From assembly GCA_051294905.1 (NCBI GenBank), contig CM119371.1, positions 24,926,001 to 24,990,000 on the forward strand: 64,000 nucleotides of DNA, written 5' to 3'. The notes below the pieces were generated by a model. The model worked only from the letters and a program-made list of their open reading frames with translations, had not been told where the DNA came from and did not search any database. The DNA comes from Botryllus schlosseri (taxonomy: Eukaryota). How positions within the stretch are numbered: the stretch's first letter is position 1; the number at the start of each line of letters is the position of its first letter. Shown here in pieces: positions 1-64,000 of this stretch. The position numbers were made by a program, and so were the translations under genes.

Positions 1-449
1 GTTGTTTTCTGCAATAAGTTCTGTGTCACAGAAGGGTGTCTTTCATAGAATAATTAGGTAATGAAATGGAAAGTTGCACATGACGTTACCACCAGCACGG
101 GTAGTATACTTCCTGGATTGCTGACAATTTTAGTGAAATTTTATGAGCAAACATTCATAAAAATCTTTATCACGAAGATAACCGAATGCAACAGACTCAA
201 ATTCATTAAGGATATACCAGTTCAATTACAAAACACCGTGATGCTTACCAGTATTCCCTACAGGAAATGCATTTCAAAAAGGTGCCAATTTCAATACATA
301 CTACCTGCAAAATAGAGTTTAGTTCAGTTACCGTATCATAATAAACTCAGGAAAGTCAAATTTGAGGATTGGGCAAAACAAATATTACCCCTTGTGATCC
401 ATGGTTTGTTGAAAAGATTGTTTGTTTGGCTGTGCTGTTATTGGGGCAA

Positions 450-1281
450 TTTTGTGGACCTAAAAATGGAAGATTTTGACCAAAAAATCAACATTCACAC
501 ATATTTTGACGATAAAAAACTTAATTTTGACCCCATGTACTTGAATTAGGTGTTTCTGATATAATGTTAGAATTGTACTACCGGTACTTATCTTTATTTC
601 TGGCTGGAGCTGTCTGTTCTTCCAAAGTAGTTTGACCTAAAAAATATCTTTTGGCAAGAAAACTGACAAATTTTTACATGAAGAAACCTTATTTTATCGA
701 AATCTAGACCCATGAAGAATTCCAGTATTAGTTACATCTCGTATTATGGTAGAAATAATTAAAACTTTGTTGTAGTATAACGAAAGATACTTTCCCACAT
801 TTTCGGGTAGAAAGTGTATGTCCTTACTAAGTAGCTTGGCAAGAATGGAGAAAAAACGTTCACCAGCAGCAGTTGTTGGCCGTCAACATTGAAGTTGTGG
901 GTACACTGCAGGTGACACACCGTGTTGCTTCAATGTGACAAAGTTGTCTACATCGCAATTTTTCATCATACGGTTTCTAATAGAAGAACCAATGCCCACG
1001 CAATCTTGCTTCAGTTAGGATACTTCAGTAGGCTACGTTGAGCATTTATTTCATTTGACAGTTTCTGATTCACAATGAGCAGACGATGGTCCGTCTACAA
1101 CGGTAGAGCTATAAAGTAGGCTACTAGATGTAAATTGTAAAATGATAAGTTCACCGACAGTGCAATCATCTATGATACAAACGAAATGCAAGTTGCCAAA
1201 AAAAATTTTGACTTTGTAAACAATTTTTGCAATTTTAACCTAACGGTACAATTTTGACAACATTTTGACCTATTTTGACAT
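450..1281 (+). repeat. Diverged interspersed repeat, copy 1 (unclassified)
   Basis: Colinear similarity to 44695-45418, e.g. AACGAAAGATACTTTCC, TGATTCACAATGAGCAGAC, CTATAAAGTAGGCTAC and AAGTTCACCGACAGTGCAA occur in both. Boundaries approximate. Confidence 0.75.
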
Positions 1282-2279
1282 GTCAAAAAAACTGTCTTAG
1301 TTAAAACCTTGCCACTTGGAATAAACAGTACAGTGTAAAATGTGTTGCAGTTGAAAAACCATCAAAACCGTTGCATGACTGTCATACCGGTATTCAATTG
1401 CTGAAATTGCAGTACTTGTCCACAATGGACCACAATATCGCCTACATAGGGATATTTCAGTGTGGATAGAGAGAACATCCCTTTATCTATACGTCAAAAA
1501 GTTAGTTGGATATCAGCTTCCCATCAGTACCGTAGTACTGGACCTGGTCGCAGCCTGTTATATTATCAGATTCCGAGCTCGATCATCCAGCAATAAGATC
1601 GGACGAATCATATACTAGAAAACTTCCAAAGAACATTCATATGAATAAGGGATATCAGTAGTCTACTAAAACATCTAAAACAAACGACCTTATTGCCATG
1701 TCAAAACGAGCTCATTTTATGACTATTCTCACATTACATATATTCAATAACATTTACCGCATTTCCATACCTTACAGTACACGGATGTTATGATCCTATA
1801 CGCCATCAGGTAGCAGAAACTGCTTCAATATATCCATTCCGCCAAGTCTGTTCGTGTACCCTACTCTCTGCCTGAAGCCTGACGAACCACCAATTCAAAT
1901 TCCAAACTGAAATCGAGCGTGCTCTACCGTAACGAAGGTGGTGACCCCTCTGCGTCACATGGAAATATGTATATTTTGTTCAAATATTACCCTTAAACTT
2001 GGTGGTTTGGTCAGTTGAATAATATTATTTTACATACACCGTGATTTTATGTGATCCCCGAACGTACCGATAGTTTATGAATGCGAAATTGATGATAAAT
2101 TACGGAGTATAAATTTTCTTGAAAGTAAGCCGCAGTGGCGAAGTGTTACATATAAACAGAGAAATACGCTGAAGTGTTGCGACGATAATGGCCCAATGCG
2201 TTCATATGCCCAAAAAGTGTGTCTGTACGCAGAATAAAGTGTTATGAAGTGTTCAATACGACCTTGCGGATTTAGAGTG

Positions 2280-5200
2280 CGGTGTTGAATATGTATCAAG
2301 TAGATAGTCATGTGAATGAGCCTTTGTTAATGTGTATATCGAAAATTATTATATATGATGGCATAGTTCAGTCGTGACAAATGACCGATCGTGTTCTAAG
2401 TATTTCCTCGCTATTGATTGCTAGCTGGATAATACTTTCAGTTCGGATTATTCGCACCTTCCGTACCGCTGTTTCGCACCTATAGAATAGTCTGCTGTTC
2501 ACAGTCACAACAAGAATCACAAGTATACACATTATACATTCATTGTATTTATTACTCTGAAATCAAACTCTTCACAAAAGCACGCACAATCGTATCATTA
2601 ACTTTTTTATCATCACCAAAATTATTCAAGTATTCCTTCAAAAAGGTGTGAAATAGGTTGCAAATCCCGCGATCGCTGACGATATAACACCTCAGACATA
2701 GCGATCACGCGCGACGTTATGTTACATACATACCGATTGCCACAAGGTAATATTTTGATAGTTTGGCACGGAACTGGATTTCACCGGTAAGATTTAATAA
2801 GTAACGAATAACAGAACTGCCACCGGTGGGACTTGAATACCAACAAATTGTCACTTATTTCTACTCTAACCGTAATCCTTTGCGAAGTTAACGCTCATTC
2901 GAAAAGGCGTGAAATAATTTTAAAATCCTACGACCGCTCACAGGATAATGCCTCAGACATTGCGACCCTCGTGATTTCGTGTTACAGAGATACCGATCAC
3001 TCACAAGGTAATATTTTGGTAATTAGCCCGTCACAGAACCGTCGTAGACGGCGATTCGTTTTCACACCTTGGAATAGCGATTGACTTTAGTCGAGGAACG
3101 AGAATCATGATAATACTCAATCGCGGTGGTATTTCGTCAACTTGAAACTCACTACAAAACTCAAGTTGAATCGTATCCGAATGCGTAAATTTATCACCTT
3201 GACATCAAGATAATATTATTCAAAAGTCCGTAAACATGGTACTGTCTTATATCAATAATATTAAGAATGTTGATCGCTTGATTGTCGGATTATTCACTCG
3301 TTGATTTGAAACAAACATTGAAACGCACAACTCTATCTGGTCTATAATTATTTTTTTACAACTGAGTTTCTGAAAATGCTATCATTATCACACCTCGAAA
3401 TTTTACCGTGTTAGAACACACAAGAGAGTCAAGCACAAAAACATTCACATGTGTTAAACCTAGTTTTCACTTATACTTGATTATATTACTAAAACTTGTA
3501 AACTATATTAATTCATCCTGGTGAACACGAATAGTGTTGCTCGCTTGTAATATTCACGTACTGATATGAATAATAACAACTCATGAGACCCTACAACTTT
3601 AATAACGAGCTGGTTACGAAACTGGAAAGGTAAACTCTATTCGTCTCAACATCTCAACATCTTACAACACTCGAAAGGGTCAATTACGAAACCACCGCCA
3701 AGTAAACCCGTTTGTAACTCACCCAATCAACTCAAACAGTATCAGTATGAAAACACCCAAGCATACACGAGTCCATACAATCACTAAAACCTAACGTCCG
3801 TAACAAGCTCGGCTGTATTCATATCCCTACGACGGGTCTTTTTTTTTCAACTGTAAAAGTCGTTACTATTTCGCAAGACAAAGTAATTACTACTCGATAT
3901 ATTTTGTAAGATAAAAGTAATTTCTACTCGGTGCAGGTGACTTGAGATTAACACATTACATTTAAGTATACGAGATTTGAATGTCTGACCAACGTAGTTG
4001 AGAATTCATTTCTTACAATCGAACGCTGGTGTTATATTCGAAGTTATCATGCTGTAAACATAAGGATTGACACATTGATTTGACATATGTTATAGTTGAT
4101 CATGACTTGAATATTAAATTATTTGCGTTAATTAGACACGGCGTTGTGGCAAATGTTATGACAGCAACAAACTTTTCAGTGCCATTGTTCTTAACATATT
4201 AAGTTGTGAAACTATACGTGTCTGAAATGTTCTTGATTGGAGAATTACTCCACCTCGATAAAAATCACTCTGCGCATCGCGATATCAGGAAATATTTTAC
4301 AAATGTAATTGTTTCCAGTAACCAAGACTAAAGATGAAACAGCAATATCGGTATTATTACATTCAACAACCAGTACAATTATTAAAATCTATCGTTTGCG
4401 ATAAACAACGCTAAAGATGCAATAATTCCATTATTCATACATTGAACATCCGATACAAAATGCTTTATTATCCCGATTCGCAACGGGTAATTGAAACGAC
4501 TAAGTGTAGAGTCAGTATATCACAATGACACGTCGTTACTATTGAATCCAGCAATTGATACGATTTATTGCCGGGATTTGTGACAGCGCATTGAAACATA
4601 CACAACTTACAGAGTGTGAAAATATCACTTTGGGTATCGAGTACCCTTTGAAGCGCGCAATCAATACATAATTCCAGTTGCACTCTCTAAGACATTGTGA
4701 AGTCTACGGATTTACACTTCAAGACTTTGATCAACACAGAAGCAATTTGGAATATCTTTACTGGACGCATCCTATTCAACTAGACTTGAGTATACGAAAA
4801 ACTCATAGCATTAACAAAATCGCAATAGGCGCTACACTGAAATTTACAAAATGTGTTTGTATTCTTGCTCAAAGTAGTGATCATGAATTATCATTTGAAT
4901 CTTCTAAAGTAATTGTAATCGTAAAACCAAACTTGCGAAAGTCATTACCATAACAAAAGAATATTGTAGGTTGCTTGCTAATTGTATGCCGGAAATATTT
5001 GTAGAACGCTCACGACCAAAGAAATCGGAAATTGTCATTCATCAAAGTAAATGTCGTCACAATACTCTGCCACTAAAAGACGTTACTCGTATGTGATTGA
5101 ATCGCCGGTAATTAACTCGCTAAATCAAACCCTAAGAAATTTCACTCACTCATCGGATATTAAACAGCGTCGCTTAATCGGTGTAGTTCGTTTTTTTCTA

Positions 5201-5951
5201 AATACAAATCATACCTAGCCAACAGAAAACAATTTTCACTCACTCGGTAATGAAAACAAGTGGTGGGTCTCCATTCGATATTTTGTTTGTGTCAAATACT
5301 TTGCAATGAACACATTTGAGTGGTTGAGCTTTACATCATCAAGCTGTCATTTTTAAATCAAGATTTCGGTCAACTTGTAAATGTATCATTTAACTAACCG
5401 ACATTTGGTGATTCGTGAACATACCAAACGATACACATCCACCTCCGATCTTAATTTCCATCATCGTAATAATCGAAGTACATTTCTTTCGAATTCGTAA
5501 CAACCGGCTTTTCTGTGACATGATAAATTTTTGACAAGTTATGCTTAGAAGATTGGTTGCATATCTCGAAAAATAATATACCGCTCATATTGATACTGTT
5601 ACTCGGTATTTTTCCCGTTGTCGATTTTCAAACGAGTAAAATTTATTACTTGAGTTTCTCCGCTTACTATATGTAAATGTAAACTCAGTCGTCTTTTAAC
5701 ATCACAAATACATTGATAAAAAGTAGGCAATCAAACGCTACAAGTTTAACTTTTGTAGGATGTGTATGATTACCCCACGCAACTCATTTCTTACCAAAGG
5801 TATATGAAATATATTCATGGTACACGAAAATACTCGATATTCCCATACTACGAACCTGTACAACGATTGGCGGTGCTTTCAACTGTTTCGATAACTCAAG
5901 AACTTTATTGTCTGAATGGATGTTCATGCATCTTAATAATCAAATAGTTCA
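2280..5951 (+). repeat. Left arm of the outer inverted repeat
   Basis: Pairs with 7257-9652 and 23011-24285, with scattered substitutions (e.g. ORF 5762 MYDYP vs ORF 7261-7446 MYDYS). Confidence 0.95.
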
Positions 5952-6859
5952 ACACAGAACTAGTATTAACAGAAACATCAGAGTTGTCTACACAAAAGTT
6001 TGTATGTGTACAGTATGCGAATACCATGTGTAAGTCCAGCACAATTGTGGTATACATCCGAGTTTAGTTAACACAAATTTATTACAACGGAGCCACGAAA
6101 ACTTTCGTGAAAGAAAAGCATACTCACTTCTGAGGGTTATGTCAATGCCATAGCAGTAAATCAAAAATATTCCTAACCCTTTGCACACCAGTGACAAATC
6201 ATACAACAAACATTTTTTGTGAGTCGAATTGTTGTTCAGCGTCAAGTCTACCTGTTGAATAGTGCATTAAAACAACACAGTCACAATTCAATTAAAACCA
6301 CGAATCTATTTTCATTTCGTCACAAACTGTCACATACAGAAAAAAAAAATTTCTTTCCCCAACGCATACTTGTGACCAATCGATTTCATTAAACACACAA
6401 CTCCATAAAAGTATTTACTTTCTACAACATAGACATTCCGATGTAGTCAAGAAATATTAAAACTGACACGACACGACTGAATGTAAGGGGATAGAAGTCT
6501 ATCGCATCGATTTACATGTGGTCTTCGCTACGGTTTCAAAAAACGAATCATCTATTTTGCATTGGTCGAGACCGAGCGAGCCAGTTACATGTATTCGCGG
6601 TAATGATTTTGCTTTTCATATGCGAATGATAGGTTTGCTACTCCGACAAATCAAATCAACAAACAACAACAATCTTCTGACGATCATAATAGCAATTTCA
6701 TTTGCCACCCCTTCGTAATTGTACACTCACGAAAAGTATATTGTACAACTCGGCAACTACGTTTAACAAGACCAATCACACTACCAGCGTTGAACACAAG
6801 ATACCTACCCAATTCAAAAATATCATACTGGTTTGGACAACTGACGTTTACCTGTGTAA

Positions 6860-7256
6860 AATTATCATTTTCACTTGGCGATCTATCCTTTCCTAGAGTA
6901 ACAAACCCTTGTCGTTTACAAATCTATTTTTTTTTCCTACAGCAAAAAACTATTTTCCCTTGGAAAAATACTTTTACGTAGAGTAACTAATCATTTTCTT
7001 TTGAAAATATATTTTCTCCCTGGGTAACAAACCCTTTTCGTTTGGAAAACTATCATTTACCTGAGTACCAATACCGTTTTCACTTGGCAGTCCGTCGTTT
7101 ACCTGGCTAAACATATCATTTTCACTTGGAAATCTATTTTTTCCCAGAGTAAGAAACCTTTTTCACTTGGAAATATATTTTTTCCCGGGTAACAAACCTT
7201 TTTCACTTGGAAATATATTTTTTCCCCGGGCAACAAACCTTTTTCGCTTGGAAATG
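6860..7256 (+). repeat. ~41-bp tandem array (TTTTCACTTGGAAATMTATTTTTTCCCNGGGTAACAAACC-like) in the outer element
   Basis: Repeated degenerate units; same unit as 14640-15075. Confidence 0.9.
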
Positions 7257-9652
7257 TGAACTATTTGATTATTGAGATGCATGAACATCCATTCAGACAA
7301 TAAAGTTCTTGAGTTATCGAAACAGTTGAAAGCACCGCCAATCGTTGTACAGGTTCGTAGTATGGAAATATCGAGTATTTTCGAGTACCATGAATATATT
7401 TCATATACCTTTGGTAAGAAATGAGTTGCGTGGAGTAATCATACACATCCTACAAAAGTTAAACTTGTAGCGTTTGATTGCCTACTTTTTATCAATGTAT
7501 TTGTGATGTTAAAAGACGACTGAGTTTACATTTACATATAGTAAGCGGAGAAACTCAAGTAATAAATTTTACTCGTTTGAAAATCGACAACGGGAAAAAT
7601 ACCGAGTAACAGTATCAATATGAGCGGTATATTATTTTTCGAGATATGCAACCAATCTTCTAAGCATAACTTGTCAAAAATTTATCATGTCACAGAAAAG
7701 CCGGTTGTTACGAATTCGAAAGAAATGTACTTCGATTATTACGATGATGGAAATTAAGATCGGAGGTGGATGTGTATCGTTTGGTATGTTCACGAATCAC
7801 CAAATGTCGGTTAGTTAAATGATACATTTACAAGTTGACCGAAATCTTGATTTAAAAATGACAGCTTGATGATGTAAAGCTCAACCACTCAAATGTGTTC
7901 ATTGCAAAGTATTTGACACAAACAAAATATCGAATGGAGACCCACCACTTGTTTTCATTACCGAGTGAGTGAAAATTGTTTTCTGTTGGCTAGGTATGAT
8001 TTGTATTTAGAAAAAAACAAACTACACCGATTAAGCGACGCTGTTTAATATCCGATGAGTGAGTGGAATTTCTTAGCGTTTGATTTAGCGAGTTAATAAC
8101 CGGCGATTCAATCACATACGAGTAACGTCTTTTAGTGGCAGAGTATTGTGACGACATTTACTTTGATGAATGACAATTTCCGATTTCTTTGGTCGTGAGC
8201 GTTCTACAAATATTTCCGGCATACAATTAGCAAGCAACCTACAATATTCTTTTGTTATGGTAATGACTTTCGCAAGTTTGGTTTTACGATTACAATTACT
8301 TTAGAAGATTCAAATGATAATTCATGATCACTACTTTGAGCAAGAATACAAACACATTTTGTAAATTTCAGTGTAGCGCCTATTGCGATTTTGTTAATGC
8401 TATGAGTTTTTCGTATACTCAAGTCTAGTTGAATAGGATGCGTCCAGTAAAGATATTCCAAATTGCTTCTGTGTTGATCAAAGTCTTGAAGTGTAAATCC
8501 GTAGACTTCACAATGTCTTAGAGAGTGCAACTGGAATTATGTATTGATTGCGCGCTTCAAAGGGTACTCGATACCCAAAGTGATATTTTCACACTCTGTA
8601 AGTTGTGTATGTTTCAATGCGCTGTCACAAATCCCGGCAATAAATCGTATCAATTGCTGGATTCAATAGTAACGACGTGTCATTGTGATATACTGACTCT
8701 ACACTTAGTCGTTTCAATTACCCGTTGCGAATCGGGATAATAAAGCATTTTGTATCGGATGTTCAATGTATGAATAATGGAATTATTGCATCTTTAGCGT
8801 TGTTTATCGCAAACGATAGATTTTAATAATTGTACTGGTTGTTGAATGTAATAATACCGATATTGCTGTTTCATCTTTAGTCTTGGTTACTGGAAACAAT
8901 TACATTTGTAAAATATTTCCTGATATCGCGATGCGCAGAGTGATTTTTATCGAGGTGGAGTAATTCTCCAATCAAGAACATTTCAGACACGTATAGTTTC
9001 ACAACTTAATATGTTAAGAACAATGGCACTGAAAAGTTTGTTGCTGTCATAACATTTGCCACAACGCCGTGTCTAATTAACGCAAATAATTTAATATTCA
9101 AGTCATGATCAACTATAACATATGTCAAATCAATGTGTCAATCCTTATGTTTACAGCATGATAACTTCGAATATAACACCAGCGTTCGATTGTAAGAAAT
9201 GAATTCTCAACTACGTTGGTCAGACATTCAAATCTCGTATACTCAAATGTAATGTGTTAATCTCAAGTCACCTGCACCGAGTAGAAATTACTTTTATCTT
9301 ACAAAATATATCGAGTAGTAATTACTTTGTCTTGCGAAATAGTAACGACTTTTACAGTTGAAAAAAAAGACCCGTCGTAGGGATATGAATACAGCCGAGC
9401 TTGTTACGGACTTAAGGTTTTAGTGATTGTATGGACTCGTGTATGCTTGGGTGTTTTCATACTGATACTGTTTGAGTTGATTGGGTGAGTTACAAACGGG
9501 TTTACTTGGCGGTGGTTTCGTAATTGACCCTTTCGAGTGTTGTAAGATGTTGAGATGTTGAGACGAATAGAGTTTACCTTTCCAGTTTCGTAACCAGCTC
9601 GTTATTAAAGTTGTAGGGTCTCATGAGTTGTTATTATTCATATCAGTACGTG
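7257..9652 (-). repeat. Outer right arm, proximal part
   Basis: Reverse complement of ~3555-5951. Confidence 0.95.
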
Positions 9653-9679
9653 AGTAGTAGTATAGATCGGTCGCGAACG

Positions 9680-9910
9680 GCTATTGTTTCTTATGGGCGC
9701 GGCGGCGAGCGGCTGGGAAAACTCGTGGTGGCGAGCGGCTCTTATTTCTTATGGGCGCGGCGGCGAGCGGCTATTGCGTCTTATGGGTGCGGCGGCAAGC
9801 GGCTCTTATTTCTTATGGGCGGGGTCGCAAGCGGCTGGGAAACCCGGGGTGGCAAGCGGCTTTTATGTCTTATGGGTGCGGTGGCGAGCGGCTATTGTGT
9901 CTTGTGGTCG
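9680..9910 (+). repeat. GC-rich subterminal tandem repeats (26-32 bp; TCTTATGGGYGCGGCGGCRAGCGGCT)
   Basis: TTATGGG at 9691, 9749, 9781, 9813 and 9870; mirrored at ~22747-22977. Confidence 0.9.
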
Positions 9911-12900
9911 CACGGTAACCCTTTTCAGTATAGGGATCGCTCGCACGCGGCTTCGTTGTTGGCATGTCGTACTCCGTGTTGAATATGTATCAAGTAAATA
10001 GTCATGTGATTGGTCCTTTGTTAATGTGTATATTCCAAATTACGGCGAGTACGACAATGATATATCGTTATTCTTATGGACGCGGCGATGATTCGTACTT
10101 TCGGGTATAGGCTGCGGGTGGAATGTCGTACTTTCAACAAAAAAGACGTGAAAATAGTTTGCAAAATCTAGGAATTACTCGCATGGTAATGTTTGGGTAA
10201 TTAGATTATCACAGAGCCAGCGTAGAAGGCGATTCGAATATCAACAATAACCACGCTCACAAACTAACACTTCAAAAAGATGTGAAATATTTGTAAAATC
10301 CTACGATCGCCCACAAGATAACACCTCAGACATAGTCATCTTTCACGACTTGGTGTCATAGCCATACCGATCACTCACGCGGTGAAATTTTCGTAAGCAG
10401 TTTGGCACAGAACTTGATTTCACTCGTAAGATTTAATAAGTAACGAATAACAGACCGCCAGTGTCGGTAACTTGAATAGCGACAAATTGTCACTTATTTC
10501 CGCTCTAACCCTAATCCTTTGTGAAGTGAACGCTTATTCAAAAGGGTGTGATATAATTTTAAAATCCAACGACCACTCACCGGATAATGCTTCAGACATA
10601 GCAATCCCTCATGCCCGCTCACAAGGTAATATTTCGGTAATTAGTTTGTCACAGATCCGTCGCAGACGGTGATTCGAAAACCAACAATTTGTCATTTGCC
10701 CGCGATCGCTATATGTTTCACGCCTCCGGAATAGTGGCTGACTTTAGTTGCGTGATAAGATCCATGAAAATATTCAATCAATGCGTTAGTTTGTCAACTT
10801 GAATTGAAACTCACTACACAAATCAAGTTGAATCGTATTTGAATGTATTGATTCGACCCAACTCAAATCCTTTGACAAATCCTATTAACGCGATCTGTTG
10901 AATCGAACGTAACCTGAATATTACTGACGCCAAAATTAGCCCGCATCGGATTATTCACACATTCCGCACCGCTGTTTTCACACCTATAGAATCAATACCA
11001 ACTAGCTCAATGAGAATCAGGAATAACAAGTATACAATAATTGTATTTAATACTGAGAAATCAAACGCTTAACAAAAACACGCAACTAATCATTTGCCAA
11101 CTCTAGCATTACCAAAAAAATTCAGGCATTGTCGATTGAAAATCCTTGAGTCCATATCAAAAATGTTATAGTGCGGTGTCGGAATCCATTCGCGGGATGT
11201 ACTAAAGGTAAATTCAGATAATCCAAAATGAAATATTTGGACTTTGACATAGTCTGAATTGAAATAAATTGACAAACATGACTACCAACTTTCAATCCAG
11301 TCATATTTAGAATTAGATTTGAAACAAGTAATGAAACCTTACAACTCTATTCACGACTGAGTTTTCCGTTTGTCCAATAGAGTTTCAGTAATTACTATCG
11401 CGATATTTTAATGTGTTACTACACACAATCGAGTCAGTCAATGAAATACCACCTGTTGTAAATATTTCTAACTTGACAACCACTTGTGCATACCACGATC
11501 TAGTTGCGACGCGCTGAGTTAAATCGGAATATTTCAATCTATTTGTCGAAACCTTGAACAAGTTGTCTGGTTATTTTTTTGTTGCAATTGAGTTAACGGA
11601 AATAGTATTACGTCTCGACATTTTAACATCTTACCATACTCCAAAAGAGTCAACAAGGAAAAACCTTGTCACGTAAATCCGATTGTAACTCACCCAATCA
11701 ACTCACCAGTATCCGTATGGAAAGTAGTCAAGATTACGCAAGTACATACAATCGCTACAATCTAAAATCCATAGCAAGTTCGGTTGTAGTCATATACCGC
11801 CAACTCGTCTTTTTTGTTCAACTGTGAAAGTAATTACTACTCGGTATACCGTGTAACATAAAGTAATTACTACTCGGTGCACGCAACTTGAGATTGCCAT
11901 ATGTTGAGAATATACGACATTTGAAAGTCTGACCAACGTAGTTAAGAATTCATTTCTCACGATCAAACGCAGGCGTTATCTTGAAAATTATCATGATGTA
12001 AACATAAGGATTGACACAGTGATTTGACATATGTAATAGTTGATCATGACTTGACTATTAAATTATTTGCGTTAATTAGACCCGGCGTTGTGGTAAAGAT
12101 TATTGTGACAGCAACAAACTTTTCAGTACCATTGTTATTAACATATTGAGTTGTAAACTATGTGTGTCTAAAATGTTCTCGATTGGAAAATTATTCAGCC
12201 TTGGTACAAACCACGCAGTGTATTGTGGATATCAGGAAATATTTTACAAATGTAATTGTCTGCAGTAAACAAGACTAAAGATGAAACAACAATTTCCTTT
12301 GTTGAACAATAACCGGTGCAATACCTTATTGTCGGTGAGAATTGAAACACTTTCGCGCATTACCTGGTGTCAAGATATCACACTAGGTGAATTGACATAC
12401 CACCATTTGATTAATGCTTAATCCGTTCGCGTCATTTCACACACACTTTGATCATTACAAAAAAACAAATTGGAATATGTTTGCTAGGCACCACCTATTC
12501 AACTATACTTGAGTAATACAGAAACCTCTCAGCATTAATAAAATCGAAATGTGCGCTACACTGAAATCTACAAAATGTGTTTGTATTGCTGTTCGTAGTA
12601 GTGATATCGATTTGAACCTCCATCATCTAACCAAACTACTGAGAGTCGTTGTCAATTTACATGACGTTCACTGATTACATACTAGAACTATTTGTGCAAC
12701 GCACACGATCAGAGAAATTGGACATTTTTCCATTGCCATTCGTCAAAGTAAATGTCGTCACAATAATCAGTCACTAAAAGACCATATACTTGTATGTGAT
12801 TGAATCGCCGACAATTAACTCGGTAAATCAAACCCCTGAGAAATTTCACTCAGTCATTGGATAGGAAACAGCGTCGCTTAATCGGTGTGAGTCGTTTTTT

Positions 12901-14639
12901 CTAAATACTAATCATATCTGTCCAGCCAAGAACAATTTTCACTCACTTGGGTAACGAAACCAGTGCCCAATATCAATACAAGATATTTTCGTCACACAAA
13001 AATAATCAACTTCACTCGATATTCCCGTACTACGAAACTGTACAAAGGTTACATGTTTTTGTATGACATGGAATTAATACCGATCGAAGTAACCGTATTG
13101 GAAATAACTTTTAAACAAACACACTCTACGTGGTTAACATTCTCGTCGATTCTATTGTGATTAATGTATACTTCATGTGATCTGGATTCATTTCGATATG
13201 GCTAAACATTCAACCTCGACGGATACGAATTGTCACACACTCAAGTAATATCATACCAAATAGTTATTTACAAGACACAGAAAATTTGTTATGGTCGTTT
13301 CGACTTTATTACTGGAGATACTCATCACTTCGCTTAATACAATCTAGATTTAAACTCCATCGAACCTTTGGTGTCTATCGTTTTGCTGGATACGAATTAT
13401 GTTAGTCTAAGAGTACACAATTTTCACTATCTTGGGTTATGAACTCAGTGTGTTAGCGATCATTCAATATTTTGTAGTATCAACTAGCTACTTCGTAGGA
13501 TACGAATGATCATCCTCACAACTCTTACAAAAGTACGAAGGATATTTACATCACACAAAGTAATCGACTTTACTCGATATCCTCACACTACGAAACTGAA
13601 TGGTTGGTTTGACTCTAGAAACTGTTCTGATGTCACAAGAACTTTTTCATACGAATGGTTACGTATCTAAATATTCAAATAATCCAACACACGACTATAG
13701 TACTTACAGAAATATCATAGTTCTTGTAACAAAGTTGTATAAGTATAATGTTTATCGTAAGTCCTACATAGCCATGATATCCGTCCGAGTTTGACTTTTA
13801 GAAAACATTATACTGACATCGCGACATCTTTCGAAATTAAAACCACGGTGACTGCTTCAGAGACCTACCAATGATATTGCAGTAATACAGTTACTTCCAC
13901 AAAAGAGTATGTATTCGACTTGCTTACCACAAATCTAACGCACAAAACAATTTATTTTACTAACGAGAAGCGCCGAGCCTCACATCAAAACAACTAGAAA
14001 GTGGAACTATATTAAAAAACGTCGCTAACCTTTGTGCACCAGCTGTAAATCACACAAGCAACATGTTTCAAGATTCTGGTTATTGAAAAACGTTAAAGTG
14101 TTTCTCCTGCACCAAGTCGTTATGTTGACGAAAGGGTATATTGTAATACCATGATCGATTTGCATTCGTTGGTCACAAACTGTCACTACTCTAAATAATT
14201 ATTTTTCACTCAAACACAAAAGCATACTCGTCGCCAATCGTTTTCATCAAGCACGAGTTCAAGAAGCTTACTTACTACGACATGAATTGTTATTTTTATG
14301 TTGTGTAAATAGGTAATAATTTATTTTAGTAACACTACATCAACATCATCGAGTTGTGCGAATAGATTTACATGTGGTTTTAATCGAAGTACACAGCACG
14401 GTCTAATGTAGATTCATCTCTATTGTACAGCAACTCGGTAATCGAAATGCATTAACATTTAAACAACGATCTTGGTTCGTCACGCGAAAAATATCTTTAC
14501 TGTCACAACACTCTGATACTCTGTACAAGATGTGTAAATCCTTTTCACACTCATAATAATACACTAACGGGATACCGACGTCAAGCAACAACGTTTAACA
14601 ACATCACTGACACTGAACATACGATACCTGCACAAGTAA

Positions 14640-15075
14640 AAATATCATTTTCACCAGGAGGTCAGCCGTTACTTGTGTACAATTACGATTTTCCCTTGGG
14701 GGTTTAGCGTTACCCGAGTAACAAAACCATTTTCACTTGGAAATATATGTTTTCCCTCAACAACAAACGTTTTTCACTTGGAAATATATTTTTTCCCTGG
14801 GTAACAATCCTTTTTCACTTGGAAATCTATTTTTTCCCTGGGTAACAATCCTTTTTTCACTTGGAAATCTATTTTTTCCCTGGGTAACAATCCTTTTTCA
14901 CTTGGAAATCTATTTTTTCCCTGGGTAACAAACCATTTCCACTTGGTGGTCCGTCGTTTACCTGAGTAAAAATATCATTTTCCTTTTGAGATCCGACGTT
15001 TACCCAGTGTAACAATACATTTTCTCTTGGCCATCTAGCTTTTCCTAAAGTAACAAAACCATTTCATTTTGAAAT
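14640..15075 (+). repeat. 41-bp tandem array in the inner left arm
   Basis: CACTTGG at 14734, 14775, 14816, 14858, 14899 and 14940, with degenerate flanking units. Confidence 0.92.
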
Positions 15076-16348
15076 CTGACAAACACACCTGCCAATTTGG
15101 TATTTGTTGTATTGACGACAGTTTGAAATAGATTACAACGAACAGTGACGGAAATGTACACGGACTACCAGTTTCAAAGTATTCCCACATCAGTCGTATC
15201 ACATCAATATCATCGGTTAACCACATGAAATAACAATACGCCGTTGTACACGGAAATGCATGTTTTGGAAAATTGGACAATAGGCTTCGATAGGTCTGTG
15301 ATGTCCGGGTTCGTACTTTAGTTTTTGCACAGAGTCCATACCTCTTAATAAAACACCACCTCGACTTTGGTACCTGGCTGGTACATGGATAACGGTGGTC
15401 GGAAATCGATGAATATAGGTTCTCGTCGTGCTAACAGTTCCGGGCTACTTGTGATTTTTCTCACACATGTTTACTATATTGTGTCACTCTTTATTGGTCA
15501 ATACATATCCCATCGTTCAGTCTGAAATCGGAAACCCGAGCAAGTATTAACCGGATCCGGATATCAACTCTGAATCAAAAAACCAATGAAACATGTCACA
15601 CCCTGTGTTTCCATGGAAGTAACAAGACATTACACATCAAGTATACTTCGCGATTGTTCATAGATACCAAGTATTCGCGTAAACGAGGTGTGTGACATTA
15701 CATACATCATGGATAACATCATGGCCGGCATTACAAACATCATGGATGACAAATTCATGTTCTCAAGTCTCGTCATGAACCGACTCTGTACATTCAATGT
15801 GGGGTAGAGGACTTGGAGACAGACAAACACACATATTTGACCGTAACATGATCTAAGCACGAACCGACATGTATTCAACTTGGAGAAAAATGAGTCGCGT
15901 CGTATTTCACGAGATTACATCCCCTTTTGTGGTTCACACCTTGATTTTGCTTACATCGTGATCCAGACCTCGGAGTGTAGTAAAATCGGGCTATGTAGTT
16001 TAATTACTTGCTCACTCCCTGTGTGTTGGTGGTGGTCATACCCTGCAAACTTTTTTTTTTCTTAGAACGTAGTGTTTCGCCTTACATCAGTTGGTTCAAT
16101 GTATGTACCGAGTTGTGAAAGCTGCCGCTGTTTTGACTATGCGTCACAATCAATACTAAAACGGGAATTCGTTACTCGTTGAAACGTCGCAGTCAGACAT
16201 CGTTAACAGCGATTCCGCGTATGGAAATCTTAAATTCGATTGCGGTTTTGTAATGTAATCCGGGTTACTGTGTTTCTGTGGTGTGAAGACTAAATTCGTG
16301 TTGATCCCCCCTGCAAGAGTGCGATGTCTATTTCACACCTAGAGTTAT

Positions 16349-16355
16349 TATAAAA
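16349..16355 (+). promoter_or_regulatory. Candidate TATA box (TATAAAA) for the loop ORF
   Basis: Canonical TATAAAA ~120 bp upstream of the ATG at 16470, in the unique loop. Confidence 0.4.
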
Positions 16356-16469
16356 CGCATCTTCGAAACCATTGGTCTACTTCATCTGCTTGCATGTCGA
16401 AACGGACCATAACCACAAGACTCTAACCCACCACATTCGTGGTTTCAGTTGATCGTATCGAAGAATATC

Positions 16470-16745
16470 ATGTCCATCCGTTTTACCACCCACAGATTTC
16501 TCCATCCTCACACTTTAATGCTAAGACACAGACAAGATGCGGTTGTGGAAATATTGAAAATGAGAAAGCAGACCTTGGTGTCATTTGATTTGGATTTTAC
16601 ACCCGATGAACCCCTCATTCGTACTGCGCATTGGGGTGCGGATTCTATCGTCGATGTCGATGGAAAAGAAATGTACAGATTTGTTGGTGTCGTGGATATT
16701 CAACGAAAATCGGGGTACATGATTGTACGCGGTTACCGTATATGA
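16470..16745 (+). CDS. Hypothetical 91-aa protein (MSIRFTTHRFLHPHTLMLRH...GYMIVRGYRI) in the palindrome loop
   Basis: ATG in ATCATG context, intronless, wholly within the non-repeated loop. Globular-looking composition; upstream TATA; AATAAA at 17162. No family recognised. Confidence 0.45.
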   Translation: MSIRFTTHRFLHPHTLMLRHRQDAVVEILKMRKQTLVSFDLDFTPDEPLIRTAHWGADSIVDVDGKEMYRFVGVVDIQRKSGYMIVRGYRI

Positions 16746-16806
16746 CTGTGAAGATATCGCTATACATAACGTGCTGTTCACCGTATCGATCGCACCAACG
16801 AATATC

Positions 16807-19800
16807 CATGTAACGGTCAAATATGTGTGTTTGTCTGTCTCCAAGTCCTCTACCCCACATTGAATGTACAGAGTCGGTTCATGACGAGACTTGAGAACAT
16901 GAATTTGTCATCCATGATGTTTGTAATGCCGGCCATGATGTTATCCATGATGTATGTAATGTCACACACCTCGTTTACGCGAATACTTGGTATCTATGAA
17001 CAATCGCGAAGTATACTTGATGTGTAATGTCTTGTTACTTCCATGGAAACACAGGGTGTGACATGTTTCATTGGTTTTTTGATTCAGAGTTGATATCCGG
17101 ATCCGGTTAATACTTGCTCGGGTTTCCGATTTCAGACTGAACGATGGGATATGTATTGACCAATAAAGAGTGACACAATATAGTAAACATGTGTGAGAAA
17201 AATCACAAGTAGCCCGGAACTGTTAGCACGACGAGAACCTATATTCATCGATTTCCGACCACCGTTATCCATGTACCAGCCAGGTACCAAAGTCGAGGTG
17301 GTGTTTTATTAAGAGGTATGGACTCTGTGCAAAAACTAAAGTACGAACCCGGACATCACAGACCTATCGAAGCCTATTGTCCAATTTTCCAAAACATGCA
17401 TTTCCGTGTACAACGGCGTATTGTTATTTCATGTGGTTAACCGATGATATTGATGTGATACGACTGATGTGGGAATACTTTGAAACTGGTAGTCCGTGTA
17501 CATTTCCGTCACTGTTCGTTGTAATCTATTTCAAACTGTCGTCAATACAACAAATACCAAATTGGCAGGTGTGTTTGTCAGATTTCAAAATGAAATGGTT
17601 TTGTTACTTTAGGAAAAGCTAGATGGCCAAGAGAAAATGTATTGTTACACTGGGTAAACGTCGGATCTCAAAAGGAAAATGATATTTTTACTCAGGTAAA
17701 CGACGGACCACCAAGTGGAAATGGTTTGTTACCCAGGGAAAAAATAGATTTCCAAGTGAAAAAGGATTGTTACCCAGGGAAAAAATAGATTTCCAAGTGA
17801 AAAAAGGATTGTTACCCAGGGAAAAAATAGATTTCCAAGTGAAAAAGGATTGTTACCCAGGGAAAAAATATATTTCCAAGTGAAAAACGTTTGTTGTTGA
17901 GGGAAAACATATATTTCCAAGTGAAAATGGTTTTGTTACTCGGGTAACGCTAAACCCCCAAGGGAAAATCGTAATTGTACACAAGTAACGGCTGACCTCC
18001 TGGTGAAAATGATATTTTTACTTGGGCAGGTATCGTATGTTCAGTGTCAGTGATGTTGTTAAACGTTGTTGCTTGACGTCGGTATCCCGTTAGTGTATTA
18101 TTATGAGTGTGAAAAGGATTTACACATCTTGTACAGAGTATCAGAGTGTTGTGACAGTAAAGATATTTTTCGCGTGACGAACCAAGATCGTTGTTTAAAT
18201 GTTAATGCATTTCGATTACCGAGTTGCTGTACAATAGAGATGAATCTACATTAGACCGTGCTGTGTACTTCGATTAAAACCACATGTAAATCTATTCGCA
18301 CAACTCGATGATGTTGATGTAGTGTTACTAAAATAAATTATTACCTATTTACACAACATAAAAATAACAATTCATGTCGTAGTAAGTAAGCTTCTTGAAC
18401 TCGTGCTTGATGAAAACGATTGGCGACGAGTATGCTTTTGTGTTTGAGTGAAAAATAATTATTTAGAGTAGTGACAGTTTGTGACCAACGAATGCAAATC
18501 GATCATGGTATTACAATATACCCTTTCGTCAACATAACGACTTGGTGCAGGAGAAACACTTTAACGTTTTTCAATAACCAGAATCTTGAAACATGTTGCT
18601 TGTGTGATTTACAGCTGGTGCACAAAGGTTAGCGACGTTTTTTAATATAGTTCCACTTTCTAGTTGTTTTGATGTGAGGCTCGGCGCTTCTCGTTAGTAA
18701 AATAAATTGTTTTGTGCGTTAGATTTGTGGTAAGCAAGTCGAATACATACTCTTTTGTGGAAGTAACTGTATTACTGCAATATCATTGGTAGGTCTCTGA
18801 AGCAGTCACCGTGGTTTTAATTTCGAAAGATGTCGCGATGTCAGTATAATGTTTTCTAAAAGTCAAACTCGGACGGATATCATGGCTATGTAGGACTTAC
18901 GATAAACATTATACTTATACAACTTTGTTACAAGAACTATGATATTTCTGTAAGTACTATAGTCGTGTGTTGGATTATTTGAATATTTAGATACGTAACC
19001 ATTCGTATGAAAAAGTTCTTGTGACATCAGAACAGTTTCTAGAGTCAAACCAACCATTCAGTTTCGTAGTGTGAGGATATCGAGTAAAGTCGATTACTTT
19101 GTGTGATGTAAATATCCTTCGTACTTTTGTAAGAGTTGTGAGGATGATCATTCGTATCCTACGAAGTAGCTAGTTGATACTACAAAATATTGAATGATCG
19201 CTAACACACTGAGTTCATAACCCAAGATAGTGAAAATTGTGTACTCTTAGACTAACATAATTCGTATCCAGCAAAACGATAGACACCAAAGGTTCGATGG
19301 AGTTTAAATCTAGATTGTATTAAGCGAAGTGATGAGTATCTCCAGTAATAAAGTCGAAACGACCATAACAAATTTTCTGTGTCTTGTAAATAACTATTTG
19401 GTATGATATTACTTGAGTGTGTGACAATTCGTATCCGTCGAGGTTGAATGTTTAGCCATATCGAAATGAATCCAGATCACATGAAGTATACATTAATCAC
19501 AATAGAATCGACGAGAATGTTAACCACGTAGAGTGTGTTTGTTTAAAAGTTATTTCCAATACGGTTACTTCGATCGGTATTAATTCCATGTCATACAAAA
19601 ACATGTAACCTTTGTACAGTTTCGTAGTACGGGAATATCGAGTGAAGTTGATTATTTTTGTGTGACGAAAATATCTTGTATTGATATTGGGCACTGGTTT
19701 CGTTACCCAAGTGAGTGAAAATTGTTCTTGGCTGGACAGATATGATTAGTATTTAGAAAAAACGACTCACACCGATTAAGCGACGCTGTTTCCTATCCAA

Positions 19801-22800
19801 TGACTGAGTGAAATTTCTCAGGGGTTTGATTTACCGAGTTAATTGTCGGCGATTCAATCACATACAAGTATATGGTCTTTTAGTGACTGATTATTGTGAC
19901 GACATTTACTTTGACGAATGGCAATGGAAAAATGTCCAATTTCTCTGATCGTGTGCGTTGCACAAATAGTTCTAGTATGTAATCAGTGAACGTCATGTAA
20001 ATTGACAACGACTCTCAGTAGTTTGGTTAGATGATGGAGGTTCAAATCGATATCACTACTACGAACAGCAATACAAACACATTTTGTAGATTTCAGTGTA
20101 GCGCACATTTCGATTTTATTAATGCTGAGAGGTTTCTGTATTACTCAAGTATAGTTGAATAGGTGGTGCCTAGCAAACATATTCCAATTTGTTTTTTTGT
20201 AATGATCAAAGTGTGTGTGAAATGACGCGAACGGATTAAGCATTAATCAAATGGTGGTATGTCAATTCACCTAGTGTGATATCTTGACACCAGGTAATGC
20301 GCGAAAGTGTTTCAATTCTCACCGACAATAAGGTATTGCACCGGTTATTGTTCAACAAAGGAAATTGTTGTTTCATCTTTAGTCTTGTTTACTGCAGACA
20401 ATTACATTTGTAAAATATTTCCTGATATCCACAATACACTGCGTGGTTTGTACCAAGGCTGAATAATTTTCCAATCGAGAACATTTTAGACACACATAGT
20501 TTACAACTCAATATGTTAATAACAATGGTACTGAAAAGTTTGTTGCTGTCACAATAATCTTTACCACAACGCCGGGTCTAATTAACGCAAATAATTTAAT
20601 AGTCAAGTCATGATCAACTATTACATATGTCAAATCACTGTGTCAATCCTTATGTTTACATCATGATAATTTTCAAGATAACGCCTGCGTTTGATCGTGA
20701 GAAATGAATTCTTAACTACGTTGGTCAGACTTTCAAATGTCGTATATTCTCAACATATGGCAATCTCAAGTTGCGTGCACCGAGTAGTAATTACTTTATG
20801 TTACACGGTATACCGAGTAGTAATTACTTTCACAGTTGAACAAAAAAGACGAGTTGGCGGTATATGACTACAACCGAACTTGCTATGGATTTTAGATTGT
20901 AGCGATTGTATGTACTTGCGTAATCTTGACTACTTTCCATACGGATACTGGTGAGTTGATTGGGTGAGTTACAATCGGATTTACGTGACAAGGTTTTTCC
21001 TTGTTGACTCTTTTGGAGTATGGTAAGATGTTAAAATGTCGAGACGTAATACTATTTCCGTTAACTCAATTGCAACAAAAAAATAACCAGACAACTTGTT
21101 CAAGGTTTCGACAAATAGATTGAAATATTCCGATTTAACTCAGCGCGTCGCAACTAGATCGTGGTATGCACAAGTGGTTGTCAAGTTAGAAATATTTACA
21201 ACAGGTGGTATTTCATTGACTGACTCGATTGTGTGTAGTAACACATTAAAATATCGCGATAGTAATTACTGAAACTCTATTGGACAAACGGAAAACTCAG
21301 TCGTGAATAGAGTTGTAAGGTTTCATTACTTGTTTCAAATCTAATTCTAAATATGACTGGATTGAAAGTTGGTAGTCATGTTTGTCAATTTATTTCAATT
21401 CAGACTATGTCAAAGTCCAAATATTTCATTTTGGATTATCTGAATTTACCTTTAGTACATCCCGCGAATGGATTCCGACACCGCACTATAACATTTTTGA
21501 TATGGACTCAAGGATTTTCAATCGACAATGCCTGAATTTTTTTGGTAATGCTAGAGTTGGCAAATGATTAGTTGCGTGTTTTTGTTAAGCGTTTGATTTC
21601 TCAGTATTAAATACAATTATTGTATACTTGTTATTCCTGATTCTCATTGAGCTAGTTGGTATTGATTCTATAGGTGTGAAAACAGCGGTGCGGAATGTGT
21701 GAATAATCCGATGCGGGCTAATTTTGGCGTCAGTAATATTCAGGTTACGTTCGATTCAACAGATCGCGTTAATAGGATTTGTCAAAGGATTTGAGTTGGG
21801 TCGAATCAATACATTCAAATACGATTCAACTTGATTTGTGTAGTGAGTTTCAATTCAAGTTGACAAACTAACGCATTGATTGAATATTTTCATGGATCTT
21901 ATCACGCAACTAAAGTCAGCCACTATTCCGGAGGCGTGAAACATATAGCGATCGCGGGCAAATGACAAATTGTTGGTTTTCGAATCACCGTCTGCGACGG
22001 ATCTGTGACAAACTAATTACCGAAATATTACCTTGTGAGCGGGCATGAGGGATTGCTATGTCTGAAGCATTATCCGGTGAGTGGTCGTTGGATTTTAAAA
22101 TTATATCACACCCTTTTGAATAAGCGTTCACTTCACAAAGGATTAGGGTTAGAGCGGAAATAAGTGACAATTTGTCGCTATTCAAGTTACCGACACTGGC
22201 GGTCTGTTATTCGTTACTTATTAAATCTTACGAGTGAAATCAAGTTCTGTGCCAAACTGCTTACGAAAATTTCACCGCGTGAGTGATCGGTATGGCTATG
22301 ACACCAAGTCGTGAAAGATGACTATGTCTGAGGTGTTATCTTGTGGGCGATCGTAGGATTTTACAAATATTTCACATCTTTTTGAAGTGTTAGTTTGTGA
22401 GCGTGGTTATTGTTGATATTCGAATCGCCTTCTACGCTGGCTCTGTGATAATCTAATTACCCAAACATTACCATGCGAGTAATTCCTAGATTTTGCAAAC
22501 TATTTTCACGTCTTTTTTGTTGAAAGTACGACATTCCACCCGCAGCCTATACCCGAAAGTACGAATCATCGCCGCGTCCATAAGAATAACGATATATCAT
22601 TGTCGTACTCGCCGTAATTTGGAATATACACATTAACAAAGGACCAATCACATGACTATTTACTTGATACATATTCAACACGGAGTACGACATGCCAACA
22701 ACGAAGCCGCGTGCGAGCGATCCCTATACTGAAAAGGGTTACCGTGCGACCACAAGACACAATAGCCGCTCGCCACCGCACCCATAAGACATAAAAGCCG

Positions 22801-23004
22801 CTTGCCACCCCGGGTTTCCCAGCCGCTTGCGACCCCGCCCATAAGAAATAAGAGCCGCTTGCCGCCGCACCCATAAGACGCAATAGCCGCTCGCCGCCGC
22901 GCCCATAAGAAATAAGAGCCGCTCGCCACCACGAGTTTTCCCAGCCGCTCGCCGCCGCGCCCATAAGAAACAATAGCCGTTCGCGACCGATCTATACTAC
23001 TACT
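16807..23004 (-). repeat. Right ~6.2-kb inverted arm of the inner element
   Basis: Reverse complement of 9653-15850; includes the mirrored 41-bp array (~17582-18017). Confidence 0.97.
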
Positions 23005-23010
23005 TACGTG

Positions 23011-24630
23011 AATATTACAAGCGAGCAACACTATTCGTGTTCACCAGGATGAATTAATATAGTTTACAAGTTTTAGTAATATAATCAAGTATAAGTGAAA
23101 ACTAGGTTTAACACATGTGAATGTTTTTGTGCTTGACTCTCTTGTGTGTTCTAACACGGTAAAATTTCGAGGTGTGATAATGATAGCATTTTCAGAAACT
23201 CAGTTGTAAAAAAATAATTATAGACCAGATAGAGTTGTGCGTTTCAATGTTTGTTTCAAATCAACGAGTAAATAATCCGACAATCAAGCGATCAACATTC
23301 CTAATATTATTGATATAAGACAGTACCATGTTTACGGACTTTTGAATAATATTATCTTGATGTCAAGGTGATAAATTTACGCATTCGGATACGATTCAAC
23401 TTGAGTTTTGTAGTGAGTTTCAAGTTGACGAAATACCACCGCGATTGAGTATTATCATGATTCTCGTTCCTCGACTAAAGTCAATCGCTATTCCAAGGTG
23501 TGAAAACGAATCGCCGTCTACGACGGTTCTGTGACGGGCTAATTACCAAAATATTACCTTGTGAGCGATCGGTATCACTGTAACACCAAATCACGAGGGT
23601 CGCAATGTCTGAGGCATTATCCTGTGAGCGGTCGTAGGATTTTAAAATTATTTCATGCCTTTTCGAATGAGCGTTAACTTCGCAAAGGATTACGGTTAGA
23701 GTAGAAATAAGTGACAATTTGTTGGCATTCAAGTCCCACCGGTGGCAGTTCTGTTATTCGTTACTTATTAAATCTTACCGGTGAAATCCAGTTCCGTGCC
23801 AAACTATCAAAATATTACCTTGTGGCAATCGGTATGTATGTAACATAAAGTCGCGCCTGATCGCTATGTCTGAGGTGTGATATCGTCAGCGATCGCGGGA
23901 TTTGCAACCTATTTCACTCCTTTTTGAAGGAATACTTGAATAATTTTGGTGATGATAAAAAAGTTAATGATACGATTGTGCGTGCTTTTGTGAAGAGTTT
24001 GATTTCAGAGTAATAAATACAATGAATGTATAATGTGTATACTTGTGATTCTTGTTGTGACTGTGAACAGCAGACTATTCTATAGGTGCGAAACAGCGGT
24101 ACGGAAGGTGCGAATAATCCGAACTGAAAGTATTATCCAGCTAGCAATCAATAGCGAGGAAAGACTTAGAACACGATCGGTCATTTGTCACGACTGAACT
24201 ATGCCATCATATATAATAATTTTCGATATACACATTAACAAAGGCTCATTCACATGACTATCTACTTGATACATATTCAACACCGTGCGACAGATGCCTA
24301 TACCCGAAAGGGCGATTCACGGCCGCACCCATAAGAACACATGGCGAGTCACCAGAGACCGCGTAAGAATACATGACAGGCGAATCACCGCCACCGCCTA
24401 TAGCAAAAAAGGCGAGTCACGACCACGAGTTTTCACGGCGAGTCACCGCCACGAGCTATACCTGAAAGGGCGAATCACGACCGCACCCATAAGAACACAT
24501 GGCGACTCACCGCCTAGAGGGGGGTCTAAAAAGGCGAGTCCCCACCCCCGGTTTTCTGGCGAGTCACCACCCCGCCCATAAGAGCCCCATGCAAAAGGGG
24601 GTGTGGTCACGACCGATCATCTATACTACT
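23011..24630 (-). repeat. Outer right arm, distal part, with GC-rich subterminal repeats (~24295-24600) and terminus
   Basis: 23011-24285 is the reverse complement of 2280-3554. Repeated GGCGAGTCAC and CCCATAAGA units; ends CTATACTACT. Confidence 0.9.
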
Positions 24631-24689
24631 ACCGCATACGCAGCGTAGATGAAACTCCAACACTCAGCCGAGGTCGGACTCGAACTCGA

Positions 24690-26478
24690 AACTCATGAGT
24701 GCTTAGCTCCCATGAAACCTATCGCGTGATTTCGATGGTCAGCATAGTTTATGTTGCCTTGTCGCCTTCGGAGCCAAAATTTTCCATAATGCATGAATGA
24801 AATAGGTTGTAATTGCATATATATGTCCCTATAAACTTTTTATCCTCTCAGCCCAAGTAATCACATTTACCAGCAGCGCTGAGTGAGCTGTTCTAGTGAA
24901 AGATAAAGCCCACGCAATTAATAATTGAACATATATTCGGCGTGCCCGTTGGTAAAATTAAATCTTTACATGTTATTTTGTTACCCTGTGTCCGCTATAT
25001 AGTCAAAAGTTATTGAAACGCCTTAACGTATTAAACTAAAGTAAGCACAGCACTATTCAAAGTTGGTATTTCGCCACTGGCAAATAATTTTCTCTTATCG
25101 ATGTTATTTGTCCGTGGGGTGCAGATTGCGATGACATGATAATTCGGCACGAGCGATAAAAGCACCTATTTACAATTAGACTTATATACATCGAAGTTTA
25201 CGCTCAACATAAGGGCAATTCTCCTCAGCTAAGATTTCACGCTGACAATCTTTTTGACACACTTCTCGGAGTCCCATAATCACCGGAACTTCCTATGTCT
25301 TCGTTCATCGTGGCGTGGTAATGGCCGACGCCGAAATGTATATTTCTATTTTATATAATTTTGCGCATTCTTCCGTGGGGGAGTCGTTAGGACATGATGT
25401 TTAATTTATGTTCATTCATCGAAATAATTTAGGGCATCCTCCGAGCTGACCGATTGGGGGTTTGGGTTGCAGGAGTTTCGGTCTTGGTAAGAGGTCAAAG
25501 TTCAGTCTGTCTTTTTGAAACTTTGGTATTGGAAATACTTCGCGCATTAATCGCGCTCGAGAACCATTCGTCTATAATAAACCATCTAATGTGTGGTATA
25601 TTAAGGGTCAAATCAAGGTTGTTATATCAACAATCGGGTACGGTCTCATACCCTGTGGTTCGAATTCTCCCGAATTCACATCGGTGATTGGCAATAAGGA
25701 GAAATAAATGGTATTGGATTTTGTCTTAGTGCTTTGTGTAACTATAAGTAACTGAGAATAGGATATCTATATCTGCTCAAATTGAATTTAGTACTGTATC
25801 CAGTTATTATTTTAACATGAATGTATTCCAAACCAGCAACTCATATTATATAACGTTCATGCGAGGTTGTGAACCACAACACGAGATATAGTGTCATCCT
25901 CTATGATACGATGACGAAATATTCTGACGATTTAATTTTGTATCTCTCAAATACAAGTATAGTTAGTTATTCATTTCGTGCACAAAGCTTCAAAACATAT
26001 TTCATGTACTAGGGGCTGTTACTCTCAATCAAAGTATACAGTGCCTCCTTCTTCGATTTTCACACGCTGTGGGCTGCGAGTAATAATACATAATTTGAAA
26101 CATTTCGTTGAAAATAACCCTAGCAAGTAAGACGGCAGTGATTTAAATAACGGGAAATCGGCGATCTAAAAGTACGCGCAATTCGTTTTATATGAATTAT
26201 AATAACCCACTACATTTATGTAAACATATGTAGCAAACATCGTAGCGTAGCGCGACCAAAAATTTGGGCGTTTGGCATGTTTTGTGAAATATTTATTTGT
26301 TCTGAATACTCATTAATAATAAGTCCTATACAACCACATCATCTACGGCATTTTTCTTCAGCGCCCCCTTATCCCCACTAAGCCCAGCGCCCCCCATATC
26401 ACCCCCTTAGCGTTTCCGCCCCCTTCAGAATCGTCAGCGCCCCTTGGGGGACGCTGGTGGCAAGGTTAAGAACGACTG
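24690..26478 (+). mobile_element. 5'-truncated copy of the hAT-type element at 35329-36876
   Basis: Shares CCAAAATTTTCCATAATGCATGAATGA, TATCCTCTCAGCCC and the GCGCCCC-rich end; terminates GGTTAAGAACGACTG. Confidence 0.75.
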
Positions 26479-27959
26479 ATGTACACGATACCTAGCGGAG
26501 ACTCTGGCCACAAAATGCAACAATGCTGAAGTACATATTAGCGTTTTAAACGTCGCTAAATGTATCAACTGAGTCAACCAAAGGATATAATACTCCCATA
26601 AAATCATTATCTTTAGACGCTTCACCAACAATTTCGACGAGGACTTACCAGGGAATATTTGCTTACCCTTTACCGGTCTAGGCCAGACCGAACAATGTAT
26701 TCGGCGTCTGTGTATTGCTACGTTGATATTGAGCACAGTGTAAAATGGGTTTCTATACTTGCTACCGATATTACCCCATTAACAAGTTATGCAGCAGCAG
26801 CCAACATCTGAATCGAACGGATTTGGTTTTAATGATGCAGTAAAGATATGAAGTCAAGGTTGAACCCGTAGGCCTTCTGGAATCATTCGCTGACAACGTA
26901 TTTCGCTCACGATGTTGTGTGATTGCGGGCCAAGCTCACAGCAGAGTGTCACTTTTGAGATTGTCAAGGTGCATGCCTGTTTTGTGTCGATTTTTAATGC
27001 TGCCAGCGCCATGCATAGAGTAGCCCGCAGTTGAAATGCAATAAATTTGAACCAAATATGTTATGATAAAGGTAAAATTGTAATATATGAAAAAGGTTCA
27101 CAGTGCAGAACCTACCTATTATGTGTTGTGAACGCGAACCTCTAAATCTCCGATTTTCACTCACAGAACGCGAACCTCACGTTCACACCATCCCTAGTAT
27201 TCTCCACTGCGGAGGCCTTGAAACCTCGTTTCGTCGCATCACAGCATACGAAACATGTTTATTATGAAGCTACAAATTACCGTTACATGTCGTGAACAAT
27301 TGACAATATTATATTCTTTGTGGTAAGATAAAATCGCATATATGAGCTTTCCACATCCTTCACGCTGTTATTTAGTCATAATGAGTGATACTAGATTACT
27401 CAACTCGACTCGAATATTAGCACTCAATTCACAATCGAATCACTCAGGTACTCGATTTTGCCCAGCCCTAGTATTTAGATGCGTTATTTAACAATCGTAT
27501 TTTATCATCCAACCTACCGCCTAATTTTATAGCAAGCACCCACCAATGCCCCATTTCATGGCCAGAGCCCCCTTCACGCTCACGAACGCTCCCAGACGGG
27601 TGATGGCGGGCATTATGGGAACCGTGGCATTAGAAAGTACTTTATGTATTGGTATGGAAGGCGAAATGAAATGTTTAGTAACAGATAATTACGGAATTAC
27701 CGTCTATTATTTGCTGGTTTGATTAGTAATACCTTTAAACGTCAATGCAATGGTTTTTGGCAGAGCATTGTGTCGATAAGACACACTCGATAAACTGGCA
27801 AACATATAAATTTATCGCCTAATTAATTTTCGTTATATTTTCATTCAATGATTTCGATCTAATCTGTCGAATATTTTAGTTGACTGTACGAAATTAATGC
27901 CAGACATTGATGCTAGCGATCATGTGATATTACTGATAATTTTCATTTTCATCATTGAG

Positions 27960-28127
27960 CTTTCCCGAATGTCGATATGGGATGGTGCGATGACGCCAGA
28001 TGTCTACGGGGACGTTGCTGCTATTATCAGCATCACGGGATGTTCGACAATATATTTTGGAGAATGCGATTTGACGAAACAGAAGTTTTACAGTTTCGCG
28101 GACACTGGCTATGATATTCAATTACAT
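27960..28127 (+). CDS. 168-nt phase-0 exon of an LRR (NLR-like) gene: LSRMSIWDGAMTPDVYGDVAAIISITGCSTIYFGECDLTKQKFYSFADTGYDIQLH
   Basis: Pyrimidine tract then GAG acceptor; GTAAGT donor; 56 codons that align with the next two exons. Confidence 0.8.
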
Positions 28128-28272
28128 GTAAGTTGGTAATTTTGCTGATAGATTTGTTTTATACAAATAATTCCTGTTTTGTAAATAAGTATAAAGAAGT
28201 AAATCGATCTTAAGCTACATTGTTATTATAAAGCAATTGGAAATAATATATAGGCCAATTCTTATTTCATAG

Positions 28273-28440
28273 CTCTCGACACTGCACATAACCGATGTGA
28301 AATTGCCAGTTGAATGTTACCGCGTAATAGCATATACACTCAAGTGTCTCAGTTGCCAGGAGATAGTGTTCGATGACTGCGAATTGACGAGACGGAAGCT
28401 TAATAAATTTTACATCGGTTGTGAAGACAACGATCTATCT
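28273..28440 (+). CDS. 168-nt phase-0 exon of the LRR gene: LSTLHITDVKLPVECYRVIAYTLKCLSCQEIVFDDCELTRRKLNKFYIGCEDNDLS
   Basis: TTTCATAG acceptor; GTAAGT donor; same length and repeat pattern. Confidence 0.85.
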
Positions 28441-28520
28441 GTAAGTTCATTCAATGTACATAAGACTCACATTGCTTATATCACCAGTGCCTGCTATGGC
28501 GATTGCGACTAACTGACTGG

Positions 28521-28762
28521 TTTGTTTGTTTGTTTTGTGGTATTCAAGGTGTTTGTCAACTACTATGGTCATTTACACTAGGCCAATATTCTTCATTTTT
28601 TCCGTAACGGCCCACGTCTAGGCTTATTGTAATACACGCCTTACGCAGTCTAGATATAACTCCAACACTTAGGTATAGGGATACTGCAGTCGGCCGAGGT
28701 CGGACTCGAACCAGCACCTATTGGTGTTACAGCAGCGGATTGTACCGCTGCGCTATCTCGCC
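28521..28762 (-). mobile_element. tRNA-derived SINE
   Basis: Minus strand begins GGCGAGATAGCGCAGCGG (A box), has GGTTCGAGTCC (B box) and a (AAAC)n tail; similar to the 32543 and 60772 copies. Confidence 0.85.
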
Positions 28763-30299
28763 ACCACTCGATTGACTGGTAGATCGAACGGTCTTTACGT
28801 CAGACTTCGAAATCATACCAGCAAACCACGCAGTAATATTAATTACAAAATATAATGGGTTCATGAGTGATATTGACAGTAATATTTTCGCAGATTGGCA
28901 TATCAAGATAACTTCTGGGCTGGAACAGTAATTGGAACCCTGCCAAATAGTGTGTACACCTGGTTACGAATAACACAAACAAAACTGACGTATCGTAGGT
29001 GACCCGTGCACTCAACTCATGTAATGCTTTTGGTCGCTGCGAGCAAAGACCACATCTGAGGAACAGTTTAAAAATATCGTTGGCTTTATTGCAATGCATT
29101 CATAAAAATTGAGATTTGTTTGGGTAGCCTAGTACATCAAATATGTGAATGAAAATGACATTAGTATCGAGTGGTATGCTAATCCGTTCTGAATTCGCCG
29201 CAATCGATCAAAATATTCGTACACTATGTTGTTGGGTCTCCTAGAATAATGTCCGATGCAATCGGAAGTTCACTGAAAAAGCCCATGACGAAAGAAAATG
29301 TAGTCTAGAGCAGGATATATGTCCAATATTTCAAACATCATCCTTTTTAGTTGCCTAATCGAAATTTCAAACACTACCGTAATTGTAAGATACTAATAGA
29401 CATTGTACTTTGTTCATGCTGTCGACGTAAGTCTCCTTGACGTATTTATATGCTTCCTTTGCCTAATTCGCAATCTGGCGTCTACACTTCGTACGCGTTG
29501 TGAGGAACACAATATATTTACCTGTGAAGGGGGACGTTTGGACTCGGTTCATAATTATTAAATCGCCAGTGGGCATTCCATTCTGGGGACCTATTAGTTC
29601 GGAAGGGGCACATCACTGCAACCATAGATATTTGAATTATATATTTGTGTAACAAATATATTTCCATGTAAACACAATATACCGGTAACGGTTCCGCATT
29701 GGCGTTCTCGCTTCTGTGAATACCTACTCTGTTGGTAAAGCTTTCTATATAACCATGAACTCAGTGTGAAGATTTTGCCTTCCCGAAATCGGGTGTCAAT
29801 GTCACCGAATTGAGTAACAAATAGAGTGAAACCATAAATCCGTAGTTCGATGGTTCTAATTCGGCCTATGAAAATGAACATGGCCGACATTTGGTGTCTT
29901 GGAGGATTATTTAATGGATGTATTTCCTGCCAAAAAATCTCATCATTTGCTACAAATGTGCTGGATAATATATTAATTTTGTAATCATATCAGCATTGCT
30001 TCATCGGCCGGATAAAATCGTTTGGCGGGACAGATGCTGCCCGTGGGCCGTATGTCTGGCACCCCTTGTGTTGTGGTGTAGTTTCATCAGATTTGGATGC
30101 AATATTTCAATCATATTAAGAAAGCCATGTCCTATTCTTTATTGTTGTCCAGATTTCTCACGATTCATTCATGTAGTTATCATGCAATTCACTGCATACG
30201 TCGAAACGATATTGCACAAAAGCGAACGAAACTGATATACATTACAACCCAAATCATAATTACTTTGAAATAAAATTGTTATATATTTGTCTCATCAAG

Positions 30300-30467
30300 T
30301 TTTCGGATCTGACTATCCTCGATAGTTTAATGCCTCCAGAAGCTTACTATAACGTCGGAGCTGTCGTAAAAGCCACCAAATGTGCTGATGTGTATTTCGG
30401 AAGATGCGATTTGTCAAGAGATAAATTAGAACGCTTGGGTATGGGATGCATGAAAAGCCGGATCGTG
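30300..30467 (+). CDS. 168-nt phase-0 exon of the LRR gene: FSDLTILDSLMPPEAYYNVGAVVKATKCADVYFGRCDLSRDKLERLGMGCMKSRIV
   Basis: AAG acceptor; GTAAGT donor; 56 codons with the same pattern. Confidence 0.82.
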
Positions 30468-30627
30468 GTAAGTCGGGCAATCTTCTTTTTCATATCATAG
30501 CAACTTCCATGACAGGAAATAGAGTGGAACTGTGATCGGAAGATGTGTTTTCAAAGTTACGTGTCATATTTCCGTCAATAAATGTATAGTACCGCTTTCG
30601 ATACATATTATACATGATGCTTTGGGT

Positions 30628-32398
30628 CAGTGTTGTGATGACTCGAGTCATGACTTGACTCGAGTCAGACTCGAGTCACCTTTTTCGCATGACTAGACTT
30701 GACTCGAGTCACTTTGCAAAAATGACTTGACTTGACTTGACTCTGCGTATCAGAAATGAGGATTGACTCGTGACTCGGACCAAAATTCACGAGTCAATTT
30801 CAAGTCATCAAGTAATCGGTGTGGATTATTATTATTATTATAGGTAAAAACATTGGCATGAGTGGCGCTTATCACAACTGAAGGCTTTTTGCGCCACGGA
30901 CAGAAACAAGTTAAACGCTACAGAAAGTTCATGATATATAACTGAGATAGGTACACATGTGCACATAAAAAAGTTTTACAATATTCCTCGAGTCGATCTA
31001 ACATATTCAACAAGATATCGCAGTACTTGTGGATCAGTCAGTAGGGTTCGCATGTCAAAATTTACATTCTTCGACTCTGCATGGCGTCGTAAGCATTCTC
31101 TTTGATAGCGGTATTTTCTGCAATTCATGAGATAATGCTCTACGGTTTCCTCAATACCACATGCTTCGCACAGTTGCGAGTCGATGCATCCAATCTTGTT
31201 GAGATGGTGGTTTAGTCTGCAATGCGTCGTTCTTAACCGCAGCACAATCGAGTTTCCCAACCTTGTATCCATTTCAGATAGTCTGTCATGTACCGAGGGT
31301 CGCAGATCTTTGTACGCTCTCCCAGTATCTGTGGATTGATAGATGCGGTCCCATTCATCTTTGCAGCTCTTTAGCAAGTACGACCGTACGTCGGCGAGTG
31401 GGATGGCATGACTCCGGCGTATGTGTGTATTAGCAGCTCCCGCCCTTGCTAATTGATCTGCAGATTCATTACCGCGTATTCCGGAGTGTCCAGGCACCCA
31501 TACAAACGATATGGTAATTTCTGCTGTCCGCAACTGATGATTCAGCTCAATAATTTCATTCACCAGTGGATGAGGATTGACTCGTGACTCGGACCAAAAT
31601 TCACGAGTCAATTTCAAGTCATCAAGTAATCGGTGTGGATAAAAATCACTGTATCTTGCATATATTCGGATTGTTCGCAAAACGCTGGTGTAACCCGTGA
31701 GAGCGAATAATCATTCAAATATTGTGTGTTTCACTGAGTCTCGATTGTTCTCTCACAAAAAATTGACCGCAAACGAAGTGATCGTATCTTACATCTTACG
31801 TTGTCGTAAATCGAGTACGTAATAAAATAGCGAAATGTCTATTTCTGCTCTCTGTCCTTACCTTAACCAAACCTCTTGTTACATTGAAATCGAATATAGT
31901 TTATATAGTTCTCAACCATTGTCGCAGGCTCGATTTGTATCATTAATTTGTAAATGGGTAATGCATTGCATCTTATCAATTCGTTTGTCTATTCTCTATT
32001 TTGGCTGGTAACTTTAAACTGAGGCTATGCAAATACGTGGTTCAACAGTTCTACGTATATGTGAGAGATACAGCGTCTTCTTGCGAGGATATTCAACTCT
32101 ATATTCGTTCATTGGTTAGGAATTAATGACCACTCAATCTGTATTTCATTCAGCTAGCAGATTGCAATGACGTAATCATGCCTCATACTTCGAAAAGGCA
32201 ACTTGACTTGAAATGTGACTTGACTCGTGACTTGACTTGACTTGATTCGACTTGACTCGAGTCACATTTGAAAATCGAGTGACTTGACTTGACTCGAGTC
32301 ACATTTGAAAATCGATTGACTTGACTTGACTCGAGTCAAAATGTGCAATGACTCGAAATGACTCGTGACTCGAAGGTGGTGACTTGATCCCAACACTG
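30628..32398. mobile_element. hAT-type non-autonomous element with GACTCGAGTC/GACTT subterminal repeats; contains a LINE fragment
   Basis: TIRs CAGTGTTG...CAACACTG; 8-bp TSD CTTTGGGT/TTTTGGGT (7/8). Confidence 0.85.
30827..31569 (-). mobile_element. 5'-truncated RNase H-bearing non-LTR retrotransposon (LINE) 3' end
   Basis: Encodes the RNase H C-terminus (ISFVWVPGHSGIRGNESADQLA) and a CCHC-type finger (CEACGIEETVEHYLMNC); stop at 30976; (TAA)n tail; flanked by a 71-bp direct duplication. Confidence 0.9.
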
Positions 32399-32542
32399 TT
32401 TTGGGTGCTTTTATTCTGTCTGTTCTTTATTGATTATAATCACCTGTTTGATGTATTATATTAGCTCATATTGTAAGAGTTCTAGCTAATCCACCGAGCA
32501 CAAATCGTGATTCGTACAATAAAAGTTTCAAAACAGCACCTT

Positions 32543-32823
32543 GGCGAGATAGCGCAGTGGTATACTCCGCAGCTGCAACACCAATGGGTGCGTTTTCGAG
32601 TCCGACCGAAGTCGACTTCAGAATTCCGATACCTAAGTGTTGGAGGTTGACCTAGGCTCCTCCTCACCTCCTCATCCGCGTAAGCGGTGTCTTTTTTAAA
32701 AAAAAGCCTATAGGTGGACCGGGCTGTAAGTCGGCAGTTACGAAAACAAATGAACAATATCGGCCTGGTGTAAATGACCGTAGTAGTCGACGAACACCAT
32801 GAATACCACAAAACAAAACAAAC
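32543..32823 (+). mobile_element. tRNA-derived SINE
   Basis: GGCGAGATAGCGCAGTGG head, TTCGAGTCC B box, AAAAC-type tail; aligns with 60772-61044. Confidence 0.85.
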
Positions 32824-33144
32824 ACAGTTTCGACACATATGCGAGTATCAAACATGAGATACAAAAGATATAGTCAAAATGAAGATGCTCTCACGATAGG
32901 CATATGCACATCTCGCAATAATCATAAATTCATGTATAGATTATGTTAATAGATGGCATATAGGGCATAGAAGTACTCATTGTGCTATGGAGTTTGCGAC
33001 GTTTTCGATATTGATATTTAATGTCCACTTAACTCCCTATCCCACCGCTGCCAGAAAAGTAATTAGTGTTATTTCTATGTTGTTCGTGACGTTTTCTCTG
33101 CTATTGATGTAATATAATATGAATAACTACATTATGATATAAAT

Positions 33145-34077
33145 TAGGGTTACCATATTTTGGCGAAGCCAATTCCGGACACTCTTTAGCGCCCACTAGC
33201 GGATTTTAAAATGAGGTGTAACTCATTGACCGTCAATATGACGTCACACTAGCAAAGCATTGTCCATCGACTGTATACACTAAACAGGAACGGAGTGGAA
33301 CATAGGTCATGAATTGGACCATCTTCCGTCCAAAAAAGCACTGATCTTGGGCCCACCATAGGGTAGTCGATGTAACTTGTTGGGCACTTACTATGTTCAT
33401 TTGGCTGTTAAATTTTATGTATGAATTCTGTCAATAATATTGATTCTTCCATATATTAGGCTACTATAAAATGAACCAGCAGGTTGCACATCCGGTGATT
33501 TCCAACCTTTTATGGTCGTGACCTCTTTTCCCACTTAAAAATGTTTCGTGGTAAACTTCAAAACTTGATAAGCTGATTACTAAAAAAATTCAGCTTGCCC
33601 AAACTTAGTCACGGCCTAGGAAGCTGATTACGTCCAATATAATCGCGATCCCCAGATAAAGGCGAACGACCCCAAGATTTGGAACAACTGTCTGTGATTG
33701 AAGCATGCAATCGGCCTTAACCAACTCTAGGAATATACCGTTAGCTTATAATTGCGATTACAATCAGACTTATTTCAGTAAATGATGGTTATTTATAATA
33801 CTTTTAATTGCATTTTTTGGAGAGGATGGTGCCTGGTGCCCATACTAATATAATTATACGTTGCATTACCTCGCGCGCGGCGCAGAGAACAATTTTGAAT
33901 AGCATAAATCTGCTTGAAAATAATATTGTTTATGTTGATTTACGAACAACTTTTGAGCCTGCTTCAAGCCTTCAAAATTCCGGACATTTGGGCATATTTT
34001 AGAAATTCCTCCCGGACGCAGATTTTTCAGTGAAATTCCGGACATGTCCGGGAAATTCCGGACGTATGGCAACCCTA
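33145..34077. mobile_element. hAT-type MITE with TAGGGTT termini
   Basis: TAGGGTTACCATA...TATGGCAACCCTA; TSD ATATAAAT/ATATAAAC; CCGGAC subterminal repeats. Confidence 0.8.
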
Positions 34078-35328
34078 ATATAAACAAAATCAATAGAGTA
34101 GCGTATTATTGTGTTAGAAGGTCATTGGCAATGCGGTAGAAACGCTGCATGCCGCATCAACACAACTACATTCCGCAAACCACGTATTCGTCCATATGTC
34201 CTACTCCACAGCGGGTACGAAAAAATTACGGTACGATACGATAAAAATATTGTAATTTCGTATCGTATCGTACTAAAGCCAAAGTATCATACCGAAATGT
34301 TCGCCGATATTCCACCCTAACTGGCCATAGCGAATATTTCGTGTGAATGGTCTGATCATCCACGACTCCATTTTAAACTACTCTGCGCATCGGAGAAAAA
34401 TGGTAACTGGCCAGATGTGCCGACCAGCTACCGGTATAGTTATTGTCACTCATGATCACACTCGTAATGCGATGGGACATCAGTGTAAAATTGATATCGC
34501 GACATCCCGCGAATATACTGACTTGGCACGATACTAGCAATCAAAAGAGAGAGAGCTAACGTGACTACAACTACAACTACAACTACAAACCATTATCATA
34601 CGATGAATATATTACTATTCTACTACAATTCTGGATATAAATGGCAGGTCCCTTGGCAATTTTTCAAATCACGGATGGTTCCCTTCGAAATCAACACAAA
34701 ATAACACGTGTGATTTCCCGATGTCAATGTGACAGGTGTAGCCGATATATTTCAACTAGCTTGAATATGTTTGGTTGCAATTTTGTGAACGCAAACGGTT
34801 GTCTTGGCCTTCAGAGCGATGAACCTAAATTCGGGGGATGAATCCTTCATACTCCTTTGAGTAATTTCCTCACTGTCCTTTATCTGTATGATTCACAAAA
34901 GACATTACGCGATTCAGGAACGAACAAAATTGTTTTTTTTTCTGGATACTAGGAATTTTTCAAAACGTGCTTTGCGGATCTAGAAAATTGTCTCGTGGAC
35001 CCCAGTTTGATAACCACTGCTATAGACAGACATGCCAAGCTGGACTGTACAAATGTTGGATACACCTTGTTCTACTGCGAAAGGAACCAATGAGAAATAA
35101 TGAGAAGCAATAGCTTATGCCATCATAATAACGAATGTAATTAATAAGTTTCGCACAGCTGATGCGAACAACCTATTGTGGAGCATAAACTTGTCTATTT
35201 ATTGTGACAGCTAGTCATCGGTCCATTCGGTACATCCCAATGCACCCTATCCGAGTGGTACATCTATTTAAAGTTTTGGTACTCCCTGGGGTGTACGATG
35301 CACCCAGTTGAAGAGCCATGGCCTAGTG

Positions 35329-36876
35329 CAGTGGTTCTTAACCTTTTTTCTTCCATCGCCCCCTTTCAAAAATTATCGTGCTCCAGCGCCCCCCAATTTC
35401 ATATTGTAAGGAATGTAATAAAGACAATGAGTAAGAGGGAGGGCCGTAACAGCACTTCGTTAACCCCCCTAAAAACGATTGCCTTGCGCACCCATAGTGT
35501 GACAAACCGAACTTCTAAGGGCTTCGCCCCCACGAACCCCATATCGTGATTTTGATGGTCAGCAAAGTTTGTGTGGCCTGGTCGCCCTAGGTACCAAAAT
35601 TTTCCATAATGCATGAATGAATAGGTGGTAATTACATATATAAGTCGCTATAAACTTTTTATCCTCTCAGCCCACGTAATCAGATTTACGAGTAGCACTG
35701 AGTGAGCTGTTGTATAGGAAAATAAAGGGCACGTAATTAATAATTAAACATATTCGGGCGTGCCCGCAGGTACAATTATTCGTTAACAGGGCCGTAACAG
35801 CACTCCGTCAGCCCCCCCCCCCCCCAAAAAAAAAATAACGTTGGTCCTGGGCCCCCATCGGGTGATAAACCAAACTTCCGGGGGACTTCACTCCCAGACC
35901 CCCATTAGGCTGTCCGCTATTTGCTGATAGCCTATTAGGTATCTACATTAGGTGTACATTTACTGAGGCAGCTATTCTCGCCTATTCGCGCGAAGTGCGA
36001 AAAATTTCACTAATTATTGATTGAATTGGTCAATATCATCGGGAATTGCATGTAAATTGAGATCAATTTTTATCCTCTCTCTGCTCACGTAAACAAATTT
36101 ACCGGTAGATCTGAGTGAGGTGCCATGCTCCCTCTAAGCTGCGCATGTGCGCAGTGCTGACACGGTCTCTACGCACAGAAAATCTACGTTGCGCACAACA
36201 AATCCGGAGTTATTACCTTTTTTTAGTCGTTACGCACTGTTGTCCAAGGGTCAGCGCAGTGAGTTGTTGAGTCTGCGCAGACTCATCAAAACTTAAAGCG
36301 AACATTGTGAGGTTTCTTGGAAACTGTGGGGCCCGTTACTAATAATTAAACATATTCGGGCGGGCGAACCTGTTGGTATGACTTCGTTGCATGATGTTAT
36401 TTCGTGACCCCCCTGTCTGCAATATCAAAAAATATAGAATCGTTCAACGGGGATATCGCCCAACAGGAATATCCCTGTCGCCCAATCGTACTAAACTAAA
36501 AGACGCACACGATTTCAGATTGGTATTTCTTCACTGACATATAATTTTTCCCTGCCAGATGGAATTCGTCTTCTGGGGTTCAGATTGCCAAGACAGGAAC
36601 ATTCGGTGTCAGTCATTTAGGCGCTTATGGACAATTACACCTATATGTATTTTGAAGGCTATATGTAACGAAGTTTTCGGTGTTAATTTGCTCTGAATAC
36701 TCATTAGGGATATGTCCTATCACCACATCATCTACTGCAAAGCCATTTTTCTCCAGCGCCCCCATACCACCCCCCTGAGCCCAGCGCCCCCCATATCGCC
36801 CCCTGAGCGTTTCCGCCCCCTTTCAAGATCGCCAGCGCCCCCTGGGGGGCGCTGGGGGCAATGTTAAGAACCACTG
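35329..36876. mobile_element. Full-length hAT-type non-autonomous element
   Basis: TIR CAGTGGTTCTTAAC...GTTAAGAACCACTG; perfect 8-bp TSD GCCTAGTG (35321-35328, 36877-36884). Confidence 0.92.
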
Positions 36877-36914
36877 GCCTAGTGTAATGCAAAATTATTG
36901 CATGGCGATTTCAG

Positions 36915-37085
36915 ATTCCGCTACTTTCTCTCGATTGGTCATATTCCGCTGCCAATGATGATCACATATCAGTGCTGTGCGACTTGATGATATTTGCTAT
37001 GAATGATCTTGTTTTATTGAATTGGGAAATTGATGCTAAAGGAAAGAAAAGACTAATAAACACACTTCACCTAGAAAACTCAAAG
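36915..37085 (+). CDS. 171-nt phase-0 exon, probably the same LRR gene: IPLLSLDWSYSAANDDHISVLCDLMIFAMNDLVLLNWEIDAKGKKRLINTLHLENSK
   Basis: TTTCAG acceptor; AAG|GTAGG donor; open 57 codons with LRR-like leucine spacing; phase-compatible with the upstream exons. Confidence 0.7.
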
Positions 37086-37173
37086 GTAGGATTGTGATTT
37101 TGTAACTTGTTTATGATATTTTCCACACTGTAATCTTTGCTTGGATATTAATCCTGTATTGTTTTCGTGTCAG

Positions 37174-37302
37174 CAAATGGGCAGCAGGTAACGTCTGACT
37201 TATCAAATGTCTAACCCCGTTTCGCAACGGAATTCTTTTTCTTGCAGGTATTATAATAACGATTTTTCGCTTTTTCCACGTGCAGTGCAAACGTTGTTAT
37301 GA
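37174..37302 (+). CDS. Possible terminal exons of the LRR gene: 14-nt microexon 37174-37187 plus 37248-37302 (QMGSR-YYNNDFSLFPRAVQTLL*); alternatively direct splicing to 37248 (VL*)
   Basis: Consensus sites TGTCAG|...CAG|GTAAC and TTTTTCTTGCAG|; frames compatible. Confidence 0.35.
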
Positions 37303-37787
37303 GATAGTGTAATAACTATACGCCGGTTATAACGTCGTTTTTTCATAATTTAAAAATAATGATCCTATCCGCATGTTGACGCAGTTTTATCATTATGCGA
37401 CTATAGGAACGTGCAGGGCCATGGTGTCCTATGTTTTTGTGTAGGAAGAAGCAGATCGCACTACTCACGGCACATAAATTTCTCCATTTAGGCTACTTAT
37501 AGCCAATTTATAGCAATGTTTGGGCCTGCTTCCATAACGCCAAATTCTATAAAACTGGTAAAAATCAAAAGCTAATGTGCTACTGTAGAGGAACATTAAA
37601 ATATCATACTGTGTAAGGTCAGGAACGCACCAAAATGAGTCTTGAATATATCATCGTGACTGATTCGGATTTGTTATGGAATACTCACGTCCATGAGAAA
37701 CGGACGATTAGCTCAAAAGCAACACGGAGGGAACGCCCGAATATGTTTAATTATTAATTACGCGGCCTTCATTTTACATGACAACAG

Positions 37788-37937
37788 TGTAATAATAGCT
37801 GCTTCTTTACTAAGCTCAGCAACAGACTGTAGAGTACATGTTTATTACTCGTCGGTCTACAACACCCTGATTAATGAAACAAGGATGCAGGCTGGAGCCT
37901 TGAAAAACATAAACGGAAATAATCAAATATTACAACA
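37788..37937 (-). repeat. 3' LTR
   Basis: Direct repeat of 42171-42320; preceded on the minus strand by the purine tract GGAAGGAAGA. Confidence 0.97.
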
Positions 37938-38000
37938 TCTTCCTTCCAATAGTTTAGAAGTAAGAATGGCACAGTGACTACAATACTACACAAGGAAAAG

Positions 38001-41000
38001 TCAGTATTGAAGCCGATTCGGAGCCTTGACGAGCCTGCCGGATCTCGTGGTAATAGCACGAGTGCTGCCATCACTGATTGCTGTGGCATCACCAATATGC
38101 ATGTCGTTGGATTTGGATCGAATAGGAGTCTTGGTAAGCCTGCAAGGTCTTGTGGTAATTGCTCGAGCGCCGTCATTAGCCATTGAAGACGCATCACCAA
38201 TATCCATGTCGTTTGTTTTCGTTTGCTCGGCATCGTCGAGTGTCGCTCGTTTTGCTGCGCTGGTTTCACGTAGATGGATTCTGTTTCGTACCAATTCATT
38301 ACCCTTTTCAGTTTGCACCCTGTACGAACGTTCATTTTCTCTGGTCACCACTTTAGCTGGGGACCATATTTTATCATCTTTGTTGAATACACGAATCTGT
38401 TGTCCCTCTATCAATGGAGGGAGAGCCTTGCTGCGAATGTCAGAATAGTCCTTTTGTTTCTGCAGTCGAGCTTGCACATGGTCTTTATAGATCTCTGGTT
38501 TGTTGCTGATACCGTGACTTGGCATAGCTGTAGGGATCGGTCTACCAAATATCAGCTCGGCTGGGCTAGGTAGAACACTGTCCAGTGGAGTTGCTCTAAC
38601 ATTTAATAGTGCCATATGGATATCTTCTCCCCCTTTCATGCATTTGCGAAGAATTGGTTTCAGGTATCCAATTTGTCTTTCGATGAACCCGTTTGATTTT
38701 GGAAAACGGGGCGAGGATTTGGTATGTTTGACACCCCACATATGACAAAATTTGTCAAACTTGCTGAGATAGCATGGACCGTTGTCGGAGACGATTTCTT
38801 GTGGCACGCCAAAAAGGCTAAAACTTTCTTTGACAACTTCGATTACGTCTTCGCTGGTGCTTGAAGACAGTTTTTTCACAACCGGGAATCGACTGTAGTA
38901 GTCTGAAATTATAATGAAGTGTTCACCTTGAATTTCAAAAAGATCTGTTCCCAGCTTGGTCCATGGCATATTTGGTCGCTCATGACTGATAAGCGGTTCT
39001 CTTGTTTGTCGAGGTAGAGCCTCCTGACATAATTCACAATTTTTGCAGAGATTTTCAATGTCCTTGTACAGCCCTGGCCAATAGACACTTTCCCGGCTCA
39101 GAGCACGCGTTTTCTCAATCCCTTGATGACCTGCATGAAGCTGCGACAGTATGTCATTCCGCATAGTTTCGGGAATAATGACTTGTCGACCTTTGAAGAT
39201 GATGCCATCTTCAACTGCTAGTTCGTCCCTATAAGTCCAAAAGCTTCTCAGTTCATTTGGGATGGACTTGATATCTTCTGGCCAGCCAATGAAAATACAT
39301 TCAGATAGTTTGTGTAGGACGTGGTCTTTGGTTGTCTCAGTTCTCAGATCTTTTCTCTTTTCTTCTGAGAAGTGGATCATGTCTATGTCCGTGTTTTCGA
39401 TTGACCACATTGAGATTTCTTCCACGTGCGAGTCAAGGTCAATATATCCAGCATTGGCTGTATTAGGCATTCTTGACAGGGTGTCTGCTAGAGTCATTTC
39501 ATTGCCAGGTCTGTACTTAACATCAAAGTCATATCCTTGCACTTTCAACATCATTCTTTGCAGCCTTGGAGGTGCGACCCGTAGAGGTTTTTTAAAGATC
39601 ATTTCCAGAGGTTTGTGATCTGTGACCACGGTGAAGTATCGACCATAAAGATAATGGTGGAATCTCTGTATGCCACATATAACGGCAAGGCATTCTCTTT
39701 CTATATTGCTGTAGTTTGCTTGAGACGTCGTGAGCGTTTTACTGGCAAATGAAATGGGTGCCCCATCCTGAATCAAGGCTGAGCCCATTCCTTTCATCGA
39801 GGCGTCTACTTCCAATGTGACAGGACGTTGCGGGTCATAATATCTCAATGCCATGCAGTCGGAGATACCTTTTTTCATTTCGTTGAAGGCTTTCTCGTGG
39901 TCAGTATCCCAGGTGAATGGCGTATCTTTTTTAGTCAAATCTCTCAGAATGGAAGAGCTAACCGAAAAGTTTGGAAGATGGTTAGCGAGGAAGTTGGCCA
40001 TCCCAAGGAACCTTTGGAGATCTAGCTTGGTTGTTGGTGACGGCATTCTCAATATGTCTCCAACCTTTTTAGGATCAGGGTATACTCCGTTGTCGGTGTA
40101 AATGCGTCCAAAGAATGAGATTCTTCTTGACTTCACGATACATTTACTCTGATTAAATTTCAAACCTTCTTGCATTGCAACTTTCATGAATCTCAGGACA
40201 CGTTCATCGTGTTCGCCTTCTGTGCTGCCGTAGATGACTATGTCATCCGAGATTCCGACGCAACCGTCACATTTTTCTAGAATGCTGTCCATTCGGGCTT
40301 GAAAGATATCCTGACTTACTGATAGCCCAAAAGGTAATCTCATGAAGCAATATCGACCAAATGGAGTTCTGAATGTGGTTAGTTCTTGAGACTCCTTGGC
40401 CAGTTTCACACTCCAATACCCCGCCTTCGCATCCAGTTTGGTAAAGAACTTGGCTTTGCATAGGGCTGGAGTTATTTCTTCCACTGTGGGAATATTGTGC
40501 GGATATCGTTTCAGTGCCTTGTTAAGTTTGTGTGGGTCGAGGCACATACGAAGATCACCGTTCTTTTTCACTGCATACGCTAGTGAGGAGCACCAATCTG
40601 TATGTCCCTCTACTTTGCGAATGACTTTCAAGCTCACCATACGCTCTAGCTCAGTTTTGATCTTGTCTTTTAAATTGAGAGAGACCCTTCTCGGTGGATC
40701 TATCGACGGTATCGCATCCTTCGTCACATAAAGATTCTCTTCTCCATTAAACTCTCCAATGCCATTAAAGCACCCAGGAAATCTTCTAGTAAGATCTTCC
40801 ACTGTGTTCAGAGCGTCTCTGTCTGATTCACTTTTAATATCGTCGATATTAAACTGGATGAGTTCAAGTTCCAAACAGCCTGGTAACCCAAGAATTACTG
40901 GTCCGGGCACATCCACAACGTAGAACTTGAGCTCAACCGGTTTGTGGTCAGTTTTCTTTCTTATTGATAGCGTTATTGATCCATGGCAAAGAAGTTTCGT

Positions 41001-42095
41001 ACCGGAGTATCCTGTCAATCGAACGTTCGGTTCGTCTTGTAGGATTTCACCATATGGCTTGCTTCCAAACATCTGTTTGTATGTTCGTATCGGTAAAGTG
41101 TTACCACCAGCTCCTGTGTCGAGCTTGGAGTAGAGCATGCCAGTTACTCTTGGCTCTGTGTATTTCATTAACAGAGGTATAATGACCTCTTTACAGTCCT
41201 CATCACATGCAATGTCATTGATCAATATATGGTGGAACTCAATTCCAGCTTCATCATCACTGTCCAGCTGTATCTCGTTGTGATAACTCTTTGATCTTTT
41301 GTTTCTGTGGTATTTTCTTTGAAATTGCTGTTCACTGTCTTGCTCTTCTGCAGATTCATCGCGTTCATTTTGAGCATGTTTGCAGGTTTTCATCCAGTGG
41401 CCCAATTTACCACAACGATGACAAGTGGCATTATATGCAGGACAACTTCTCGGTCTGTGATTTAGGCCACAGCTTGTACATCGTTTACCTTTCTTTATCA
41501 TGTCTATATTGTCATTGTACATTCCACTGCCAGTATTTCCAGTAGTCATCCTGGACAGTGAGTCACTTGACGCTTGGATCGCTTCATATTCTCTCCCCTT
41601 TTCTAGAATTTCAGCCAGACTAGCACCTTTAGGTTTAGTCATCAATTCCTTTCGAAAGTTCTCGAATGGAGTGGAAAGGATAATCATCTCTATCAGACGT
41701 TCATTCAACTCCTCAATTCCAAACTCGCAACGAGAGGCCTTCTCCCTCAATCGTGAGATAAATCCAGTAATAGTTTCTTCAGGTCGCTGCCTGATTTGAG
41801 AGTACTCAAGTCTGTGAATACGAAAGTTAATCTTGATTGAAACGTCAATCTCACTTTCTATCTGCTTCCATATTTCTTTTGGATCCCTCTGATTCTGCTG
41901 TGTGAGGCCAGAATTCATGATTCTGCGCATTCCCTCGTCGCCAAGTGCTATTTTTATTTTTATGGCCTTTTTCACGTCGTCTGTGATCTCTTGGTCCATA
42001 AAGAACAACTCCATTCTTGCCTTGAAGGCTCTAAACGAGTCCACGAGCGGTTCATGTTTCCAGTCCATATGCGGCATTGGAATATTGCTAGCCAT
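38001..42095 (-). CDS. Gag-Pol polyprotein, 1364 aa (zinc knuckles, protease, RT, RNase H, integrase)
   Basis: CHRCGKLGHWMKTC knuckle; LDTGA protease; LDAKAGYW/RLPFGL/ISDD RT; VDAS...TDHKPL RNase H; HAGHQG...CELC and SDNGP integrase; Gypsy domain order. Confidence 0.97.
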   Translation of the reverse strand: MASNIPMPHMDWKHEPLVDSFRAFKARMELFFMDQEITDDVKKAIKIKIALGDEGMRRIMNSGLTQQNQRDPKEIWKQIESEIDVSIKINFRIHRLEYSQIRQRPEETITGFISRLREKASRCEFGIEELNERLIEMIILSTPFENFRKELMTKPKGASLAEILEKGREYEAIQASSDSLSRMTTGNTGSGMYNDNIDMIKKGKRCTSCGLNHRPRSCPAYNATCHRCGKLGHWMKTCKHAQNERDESAEEQDSEQQFQRKYHRNKRSKSYHNEIQLDSDDEAGIEFHHILINDIACDEDCKEVIIPLLMKYTEPRVTGMLYSKLDTGAGGNTLPIRTYKQMFGSKPYGEILQDEPNVRLTGYSGTKLLCHGSITLSIRKKTDHKPVELKFYVVDVPGPVILGLPGCLELELIQFNIDDIKSESDRDALNTVEDLTRRFPGCFNGIGEFNGEENLYVTKDAIPSIDPPRRVSLNLKDKIKTELERMVSLKVIRKVEGHTDWCSSLAYAVKKNGDLRMCLDPHKLNKALKRYPHNIPTVEEITPALCKAKFFTKLDAKAGYWSVKLAKESQELTTFRTPFGRYCFMRLPFGLSVSQDIFQARMDSILEKCDGCVGISDDIVIYGSTEGEHDERVLRFMKVAMQEGLKFNQSKCIVKSRRISFFGRIYTDNGVYPDPKKVGDILRMPSPTTKLDLQRFLGMANFLANHLPNFSVSSSILRDLTKKDTPFTWDTDHEKAFNEMKKGISDCMALRYYDPQRPVTLEVDASMKGMGSALIQDGAPISFASKTLTTSQANYSNIERECLAVICGIQRFHHYLYGRYFTVVTDHKPLEMIFKKPLRVAPPRLQRMMLKVQGYDFDVKYRPGNEMTLADTLSRMPNTANAGYIDLDSHVEEISMWSIENTDIDMIHFSEEKRKDLRTETTKDHVLHKLSECIFIGWPEDIKSIPNELRSFWTYRDELAVEDGIIFKGRQVIIPETMRNDILSQLHAGHQGIEKTRALSRESVYWPGLYKDIENLCKNCELCQEALPRQTREPLISHERPNMPWTKLGTDLFEIQGEHFIIISDYYSRFPVVKKLSSSTSEDVIEVVKESFSLFGVPQEIVSDNGPCYLSKFDKFCHMWGVKHTKSSPRFPKSNGFIERQIGYLKPILRKCMKGGEDIHMALLNVRATPLDSVLPSPAELIFGRPIPTAMPSHGISNKPEIYKDHVQARLQKQKDYSDIRSKALPPLIEGQQIRVFNKDDKIWSPAKVVTRENERSYRVQTEKGNELVRNRIHLRETSAAKRATLDDAEQTKTNDMDIGDASSMANDGARAITTRPCRLTKTPIRSKSNDMHIGDATAISDGSTRAITTRSGRLVKAPNRLQY

Positions 42096-42156
42096 TGTAG
42101 GTAAGGTCTTTGAAGAATGTAGGAGACAAAACGTACCTTTTCAACATAGACGCCAA

Positions 42157-42170
42157 CACCGCTGCCACCA
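42157..42170 (-). promoter_or_regulatory. Primer-binding site, tRNA-Leu type (TGGTGGCAGCGGTG)
   Basis: Abuts the 5' LTR; complementary to CACCGCTGCCACCA, recalled as the 3' end of eukaryotic tRNA-Leu(AAG/TAG). Confidence 0.8.
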
Positions 42171-42320
42171 TGTAATAATAGCTGCTTCTTTACTAAGCTC
42201 AGCAACAGACTGTAGAGTACATGTTTATTACTCGTCGGTCTACAACACCCTGATTAATGAAACAAGGATGCAGGCTGGAGCCTTGAAAAACATAAACGGA
42301 AATAATCAAATATTACAACA
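42171..42320 (-). repeat. 5' LTR
   Basis: Direct repeat of 37788-37937. Confidence 0.97.
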
Positions 42321-44694
42321 AACAGCTCACTCAGCGCTACTGGTAAATCTGATTACGGGGGCTGAAGGGATAAGACATATATATGCAATTACCACCTATT
42401 CATTCATGCATTATAGAAAATTTTGGCGCCTAGGGCGACCAGGCCACTCAAACTTTGCTGACCATCGAAATCACGCGACGGGGTTATTTGGGGTGAAGCC
42501 CCAGAAGTTTGGTTTATTACGCTATGGGTGCCCAAGACCATCTTTTTTATGGGGACTGACGAAGTGCTGTTACGTAGGGTTACCATCTTTTGGAATCGGG
42601 AAAGGAGGAACATATTTTAAACATTTTCAGACTTACAATACGTGAGTAAAATCCAGAAAAAATGGTAAATTTACCACAAAATTGCGGTTGGTTGACTAAA
42701 AAAAGGGTCAAATTACAGGCTCAATTCCTGAAATACAGTTTTTCTTCAAGATTTTCTGACGCTTGACTAAAAAAATGTCGTCGCTTATGTTTGAACCACG
42801 ACTTCCTGTTTAACATCATTTCTGCTCATTTTCACTCGAAACTATCCACAATCTGAGCTCTAAAAGCTGTCAAGGAGGACGAATTGCCATAAAGGAGGAC
42901 ATTTAGGCGTCATCGAATGATATTTTCAAAAACCTGAAAAAGTAGGAAAATATCGGGATGGGGGCGCTGGAGCACGATAATTCTTGAAAGGGGGCGCCGG
43001 AGGAAAAAAGGTTAAGAACCACTGATGTAAATCGATCGCTTTAGTAATTCTGTCGTTTAAATATGAGATGATTTGCCATTTCCGAACGCGGAAAATTACA
43101 TTTTCACTGGGCCATCTTTTTCAGGCTATTAATTTTGTTACCGTCGCCAAGAGTGAATGTTAATACAACGGCTTGGGTCAAGTTGCAGACCTAGGGGGTT
43201 CTGGGTTATCGCTATGCTGTTTGGCATTTTGACGGGAAATTCTTCCCGCATTGCGCAAGTTTTTTGCTGTATACCAGAAAAAAATTGTAATTTTGACGTT
43301 ACCGCCAGAATTCCTTAAAATGGCATAGTAACGTAATTTGTAGTAGTAATTTGACAGCTCTGCATGAACTAGGTTATACAACGGAACTTTTCGAATATTT
43401 CTTAGTCTGGTCCTCAAAAATTATAAATGCAACTTTTTACTGCAATTTTGGTACTATTAAGTGCAGATTTCTCGCGATTTTAGCGCAACAAAATCTTGCC
43501 CTACTGATAACTCCCAGTATCGTTTATTTTTCAAAGTCGCAAAAATATATTCCGGAATTGCTTTTCTGGGCATTATATATTCCTTGATAGGATTTTGCTT
43601 TCTTGTCTTTCTACAGATACAGCGTATAAAATTTCCGGACGGAAGTAGCGTATACAAGCGTGTGCCAAAGCGTGTATCAAGCGTGTGTCAACTTCTTTGA
43701 TATCAACATTAAATGAGGACAAAGTAATATTAATAATCAATCGAAGCACCGACTCCAAATGAACACATTCGACGGAATTTTTTAGCTCAGAAAATTTACA
43801 AAATGCGTGAAATTTCGAATACCAAGAACGGCAGATGTATTTCTGTTTGCAGCAGTTTATGCGTTTTCGTTCAACATTGCGAAAGTTACTACTAAACAAT
43901 GGTTGTCAATTTTAATTTTCTAAATGTCACTTAATCTGAGCTCCTACTTATTTCCCACGTCCTTATTTGCTAGTGGAGAATGTTTATGAATCAATATTAG
44001 GAGATGGTATTTTCGTGAAGGTACCAGGAGGTGAAAAATATATATTTATCATCACCCCTCGACTAACGTTAAAAATTCATATTGAATCAATTACTAAACT
44101 CGTGTAAAATTGATTTGGGGCACGGCCAATGTTTATCCTTTTGAATGGAAAATTACGAAATTATGGACCGAAAATAAATTTTTTCCCTCGAAAATGAAGT
44201 CTATGAATATAACAAATGTTTGTCGTATTCTGTGAAGTGCATGGTAGTATGCTAGTGTTTGTTATTTCCATATTCTACACATTTGTTCGAAATTTCATCA
44301 TTTAATCGGTTTGAATTTATATAGTAGTAGTAGACTTTATATCCCACTAAATAGTGATCAGCTACATGTCTGACTTCAATTCATGATCTCATTTCGTAAT
44401 GCATCAACTTAGCAACAATATTGTAGACCGTGAGTAAATTACAATATAAAACATCACTATGATCACGTTATAGTATTTTCCGTCATCAACGTAGTCAGAG
44501 ATTGGCTGTTTGTGTGAGTTTCATGCATATGTCAGAATACTATTTCAGAATTATGTGTGTGTTTTTATCTCATTCAAAACGCACTTTCGATAGTGTTGTT
44601 GATATATGTGTACGATCGGATATAGCCGCCATATTTCCGTCCCGATTCCGAAGGGATGGTCTTATATGCAGAACTATTATAGTGACTAGGCCGA

Positions 44695-45418
44695 TTTTTT
44701 GACCTGAAATCAGAAGATTTTGAGCTAAAACATGAAAACTTTGACATTTTTTTTACCTTAAAAACATAATTTCGACAAAATTTTGACCTCATGTATGTAA
44801 ATTAGATGTTTCCGCACATAATGTCAGCATTGCACAACTTATTTATTTCTGGTTGGAACCATCTGTCCTTATGAAAAAAATTTTAAACTTAATTACGCAC
44901 AAATTATTACCAACTAATTACAACGAAAGATACTTTCCTACATTCTCGGGTAAAAAGTGACTGTCCTTACAAAGAAGCTTGTCAGGAATGGAGAGAGAAC
45001 GTTCAACACCAGCAGTTGTCGGCTGGCAGCACTGATGTTTTGCGTATACTGCTAGTGTCATACCGTGTTGCTCCATTCTGACAATGTTTCCACATCAAAA
45101 TGTTTCATGCGCTTCTTGATATAAGAACTAATGTCCACGGAGTCTTGTCTCAGTTAGGATATTGCGGTACGTTGGGCATAACAATATGCCAACCTATTTG
45201 TTTCATTTGACCGTCTATGATTCACAATGAGCAGACAATGAGCCGCCCGCAACGGCAGGCCTATAAAGTAGGCTACGAGTTTTCCAATGGGAAATGATAA
45301 GTTCACCGACAGTGCAAACATCTACGATACAAACGAAATGACGGCTGTAATTTTTTAATACTTTGTCGACAGTTATGACATTTTTTGACCTAACGTTTAA
45401 TTTTGACCTTTTTGACAT
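44695..45418 (+). repeat. Diverged interspersed repeat, copy 2
   Basis: Colinear similarity to 450-1281. Confidence 0.75.
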
Positions 45419-46012
45419 AAAATGCTTGAATCTTCTTCATGACTATATTACCTAAATTTTAATAAATGTCAAAGTTTTGTATGTAAATATCACCCATCAC
45501 ATGATTTGCTTTCAGTTGGAAACGTTCAACACAATATAATACCGGATCATAATCACATGGATTGTATGCAGACCTAGATGTTAGACTTATCTCATGAACG
45601 TAATGTACTAAGAATCCGCTAAACAAAATTGATATGTGTTTCCGTAGTGAGTTTATGAGATTTTGTAAAGATATCTAGTACAACCGTTTTGGTGATCAGT
45701 GTGTATTGGTAAATAAATCTTTAATCAGCAAAGCACTGAATATTAGATTTTGATCTCATGGATATGAGTTAGCCACTGCAAGGCTGGTAGTCGACCTAAC
45801 TAGTTGACCAACCTAACCATCAACGTAGCACGTTGCGATTCAGAAGTGCGGGTACACCAGGATAGACAGTATCATTTACAAATTTTCCTCAAGGTTGTTA
45901 CGAGGAACCTCCAACAAGATGGGCTATGCTGCCCTGATATAATCATTACAGTTACTTAACGAGAAATTAGCGTCAGTGTCACTCACAAATATATTATAGA
46001 ATTGAATAGAAC

Positions 46013-46207
46013 TATATTCATATTGAAATGAGCCCGAATATTTTCGGCTCACACTCGTCAGGGGTTATCGTCAGCTCGTGACGTCATATTTTTTTAGATA
46101 CGATTGTTTATATACAATGTTCTTTTGAATTATCTACTAGTTGCTTACGATTACCCTCGACGAGTGTAAGTCGAGAACATATTCGGGCTCATTTCAATAT
46201 AAATATA
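46013..46207. mobile_element. Small foldback MITE (~65-bp imperfect inverted arms)
   Basis: ATATTGAAATGAGCCCGAATAT...ATATTCGGGCTCATTTCAATAT. Confidence 0.7.
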
Positions 46208-47047
46208 CTTACTATTTAATAGTATATTGAAGTTCCATACCTCTAAAAAGCTCTTTACGTTATTTCATGAAGACTACATCAACATAATTTACTGTTGTCT
46301 CAATCAATTTAATAAATCGGTTGCTATATTTAGCTACCAATAGTTTGATAAACTGTGCCTCAATGTGCTTCTAACGTGGTGTTTTAAATTGCAGAAGTGG
46401 ATTCATTTATTTCAAGTCATGCATATTGCGTTACGTCCGACGCCGAACTGTAATACTTACAGGGTATTCATTTCAGATTGCTTTGAACAACTCATCAATA
46501 TTTATGCTACTTGAAATTTTTCTTGGCTCCGGGCGCGATTTAATATCGCGTGTGTTACACACATAACGCGAGAGCAACCCTCGGGCTCACACCATTCCTA
46601 GTAATGCCCGTCAATGAAAAAACATTGATTATAATTTTCTCGGAGTTACGACTGCTGTGTGCATATCCAATTTAGTTTGTGGAAGCCGACCAATTAATTG
46701 ATGGTGTACTTCAATTTGAAAATAGTTACAGTAGAAAACCACTGAAATTAGACATTCAGAACAATTGCTGAATTAGGACGAAATATTGAAGAATCCATTA
46801 ATGATCGCCTTCGAATGTATCAAGGAATCATATCCTGTTAACCTGTAGCCAACCCTTTTCAAAAATATTCATGGATTGGTGGCCCATATTTTAGCAGCTT
46901 CTCTGAATACTATGATCTAGCGACGTCCGGTAGGGCTTGACTGGGACGTATTTGACTATTTATTATATTTGACATTTGAATCGCACCCAATCAGAACCCG
47001 ACTAACCGTACCGCCAGATAACGATCTAAAACTTGTACACTGTAGTG

Positions 47048-47383
47048 CAGTGGTTCTCACCTATTTGTCTTCACGGGCCCGATATAGACCGTCATGGATC
47101 TCGCGCACCAAAATCCCAACAAAACATCTCTAAACAGCAACATATTTGTATCAGTAGATTTTTGAGATTTTTGCAATTAAATCGAATTTGCACAGTAGAA
47201 AATGTCATCCCAGACGGTCATTCTGTGTATGTCAGTCCTCAAAGTTTTGCTGGTATGAAGCTATACTGACTCATGATTTTTCTAATTTAAAAAATACAAT
47301 TTTTGATATCAACCCTTTTTCTAATTTGGAGGTTTCGCGGACCCGCTGAAAATACTTCCCGGACCCCAGATTAAGAACCACTG
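47048..47383. mobile_element. hAT-type MITE
   Basis: CAGTGGTTCT...AGAACCACTG termini; TSD not convincing. Confidence 0.6.
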
Positions 47384-47954
47384 CTAGCGCCTAAGTTTTG
47401 AAGGATTACCCCGGTCCCTCCTCGCCATCTCATCCGCATTCACCGACATTTGGCGACACGACAACTGTTCCAATTCTCAAGCTGCCATGAGCTACCGGTC
47501 CGGCTCGAATACCCGATTTTTATGGATAAAAATAAATAAATCAATTCGGAAAACTGCACGAGGACATGGTGATTTGATTTCAGGATATATTCCAATTAGA
47601 AATTACTTACCGGATAATCAATCCATTAAGTCAGGTTTTCGAATAGGAAATGATTGAGCTGAATATACATTGTAATGCAGAACTTTTGAGTTCATCCCTA
47701 AGTTCAATACCTCGCTCTATAGCTAGATAAAAATGTTAAATCAAATAGAAATACTCTGACTGGAATCGAGTCGACATTTCGCCGTTGCCCTTCCCCGCAT
47801 AACTAAGCTTTCGTTTTAAGCTGCCAATAAGCAGCATCCACTCGTGGTTGACATATTTGGCGATGCAGTCTCCGTCAAGGAATAATCACGATTCGGAGTC
47901 AGTTACCCTTTCCTCAACGCATTCCTTCCCGGGTAGCGACCTCGTCACATCTCA

Positions 47955-48100
47955 ATCGTGTAAGCGGTGTCTTATAAAAGTCTAGAAATGGGCCCTGCTA
48001 CAAGTCGGCAGCTTCGGAATAAAAATGAAAAAGATTGACCTGGTGTAAAAGACCATGCGATAGTAGTCGACACACCTTGAATACCTCAAAACAAGCAAAC
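47955..48100 (+). mobile_element. 3' fragment of the tRNA-SINE family
   Basis: TAAGCGGTGTCTT...CCTGGTGTAAA...GAATACC...AAAC matches the 3' half of 32543-32823. Confidence 0.7.
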
Positions 48101-49064
48101 CTTGTGGGTTGGTGGGGGAGTTATCTTAGTGGTGACATCCAACACTATAGGTACACTGGCTTCTCAGGCTTAATTTCGCGTAGCATTGTTATCCGGCCTC
48201 TTCCCAGAGCCGTATGAACCAAAAAAATACCAGATGAAGAACGTACTCAAAAACAAACGAATGCCAAGAACTGGAAAGACTAAAGGACTGCGAAACAGAA
48301 ATGGATGCCAGATTAAGACACCGCAACTGGTCATATCAGCATCCTGTTATCTGTTCCGTGCATCGCCCTGTGCCTTATGTATCGCATTGCATTGTACATT
48401 GTGTGTACCATGATAGTTTGGATATGCATATTGCGAGTTGCGACATGTATTACAACTCTACGTTCTTTTCGATTTCATCTTAATTAACTACAAAACTGCA
48501 TATAATGATGATGTCCTTGTTTTATCGACTTAATTGCGTAAGCGCGCGATATACGAACGTTAGGCCCTGCATTTCACCCAAATGAAGCGGAGAATATTCA
48601 TCGCAACTACTGCAATACTGACTCGAATCCCCTTTGGAACACTAATCAAATCAATGATTCCACTCGCGCAAGGTTCACCTGTTGGCTTTACAAATAGCGA
48701 GTTGGCATAATTTCCGGTATAACAGACATTTACGATGTTTGCAGATTGAGTTAACGATGCTATTAATATTATTCATGACATTGCGATGAACTAATCAACA
48801 CGTAATTACGGAGTCAGGCGCAGGGTTGTAATGACTCAAGTCATGACTCGACTCGAGTCAGACTCGAGTCACGATTTTTTTATGACTCGACTTGACTCGA
48901 GTCATTTTCTTGAAATGGGAAAATGACTCGACTCGACTCGAGTCAATATTTGGATTGACTCGACTTGTACTCGAGTCATTACGCATGACTCGACCCAAGT
49001 CATTGACTCGGCTTATTTTATATGACTTGAAGATGAAGAAATTTGCGAATCGTAATGGCTAGAT

Positions 49065-50253
49065 CAGGGGTGGACAAACTACGGCCCGCGGGACGCATGC
49101 GGCCCGCAACACCGTTCTGTGCGGCCCGCGAGAGTCTAAAGAAACAGATTTAAAAAATATTGATAAAAAGCGTACTAAAAATCGAATTAATGCAGGGACG
49201 TGATTAAATTTTTTCTTAGTATATTTCACCATGATAATTCTAAGGCAGTGGTTCTCAAATTGGGGTGGGCGCGGAGTGAAAACATTTGAAGGGAGTCGCA
49301 AAGCTGAGCTCAACTGAATTTTTTTCGCGCTTCTCGCGATTTTAATATAATTCATAGTTATTGCTCTGTATTTAGTCTGAATTTCATATTTAAAATTCTC
49401 TCATCCACAGTCGTAACCTTCCATGCCATCAAACTATCGGCTATGTTTGCTAGTATCCGAGTATGTCACGTTTTGTGATATGACGATAAGTGGGGCGCGA
49501 AATCTTTCACCATCATAAGGGGGACGTGTCTTAAAAAGAACAACTGTTCTAAGTTAAATACTTACTATATTATTTCTTATGTTTAATTTCTGGCGCGACA
49601 GCCCGATCTCGAGGCCCACGAAGTTTGAAGGGTTTCAACTGCTAAACATCACAGAAATCCTAAACGACATTGACATAATTCGGATCACGACTCACGAGTG
49701 TGATTTCAGATTGGCCACTCCAGTTTTAATCATTTCAGTGATGTGCTTATAAAAAATGATTCGCGCGTGTCTTAATAGGTACATTCGTTCTCTGTATGCG
49801 TAGAATTAGGGTATTTATATTTTATCTACACATATGGTAGAAGCGTGTTTGAAGCTACCATGGTTATGATGCTGTCAGCATTGTGTGGCCTGGAACTGAA
49901 CCGAAAGCGGAATTACTAAATCTATGAACAGATCGCTCTTCACAGATTTAAATTTCAATCATGTTCTAAGATTCGGGATAACCGACTTTCATCTCCACTA
50001 TAGTTTTGACAAATTGGTTATTGAGGTCGGCCAGCCTATGAAATCTAGCCACTGTTTCTGACGTGTGTACGATATCATCAAAGCAATCTTTGGTTTGTTT
50101 TAAATAGGCATATATATTATCTTCATGTCCTCACTATATAATCAAGCACCAATAATGCGTTTTGGTTTATAATCTCAATTTTATATAGTGCGGCCCGCGA
50201 ATGGATTCAGATGTTGAATGCGGCCCGCGAGCTCAAAAGTTTGCCCACCCCTG
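49065..50253. mobile_element. hAT MITE nested in 48821-52076
   Basis: CAGGGGTGGACAAACT...AGTTTGCCCACCCCTG; perfect TSD GGCTAGAT; GCGGCCCGC repeats. Confidence 0.92.
49246..49546. mobile_element. hAT MITE nested in 49065-50253
   Basis: CAGTGGTTCT...AGAACAACTG; TSD TTCTAAGG/TTCTAAGT. Confidence 0.8.
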
Positions 50254-50530
50254 GGCTAGATCAACGCATCCGAAGAATTCTGCCGACATCGCTATTTGTC
50301 ACCACTGCTTTCGTTGCACTTGTCTGATATCAGATATGCCACCGTAAAAACAACAGAAAATGATACATGGTAGCAATAATGCATTGTACAAAATCGTCCA
50401 GTGATGAAGAGGTAATAGATCCTCCGCAATTAAAGTACTCAAGACTTTTCAATTATACAAGCAAACAATTGAAGCAAGGTTCAATTAGAGCCAATGAAAT
50501 GACTCAGATGGTCAAGAGACTGATAAGCTC

Positions 50531-50758
50531 ATGTGTAGATTTGAAGGCGATGATTCTTTGCATTTTTGGGCGACTAGAAAGAATGAGTATTCAATGCTCT
50601 TCAGTGTGGTTCAAAAATGCTTGTCAATTCCTGCATCTAGTGCACTAGTGGAACGTGTATTCAGTAGATGTGGATTCATTCTACGGCCATGCCGCTTTAA
50701 CATATCTGAGGATCTCCTTTCCACATTAGTATTTTTGAGGTGTAACTCATTGATTTAA
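50531..50758 (+). pseudogene. hAT transposase C-terminal dimerisation domain remnant
   Basis: LHFW...LSIPASSALVERVFSRCG...LLSTLVFLRCN matches the hAT dimerisation motif (LSIPAS..ER.FS). Confidence 0.88.
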
Positions 50759-52754
50759 TCTGCTGTCTGTGAAAACACACAATGTCCCTCGTCCATTTGA
50801 CGTTTTGTTAGGTATGTGCATTGTGCACGTGAGTATAATAATGAATGCCTAATGTTGTGTGATGTTTGTACAATATGGCTGTTCTAAAATAACTTCTTTT
50901 TTATTTTACTGGGTGGTTACTTGATAAAATTGTTATGTTGCATAAAAGGAACACTGAATCTGGCTTAATTTGAAAAAAGTGGAATCAATGATGTGAGAGG
51001 AGAATATGTTGGATTTGAAAATAAATGGAGTATTTTAGTGAGAAATTCTTTCATATAATGTAATTACATAGTAGTAAGCCGACTATTTTTTCATATCCAA
51101 AACATTCTACTCTAATAACTTCACTTTTTCTAGTTGGAATTGAGTCAAATTTGCTATGAATCATATTTTTACACAATGTAACAATATCATGAGATACCCG
51201 GTAAAATTCTAAAATCTCTATTTGTAAGTAGTCTAAAACTTTCTTTCATGGCATTGCTTTCTACTGGTTGGAATTGAGCCAAATTTGATTTTTTAGGCAA
51301 TCTAGCAATTTTAAGAAGTAGCCGGAAAATTTGAAAAAATGTTTTTGAACAGCCCCATTGTACAATTATTTATCCAATGCTGTAACTGCGATGTAGTCTG
51401 TAATGCAATTGGGAAAACCTTTAGTATAATCAAAAGGTATCTGTTCTCTTGTCACTGCACAATGCACATAGTTGCATGCACGCTTTTACAGCATGCTGGC
51501 CTGTTGTAAATACCTCTACATAAACATGCATCTATTGATTCTCTTTCAACTAGTATCTTGACGTGAATTTGTTGGTTCTCTATCAGATAGTATGTAGACG
51601 TGAATTCGTTGGTTCTCTATCAGCTATTCGTGAGCTATCGTCGATGTGCTCATAATAAAAACTGAATGCTGGTATTGGTGATGTATCAGACTGACAAGAG
51701 AGATATTTGGTTTTAAGTTCTAAGATTATAAAAAGTTATATTTAGCATCGGTAAATGAGGCCAGGACCTGTCCGTTATCTGCCTAAATAAACACGTGCCA
51801 AGACTCTGATAGGGACAAAATGAGCATGTTTCGCAAATAAGGAATTCGATATCACCCAAGCAGGATTGAAAACATGAGTTGAACATGACTTCAATACTGT
51901 GACTTGGACTCGACTCGAGTCATAACACCATGACTCGGACTTGACCCTTTAAACGGTGACTTAGACTCGGACTCGAGTCTGTGATGAATTGAAAATGACT
52001 CGACTCGACTCGAGTCAAAACCACAAAAGTATGATTGACTCGTGACTCGGAACCATGTGACTTGGTTACAACCCTGGTCAGGCGTATCTTTGCACCTTAC
52101 TCACTTAGTTCCCATTCATATGAATCGACCCCTTCATACTCGTTCAATCAGTATTAGTATTAACATCATTTTTTTTTTAATTTCATCATTTAAAAACATC
52201 GCCAGACTGGGATACAATGAAGATATAGGAAAGTGTCGACACGACTTGGAGTAGTCTTTGATATCGAGTTATTTCAACCGATACGCTCAACCGCAACCAC
52301 CAACTCAAACTTCATCAATGCATTTGATTATAAGACGAGTAAGAGCTCATAATGATTCCATCGCTGCAAAAGATACTGCATTTAAATTGTTTTTTGTCCG
52401 TTGTTCTGCAATCGATATGGACTTGTCAACCCATACGGCGCTAGGTGGCAGTATTACCTCGAGTAGCGAATCCTGTGATTGTTGCTATATTTTGTCGCTA
52501 GTGGGCAACAATTTTCCGATACGTCAATATGAAAATGTAAGCGTTAGCTGGATAAGCGATATTTTAGGGGGAATTTGACTATACTTTACTCTGTGAAAAT
52601 GCGATACCAGCGCGATAATAGCCCGACCCGGATTGGTTCTTAGTGGTGTCGATTATGATAGATTTCACTCTTTATTACGCTGACAAGATCGTCGGGCGTG
52701 TAGATATTGAGATGCGGTCGATCGATTCGAGTAACGTGAAGTCAGTCGATTTTG

Positions 52755-53524
52755 GGGGTTGAGTCGGGTAAAGCCGAGTCAAGTCAAGTCACGTCATGAG
52801 TCAAGTGACACAATTCAAGTCAGGTTGCCTATGCGAAGTATGATAAATGACCACGTCATTGCATTTTGCTAGCTTTCTGAAATACAGATTGAGTGGCCAT
52901 TGATTCTGAACCGGTGAACAAACATAGAGTTAAATTACATTACACATTACACAATTGCAAGAAGGCGCTGTATCGCTTACATATACGTAGAACTTTTAGA
53001 CTACATAAGTAATTGCAGCCAAAATTGAGAATAGAGAAACGAATTGACAAGATGCAATACATTACCCTTTTACATACTGATATGATACAATTCCAGTTCA
53101 CGCCGATGGTTGAGGAGTATATAAACTATATTCAAATTCAATTACAATAAAACAAGAGGTTTGGTTAAGGTAAGAACAGTGAACAGAAACATATATGTTG
53201 TTATTTAATGACTTTACTACTGTAGTTCACGACAACGAAAGCTGTTAACTTCGAACACTTCGTTGGTGGTCAATTTATTCGTGATAGAACAATGGAGGTC
53301 CAGTGTAACGCACTTTCATTGAATGATTGTTCGCTCTCACAGGTTACATCAGTCTTTTGCGAACGCAAACATGCAATATACTGTGATTTTTATCGACGCC
53401 GAACACTTGACGACTTGAAATTGACTAGTGAATTTTGCTCTGAGTTACGAGTCAATCCACGTTTCTGGTACGCCGTATCAAATCTAGTCATTTTAGCGAA
53501 GTGACTCAAGTCATCCTAACACTG
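52755..53524 (-). mobile_element. Diverged reverse copy of the 30628-32398 element, without the LINE insert
   Basis: Reverse-complement similarity to 31640-32240 and 30740-30826; ends TAACACTG. Confidence 0.78.
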
Positions 53525-54341
53525 TAATATACAATTGAATAGTTTATTATGAATATACTATTCAGTTGTATATTGAAGCTCTGTACAGCCAAGAGTCCCT
53601 CCAAATCAATAATAGTAATCTTGAGACAGTGTTTCTTACTCGTAAGTGGGTATAACTTCTTTGTATATTACTTCTTCTTCTTATTATTATTATTATTAAT
53701 GAAGAGTTTTAAGTGGCGCGTGTCGCCGTTTCCGGCCTTGTGCGCCATGAACAAAATATGGTATCGCAGATATATCAAAACCATAAAGTGAACGCATTCA
53801 GAGTTTACATGGAATTGCAGTTTTAAACTAGTTAGAGCTAGCAACGTAGCATATCAAGTATCGCATCAGCCAAAACATGCAACACATTGCTACGCGGGCT
53901 TCTTGCATGTTTTATTACTGCGACATATATCTGTTATACACTTTCGTTGTTCCGTATTGACCGCGACGCAGCTATGATATTCGTAGACGTGAAAGCCGCC
54001 TCTGCTTGGCTCGAACTCTCACGTTGATGTTGTAGCCAGATTCCAGCTGGAGAACTATCGTGCAAATGATATGACATTGGTCAGTCAAGTCGTCATTCTT
54101 TCCAATTTAATTCCGATGTATTTTCCATTCCATATACAGTAATCGATACGTGAAGAGTCGAAATACCAGCAATTTCTAGTGAATGTATACTAGAGAGCCC
54201 GAAAGATTACCGCACACCGATGTCGCCATTCAACACATATGTGCCATTTACTTTCACCACTAGTTGTTTCATGTAATCCCTTATTTCTTTCCACCCAGTG
54301 TACTGTACAATGTACATGCCTGTTAATTATATTGCCTACAC

Positions 54342-55905
54342 CAGAGGTCTCAAACACGCGGCCCGCGGGCCGCATGCGGCCCTCGAGAACATTTTGTGCG
54401 GCCCGCGAAGGCATTTTTCAATTTCAAATATTCGACAATATATTCTAGTGTCATATATCTTTTTTTAGATTTAGGAACTTAAAGTTCACCATAAAACTAC
54501 TAAAAAAATCTGAAATTTAAACAAACTTCACAATCACATCGCTTCCTAAAATCTACCATGCAGTAGAAGATCGCTATCACGTCACATTTCAGGTTCATGA
54601 TGACAAAACATGAACCGTTGATGATTCGTGATTGAAAATTGTGATTTTGTGTGGTGCGACCTTTCGTCAAATTACTCGATTTTGGATTGACTGAGGGATA
54701 AACTAAAAGTGACTCGAGTTGAGAAGGGTTGAACGTTAAAATTAGAGAAGGACTTCACTCTAGGAATAGTGACTTGGCAATCCTACGGACGCAAAAATCT
54801 AGAAAGCTGTCGTGGGGAATAGTAACATATCAAAATCCCTTAGCTTGCGTTGCGTAGGGTATATAGAATATAGAAATCTAATCAGGTCTATATTGAAACC
54901 ATTGGTATTCTGTGGCCCCCGTGACGTATATTTACATCCTCGATGCTGCTTGTGCTCTCTGTCCATGTTATTATCGGTTCCGAGTAAGGTGGTGGTACGC
55001 TCCACAGCTGCAACACCAATGGATTCTTCCGCGATTAGTCATTTCTATTCCAGGGGTTCCTAACCAGGGGTCCGTATCCCCTTCGTGGTACAAAGAACCA
55101 TAGGGGGTACCAGATGCATTGTGGAAATTGGCCTATAAGCTGTGGAATACGTTCTGGGCCAATTTATTCAACTGGAAAATATTATTCGCACTACGCGCGA
55201 TTTTATGTGAATGGGCTTTCTGATTGTTATAGGACCCATATCAGAAATTGTGTTGAAAATCGACAGGGGGCACTGGAAATCGAATTGAAAGTCCAAGGTG
55301 TACGATCGCTAAAACGGTTAAGAAACAATGCCGTTACTATGGAACAATGATGATTATATTTAAGTTGTTATTGATCTGTTCCAATATTAATCGACGAAAA
55401 CTTAACGCTGGTTTAATTTGACTTTGGCAATGACAGTAACAATAGCCTATACTTATCACGAGTATATCAGAAACCCCGATTAGGCTACACCGCTCACATG
55501 CTCTGATATCAGATCAATCTTTGGTGAATTCTAAAATATTCTACATAAAATTGTGGCATTTGAAAGGTCCACTAGCTGCAAAATTACAACTCGACAGCTT
55601 TTACAATGTCATGATGCATCGTCTCGCATGATGTCTAAGCTCAATATTTCTAACAAATTATGCCCGGTACAAGAACTATTTTATTCAAATATTTGAAAAT
55701 GTGATTTGCTCGTGCCAAGCGTGAATAGTATAATAGTAAATTGCATTTTCTCGATGGTTGTGGAATGCCTATCTGCAGAGTGCCGTTAAATAAGGCCTAT
55801 AGTTGGATATTATATATTGAATACCCTATTTATTGATGCTGCGGCCCGCGGGTCATCACAAATTAGGAAATTGGCCCGCGAGCACATCTGAGTTTGAGAC
55901 CTCTG
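54342..55905. mobile_element. hAT-type non-autonomous element
   Basis: CAGAGGTCTCAAAC...GTTTGAGACCTCTG; TSD GCCTACAC/GCCTATAG (6/8); GGCCCGCG repeats. Confidence 0.85.
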
Positions 55906-56302
55906 GCCTATAGACCAGTGGTATCAAGTATAGGCTACGGCTCGCCAGACGATTTCATCTGACCCGCGAAGCAATTTCAAGTAGATTAAAATGCGCCTGT
56001 GTTATCCAGCACATTCCAACCAAATCCTCAGATCTTTAGTAAGAAATATTTCAAATATATAATTCCTGAAGACAGCACATGTCGCGTATGTTTATTGTTC
56101 ATATGCCACGTTATAAATATCCGACAGCGGTTTTCTGGTTCCACTCTATTCACTATCAAGAAAAAGTCGCTGACATTGTCATTGACATCCGATTCCGAGA
56201 AGGCAAAAAATGCTCGCGCTGAATTCAGGGAACGGGGTAAATGGACCTAAGACACCGATGCGAGAGCGTATTTTGCAGGATACTTGGACACAGATGTATA
56301 CA

Positions 56303-56671
56303 TAGGGTTACGATATTTTCAAACTTAGAATACTGGTGGAAAATCCTGAAAATCGTAAATTTTTTACACTTCGTAGTCGGCGGACTAAAAAAAGGTCAAC
56401 TTTCTCGCTCAACGCCCTGAATACTGTTTTTTCCTTGACTTTATCTGGTGGTTGACTGAAAAAGGTCAACTTTCGCTCGGTTCCCGAAATACCCGCCTGA
56501 GCGTTACTTCAGATCAATTTTATGGTATCTCGGTCGGATATTAACTTACATTCTAAAAAAAAAGAGGACAGAATCTCAAAAAGGGGGACATTCAGACGTC
56601 ATCGGAGGACATTTTCAAAACCGCGAAAAAGGAGGTCAAGTCCTCTTAAAAGAGGACGTATGGTAACCCTA
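56303..56671. mobile_element. TAGGGTT-type hAT MITE, probably inside a degenerate CAGTGGT element (55916-57016)
   Basis: TAGGGTTAC...GTAACCCTA; AGGAC repeats shared with 42575-42955; TSD TGTATACA/CGTATAAA (6/8). Confidence 0.75.
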
Positions 56672-57336
56672 CGTATAAATCAAATATCTGTGGTCGGACT
56701 GCTGCGTCATTTCTGACTCAATAGGTCCCCGATATCCAAAGAAATCCAAATCCCGGTTCAATAATATATAACGATATTCAAATGGACAATCACGGTATTT
56801 CTTTTGGCTATTCTGTTCTTTCTGAATAGAGGTTTTGGTAGAATTGAACCTTTATGGTTCTTATTATAATGCAATATACTGATATGGGCTTGATAAGGAA
56901 GTATCAAATTAAAAACAGGAGCATGCATGGGTTTTGGGGTAAAATATTGGTCTGACCCACGAGCGATCAGAATGTTTGAATCCGGCTGGCCACGTAGATT
57001 GAGTTTATCACCACTGCCGTTTCATATCAAAAACTACTCCACATCGTTTTGACACCATCCTACGTTTCCATTGTGTCTTGTGGTGTTTTCAAATGATTAA
57101 ATTATGAATAAACCGATACCCGTACTGAAGAAATGGTCATACATTTCACGTGCAGATTATCAGAACTCTGAAACCAGATAAGTTGAATTGGACCAGGTTT
57201 TCGTTGACCTTTATTTTGTTGAATAATCGCAATACCGGCGATAAATAAATATGATACTATGCAGATATATTTACATATAATATGGATTAAAATAGAGGTT
57301 TACAGCTATTCGATATTTCGATTTCACAATATAATC

Positions 57337-58208
57337 TCATAACGGTGTCAAGCGCATAGTTAACTGCAGTAGGGTCATCTGTTCGATACCTTGTTGGTTC
57401 CGATACCTCGCTGTTGCATCTATTTGCTGAAAACCTTCTTTGTTCACACAGTTTGAACATTAGAGTTCATTGGGTTTTGAATTCGGTTTTAATCAATTAT
57501 TGCAAATACCGTCCTCTCCGTTGATTGTGTATTCGATCGGTGGATTTATCGGCCATTATCGCCTTGTTTAATAACACAATAAGTTCATGAATTCTACTGA
57601 ATGCGTGCTATGTATTTTGGAATGAATTACGTCGAAGACGTGTGGGCAATGAATGTTCTAGCTTTGATCTAAACAACCTGGTATCTCGGCAGCGGCACTT
57701 GTACAGAATGTTTGCGCACACAGAGACCTTGAAATCACCTCCCTAACCAGTTGTTCATAGTATATTTCAATGCTATATCAGTAGCTCGCACGCGCAGGGC
57801 CTAATGAAAGTGATAATAATATTGGGCCGCGTGGAATATAGACTCCGGTATCTATTAGTAGCGTGTTTGGTCGCGTCCTACTTATTGTTTTCGTTTCTGA
57901 AGTGTCGTTTGTATGATCTTCTTAAATCTTGATTGTGTAAGAGCGAGTCGTTGAGCTGTGTTTGCTATTGGTGTGGATTAAACACCGCAAAGATGTACTT
58001 AGGACTAACATGTTGATATCGTGAGTCATCGATCTGTTCAATCCTTACCAGTCACTGGTTTATATAAGTCTGCATGAGACCCTTCAAAAAATATGTGAGC
58101 TTCTGGTGTGGCGAGCTGAAATATAACAGATAGCGCAAAGAAACTGCTTCTATTGCAATGCCGTATATTCTCAACTATGATCCAACCTGGAACTTCTGTA
58201 ATGCACCG
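57337..58208 (-). CDS. Candidate chain of small exons of an unidentified gene (58208-58187, 58115-58049, 57727-57678, 57426-57337)
   Basis: AG/GT-bounded, phase-compatible, ending in TGA; peptide not recognised. Confidence 0.25.
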
Positions 58209-60771
58209 CTACAAACGTATTGTCGCATTATGCTAGCTGAGTTAACACTATGCCACTGTGAACATTCTTATCTTCATGTATCCAACCTATGTTTGTTTAC
58301 AACTGTGAATGAACAGCTGAGCATCCTATAGTTTCCAGACAATTAGGTACAGACTGATTTAAAGCTATCAAAGAATGTATTAGAGCTCAAATTCCAAACA
58401 AGTTAATCCCAAAATGAATTCAAGAAATCTGATCCGCATTTCAGTGAGACTTGACCAGCATTAGTCAACGCGAAATACTTACTACTATACAACTGTGAAG
58501 TCAATAGCAGTAAGTGGCTGATTATCCGATTCTTTAATTCGTAGACGCCTAAAGAGTTACCTGATTAGAACTTTGCATAGCCTACTTCTTCGAAGTCGAA
58601 AGTACGTCATTATACTCTGAACTAACGCAAACATGAGCTGAACTTGACCCAGGACAACAGGTAATAAAAGAGCTGCATTATCTGGTTCGGAGTGAAAGAT
58701 AGGTTCAAGCTCGTGTTTGGAAAGGGAGCTTCGATATTTCAGCAGTTCAAGGGAACATATGAATCTTGGTGGGTTCTACAATGTGAATATGTCAGTGAAA
58801 AGTCCGAATTATCAAGAAATCCTGCTTTGACATTTGTGATCATGATTCCGTCAGTTTCGTTTCACTGTCTCTCTTTACATTATGATGGCAGCAAGAAATT
58901 AGATGCAACAGAATAGTAAGATCGAGAAATGTATGGTCAAGAATTATACTGATGAAGAGAATTTTGCTGGTAAGATAATGCTATTGTCATTGTGAATATT
59001 AAAATTACTTGCTTCCGTCACAGCTATTACCATATGTGCGCTTCACCCCGGTGTTGATTGCATTAATAGTATGAACCTAAAATGAGCGGCTCACCGACAG
59101 GGTTAGCTATACCTAACACAATTACTATGGGGTTTTGTGTCCTGTCCAAGATTGTTGCTGATCTGCAAAGAATCTCGGAAATTTAAAGTTATTTACCGCT
59201 CAGGAACCGTGTATTTACATGCATGTTAATGTTCATAGAAGTATGTGTAGGTAGCAAAACTTAACGAAGCTTGACGGTCTCCATCGCAGATTTTAGATTT
59301 TTAGTCTACGCGATCTAATTTATCATTGAATGTCACAATTAAACTTTGATTTTATTGCCAAAACTACTTTGTTCCTCGCGTATTTTATACATTCATTCCT
59401 TACGGAAATTGGAATGGAATTGGAAATTGGAATGAGCATTGTCACTGTACGTGAAGTCATAGTTAAATGAACTCAACATGCTCATAGTGAAGTTCGCAAA
59501 GGTGTCGTGTTTATTCGAGTTATAAAACCTTTCAGGTGGTCACACCATCTCTAGTATACAGGCAGAGCCGCAGACATAACGGCTTAATAGGATTTATTTT
59601 CTGATTGGCTTGGTGACGTCAACATTTCCTGTACACTGCGATATTTTTATTAAATTTCGTGTTAACGAGTTAGCACCATCCCCACTGTACAAGCGATTGG
59701 ACATATCACGGAATTTTGCAGTTTAGATTTCTTGTAAGGTGACATACTGTGGGATATTGGAATATTTATTCCGCGCATTCACTTAATGGTATATTTTGAG
59801 GATCACCCGAGCATTTCTCGGGTTGGAGCTTTCCGCAAAAGTAAGCACATACGTACGCGGTGAATCGTACACCGTATTGAATTCCATATATAGGCTTATT
59901 TGTTCAAATTATCTCTGTAGAATCGCCGGTTCCGAGGCCGGCGTGTATGTTTATCTTCGTACGTGAGTTTGTTTGCTTAGTACGGATAAGGTGAAGCCGC
60001 TTTTGCTATACTGTAACGGCATTCATGGATGTACGGAGTATCATGCTACCAAAGCTGTCCCGGCGATGCGCTATACATATAATCTTATCTAGGCTATGAT
60101 TTCAATTTCATCTAGATTGCGTACTAATGTATGTGACGATATTCGGATAATGTTTACTGCAGTCGGAGTCATTGAAGCGAACCCCGATTGTAAGCGGACG
60201 CTTCGAACAATTGATTTATTTGCCTGCCGCCATCCGACAAAGAAACACATTGTGTTACGCGCGGGGTTGCTACACGGAGCCTATGATGGATGTGGTTTTA
60301 TTGCAGGTTGTTATTACGATCTAACTTAACTATACCTCGTGAAAGTTGGCGGAATTAGCTGTTGACCTATAACACAACTTCTATGCAATAGCCACCTTGA
60401 AATGGATATCAACGAAAGAAATACGGCCGCGATAGTATTTTACGGTGAGCATACACAGGATATTGTTTCACACGTTGCGCTTATTTATATAGATAATGGC
60501 TTTGTTGCCCTGCAAAGTTTACGACTCGTCAATTTAATCGTCTGTCAGACAATTGCGTATGTAAGCAACGTGAAGCAACCATTATAGAGATTAGTTCTAC
60601 ATATTGTAGCTATTCTTCACGTTTTCAAATGCTCATAAGTGGAACCAAGTGTCTATTGTAGCCGCCGCGCGAGTGAATGGCCCGCCTACATATAACACAA
60701 AAGAAGTCGACACGAATATGATAAATCTATTATGCGATCGAGACCTCTGAAGGTTACACGATGTTAAACGT

Positions 60772-61044
60772 GGCGAGATAGCGCAGTGGCATAATCCGCG
60801 GCTGCAACACCAATGCGTGCGGGTTCGAGTCCGACCGAGGTCGAATCCCGAATTTCGATACCTGGAAGTGTTGGATGTTTACCTAGGCTCCTCCTCGCAA
60901 CCTCATCCGTATCAGCTGTGTCTTACAAAAGCCTAGAGGTTGACCGTGTTATGAGTCGGCAGTTACGGAAAATAAGAAGAATATCGGCCTGGTATAAATG
61001 ACCATATTAGTCGACAAACACCATGAATACCCCAAAACAAACAA
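60772..61044 (+). mobile_element. Full-length tRNA-derived SINE with 14-bp TSD
   Basis: A box TAGCGCAGTGG, B box GGTTCGAGTCC, (AAAC)n tail; TSD ACGATGTTAAACGT at 60758-60771 and 61045-61058. Confidence 0.92.
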
Positions 61045-63276
61045 ACGATGTTAAACGTTTACGGACATTAACCTGTCACTACGGAGTGTAAACTAACGAT
61101 GAAAGATTAAATACTTTTACACTATCATTTGCGGGTTCTATTTCATATTCAATGTATTGGCGAATTCCTATTTCTGTACAATATCACTTTGGGAACATTT
61201 ACCGAAGTAGAATGATATGCAACGGGAGAAAACACTTCCAAAATATGCCATATGATACTGGATGTGCTAAGTATTAAATTAAATTTACGACGCCACACAT
61301 GCAAAGCGCTTAATGTTCACCGCATATGAATGTGCCAGACAAATATATAACGGTATAACTAGGCGCGCGATAACGTGTCGTTGGTCCCGGTTGTAATTAA
61401 TTGCATCATTACACTTGTGTGTGATGTTCACATTGAGCAATCGTAATATTGCCGGCGTCATCACAGTTATTGCTCATAAGTCAACTCCATCACCCAACTT
61501 CTCAAGATGCAGTAACATTCCGTAAATGTGCACAGCGGTTAATTAAGTAATCAAGGTTACAGGGTTCAAATACCCCAAGTCTGATCTTTGGCCACTTAAG
61601 GAAAGAATGATTTCAAAGAGACTTTATCTTTATGATCAGCAGCCATGTTTAGTTATCTATAATGCCGCTCGCCGTGGGTTTTTGCGCTGAGATCGCATTT
61701 TCATCACTAAAGGCACGTCAAGCCAATTTTAATCGTTTTGCCAAATAGGTGCAAGACTGTAATAACCAGATAAAAATGTCCTATAAATCTGTAGCATCCT
61801 CCGCAGTTTACTCAATTACCGTGACACAGCATCTATTTCTATCGGATCTTTTGATAAATCGCACTCATAGAATTGATGTAAACATATTCCAAGCTATACT
61901 CCCTACATTGCAAAGTCCAAATTGCAAGACGCATTTAGTGTTGCCTCGTAAAAAAACTGCTTAGGTAGAAGTGAGACATTATTACGCAAGTAGTAAAAAC
62001 TTGGTGGAGTAATCCAAAGACGTCACAGAAGTAGTAGGCTTACACACGTATTATATACCAACATATGTAATATATATATTAACATTTTTGTAAGCGCACA
62101 TTTTCAATGTATATTTTCATGTCGCCTATAAATCTATACCAGCCTCAGTTGATGATAGGGACGATATATAACCGGGATTGTTGGTGGATTGAATTGCAAT
62201 GATCCTAGATAAACCACCAACACTTAATGAGAATCCTAATCGTATTGTAATGTCTAATTTAATTAATCAGGAAATTGGGCGTCATTTAATGATTCCGCAG
62301 TATACACAGGCATAGGCGCCGACTTTTATTTTTTTACGAGGTGGCGAAGTCTTGTGACGTCATAATTGTTGCATATCGATGACGTCATCATCGCACGAAA
62401 ACGCACTTTACTACATGCCGCCGGCGTACATGCAGAGTTAAACCATTCGCGTGACGTTTTAATTTCGGCCATGCACTCATTAATGCAGTCGATTATTAAA
62501 TGGAATCTTGAAACGGTACGCTCATTCGAAAGTGTAACTGCGGCCTGCGCTACCGTCGGAATGCATCGAACAAAAATCATTTCAAGCAGACAATAATGAT
62601 GATTACAAGCGCGAAATCGCACTGCCAATCAGTAATTGTCTATTGCGGTTTCTTGCTTCGCGTTGACCAACTCGCATCGTGGCAATTGTTTGCTGATTAA
62701 AACAGCGATCTGGGCGGCATTGGTGCATTTCCCGATTTACGTTCGCGAAGTATTTCGGGAGTACATTGGTCAATTCGCAAATTCAATTTGCAAGTCGACG
62801 GCCGCCAACACATACTAATTAAATTACATGTTGATAGCCGCACAAATCTGCTTCTACGGCCGCAGGTTGCCCACCCCTGGGCTAAAATTAATTCCACTTC
62901 CGGGCGCATGCCGCGATCTTATCAATAGAAATCCGCTGTCTAACTAATGCCTAATAGTTCAATATTCGATATTGTTGTTTTCGATAAGAGTACATCCAGC
63001 ACTCAAGTTTATCGTTGTTCAAACGAATCGAATAGAATCAGAATTTGTGCCACCCAGAATCTTGTGATGCACCAATATTTGACAATGGCATTGCATGGCC
63101 TACTGCACGTTAATAATGAAAGGAACACTGAAAAATGACTTTGTGCGACAATTTCGGAGTACGAATGTATCCAGTAGATAACAAGTAATATGGATGATGG
63201 GATGATGGCAAATGAGAAAGCGTGTATTCTAATCAGAATCGCCACGAATGGTTTTTGAGTCTGACACCATATAGAG

Positions 63277-63363
63277 TACCGTAATTTTCCATGTATAATG
63301 CGCAAAATTTTCACGATTTTTTTCCCTAAAATCGGGGGGTGCGTATTATCCATGGGAACAACG
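63277..63363. mobile_element. Short hairpin MITE remnant
   Basis: TACCGTAATTTTCCATGTATAATGCGCA pairs imperfectly with TGCGTATTATCCATGGGAACAACG. Confidence 0.45.
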
Positions 63364-64000
63364 CGATTGAAAAAATCTCCCTCGATAAAAAACTTGAAAT
63401 CACACGTTTCTTCATGTTTGTTTCCAATCGCGCATCACCTCTAGCCATCGTGCCCGTAATTCGTATTATAGAATGTAACGCGCTGCCAAATAGAGACGCG
63501 TGTTGCCAATTAACGGAAGGCGTGTTGCCAATTAACTAGAATCGTCTGCAAAGCACGCGATCTCTTGCTGAGTTAGTTCGCCGTTTGTACGCGAGCGAAA
63601 TTAGGTCGCTGATTGCTACAAGCATGCGCGGCAATTCTTGCTAATTCATCGCGTCTGCGACAGGTCGACAATCGCATACGCAAGAGACCATGTGCAGATT
63701 GTGCACAAGATATAATCGCTTGCGTAATCAGTCGCATCTCCAACAGGACTGGTGCGCCCGACATAACCGTTGGCTTGAGCAATCACATCTGTAATTGTAA
63801 TAGGCCTTGTGCGCAAGATGTCGTGTGTCGCTAGCCTGAACTGTCGCGTCGCCAGCCTCGCAGGCTTCGGCTACTATCTACTCTCGTTTAGAGACAATGC
63901 ACTTATTGTATTATGATTAGCGATGGTTATGTCATGATTGTTGAACAGTGACATCGCAAAACAGACAACATCATATATTAAAACACAGCTATTCATGTAC

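Follow-up and report, generated by a model that had tools for sequence, protein, structure and literature searches.

Nested palindromic elements with Maverick-type ends in Botryllus schlosseri: two diverged relatives whose arms evolve together

The stretch of Botryllus schlosseri DNA analysed here (GCA_051294905.1, contig CM119371.1, positions 24,926,001-24,990,000 of the forward strand; 64,000 nt, hereafter the window, in whose own numbering all positions are given) contains, at 2280-24630, two related palindromic mobile elements nested one within the other (Table 1). The inner element (9653-23004) is 13.35 kb long, bears the termini (AGT)n//(ACT)n and is flanked by a perfect 6-bp target duplication; its arms make up 93% of its length, differ at 2 of 6198 bases (0.03%), and carry one 41-bp tandem array each. 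In the outer element (2280-9652 and 23011-24630), 2280-5951 differs from 7257-9652 plus 23011-24285 at 23 of 3672 bases and by one 1-base gap (0.63%), and the last unit of its array breaks off after 28 of 41 bases, exactly at the junction of loop and arm. The outer element closes in (ACT)2 at 24630, after a GC-rich terminal region (24286-24630). As no second match to these 345 bases was found within the window, position 2280 is not a natural end, and the outer element lacks its left end and left target site. Neither was found elsewhere in the window in a displaced position; the flanking hexamer recurs at 1756, but there it carries no end motif. Stop-free frames longer than 131 aa are absent from 2280-24630, and Rfam and tRNA matches numbered 0.

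Table 1. Features of the inner and outer elements (window positions).
Feature	Position	Strand	Remarks
Outer left arm	2280-5951	+	99.1-99.4% reverse complement of 7257-9659 and 23005-24285
Empty-site control	3555-3560	-	single copy of the inner element's target hexamer; sequence and junction inspection
Outer loop	5952-7256	+	single copy, no gene; homologous to inner arm 13680-15075
Outer 41-bp tandem array	6813-7255	+	about 11 units, inside the loop
Outer right arm, loop-proximal part	7257-9652	-	terminates in the left target-duplication copy
Inner 6-bp target-site duplication, left copy	9647-9652	+	junction inspection
Inner left arm	9653-15850	+	6198 bp, (AGT)3 terminus, body non-coding
GC-rich subterminal repeats of inner left arm	9678-9907		
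41-bp array in inner left arm	14635-15088		
Inner loop	15851-16806	+	single copy, 956 bp; boundary same in related contigs of public runs
TATA-like box of loop gene	16349-16355		
91-aa orphan gene in inner loop	16470-16745	+	
Inner right arm	16807-23004	-	6198 bp, ends (ACT)3
Inner 6-bp target-site duplication, right copy	23005-23010	+	junction inspection
Outer right arm, distal part	23011-24630	-	

The target hexamer occurs on both sides of the inner element and once in the outer left arm, which together fix the nesting order independently of arm mismatch. An earlier, sequence-only reading had proposed that each element's own two arms are near-identical and that the outer pair has accumulated more mismatches; both points stand, and the difference in rate (binomial P 1.7e-8) agrees with the order given by the junctions. 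Near-perfect multi-kilobase palindromes are a familiar artefact of long reads, and among the public-run contigs there was no record spanning the whole stretch. Nevertheless, an assembly error from fold-back or chimeric reads is extremely improbable in view of the exact 6-bp duplication, the empty-site control in the other arm, the terminal motif at both ends, the gene-bearing loop and the distinct arm differences, and because the loop boundary is identical in independent runs.

Mavericks are described as having 5'-(AGT)2//(ACT)2-3' ends and 6-bp target duplications, with terminal repeats of 46-1447 bp in autonomous copies and intact lengths of 12.7-24.6 kb (PMC8097293). The end motif is present at both inner ends and at the outer right end, and the inner element has the duplication as an exact hexamer, single in the empty-site arm; ends, duplication and the 13.35-kb size are thus alike in the inner element and in Maverick/Polinton elements as reported (vertebrate survey, PMC8097293; nematode survey, 10.1101/2023.08.22.554363). 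Unlike those elements, the present ones lack genes for a protein-primed polymerase, integrase, ATPase, protease and capsid within 2280-24630, and their repeats lie outside the range of some 50-1500 bp, at 6198 bp (inner) and at least 3672 bp (outer). A Pfam scan of four element ORFs gave nothing above cut-off, with no transposase and no Maverick gene in either element, and the terminal motif was found in 0 stretches of the viral contigs searched.

In foldback elements such as Drosophila FB and Galileo the inverted arms are long and contain tandem arrays, but the ends and target duplications are different. Given that likeness, and the lack of any Maverick gene in either element, these might be cut-and-paste transposons of the foldback type (FB, Galileo and the like) that use an ordinary transposase and bear Maverick-like end letters by chance. 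This is very improbable: the (AGT)n//(ACT)n motif is on both elements, the inner has the 6-bp duplication, and cut-and-paste transposition offers no step by which 6-kb arms would be re-copied.

The inner loop contains a conserved gene. Homologues of its product fall into three clusters, each of 91 aa, at 86, 73 and 68% identity, and on this conservation the ORF is a real coding gene, albeit an orphan. Pfam gave nothing above cut-off and PHROGs nothing; the best Atlas score (0.77) was too low to use, as was the predicted fold (pLDDT 34.7), and homologues were absent from 55 viral-contig candidates and, for longer forms, from 742. Two candidates were rejected: a WD40 repeat protein, returned at 6e-5 by a profile search that also returned one family member, as a repeat artefact; and a single metagenome locus of 212 (31% identity), which lies on a bacterial-looking contig. 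In RNA run X24, 359 of 12.9 million records match, 93% of them continuing into unlike sequence, with no peak over the loop gene.

The sequence-only reading had assigned both palindromes to one family on the basis of colinear arm blocks and a common 41-bp array. The three block pairs it named are real, at 84.5%, 85.1% and 87.0% identity of ungapped columns and global alignment scores of 422, 754 and 278 (maxima of 20 shuffles each, -30, -26 and -22). Colinearity is incomplete, as 2443-2634 matches 10946-11130, out of order with respect to 2636-3183 and 10270-10845. The array is not an arm feature of both elements: the outer's single array sits in its loop, and that loop as a whole matches inner arm sequence (BLAST blocks 5820-6010, 6316-6396 and 6791-7255), so the turn point differs between the two, while inner 15080-16806 has no counterpart in the outer element. 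At E<1e-3, 2958 of 4977 outer bases (59%) and 3065 of 6198 inner-arm bases (49%) align; about 21% of aligned columns differ, in agreement with the many substitutions and indels that had been noted, and 170 gap columns are common to both arms of an element. The shared arm blocks were also considered as hidden genes, but 3 of 24 indels are multiples of three and there is no 3-base periodicity, so the roughly 5 kb common to the elements is non-coding. A transposon family is conventionally held to 80% identity over 80% of length. With approximately 79% identity over 50-60% of length, the inner and outer elements fall short of that strict definition, and what survives of the one-family claim is common ancestry, as sister subfamilies of one lineage.

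Arms grouping by side rather than by element had been set beforehand as the outcome that would refute this ancestry model. Across seven aligned blocks (2077 gap-free columns from the four arms of the two elements), 420 columns pair each arm with its partner in the same element, none unites arms of the same side and none pairs them crosswise; 15 of the remainder are private to one outer arm, and two show other patterns. These data support common ancestry together with joint evolution of the arms within each element, as had been proposed. That the lineage is also long-lived is suggested by the divergence between elements (K2P 0.24, approximately 39 times the outer arm difference), subject to the clock of a freely replicating element.

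Further evidence comes from contig records of three public DNA runs, compared with 5945-16812, which matched in high numbers (167,360 in run X1, 12,257 in X4 and 2,106 in X11), although their summed depth is not a copy number. The counts, the intact duplication and the 0.03% arm difference together mark a repeated and recently mobile element without enzymes of its own. Among a selected 40 of 855 variant rows, 28 fall inside arms; at 24 of these the window's letter is on both arms (17 of 17 inner and 7 of 11 outer sites), and the other four are all outer sites, where the family letter stands on the partner arm. For 8 of the 17 inner sites so listed, the window's letter does not exceed 2% of summed depth in any of the three runs and is nonetheless present on both arms. 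Such family-rare alleles on both inner arms suggest that symmetry is re-made often.

How it is re-made is the point on which two alternatives bear. The sequence-only reading had left open whether arm identity is regenerated at replication or by gene conversion. If, as in sex-chromosome palindromes, where conversion between arms is established (PMC7999016), identity were maintained mainly by such conversion once the element had inserted, replication would need no special part. The outer arms do contain a mismatch-free tract of 1146 bases (3965-5109; P 0.003-0.004 under uniform drift), which also holds two of the four rare outer alleles present on both arms and which fits chromosomal conversion, and the closer-lying outer segments differ about twofold less than those farther apart (12 of 2403 against 12 of 1269), in the direction conversion predicts, albeit non-significantly (P 0.13). 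These are weak signs of local conversion after insertion. Against conversion as the main cause, the outer element retains its 24 one-sided differences (23 substitutions and one gap), the 13.35-kb insertion in one arm and its missing left end; the inner combines only two differences in 6.2 kb with the eight rare two-armed alleles listed above (among 40 rows of 855); and many indels, as well as a block displaced by several hundred bases, have exact mirror copies in the opposite arm. Because asymmetries that the outer element acquired while in the chromosome have not been erased, a reset linked to mobilisation is favoured over conversion in place, which we regard as an unlikely principal explanation.

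The second alternative dispenses with a long-lived palindromic lineage: each subfamily would have arisen separately when the end of a distinct, already diverged Maverick folded back once, its arms alike by birth and the homology between elements that of their parents. Separate snap-backs would give differing turn points and an outer junction in mid-unit within the array, as observed. However, rare alleles on both arms require symmetry to have been re-made after a subfamily arose. Moreover, the inner turn point is common to relatives about 87-92% alike among the public-run contigs (one record, about 87% alike, ends at 15850, and 15851 and 15855 are covered as substitutions at high depth), and some 5 kb of shared non-coding DNA is atypical of autonomous ends, given repeats of 46-1447 bp (PMC8097293). 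Independent origins are accordingly quite improbable.

We therefore favour, at a probability of roughly two in three, the reading that both elements are helper-dependent Maverick/Polinton satellites, sister subfamilies of one palindromic lineage, with arms that are re-copied during extrachromosomal replication and drift after insertion. A helper Maverick would provide the polymerase, the terminal protein and the integrase. Once displaced in strand-displacement replication, a strand could pair with itself as a 6-kb stem closed by a 1-kb loop, and a nascent or broken strand running past the loop could be completed on the opposite arm. Everything from there to the terminus would thereby be copied from one arm into the other, block moves and indels as well as substitutions. 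New insertions would consequently start with matched arms, which would then drift in the chromosome (0.03% inner, 0.63% outer), conversion being patchy at most. As for the turn point, it would be inherited but movable: the outer element is most simply seen as a copy from which approximately 3.8 kb of the centre, comprising the distal arms, the loop and the gene, is missing, perhaps through asymmetric deletion or a switch within the 41-bp array. This copy may later have lost its left end and then been hit by the inner element.

Protein-primed linear plasmids have palindromic deletion derivatives, and partial parallels to the proposed cycle exist in several systems. Butterfly polintons are reported with gene-bearing terminal repeats of about 2 kb and mobile polB-less forms (10.1101/2025.02.07.637071), and so resemble the present elements in expanded repeats and in mobility without a polymerase of their own; as described there, they keep core genes, and their coding repeats are a third as long, whereas the arms here are non-coding and almost the whole element. 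One-end snapback genomes of AAV likewise consist of one end and its mirror image around a loop, and replicate using helper functions (PMC8235507), a dependence that would also apply here; in that account they are transient by-products with variable turn points, in contrast to the present elements, which are integrated, heritable and highly repeated, whose gene-bearing loop is fixed and whose subfamilies have diverged. For protein-capped Streptomyces replicons, copying one arm to the end has been proposed to homogenise and resize terminal inverted repeats (PMC7205883), much as suggested here, although those replicons, like linear plasmids, are bacterial or cytoplasmic, are not integrated mobile elements, and have repeats flanking a large unique core. 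Long inverted arms, internal tandem arrays and arm-to-arm identity are likewise known from foldback transposons and sex-chromosome palindromes; unlike the present elements, the latter are described as not mobile, with identity kept by conversion in place (PMC7999016). Palindromes described in a tunicate genome paper (PMC12448946) are a different phenomenon, being gene-spanning synteny blocks; its main text names no Maverick/Polinton. General background is given in PMC6431247, PMC3014272, PMC12220804, PMC9863843 and 10.1101/2024.01.15.575659. In the literature searched, mostly without subscription papers, no description of wholly palindromic Maverick derivatives was found; Repbase entries for non-autonomous Polintons could bear on novelty. 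Relative to the sequence-only reading, the Maverick/Polinton ends, target duplication, shifted turn point and loop gene are new.

More tentatively, and with somewhat less than even confidence, these elements may represent an ancient class of self-perpetuating hairpin satellites of the Maverick viruses of animals, in which a single non-coding arm stands twice around a small conserved gene and one copy is rewritten from the other in nearly every round of spread, the loop gene being the satellite's tool for exploiting its helper. Such an element would evolve as a single arm, each insertion a dated record of an unseen Maverick replication intermediate, and virus-like elements would be seen to bear defective-interfering or satellite parasites of their own that colonise the germline. 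Long near-perfect palindromes are usually unstable; here they could form an abundant repeat class, left unclassified by automatic annotation. To our knowledge, fold-back (panhandle) replication of Mavericks/Polintons in animals is a model rather than an observation. A gene-poor, highly repeated derivative with 6-kb arms in lock-step offers thousands of countable sites at which to test where and when arm copying happens, and these could separate copying at replication from chromosomal gene conversion.

The distribution of mismatches along the arms was also considered. Within 200 bases of the loop there are four of the 24 differences between the outer arms (post hoc P 0.04), but the excess is not significant at 500, 900 or 1240 bases, and a loop-proximal excess in the outer element was dropped because it is significant at one of four distances. 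The two mismatches of the inner element both fall in the fifth of the arm nearest the loop (P 0.04).

Three long inverted pairs in the window resolve into two palindromic elements, an outer one and an inner one lying within its right arm. The inner arms, of 6198 bp each, enclose a 956-bp loop and differ at two positions (14632 and 15845); the outer left arm, with one copy of the flanking hexamer at 3555-3560, serves as an internal empty-site control for the inner insertion. As the sequence-only reading held, each element's two arms are near-identical and the outer pair carries more mismatches, at 0.63% (0.40-0.94; 23 substitutions over 3672 bases and a single gap) against 0.03% (0.004-0.12) for the inner pair. 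Polarised with the inner element as outgroup, the outer differences include 5 unique to the left arm and 10 unique to the right. The final 345 bases of the outer element lack a left partner within the window. Its truncated left end adjoins 2255-2279, which on the minus strand resembles what we take to be a CACTA/EnSpm-type end; as this has no second end within the window, the outer left terminus may have been displaced upstream of the window by a larger insertion. An old tandem duplication of ~260 bp lies within the arms of both elements (2634-2763 and 2895-3024; 10270-10607). In the arms (2280-15850) the ratio of observed to expected CpG is 1.2-1.4, where the Gypsy element has 0.76 and the left flank 0.81, and the palindromic elements are without CpG loss.

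Principal features of the window and their coordinates
Feature	Position	Strand	Remarks
Inner element	9653-23004		13,352 bp; (AGT)3 start, (ACT)3 end; exact 6-bp duplication at both flanks
Outer element	left arm 2280-5951; loop 5952-7256; right arm interrupted by inner element		(ACT)2 terminus at 24630
Non-LTR element tail	30756-31710	-	244-aa stop-free frame; RNase H and weak zf-RVT match
Gypsy-type LTR retrotransposon, intact-looking	37788-42320; ORF 38001-42140	-	1379-aa frame: RT, RNase H, integrase

The two elements had been proposed as diverged members of one family. Three block pairs named in support are homologous (84.5-87.0% alignment identity, far above shuffled sequences), and in a four-way alignment of seven blocks the arms pair by element at 420 of 2077 gap-free columns, with none grouping by side or crosswise, so that the refuting pattern, left with left, is absent. 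A further 170 gap columns in these blocks are common to both arms of one element, and the element-to-element distance of 0.21 (K2P 0.24) is ~39 times the outer arm-to-arm difference. The homology extends, however, over no more than 59% of the outer unit and 49% of the inner arm; one block, 2443-2634, matches 10946-11130 out of order, and the 41-bp array, described as a shared arm feature, lies in the loop of the outer element and not in its arms. On these alignments, inner and outer are sister subfamilies, not one family by the strict-sense rule for transposons.

Part of this stretch is present in 20 of 24 listed public sequencing runs, from 10 studies, and contigs of three DNA runs, together with an RNA run, were compared with 5945-16812. 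Cover is very deep in every bin; depth sums are not copy numbers. Among the 40 variant sites listed of 855, 28 lie in arms. At those listed for the inner element, both arms carry the window's letter (17/17), which at 8 of the 17 makes up <=2% of depth in all three DNA runs. Of the outer sites listed, 7 of 11 are alike on both arms, and at the other 4 the partner arm has the letter typical of the family, as expected of post-insertion mutation. The inner turn point, where the arm folds back around the loop, is common to relatives, one record ~87% alike stopping at 15850. Rare letters on both inner arms, together with this shared turn point, indicate that arm symmetry is re-made on a short time scale and that the architecture is inherited. 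One DNA run (X4) also holds relatives with shorter or different loops (15862-16462) and others that lack one of the 121-bp subterminal units (9786-9908).

The arms of each element change in lock-step, and we put at roughly two in three the probability that the cause is a reset of the arms during helper-driven replication. Termini and 6-bp duplication are of Maverick type (PMC8097293), and both elements would be helper-dependent satellites of a putative Maverick. In the putative free form, a displaced strand would fold into a long stem; a strand extended beyond the loop would be completed on the opposite arm, rewriting that arm out to the terminus, and the putative helper's integrase would then insert a copy with matched arms. 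Gene conversion in place could also equalise arms, and the outer pair contains a 1146-base tract without differences (P 0.003-0.004) and a twofold lower, non-significant difference in closer arm segments (P 0.13). As the main cause it is unlikely, because the integrated outer element retains one-sided changes (24 differences, the inner insertion, a missing end) whereas the young inner one has many rare symmetric alleles, which favours reset at mobilisation. The tract and the lower difference nonetheless suggest some conversion besides reset, making arm difference only a rough clock; arm differences are in weak excess near the loop, a post hoc result. The proposed reset has analogues in adenovirus, whose ends undergo panhandle repair, and in yeast linear plasmids, which give palindromic derivatives. 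Others are AAV snapback genomes, as described in PMC8235507, and Streptomyces terminal repeats, which in the account of PMC7205883 are homogenised and resized by copying to the end.

The inner left arm at 9976-15075 is paralleled by the outer left arm plus loop, the outer fold-back point falls mid-unit in the 41-bp array (after 28 of 41 bases), and inner 15080-16806 has no counterpart in the outer element. Most simply, the outer would be a 13-kb palindrome that lost ~3.8 kb across its centre. It may instead belong to a separate short-armed subfamily; among the variants listed from the run comparison (5945-16812), none at the 7256/7257 junction decides between the two.

The arm blocks that the two elements share seem to be non-coding; of 24 indels there, 3 have lengths divisible by three, and mismatch spacing in these blocks has no 3-base rhythm. 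Within the inner loop lies a 91-aa gene; three clusters of homologues have this same length, at 86, 73 and 68% identity. Pfam, PHROGs, profile, metagenome and viral-contig searches found no family, fold or context for the gene. Unlike an autonomous Maverick, both elements lack the core genes and have repeats far too long, those described in PMC8097293 being 46-1447 bp; they appear to work like a defective or satellite form. The literature searched, with the founding paper, Repbase and supplements outside it, held no account of wholly palindromic Maverick derivatives. The nearest in print are the butterfly polintons, outlined as having 2-kb repeats along with forms that are mobile yet lack the polymerase (10.1101/2025.02.07.637071).

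The DNA of the window is animal-like and also carries dispersed repeats and a Gypsy retrotransposon, the latter with identical 150-bp LTRs and a 5-bp target duplication, inserted in a dispersed ~300-bp repeat. Other dispersed families, 69-83% alike, lie at 451-1272 and 44695-45419, and at 24690-24960, 35445-35778 and 42321-42574, and a short imperfect palindrome at 45995-46226; none of these matched Rfam or a tRNA. Most of the non-LTR tail frame is enclosed by a 71-bp sequence repeated exactly and in direct orientation (30756-30826 and 31570-31640).

Follow-up and report, generated by a model that had tools for sequence, protein, structure and literature searches.

The window, a 64,000-nt stretch of Botryllus schlosseri DNA, contains two long palindromic elements, one of which lies inside the right arm of the other. 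Their parts are listed below, with the strand given where a feature has one.

2280-5951: outer (host) element, left arm, uninterrupted and truncated at 2280 (blastn and terminus search)
3555-3560, minus strand: empty paralogous site, a single TACGTG, CACGTA on the plus strand (direct read and blastn)
5952-7256: outer loop, 1,305 nt (sequence)
7257-9646: outer right arm, from the loop to the insertion point (11 mismatches and 1 gap against the left arm)
9647-9652, plus strand: target-site duplication, copy 1, TACGTG (direct read)
9653-23004: inner (guest) element, ends 5'-AGTAGT...ACTACT-3' (direct read and arm alignment)
9653-15850: inner left arm, 6,198 nt (arm alignment)
15851-16806: inner loop, 956 nt (sequence)
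16470-16745, plus strand: 91-codon open frame in the inner loop (ORF scan)
16807-23004: inner right arm, mirror of 9653-15850 (2 mismatches)
23005-23010, plus strand: target-site duplication, copy 2, TACGTG (direct read)
23011-24630: outer right arm, distal part (blastn and terminus search)
24631-24636, minus strand: hexamer adjoining the outer right terminus, TGCGGT read outward-in, with CG at its centre (direct read)

The inner element is 13,352 nt long and about 93% of it is one inverted repeat, with only 2 mismatches between the arms over 6,198 nt. Subterminal tandem repeats of 32 and 121 nt are located at 9678-9907 of its left arm. The element contains no open frame of at least 120 codons. 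We scored 57 frames of at least 55 codons, taken from one inner arm and loop and from the outer left arm and loop, against Pfam at E ≤ 0.01, and none matched a family B polymerase, rve integrase, packaging ATPase, adenain-like protease or any other family; capsid genes gave no match either, Pfam cover of Polinton capsids being weak. The window is also absent from the 118 genome matches to the C-terminus of the genome's own family B polymerase (polB), and no Rfam family or tRNA was found. The 91-codon frame of the inner loop has no Pfam family above cut-off. It is fully open in nine of 11 other family elements examined, at 59-73% amino-acid identity.

In the outer loop, 6866-7255 is a tandem repeat of about nine 41-nt units. 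In the distal right arm, 23011-24285 mirrors 3554-2280 with 12 mismatches, while 24286-24630 comprises the subterminal repeat region and the true terminus (AGTAGTATAGATGATCGG on the minus strand, at 24630) and has no partner on the left, where the last ca. 345 nt and the terminus are absent. The mirroring of the outer arms described in the first-pass annotation consequently holds over 2280-5951 and ends there, the right arm running on to 24630. The outer left end was sought in the window and in 20 kb upstream, where only the right end of a third family member was found; this member ends 1,372 nt before the window and brings the number of family members within about 35 kb to three. The hexamer at 24631-24636 is presumably a copy of the outer element's own duplication, the left end being missing. 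A Ty3/gypsy pol is located at 38001-42140, outside the inner element.

An empty site in the opposite arm records insertion of the whole palindrome

The inner element is flanked on either side by TACGTG. At the left junction (9647-9652/9653) the outer right arm reads TTCATATCAG TACGTG and is followed by the guest sequence AGTAGTAGTATAGATCGG; at the right junction (23004/23005-23010) the guest ends in CCGATCTATACTACTACT and is followed by TACGTG AATATTACAAGC. The reverse complement of the outer left arm reads TTCATATCAG TACGTG AATATTACAAGC, with one hexamer only (3560-3555). By blastn, outer left 5951-3554 matches 7257-9653 over 2,398 nt with 11 mismatches and 1 gap, and 3560-2280 matches 23005-24285 over 1,281 nt with 12 mismatches. 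The right arm is therefore split precisely at the hexamer, and its two pieces together keep colinearity with the left arm, which is unbroken. Two 6-nt flanks agree by chance once in 4,096 cases, and the 3.7 kb of colinearity rules out such an origin for the match. The first-pass annotation had claimed a single CACGTA in an unbroken left arm and a TACGTG duplicated around the inner element; direct inspection of the sequence and, for the former, blastn bear out both. Its further claim of an integrase-type insertion of the whole palindrome, as opposed to recombination or misassembly, agrees with the 6-bp duplication, the empty site and a joined right arm that aligns to the reverse complement of 2280-5951 to the base across the guest. 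The 6-bp duplication is the footprint of a staggered cut of the DDE integrase type, and the palindrome entered the host arm as a single unit. A second nested pair, on contig C2, possesses the same kind of built-in empty site, with GTCGCG as its hexamer. Nested transposons are commonplace, but this nest represents a clean natural experiment in which a 13-kb palindrome integrates whole with a Maverick footprint.

Target preference of the family and the landing in a relative

The 17-nt terminus motif of the family, AGTAGTNNNNTAGATCG, occurs 657 + 657 times in the genome versus 9 + 16 times for a control. In a pairing sample consisting of the first 100 termini, all on contig C1, 76 termini form 38 pairs, and the hexamer duplication is identical in 35 of these and carries one mismatch in the other 3; that all 100 termini start with AGTAGT follows from the construction of the search pattern. 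Ten other copies were fetched whole and all ten are palindromic, with arms 97.6-100% alike. Over ca. 2 kb the guest is only about 76% similar to its host.

Across 136 insertion events, the target consensus is N-A-C-G-T-N (A in 73 at position -5, C in 95 and T in 34 at -4, G in 91 and A in 34 at -3, T in 66 at -2), a preference that is a new finding of this analysis. Of the 136 duplications, 67 have CG at the centre (background 4.4%, P = 4e-53) against 10 with TA, and 118 (87%) have a pyrimidine-purine (YR) step there. Retroviral integrases likewise prefer a YR step at the duplication centre (PMC4422553) and Ginger1, which has a Gypsy-like integrase, targets CCGG (PMC2836005). A literature search returned no Polinton target motif and no whole-element palindromic Polinton; the closest item was a virophage preprint describing terminal palindromes of 52 nt. 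The motif is strong and simple for virus-like elements whose integration is usually called sequence-independent. It offers a route to finding young insertions and could be tested with purified integrase.

The first-pass annotation had suggested that insertion into a relative may indicate self-targeting and had looked to a genome-wide count and a target-site logo. The logo emerged as the CG-centred NACGTN, while the count placed 130 of the 136 sampled events outside family members and 6 inside (4.4%), a share close to family cover, which was measured on contig C1 as 1.5-1.9% and is perhaps up to 3%. Machinery that favours family DNA, by its sequence or by its silencing chromatin, would fit the three members within about 35 kb, the C2 nest, which was met by accident, and the first sample by itself, where 5 of 62 events are nested (P = 0.002-0.038 against 1.5-3% cover). 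The second, independent sample contains only 1 nested event in 74. For the pooled 6 of 136, binomial P ranges from 0.017 to 0.225 over the cover range (0.056 at 2%, 0.225 at 3%), and with the ascertained case dropped (5 of 135) the excess shrinks further, to P = 0.054-0.38 (0.135 at 2%, 0.38 at 3%). Six insertion points, five measured and the C2 nest, which lies outside the 136-event sample, are also spread over depths between 0.9 and about 7 kb from the host end, so that no fixed site in the host is indicated. The motif is about as frequent in family DNA as elsewhere (ratio 1.02), which leaves its enrichment out as a cause of nesting, and elements cluster only weakly on C1, where 6 gaps are below 50 kb versus 4.2 expected. 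Real targeting is far stronger, as with the 91% of type 1 Ngaros found inside EMALEs in the account given in PMC8547959. We consequently regard self-targeting as unlikely. Family DNA or its chromatin may nevertheless be preferred two- to three-fold, in keeping with the excess in the first sample taken alone. Chance is the best reading of the landing in a relative, given that about 2% of the genome is family DNA, against which there is no selection as a target. With this negative result, an attractive story does not enter the record.

Kinship with Polintons and the candidate enzyme

Termini and duplications of the same type bound elements that carry polB. Using the polB C-terminus as query, 58 of the matches listed show 38-43% identity. 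Of the five matches of this clade on contig C1, three are enclosed by terminus pairs, whose duplications are CACGGG, GCCGAG and TTCGAT; of nine from other polB clades there, none is. Two further enclosed matches, on contigs C2 and C3, bring the total to five pairs. Polintons of the partner clade include those at C1:30838413-30854242, C1:5923771-5942033 and C1:19598838-19616100. In addition, at a terminus on contig C6 with a polB match 11.6 kb inward, the left 1.74 kb aligns to nucleotides 1-1,722 of the inner element at 83.5% identity. Published Maverick ends are given as (AGT)2//(ACT)2 with perfect 6-bp duplications (PMC8097293), and the inner element has both, together with ends in common with gene-carrying elements. 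Its ends, its 6-bp duplication, its 1.7-kb likeness to a polB element and the lack of any detected Polinton gene identify the inner element as a non-autonomous palindromic Polinton/Maverick derivative.

The insertion footprint suggests a helper integrase as the enzyme. The retroviral-type integrase of a helper Polinton could act in trans on the gene-poor palindromes, and such a DDE integrase would make cuts in the target staggered by 6 nt around a central pyrimidine-purine step, chiefly CpG. Our preferred reading, to which we assign a probability of roughly 0.8, is that the inner element, a palindrome related to Mavericks/Polintons, is complete but non-autonomous and inserted whole at TACGTG in an older member of its family, most likely by means of a helper integrase acting in trans.

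A genome search with Pfam rve yielded 1,389 candidates, of which 150 were scored; none lies in the five Polinton intervals and all 150 resemble LTR retroelement integrases, as judged by their long open frames. The Pfam model PF03175 (polB) had no match anywhere in the genome, with controls likewise silent, and PF04665 had a single match, through which a polB/ATPase locus belonging to another Polinton clade was reached. By tblastn, none of the 177 flanks matched any of 17 open frames taken from four loci of a different Polinton clade. The lack of an integrase among the scored candidates in the helpers would be expected if a different transposase moved the palindromes, making them foldback-type elements with merely Polinton-like ends, and Foldback and Galileo typically have long inverted repeats with internal repetition (PMC3573991, PMC4168063). 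Against this stand the 17-nt terminus motif and 6-bp CG-centred duplications that also bound polB-carrying elements, the 1.7 kb of terminal homology to one such element, and an end motif and duplication length equal to the Maverick values in PMC8097293. We consider a different transposase very improbable.

In public reads, 24 runs were listed and four compared with 9250-10050, where unitigs are 47-122 nt long. In run X1, probably from the source sample, one record spans 9624-9679 with no difference, reaching 29 and 27 nt on its two sides against a bar of 31, and the other three runs have zero cover at 9574-9627. The nearest arm-specific differences, at 9412/9414 and 23270, are beyond short-read reach of the insertion site. 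Long-read libraries are known to fail by producing near-perfect palindromes and the public reads gave no independent support for the palindromes or the nest, but an assembly artefact from fold-back chimeric reads, or ectopic recombination between two elements, is scarcely credible given arms that differ (at 2 and 23 sites), exact 6-bp duplications around 35 of 38 pairs, a host arm colinear to the base across the guest, a conserved open frame in the loops and a hexamer, single in the other arm, that recombination would not duplicate.

Arm divergence and comparison with known systems

The host arms differ at 23 sites and by one indel in about 3.7 kb, in addition to the guest carried by one arm, while the guest arms show 2 differences over 6.2 kb. 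Host arms are therefore 20 times more divergent than guest arms, indicating that arms are near-identical at landing and later drift apart in place. Both here and in the C2 nest the guest is confined to one arm. The host arms were not evened out after the insertion, which is a new finding here; the nest shows that palindromes of this kind are not evened out in the chromosome, and it works as a clock for arm divergence. Separate copies of the family are only 79-84% alike, which suggests that the two arms are equalised during each copying round rather than by chromosomal conversion. Snap-back replication or correction at a hairpin stage may equalise the arms in each round. One family element on C1 possesses mirror-image flanks for 3.1 kb past both termini, and chromosomal recopying of one half is thus possible at least sometimes. 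More tentatively, the family could consist of satellites, about ten times as numerous as their helper, that are moved by a NACGTN-reading Polinton integrase, the first Maverick/Polinton enzyme for which a target motif would be described, and that become equal-armed at each copying and decay in place, as heritable, integrating snap-back genomes.

Autonomous Maverick/Polinton elements were reportedly described by Kapitonov and Jurka in 2006 and by Pritham et al. in 2007, both cited by Barreat and Katzourakis in 2021 (PMC8097293). Foldback and Galileo, the latter a member of the P superfamily, make duplications of 9 and 7 bp, respectively, versus 6 bp here, and autonomous copies of this element type carry a P-type transposase. 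The palindromes share with Mavericks/Polintons the (AGT)2...(ACT)2 ends, the perfect 6-bp duplication and a size of 13-15 kb (PMC8097293), as well as termini common to polB-carriers of the same genome with a homologous terminal 1.7 kb. In contrast, no polymerase, integrase, ATPase or protease gene is found in the inner element, nor a capsid gene as far as the weak Pfam cover of capsids extends. Its inverted repeat makes up about 93% of its length, while published terminal repeats are given as hundreds of nucleotides to ca. 2 kb (PMC8097293). Some 657 elements are counted by the terminus motif, while the partner clade accounts for 58 of the listed polB matches. Foldback and Galileo of Drosophila are similar in their very long, internally repetitive inverted repeats and many non-coding copies (PMC3573991, PMC4168063) and differ in their ends and duplication length; the arms of the palindromes described here are mostly unique sequence.

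Retroviral and LTR integrases and those of Ginger1 and Ginger2 similarly have a weak palindromic target consensus on a staggered cut with a central YR step (PMC4422553, PMC2836005), and the CCGG target of Ginger1 is CG-centred as well. The central preference is far stronger here than in retroviruses with 6-bp duplications (PMC4422553), and CG is favoured over the more flexible TA by what would be a related enzyme. PMC8547959 states that no sequence-specific integration was seen for EMALEs or mavirus, unlike the NACGTN preference of the palindrome family. The Ngaro-bearing EMALEs of Cafeteria resemble the nest in that a mobile element resides in a Polinton-like element, with 91% of type 1 copies so placed (PMC8547959) compared with 4.4% of events here. 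Snap-back or copy-back defective genomes of linear DNA viruses, such as those of AAV, also consist of half a genome folded back, with identical halves, and depend on a helper (PMC8235507). Those are described as by-products of replication that occur in virions (PMC8235507), whereas the palindromes here are integrated, heritable and split into subfamilies, and possess a conserved loop with an open frame.

Structure and coding content of the nest

Positions 2280-24630 of the window (C1:24926001-24990000, where C1, C2, C3, C4 and C6 are contigs of the same 495.5 Mb assembly) hold two elements of the same repeat family, one nested within the other. The inner element (guest) starts with AGTAGTAGTATAGATCGG, ends with the reverse complement thereof and interrupts the right arm of a palindromic outer element (host).

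Features of the nest
9653-23004: guest, 13,352 nt
9653-15850 and 16807-23004: guest arms, 2 mismatches in 6,198 positions
between the guest arms: guest loop, 956 nt
16470-16745, plus strand: 91-codon frame in the guest loop, sole candidate gene
9647-9652 and 23005-23010: TACGTG directly outside the guest ends
3560..3555, minus strand: single TACGTG in the host left arm (2280-5951), surrounding sequence otherwise identical

The first-pass annotation had claimed a nested insertion with a built-in empty-site control, and this is confirmed by the presence of TACGTG at both guest ends and its single occurrence in the host left arm. In a blastn comparison of the reverse-complemented host left arm with the right side, 5951..3554 pairs with 7257..9653 and 3560..2280 with 23005..24285, the two pieces of the right arm abutting precisely at TACGTG. 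Colinearity of the host arms is thus borne out by two local alignments of the unjoined sequences that meet at the hexamer. The nested insertion is real and represents a textbook-clean event with a 6-bp duplication. The description of the outer element as mirrored holds for its arms, which are colinear across the guest, but not for its ends: the right arm reaches a true terminus at 24630 (AGTAGTATAGATGATCGG) while the left arm stops abruptly at 2280, about 345 nt short, abutting unrelated dispersed repeats. A third family member, with its palindrome centre near C1:24917718 and a disrupted left arm, ends 1,372 nt upstream of the window start. The 3.65 kb separating it from the host's broken left arm, including window positions 1-2279, consists of a patchwork of further dispersed repeats.

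Open frames of at least 120 codons, Rfam families and tRNAs are absent from both guest and host, and 57 frames of at least 55 codons from one guest arm plus loop and the host left arm plus loop gave no Pfam match at E ≤ 0.01. The 91-codon loop frame, likewise without a Pfam family, is missing from the host; among 11 other family elements, 9 have it open from end to end, 1 has part of it and 1 lacks it. It shows 59-73% amino-acid identity between elements, the DNA there being 72-81% alike, and may be the family elements' only gene. Host and guest alike have arrays of a 41-nt unit (CATTTTCACTTGGAAATCTATTTTTTCCC...) adjoining the loop, at 6866-7255, 14710-15076 and 17627-17939. Outside these arrays the similarity of host and guest arms is about 76% over some 2 kb, and the arrays may represent a conserved cis element close to the palindrome centre. 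Elsewhere in the window, the minus strand carries a Ty3/gypsy-type pol frame of 1,379 codons (38001-42140), encoding reverse transcriptase, RNase H and integrase domains, and, apart from it, a frame of 244 codons that matches RNase H (30976-31710).

Genome-wide census, target site and self-targeting

The 17-nt terminus motif of the family, AGTAGTNNNNTAGATCG, occurs 657 times per strand genome-wide compared with 9 and 16 times for a reversed control. Sample 1 consisted of the first 100 motif places listed, covering C1 up to 40.56 Mb, with 1 kb of outside flank taken for the 98 termini outside the window. Pairing joined 76 termini into 38 pairs spanning 3.3-33.8 kb (median 14.9 kb) and left 24 without a partner; the 6-bp duplication is identical in 35 pairs and has one mismatch in 3. 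All 10 further copies examined whole are palindromes with arms 97.6-100% alike, and arms compared between copies are 79-84% alike across 36-84% of arm length. An abundant other repeat, lodged in one family copy (L033:5074-6255), matches the flanks of about 12 sampled events (for example C1:7626226/7639851, C2:20622045 and C2:34729697), family members often lying in or beside that repeat.

At the 38 paired sites reconstructed from sample 1, all information is confined to the duplication, with C in 27, T in 11 and a purine in none at position 3 and G in 27 and A in 8 at position 4. Sample 2 took the two commonest terminus variants, one flank per event, from the rest of C1 together with C2 and C3; 16 rows on C4 were excluded, as was the minus end of each pair. 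Its 77 termini represent 74 distinct events, one flank being common to three termini and another to two. Termini with identical flanks, found three times at 9.5-kb spacing (C1:41602704, 41612265 and 41621794) and twice 111 kb apart (C2:28571545 and 28683049), are segmental duplications carrying an element end. Over 136 events the duplication centre is CG in 67, TG or CA in 41 and TA in 10, a pyrimidine-purine step in 118, and the excess of CG over its 4.4% background has a P of about 4e-53. The centre is preceded by A in 73 events and followed by T in 66, giving the consensus N-A-C-G-T-N, to which the guest's TACGTG is an exact fit. The hexamer at the host's surviving end and three duplications of helpers (polB-carrying Polintons with the same termini) are CG-centred too.

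An event was counted as nested if its 1-kb flank matched at least 15 members of a 12-element family library right up to the junction. Flanks matching only one or two members were not counted, these matches being other transposons lodged in those members. The library is blind to insertions within the helpers' coding parts, where a limited protein check found none.

Nested events, with binomial P at family covers of 1.5%, 2% and 3%
Sample 1: 5 of 62 (window guest; C1:101466; C1:16772825-16801530; C1:32997234-33010673; C1:37404761-37420876)
Sample 2: 1 of 74 (C2:34462609)
All events: 6 of 136 (4.4%); P 0.017, 0.056, 0.225
Window's case dropped: 5 of 135 (3.7%); P 0.054, 0.135, 0.38

Paired intervals put family cover on C1 at 1.5%, rising to 1.9% when 7 kb is added per unpaired terminus, but as 2 of 6 hosts have no motif-matching termini, true cover may approach 3%. 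Since the window's case prompted the question, 5 of 135 is the fairer test, and the self-targeting suggested in the first-pass annotation is not borne out by it. A weak two- to three-fold preference for family DNA would be compatible with these counts. Strong self-targeting is not supported: insertion depths in the host vary (1.6, 3.6, 4.4, 5.1 and about 7 kb, with 0.9 kb in a further C2 nest outside the sample), good target hexamers show no excess in family DNA (1.02 times) and family elements on C1 are hardly clustered.

Divergence and equality of the arms

The guest is present in a single host arm, and in the C2 nest the guest likewise lies in one arm, the duplication GTCGCG being single in the other. 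Divergence between the arms is 0.63% in the host (23 mismatches plus one indel over about 3.7 kb) and 0.03% in the guest. The older element has the greater arm divergence, and no arm has been copied onto the other in the host since the guest's arrival. Copies differ by 16-21% yet the arms within each are nearly equal, indicating that arms are equalised during element copying and not in place. This could occur through snap-back synthesis from one half or through mismatch correction in a hairpin formed by the displaced single strand, a structure that would arise in protein-primed, strand-displacing replication of such palindromes. We put the odds that these two routes jointly represent the main mechanism at about even. 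The element at C1:16768420-16810257, which contains a 28.7-kb nested guest, is a warning that chromosomal recopying also happens. Its mirror symmetry extends 3,138 nt (99.8%) past both termini, a target-site duplication is absent and the flanks do not represent a duplication. It seems that one of its halves, together with host flank, was copied anew from its counterpart within the chromosome, by fold-back repair or break-induced copying.

Kinship with Polintons and comparison with known systems

A Pfam ATPase match pointed to a locus that encodes a Walker-A ATPase as well as the C-terminal half of a protein-primed-type polymerase. With 117 of 261 candidates scored, the polymerase piece has at least 118 matches genome-wide. 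They form four bands by identity, and many of these matches have an open frame of about 1,290-1,310 codons. The 38-43% band accounts for 58 rows among the matches listed, five of them inside terminus pairs.

polB matches inside terminus pairs
C1:30845127: in pair C1:30838413-30854242, duplication CACGGG
C1:5934721: in pair C1:5923771-5942033, duplication GCCGAG
C1:19607439: in pair C1:19598838-19616100, duplication TTCGAT
Two further matches: one on C2, one on C3

All terminus variants were listed for C1, and pairs there enclose 3 of 5 rows from the 38-43% clade compared with 0 of 9 of other clades. As only this band has the palindromic family's termini, the genome harbours several coexisting Polinton lineages whose ends differ. 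A terminus on C6, the one end of its element seen, lies 11.6 kb outward of a polB match, and the 1.74 kb behind this terminus, a stretch without an open frame, aligns to the guest's first 1,722 nt at 83.5%.

Vertebrate Mavericks have ends of the form 5'-(AGT)2//(ACT)2-3', perfect 6-bp duplications and genes for polymerase, ATPase, integrase, capsid proteins and protease (PMC8097293). The guest shares the end type and the 6-bp duplication but has none of the genes described there, and is therefore a non-autonomous Maverick/Polinton derivative and not an autonomous Maverick. In the literature outside supplements, we found neither a description of whole-element palindromic Polinton derivatives nor any motif reported at Polinton target sites; the nearest account is a preprint describing virophages with terminal palindromes of 52 nt. 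The family's target motif and the result that arms drift in place are useful additions.

An rve profile search of the genome was swamped by retroelement integrases. The footprint and the kinship with Polintons suggest that the family's enzyme is a retroviral-type integrase. A palindromic target consensus whose central step is pyrimidine-purine is characteristic of such integrases, which bend their target (PMC4422553), and CCGG is the insertion site of Ginger1 transposons, whose integrase is Gypsy-like (PMC2836005). The NACGTN preference of the family differs from mavirus and the Cafeteria endogenous virophages, for which no preference for particular sequences was observed (PMC8547959).

Follow-up and report, generated by a model that had tools for sequence, protein, structure and literature searches.

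The palindromic element that occupies 13,352 bp of a 64,000-nt window of Botryllus schlosseri DNA (contig CM119371.1, positions 24,926,001 to 24,990,000) is a non-autonomous derivative rather than a Polinton proper, and we consider it likely that it is a helper-dependent palindromic derivative of the clade-D Mavericks found in the same genome. Taken by itself, the part of this reading that concerns descent from and dependence on these Mavericks can be held with high confidence. Polintons by definition carry genes for a protein-primed polymerase of family B (pPolB) and a retroviral-type integrase, according to PMC5499653. The element is classed as non-autonomous because neither an ORF nor a remnant of pPolB or integrase was found in it by the ORF list, the Pfam search or tblastn with the ORFs of an autonomous Maverick of family A.

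The two arms make up 92.8% of the element and, with the flanking duplication bases included, pair over 9648-15850 and 16807-23009. They differ by only two mismatches in 6,198 nt (14632/18025 and 15845/16812). The ends are AGTAGTAGTATAGATCGG on the left and CCGATCTATACTACTACT on the right, in the form (AGT)3...(ACT)3. An earlier sequence-only reading of the window had described (AGT)3 termini, the 6-bp duplication TACGTG, nearly perfect arms of about 6.2 kb and a loop of about 960 bp, all of which were confirmed (Table 1). The arms consist of complex sequence, with short repeat blocks limited to two per arm. The longest stop-to-stop ORF has 131 aa (15038-15430, minus strand), and a Pfam search of the 48 ORFs of at least 50 aa gave no match with E <0.005. 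The earlier statement that Polinton genes are lacking holds for intact genes and fails for a decayed trace of a Maverick protease, about 200 bp long, in each arm.

Table 1. Features of the window and clade-D Maverick copies elsewhere in the genome (positions refer to the window unless prefixed with C1, C10 or C12)
Feature	Position	Strand	Length	Remarks
Whole palindromic element	9653-23004	.	13,352 bp	
Target-site duplication, left copy	9647-9652	.		TACGTG
Target-site duplication, right copy	23005-23010	.		TACGTG
Left terminus	9653-9676	+		AGTAGTAGTATAGATCGGTCGCGA; Maverick-type (AGT)n end and conserved subterminal motif of the family
Subterminal G+C-rich repeats	9678-9907	.		period ~32/121 nt; units CTTATGGGCG..GGCGAGCGGCT; mirror 22750-22979
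Left arm	9653-15850	.	6,198 nt	
Protease-gene trace	10970-11171	-		adenain-like, 3' part, decayed; mirror 21486-21687 (+)
41-nt tandem repeats, inner arm	14718-14946	.		5.5 units; mirror 17711-17939
Unique loop	15851-16806	.	956 nt	
TATAAAA box	16349-16355	+		115-121 nt 5' of loop ORF ATG
Loop ORF	16470-16745	+	91 aa plus stop	conserved; under purifying selection; predicted all-beta fold
Right arm	16807-23004	.		reverse complement of left arm
Older family member	2280-24630	.		host of the insertion in its right arm; arms 2280-5951 and 7257-9652 + 23011-24285
Autonomous D copy	C1:4150930-4166713		15,784 bp	encloses protease and pPolB matches; duplication ACTATC
Autonomous D copy	C10:15432336-15449746		17,411 bp	encloses protease and pPolB matches; duplication CACCTC
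Autonomous D copy	C12:603822-620033		16,212 bp	encloses protease and pPolB matches; duplication AACATC
D copy	C1:34868426-34884932			flanks CACGAA; strict end motif of the family, protease and 432-aa ORF

The end motif AGTAGTN6GATCGSTCGYGA matched the 495-Mb genome 767 times in the forward and 756 times in the reverse orientation (AGTAGT being present in all 1,523 matches by construction of the motif), and the reversed control gave 0 + 0. Most matches were paired at a distance of 13-15 kb, and by extrapolation the family would comprise about 700 copies. All 11 other copies that we fetched were palindromic, with arms of 2-7 kb; identity was 99.3-100% between the arms of a copy and 68-93% between copies. 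Over stretches of 3-4 kb the nearest relatives of the window element had 91-95% identity to it, and 97-99% in some segments. Taken together, copies are 5-30% apart in sequence. When the inner arm was used as a probe, 15 of 18 further loci appeared as inverted pairs, and in seven of these the two arms had the same bit score. Perfect 6-bp duplications, differing in sequence between elements, were present in 14 of the 15 for which both flanks were read. CG occupied positions 3-4 in 15 of 25 insertion sites, against a CpG frequency of 4.3% (binomial p ~7e-15). Of the D duplications, which are too few for a comparison, one in four has a central CG. Inverted arms of 100% identity are a classic artefact of long-read assembly and would favour a foldback chimera or another assembly error. 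However, the same architecture occurred at every examined locus, on at least 12 contigs, each locus with its own variant and, in its chromosomal surroundings, its own 6-bp duplication, and nested copies were present as well, which contradicts this explanation and leaves it a negligible probability. The earlier reading knew of no such family, and our literature search turned up neither a description of one nor a helper-dependent satellite of animal Mavericks.

Autonomous Mavericks are present in the same genome. A search with a piece of pPolB gave at least 118 hits, many of them in open frames of about 1,290-1,310 aa; 117 of 261 candidates were scored, and clades A to E were distinguished among these scored matches. 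A match to the Pox_A32 ATPase led to a family-A Maverick of 19.4 kb, which encodes a pPolB with a DTDS motif and with Atlas neighbours that carry PF03175, together with an A32-like ATPase, an integrase with rve and Chromo domains and an adenain-like protease. The members of clade D are 15.8-17.4 kb long and encode pPolB, the protease and further genes, and all four D copies had perfect 6-bp duplications. AGTAGT is also found at the ends of the autonomous clades A and D. In PMC8097293, Maverick ends are given as 5'-AG...CT-3', typically (AGT)2//(ACT)2 or (AG)3//(CT)3, and the former, together with perfect 6-bp duplications, is the commonest end motif in vertebrates. The same source gives 46-1,447 bp for the inverted repeats of intact vertebrate Mavericks, whereas those of our palindrome make up 93% of its length.

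The palindromes share with clade D the (AGT)n//(ACT)n ends, the 6-bp duplications and terminal inverted repeats in which the subterminal units are the same, and the type of subterminal repeat in the window element also occurs in the terminal repeat of the autonomous D copies. The first 180 bp of the 15.8-kb D copy (C1:4150930) matched the ends of 11 of 11 palindromic copies at 74-96% identity; the match began at nt 1-2 in seven of them and at nt 28-38 in the window element and three others. End variants of 26 nt with identical sequence were present on both autonomous and palindromic elements. Because the D copies share their ends with the palindromes, a candidate helper is present in the genome, and clade D is thus the autonomous Polinton with the same ends that had been predicted. 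Unlike Mavericks, the palindromes are without genes for pPolB, integrase, ATPase and capsid.

The protease provides a second link. The family-A protease matched the arms of the palindromic copy at C1:97149-129104 (51% amino acid identity, E 1.6e-26). About 150 loci matched the remnant there with 88-99% protein identity; many of them were 188-aa open frames, and many such frames lay about 7.9 kb from a clade-D pPolB (e.g. C1:4151519 and C1:4159390). The trace in the window element had 68% nucleotide identity to this better-kept remnant. The protease matches formed at least 23 inverted pairs, 5-18 kb apart, and the paired frames were mostly of equal length in both arms (e.g. 194/194, 143/143, 131/131 and 91/91 aa). 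In some palindromes the adenain-like D protease gene was open in both arms, adjoining the ends and pointing outwards. The protease was the sole match when the palindrome arms were searched by tblastn with all family-A ORFs of at least 80 aa, and in each arm the ~5 kb internal to the protease region had no similarity to the family-A Maverick proteins tested. This pattern does not agree with a simple snap-back of recent date from a D end, and the stuffer in the arms would be either old and decayed or of other origin. The assignment to the Polintons/Mavericks, made originally from the termini, now has the support of the shared clade-D terminal repeats, the 6-bp duplications and the protease remnants.

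Accounts of Foldback-type elements (Drosophila FB, Galileo) give them few genes or none, a short middle and very long inverted repeats that contain short repeats, and in these respects, including the short repeats below the ends, the palindromes recall them. With Maverick-like tips only, they could then belong to another superfamily of cut-and-paste transposons, of foldback type and making 6-bp duplications, or to the classical Foldback elements. IS3EU and Dada are candidate superfamilies of the former kind, and Foldback-type elements make duplications of 7-9 bp (9 bp in FB). The palindromes differ from the Foldback type in their ends and in their 6-bp duplication. The arms of FB are mainly tandem repeats, unlike the complex arms described here, and the partners of Foldback-type elements are P- or Mutator-type transposases, whereas those of the palindromes would be a protein-primed polymerase and a retroviral-type integrase. 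This origin is contradicted by the 180-bp end homology to pPolB-encoding D Mavericks, by the protease in the arms and by the finding of no transposase remnant among the 48 ORFs, and we regard it as very improbable.

The loop is not empty, and its 91-aa ORF had been overlooked in the initial reading. The ORF was free of stops and indels in six of the ten other copies (seven of seven aligned copies with the window element included), in contrast to the loop DNA around it, which contained many indels. The core ATAAA of the upstream TATAAAA box was identical in all seven aligned copies. With dN/dS of 0.14-0.42 in 21 of 21 pairs, the substitution pattern indicates that the gene is under purifying selection. 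The ORF was absent from four of the ten other copies (9.5-18 kb, rearranged or shortened) and also from the older element in the window; it is therefore dispensable for the persistence of a copy. No counterpart was found among the family-A Maverick genes tested, and a search of 5.8 billion clusters gave as close relatives only three 91-aa proteins, from contigs of about 1 kb. The Pfam search of the ORFs of the element gave no WD40 match at E up to 1. A profile of 11 loop-ORF sequences matched one 694-aa WD40 protein in five stretches (E 3.9e-5), hhalign gave a probability of 49% for the comparison with WD40, and the structure model had eight strands. The product is possibly a WD40-like beta protein of two blades.

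It is conceivable that the palindromes serve the host, if transcription of the arms yields a long hairpin RNA and then small RNAs against the D terminal repeat and protease region. Perfect arms of 6.2 kb that share the D terminal repeat, and in some copies also the protease, offer a lead in this direction. However, the protease has been lost in the window element, the dispersal of about 700 insertions, with duplications still fresh, resembles selfish spread, and the conserved loop ORF would be left unexplained. Such a role is improbable.

We suggest instead that the palindromes are satellites of clade D. Lacking both a polymerase and an integrase, the element would rely on the D enzymes: the protein-primed polymerase of D would replicate it from its two identical ends, and the D integrase would insert it. 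Its ancestor may have arisen by snap-back (copy-back) from the protease end of a Maverick. The displaced single strand would fold into a 6.2-kb hairpin, by which the arms would be kept identical and second-strand synthesis made easy. The mostly non-coding arms would be stuffer, keeping the length of 13-15 kb within the capsid or replication tolerance of the helper, and the loop protein would serve the satellite.

For the cause of the arm identity, we give hairpin or snap-back replication an even chance; it could equally be attributed to gene conversion in place. The latter belongs to an alternative in which the palindromes are an ordinary non-autonomous transposon of D descent, moved as naked DNA by the D integrase and perhaps its polymerase. 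Host recombination would then convert the arms as in large chromosomal palindromes, the cluster of lengths would reflect recent bursts from a few masters of 13-14 kb, and neither a virion nor a snap-back would be involved. We hold this alternative to be a real, if less probable, possibility. The older element, of which the right terminus (24607-24630) is kept and about 345 bp of the left terminal part are missing, has protease traces at 2564-2635 and 23930-24001. Its arms are 99.35% identical over 3,672 nt despite the nested insertion that splits it, as in-place conversion would allow. In the nest at C1:97149-129104, the outer, older element shows about 20 differences between its arms over 5,942 nt, against about 31 over 5,310 nt in the inner element, as calculated from identities and lengths. 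The outer arms are thus no more diverged than the inner ones, which is contrary to divergence since insertion alone and again favours conversion. However, conversion has neither cleared the nested insertion of 13.4 kb from the one arm of the older element nor carried it over to its partner. Movement as naked DNA also agrees with the sequence from public runs, whose short contigs reveal high copy number and nothing further.

Among the same-variant end pairs on contig 1, 20 of 35 were 13.0-15.0 kb long (median 14.1 kb), and three longer pairs were nests of 13.1-14.0 kb after subtraction of the inner element. A second set of end pairs had 15 of 26 at 13-15 kb. Only two of the 35 pairs on contig 1 were shorter than 12 kb, a number in which short or damaged derivatives are possibly under-sampled, as the pairs were collected with the strict motif. 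Such rarity of short deletion derivatives is unlike typical cut-and-paste families. The burst account is also opposed by lineages that are 10-30% apart and have the protease open, truncated or decayed, and are nonetheless all 13-15 kb long. The argument from a length close to that of Polintons gains support from this comparison (13-15 kb in the palindromes, 15.8-17.4 kb in D). That packaging sets the length of the element is a tentative proposal, to which we assign somewhat less than an even chance.

The closest parallels of such a satellite are perhaps found in viruses. Palindromic defective genomes are known in adenovirus, whose incomplete particles contain long inverted repetitions. Snap-back genomes also occur in adeno-associated virus, according to PMC8235507. 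Like these, the palindromes have two inverted copies of one end, a short unique turn and presumably an origin at both ends, and by analogy they would be helper-dependent and of a length in the packaging-compatible range. Snap-back viral genomes are transient products of infection, whereas the palindromes are known from genome insertions and are heritable, diversified and integrated in hundreds of copies, with a conserved gene of their own and mostly non-viral stuffer. Virus satellites, such as phage P4 and PICIs or the virophages and transpovirons of giant viruses, are likewise helper-dependent and combine cis signals of the helper with a small gene set of their own. Satellites of this kind have a small gene that manipulates the helper, and a similar action of the loop protein is a candidate role suggested by this analogy. 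The palindromes exceed clade D about tenfold in copy number (767+756 ends against about 60 clade-D pPolB matches among those scored).

In its fullest form, the proposal would give animal Mavericks (polintoviruses) their first satellite, namely a heritable snap-back genome, resembling a defective-interfering one, that uses the polymerase, integrase and capsid of D and outnumbers its helper about 10:1. A 6-kb hairpin would keep its arms identical in each round of replication, the capsid would hold it at about 85-90% of the helper length, and the orphan 91-aa beta protein would act on the helper or the host in favour of the satellite. We regard this complete scenario as speculative and rather unlikely to hold in every part. 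If it is true, the insertions would be genomic evidence for a packaged, virion-like stage of Mavericks in the animal germ line.

The element forms a single inverted pair in the window (9648-15850 against 16807-23009 in the repeat finder, with a spacer of 956 nt), and compared base by base its arms (9653-15850 and 16807-23004) differ at 2 of 6,198 nt. The longest stop-to-stop frame is 131 aa, and none of the 48 frames of at least 50 aa gave a convincing Pfam match. The sequence-only reading had described a palindrome with (AGT)3 termini, TACGTG outside both ends and no ORF longer than about 120 aa; the arm comparison, the ends, the duplication and the frame lengths all agree, and the description was therefore accurate. 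G+C-rich repeats fill about 230 nt just inside each end, and a block of 41-nt tandem repeats lies in the inner part of each arm. Rfam families and tRNAs were absent from window 1-26000 in both scans. The element is inserted within the right arm of an older element of the same family (2280-24630), whose right end is at 24607-24630, whose left tip is missing and whose arms retain 99.35% identity over 3,672 nt.

Coordinates of features in the window and in a copy of family A, a separate Maverick family of the same genome
Feature	Location	Strand	Remarks
Element proper	window 9653-23004		starts with AGTAGTAGTATAGATCGG, ends with its reverse complement
6-bp duplication TACGTG	immediately outside both element ends		from flank reading
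Protease DNA trace, this copy	window 10970-11171 and 21486-21687		68% identity; sole retained remnant
Conserved loop frame	window 16413-16742		ATG 16470, stop 16743-16745
244-aa frame, RNase H domain	window 30976-31710	-	PF00075, E 4.4e-9; probably a retroelement tail
LTR-retrotransposon-type gag-pol frame, 1,379 aa	window 38001-42140	-	RVT_1, RNase H, integrase zinc-binding, rve; fully open
Family-A copy	contig 11, 4509571-4526924		pieces L060+L059+L061+L062
Caspase-domain gene, family A	L062:2-640	+	PF00656, E 1.6e-10
Ubiquitin-conjugating-enzyme (E2) gene, family A	L062:1338-1853	-	PF00179, E 1.6e-46

The searched eukaryotic assembly (495 Mb, 219 contigs) holds many relatives of the terminal 300 bp, at 87-96% identity and often as inverted pairs 10-15 kb apart. 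The end motif AGTAGTN6GATCGSTCGYGA has 767 forward and 756 reverse matches in the genome, and its reversed control 0 and 0. When ends with the same hexamer variant were paired among the 100 motif matches listed, all on contig 1, 20 of 35 pairs spanned 13.0-15.0 kb (median 14.1 kb) and 2 of 35 less than 12 kb; the longer pairs that were opened proved to be nests or carriers of foreign insertions. Other copies with their own 6-bp duplications, which the earlier reading had proposed to look for, were found: the duplication is perfect in 14 of the 15 elements with both flanks read, and all differ in sequence except for one coincidental second TACGTG. An assembly artefact is ruled out by the genome-wide motif counts, the paired ends and the locus-specific duplications. 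Insertion clearly favours a central CpG: CG occupies positions 3-4 at 15 of 25 family insertion sites, compared to a CpG share of 4.3% of window dinucleotides (p ~7e-15), and the preferred target is NNCGNN, often NACGTN. The genome has no CpG depletion (observed 0.043 at 39% G+C).

Family pairs of 17.6, 18.0 and 32 kb were considered as autonomous copies and rejected, being palindromes with nested or foreign insertions and no ORF >200 aa. In members of 21-23 kb (contig 12, 1562222-1583585, L034-L036; contig 2, 21163182-21186665, L031-L033), the extra length comes either from 7 kb of foreign DNA inserted some 300 bp inside the left end, or from a second palindrome inserted at arm position 922. 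Self-nesting of the palindromes is common and reaches three deep at contig 1, 16768420-16810257. Four matches of the end motif in IMG/VR were attributed to chance, the similarity ending there. Among Logan short contigs, all four runs of organism A gave an element depth tens to hundreds of times that of flank bin 22989-23500, a nearly unique reference, and no piece from these runs bridged an arm-loop-arm junction or an empty site. Apparent joints in these contigs (e.g. 8995 to 20500) were dismissed, as they are caused by the likeness of the older element's arm to the arm of this element. Runs labelled as other organisms contained 0.2-0.36 of the probe's words, from which no inference was drawn.

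Palindromy is a trait of the family. In all 11 other fetched copies a middle piece of at least about 1 kb separates arms that are 2-7 kb long and 99.3-100% identical. Of 18 further loci matched by an inner-arm probe, 15 are inverted pairs, and in 7 of these the two arms have equal bit scores. Between fetched copies the identity is just 68-93%, and the closest relatives of this copy share 91-95% of positions with it across 3-4 kb, and mosaic segments reach 97-99%. The arms therefore evolve together within a copy, while the lineages drift apart.

In vertebrates, the commonest Maverick end type is (AGT)2//(ACT)2 with perfect 6-bp duplications, and intact elements are 12.7-24.6 kb long, according to the available text of PMC8097293. 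The element shares the (AGT)n//(ACT)n ends and the 6-bp duplication with them; it differs in its arms, as the vertebrate terminal repeats measure 46-1,447 bp (same text). Profile searches of the genome with PF03175 (pPolB) gave 0 matches from 9 candidates and with PF00770 (adenain) 0 candidates, and Pfam did not match the pPolB pieces themselves either. Both genes were recovered in many copies by protein query, and the Pfam-based negatives are therefore false. The sole Pfam match to a Maverick marker, PF04665 (Pox_A32 ATPase) at one locus, led to family A, which is about 19.4 kb long, numbers roughly 14 copies and has AGTAGTATATAAGTGCTC ends; its duplications read CCTATT and TTCAAC. It codes for a large DTDS-motif polymerase of family B, an A32-type ATPase, a chromodomain integrase and an adenain-like protease; two accessory genes of cellular type, for a caspase and an E2 enzyme, sit between the protease and the right end. 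The family-A polymerase had at least 118 scored matches in the genome, many of them open frames of about 1,290-1,310 aa, in at least five identity classes (100-91, 71-66, 66-60, 43-40 and 38% to the query), so this genome is unusually rich in Mavericks.

Two inverted pairs of 13.6 and 10.7 kb on contig 1 (25495707-25509353 and 25755048-25765718), at a distance of some 0.5 Mb from the window, carry the family-A terminal repeat at 78-90% identity and may be a second, independent non-autonomous derivative, of family A. At least about 17 loci (e.g. contig 3, 18981797-18983065) have open frames of 416-504 aa, most of 504 aa, with 35-36% identity to the 431-aa ORF adjoining the family-A protease; that search covered 97 of 272 candidates and a minority of the clade-D matches. 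No scored polymerase match lies near these loci, which may represent a further Maverick-like or capsid-gene-bearing group.

The protease connects the palindromes with clade D, the autonomous Mavericks of 15.8-17.4 kb. When all family-A ORFs were compared by tblastn with 11 palindromic sets, it gave the one significant match, a frameshifted, outward-facing remnant some 0.8-1.2 kb inside both ends of C1:97149-129104 (E 1.6e-26 at 51% aa identity); tblastn also found a weaker trace in the older element of the window. The earlier statement that there were no Polinton genes holds insofar as this copy has no intact frame, but it retains a protease trace in both arms, and the gene is open in other copies. 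The same ORF probes detected no Maverick coding remnants in the arm interior. Used as a query, the remnant found at least 150 scored loci at 88-99% aa identity, which fall into two groups. The first is made up of unpaired open frames of 188 aa, lying some 7.9 kb away from polymerase matches in the 42%-identity class, here named clade D. The second comprises palindromic elements that carry the protease in both arms, seen as at least 23 inverted pairs of matches with a spacing of 5-18 kb; one such pair, C1:33470258(-) and 33482444(+), consists of two 192-aa open frames within the end pair 33469825-33483208.

An autonomous Polinton with the same ends had been predicted, and clade D provides it. 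At C1:4150930 the left end of a D copy reads AGTAGTTAAGTAGATCTCTCGCATGA and continues into CTTATGG..GGTGAGCGGCT units like those of the palindromes, and its first 180 bp match all 11 palindromic copies examined at 74-96% identity. An end-variant pattern located autonomous pairs of 15,784, 17,411 and 16,212 bp that enclose protease and polymerase matches, and the same 26-nt variant also occurs on 13.3-kb elements. Together, the two end motifs mark about 1,590 ends. One 16.5-kb pair with the strict family motif contains the protease and the neighbouring 432-aa ORF, and all four D-type copies have perfect 6-bp duplications. The common ends, the 26-nt variants, the protease and the duplications together argue that the palindromes are non-autonomous relatives of clade-D Mavericks with cis-acting ends in common.

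The ends, duplications, common terminal repeats, protease remnants, concerted arms and narrow length are established features of this family. To explain them, we suggest that the clade-D polymerase and priming protein would start at both identical ends, and that the displaced strand, being self-complementary, would snap into a hairpin whose duplex tip serves again as an origin. Mismatches between the arms would be exposed and repaired at the hairpin stage, giving identical arms, and the D integrase would insert the duplex with a 6-bp duplication. As stuffer, the non-coding arm interior may hold the length of the element at about 85-90% of that of the helper. Adenovirus provides examples of copy-back defective genomes. 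The palindrome architecture is that of such genomes of linear DNA viruses, e.g. the snap-back form of adeno-associated virus in the available text of PMC8235507. Gene conversion in place explains the arm identity as well, and agrees with the nest at C1:97149-129104, whose outer copy shows no greater divergence than its inner one. The simple snap-back version is also weakened by an arm interior in which the family-A probes matched no Maverick coding remnants, and by the Logan short contigs, the one source inspected for it, in which no free or packaged form of the palindrome was seen.

The loop carries a gene of its own. In a conservation test over every element ORF of at least 70 aa, one loop frame, with a product of 91 aa, stood out alone. 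Of 10 other copies compared, 6 have it free of stops; the remaining four, which are shortened or rearranged, lack it, and so does the older element in the window. In an alignment of seven copies, the ORF has 0 indels, in indel-rich surroundings, and all seven have a TATAAA-type box about 115-150 nt 5' of it, which in this element begins at 16349. Since dN/dS is 0.14-0.42 in all 21 pairs, the loop gene, on the evidence of these alignments, is under selection. Its only relatives among 5.8 billion protein clusters are three proteins, each of 91 aa, whose contigs, at about 1 kb, are roughly the length of a loop. An exhaustive profile search added one WD40 protein (E 3.9e-5) with a repeat-by-repeat match, and the predicted structure is eight-stranded and all-beta (pLDDT 71.9 in the one confident model of five; the other four were poor). 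A two-blade WD40-like unit is a lead for this protein. Foldseek against PDB and BFVD gave nothing significant; the best E, 0.02, was to small heat-shock/alpha-crystallin-like sandwiches. Neither hhalign against four family-A capsid-module ORFs nor tblastn against the family-A element matched the protein.

The sequence-only reading knew of no such described family, and a palindromic, satellite-like or high-copy non-autonomous Maverick family did not turn up in our full-text literature search; a Repbase or Dfam entry is possible. The available text of PMC5499653 uses the phrase 'non-autonomous polintons' for Tlr1. We regard the element as a Maverick derivative with an unusual architecture, its own gene and a helper identified in the same genome. 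Extrapolated to about 760 end pairs, each about 14 kb long, the family would occupy roughly 10 Mb (2% of the assembly); as long perfect inverted repeats, its members could act as fragile sites or give rise to hairpin RNA. Mavericks/Polintons are considered viruses, and to our knowledge their replication and packaging in animals have hardly ever been observed. The architecture is the expected product of protein-primed strand-displacement replication with copy-back, and a Maverick parasite with its own selected gene offers a concrete protein to test. Helper-dependent palindromes of narrow length are a natural readout of what a Maverick needs in cis, namely ends, subterminal repeats and length.
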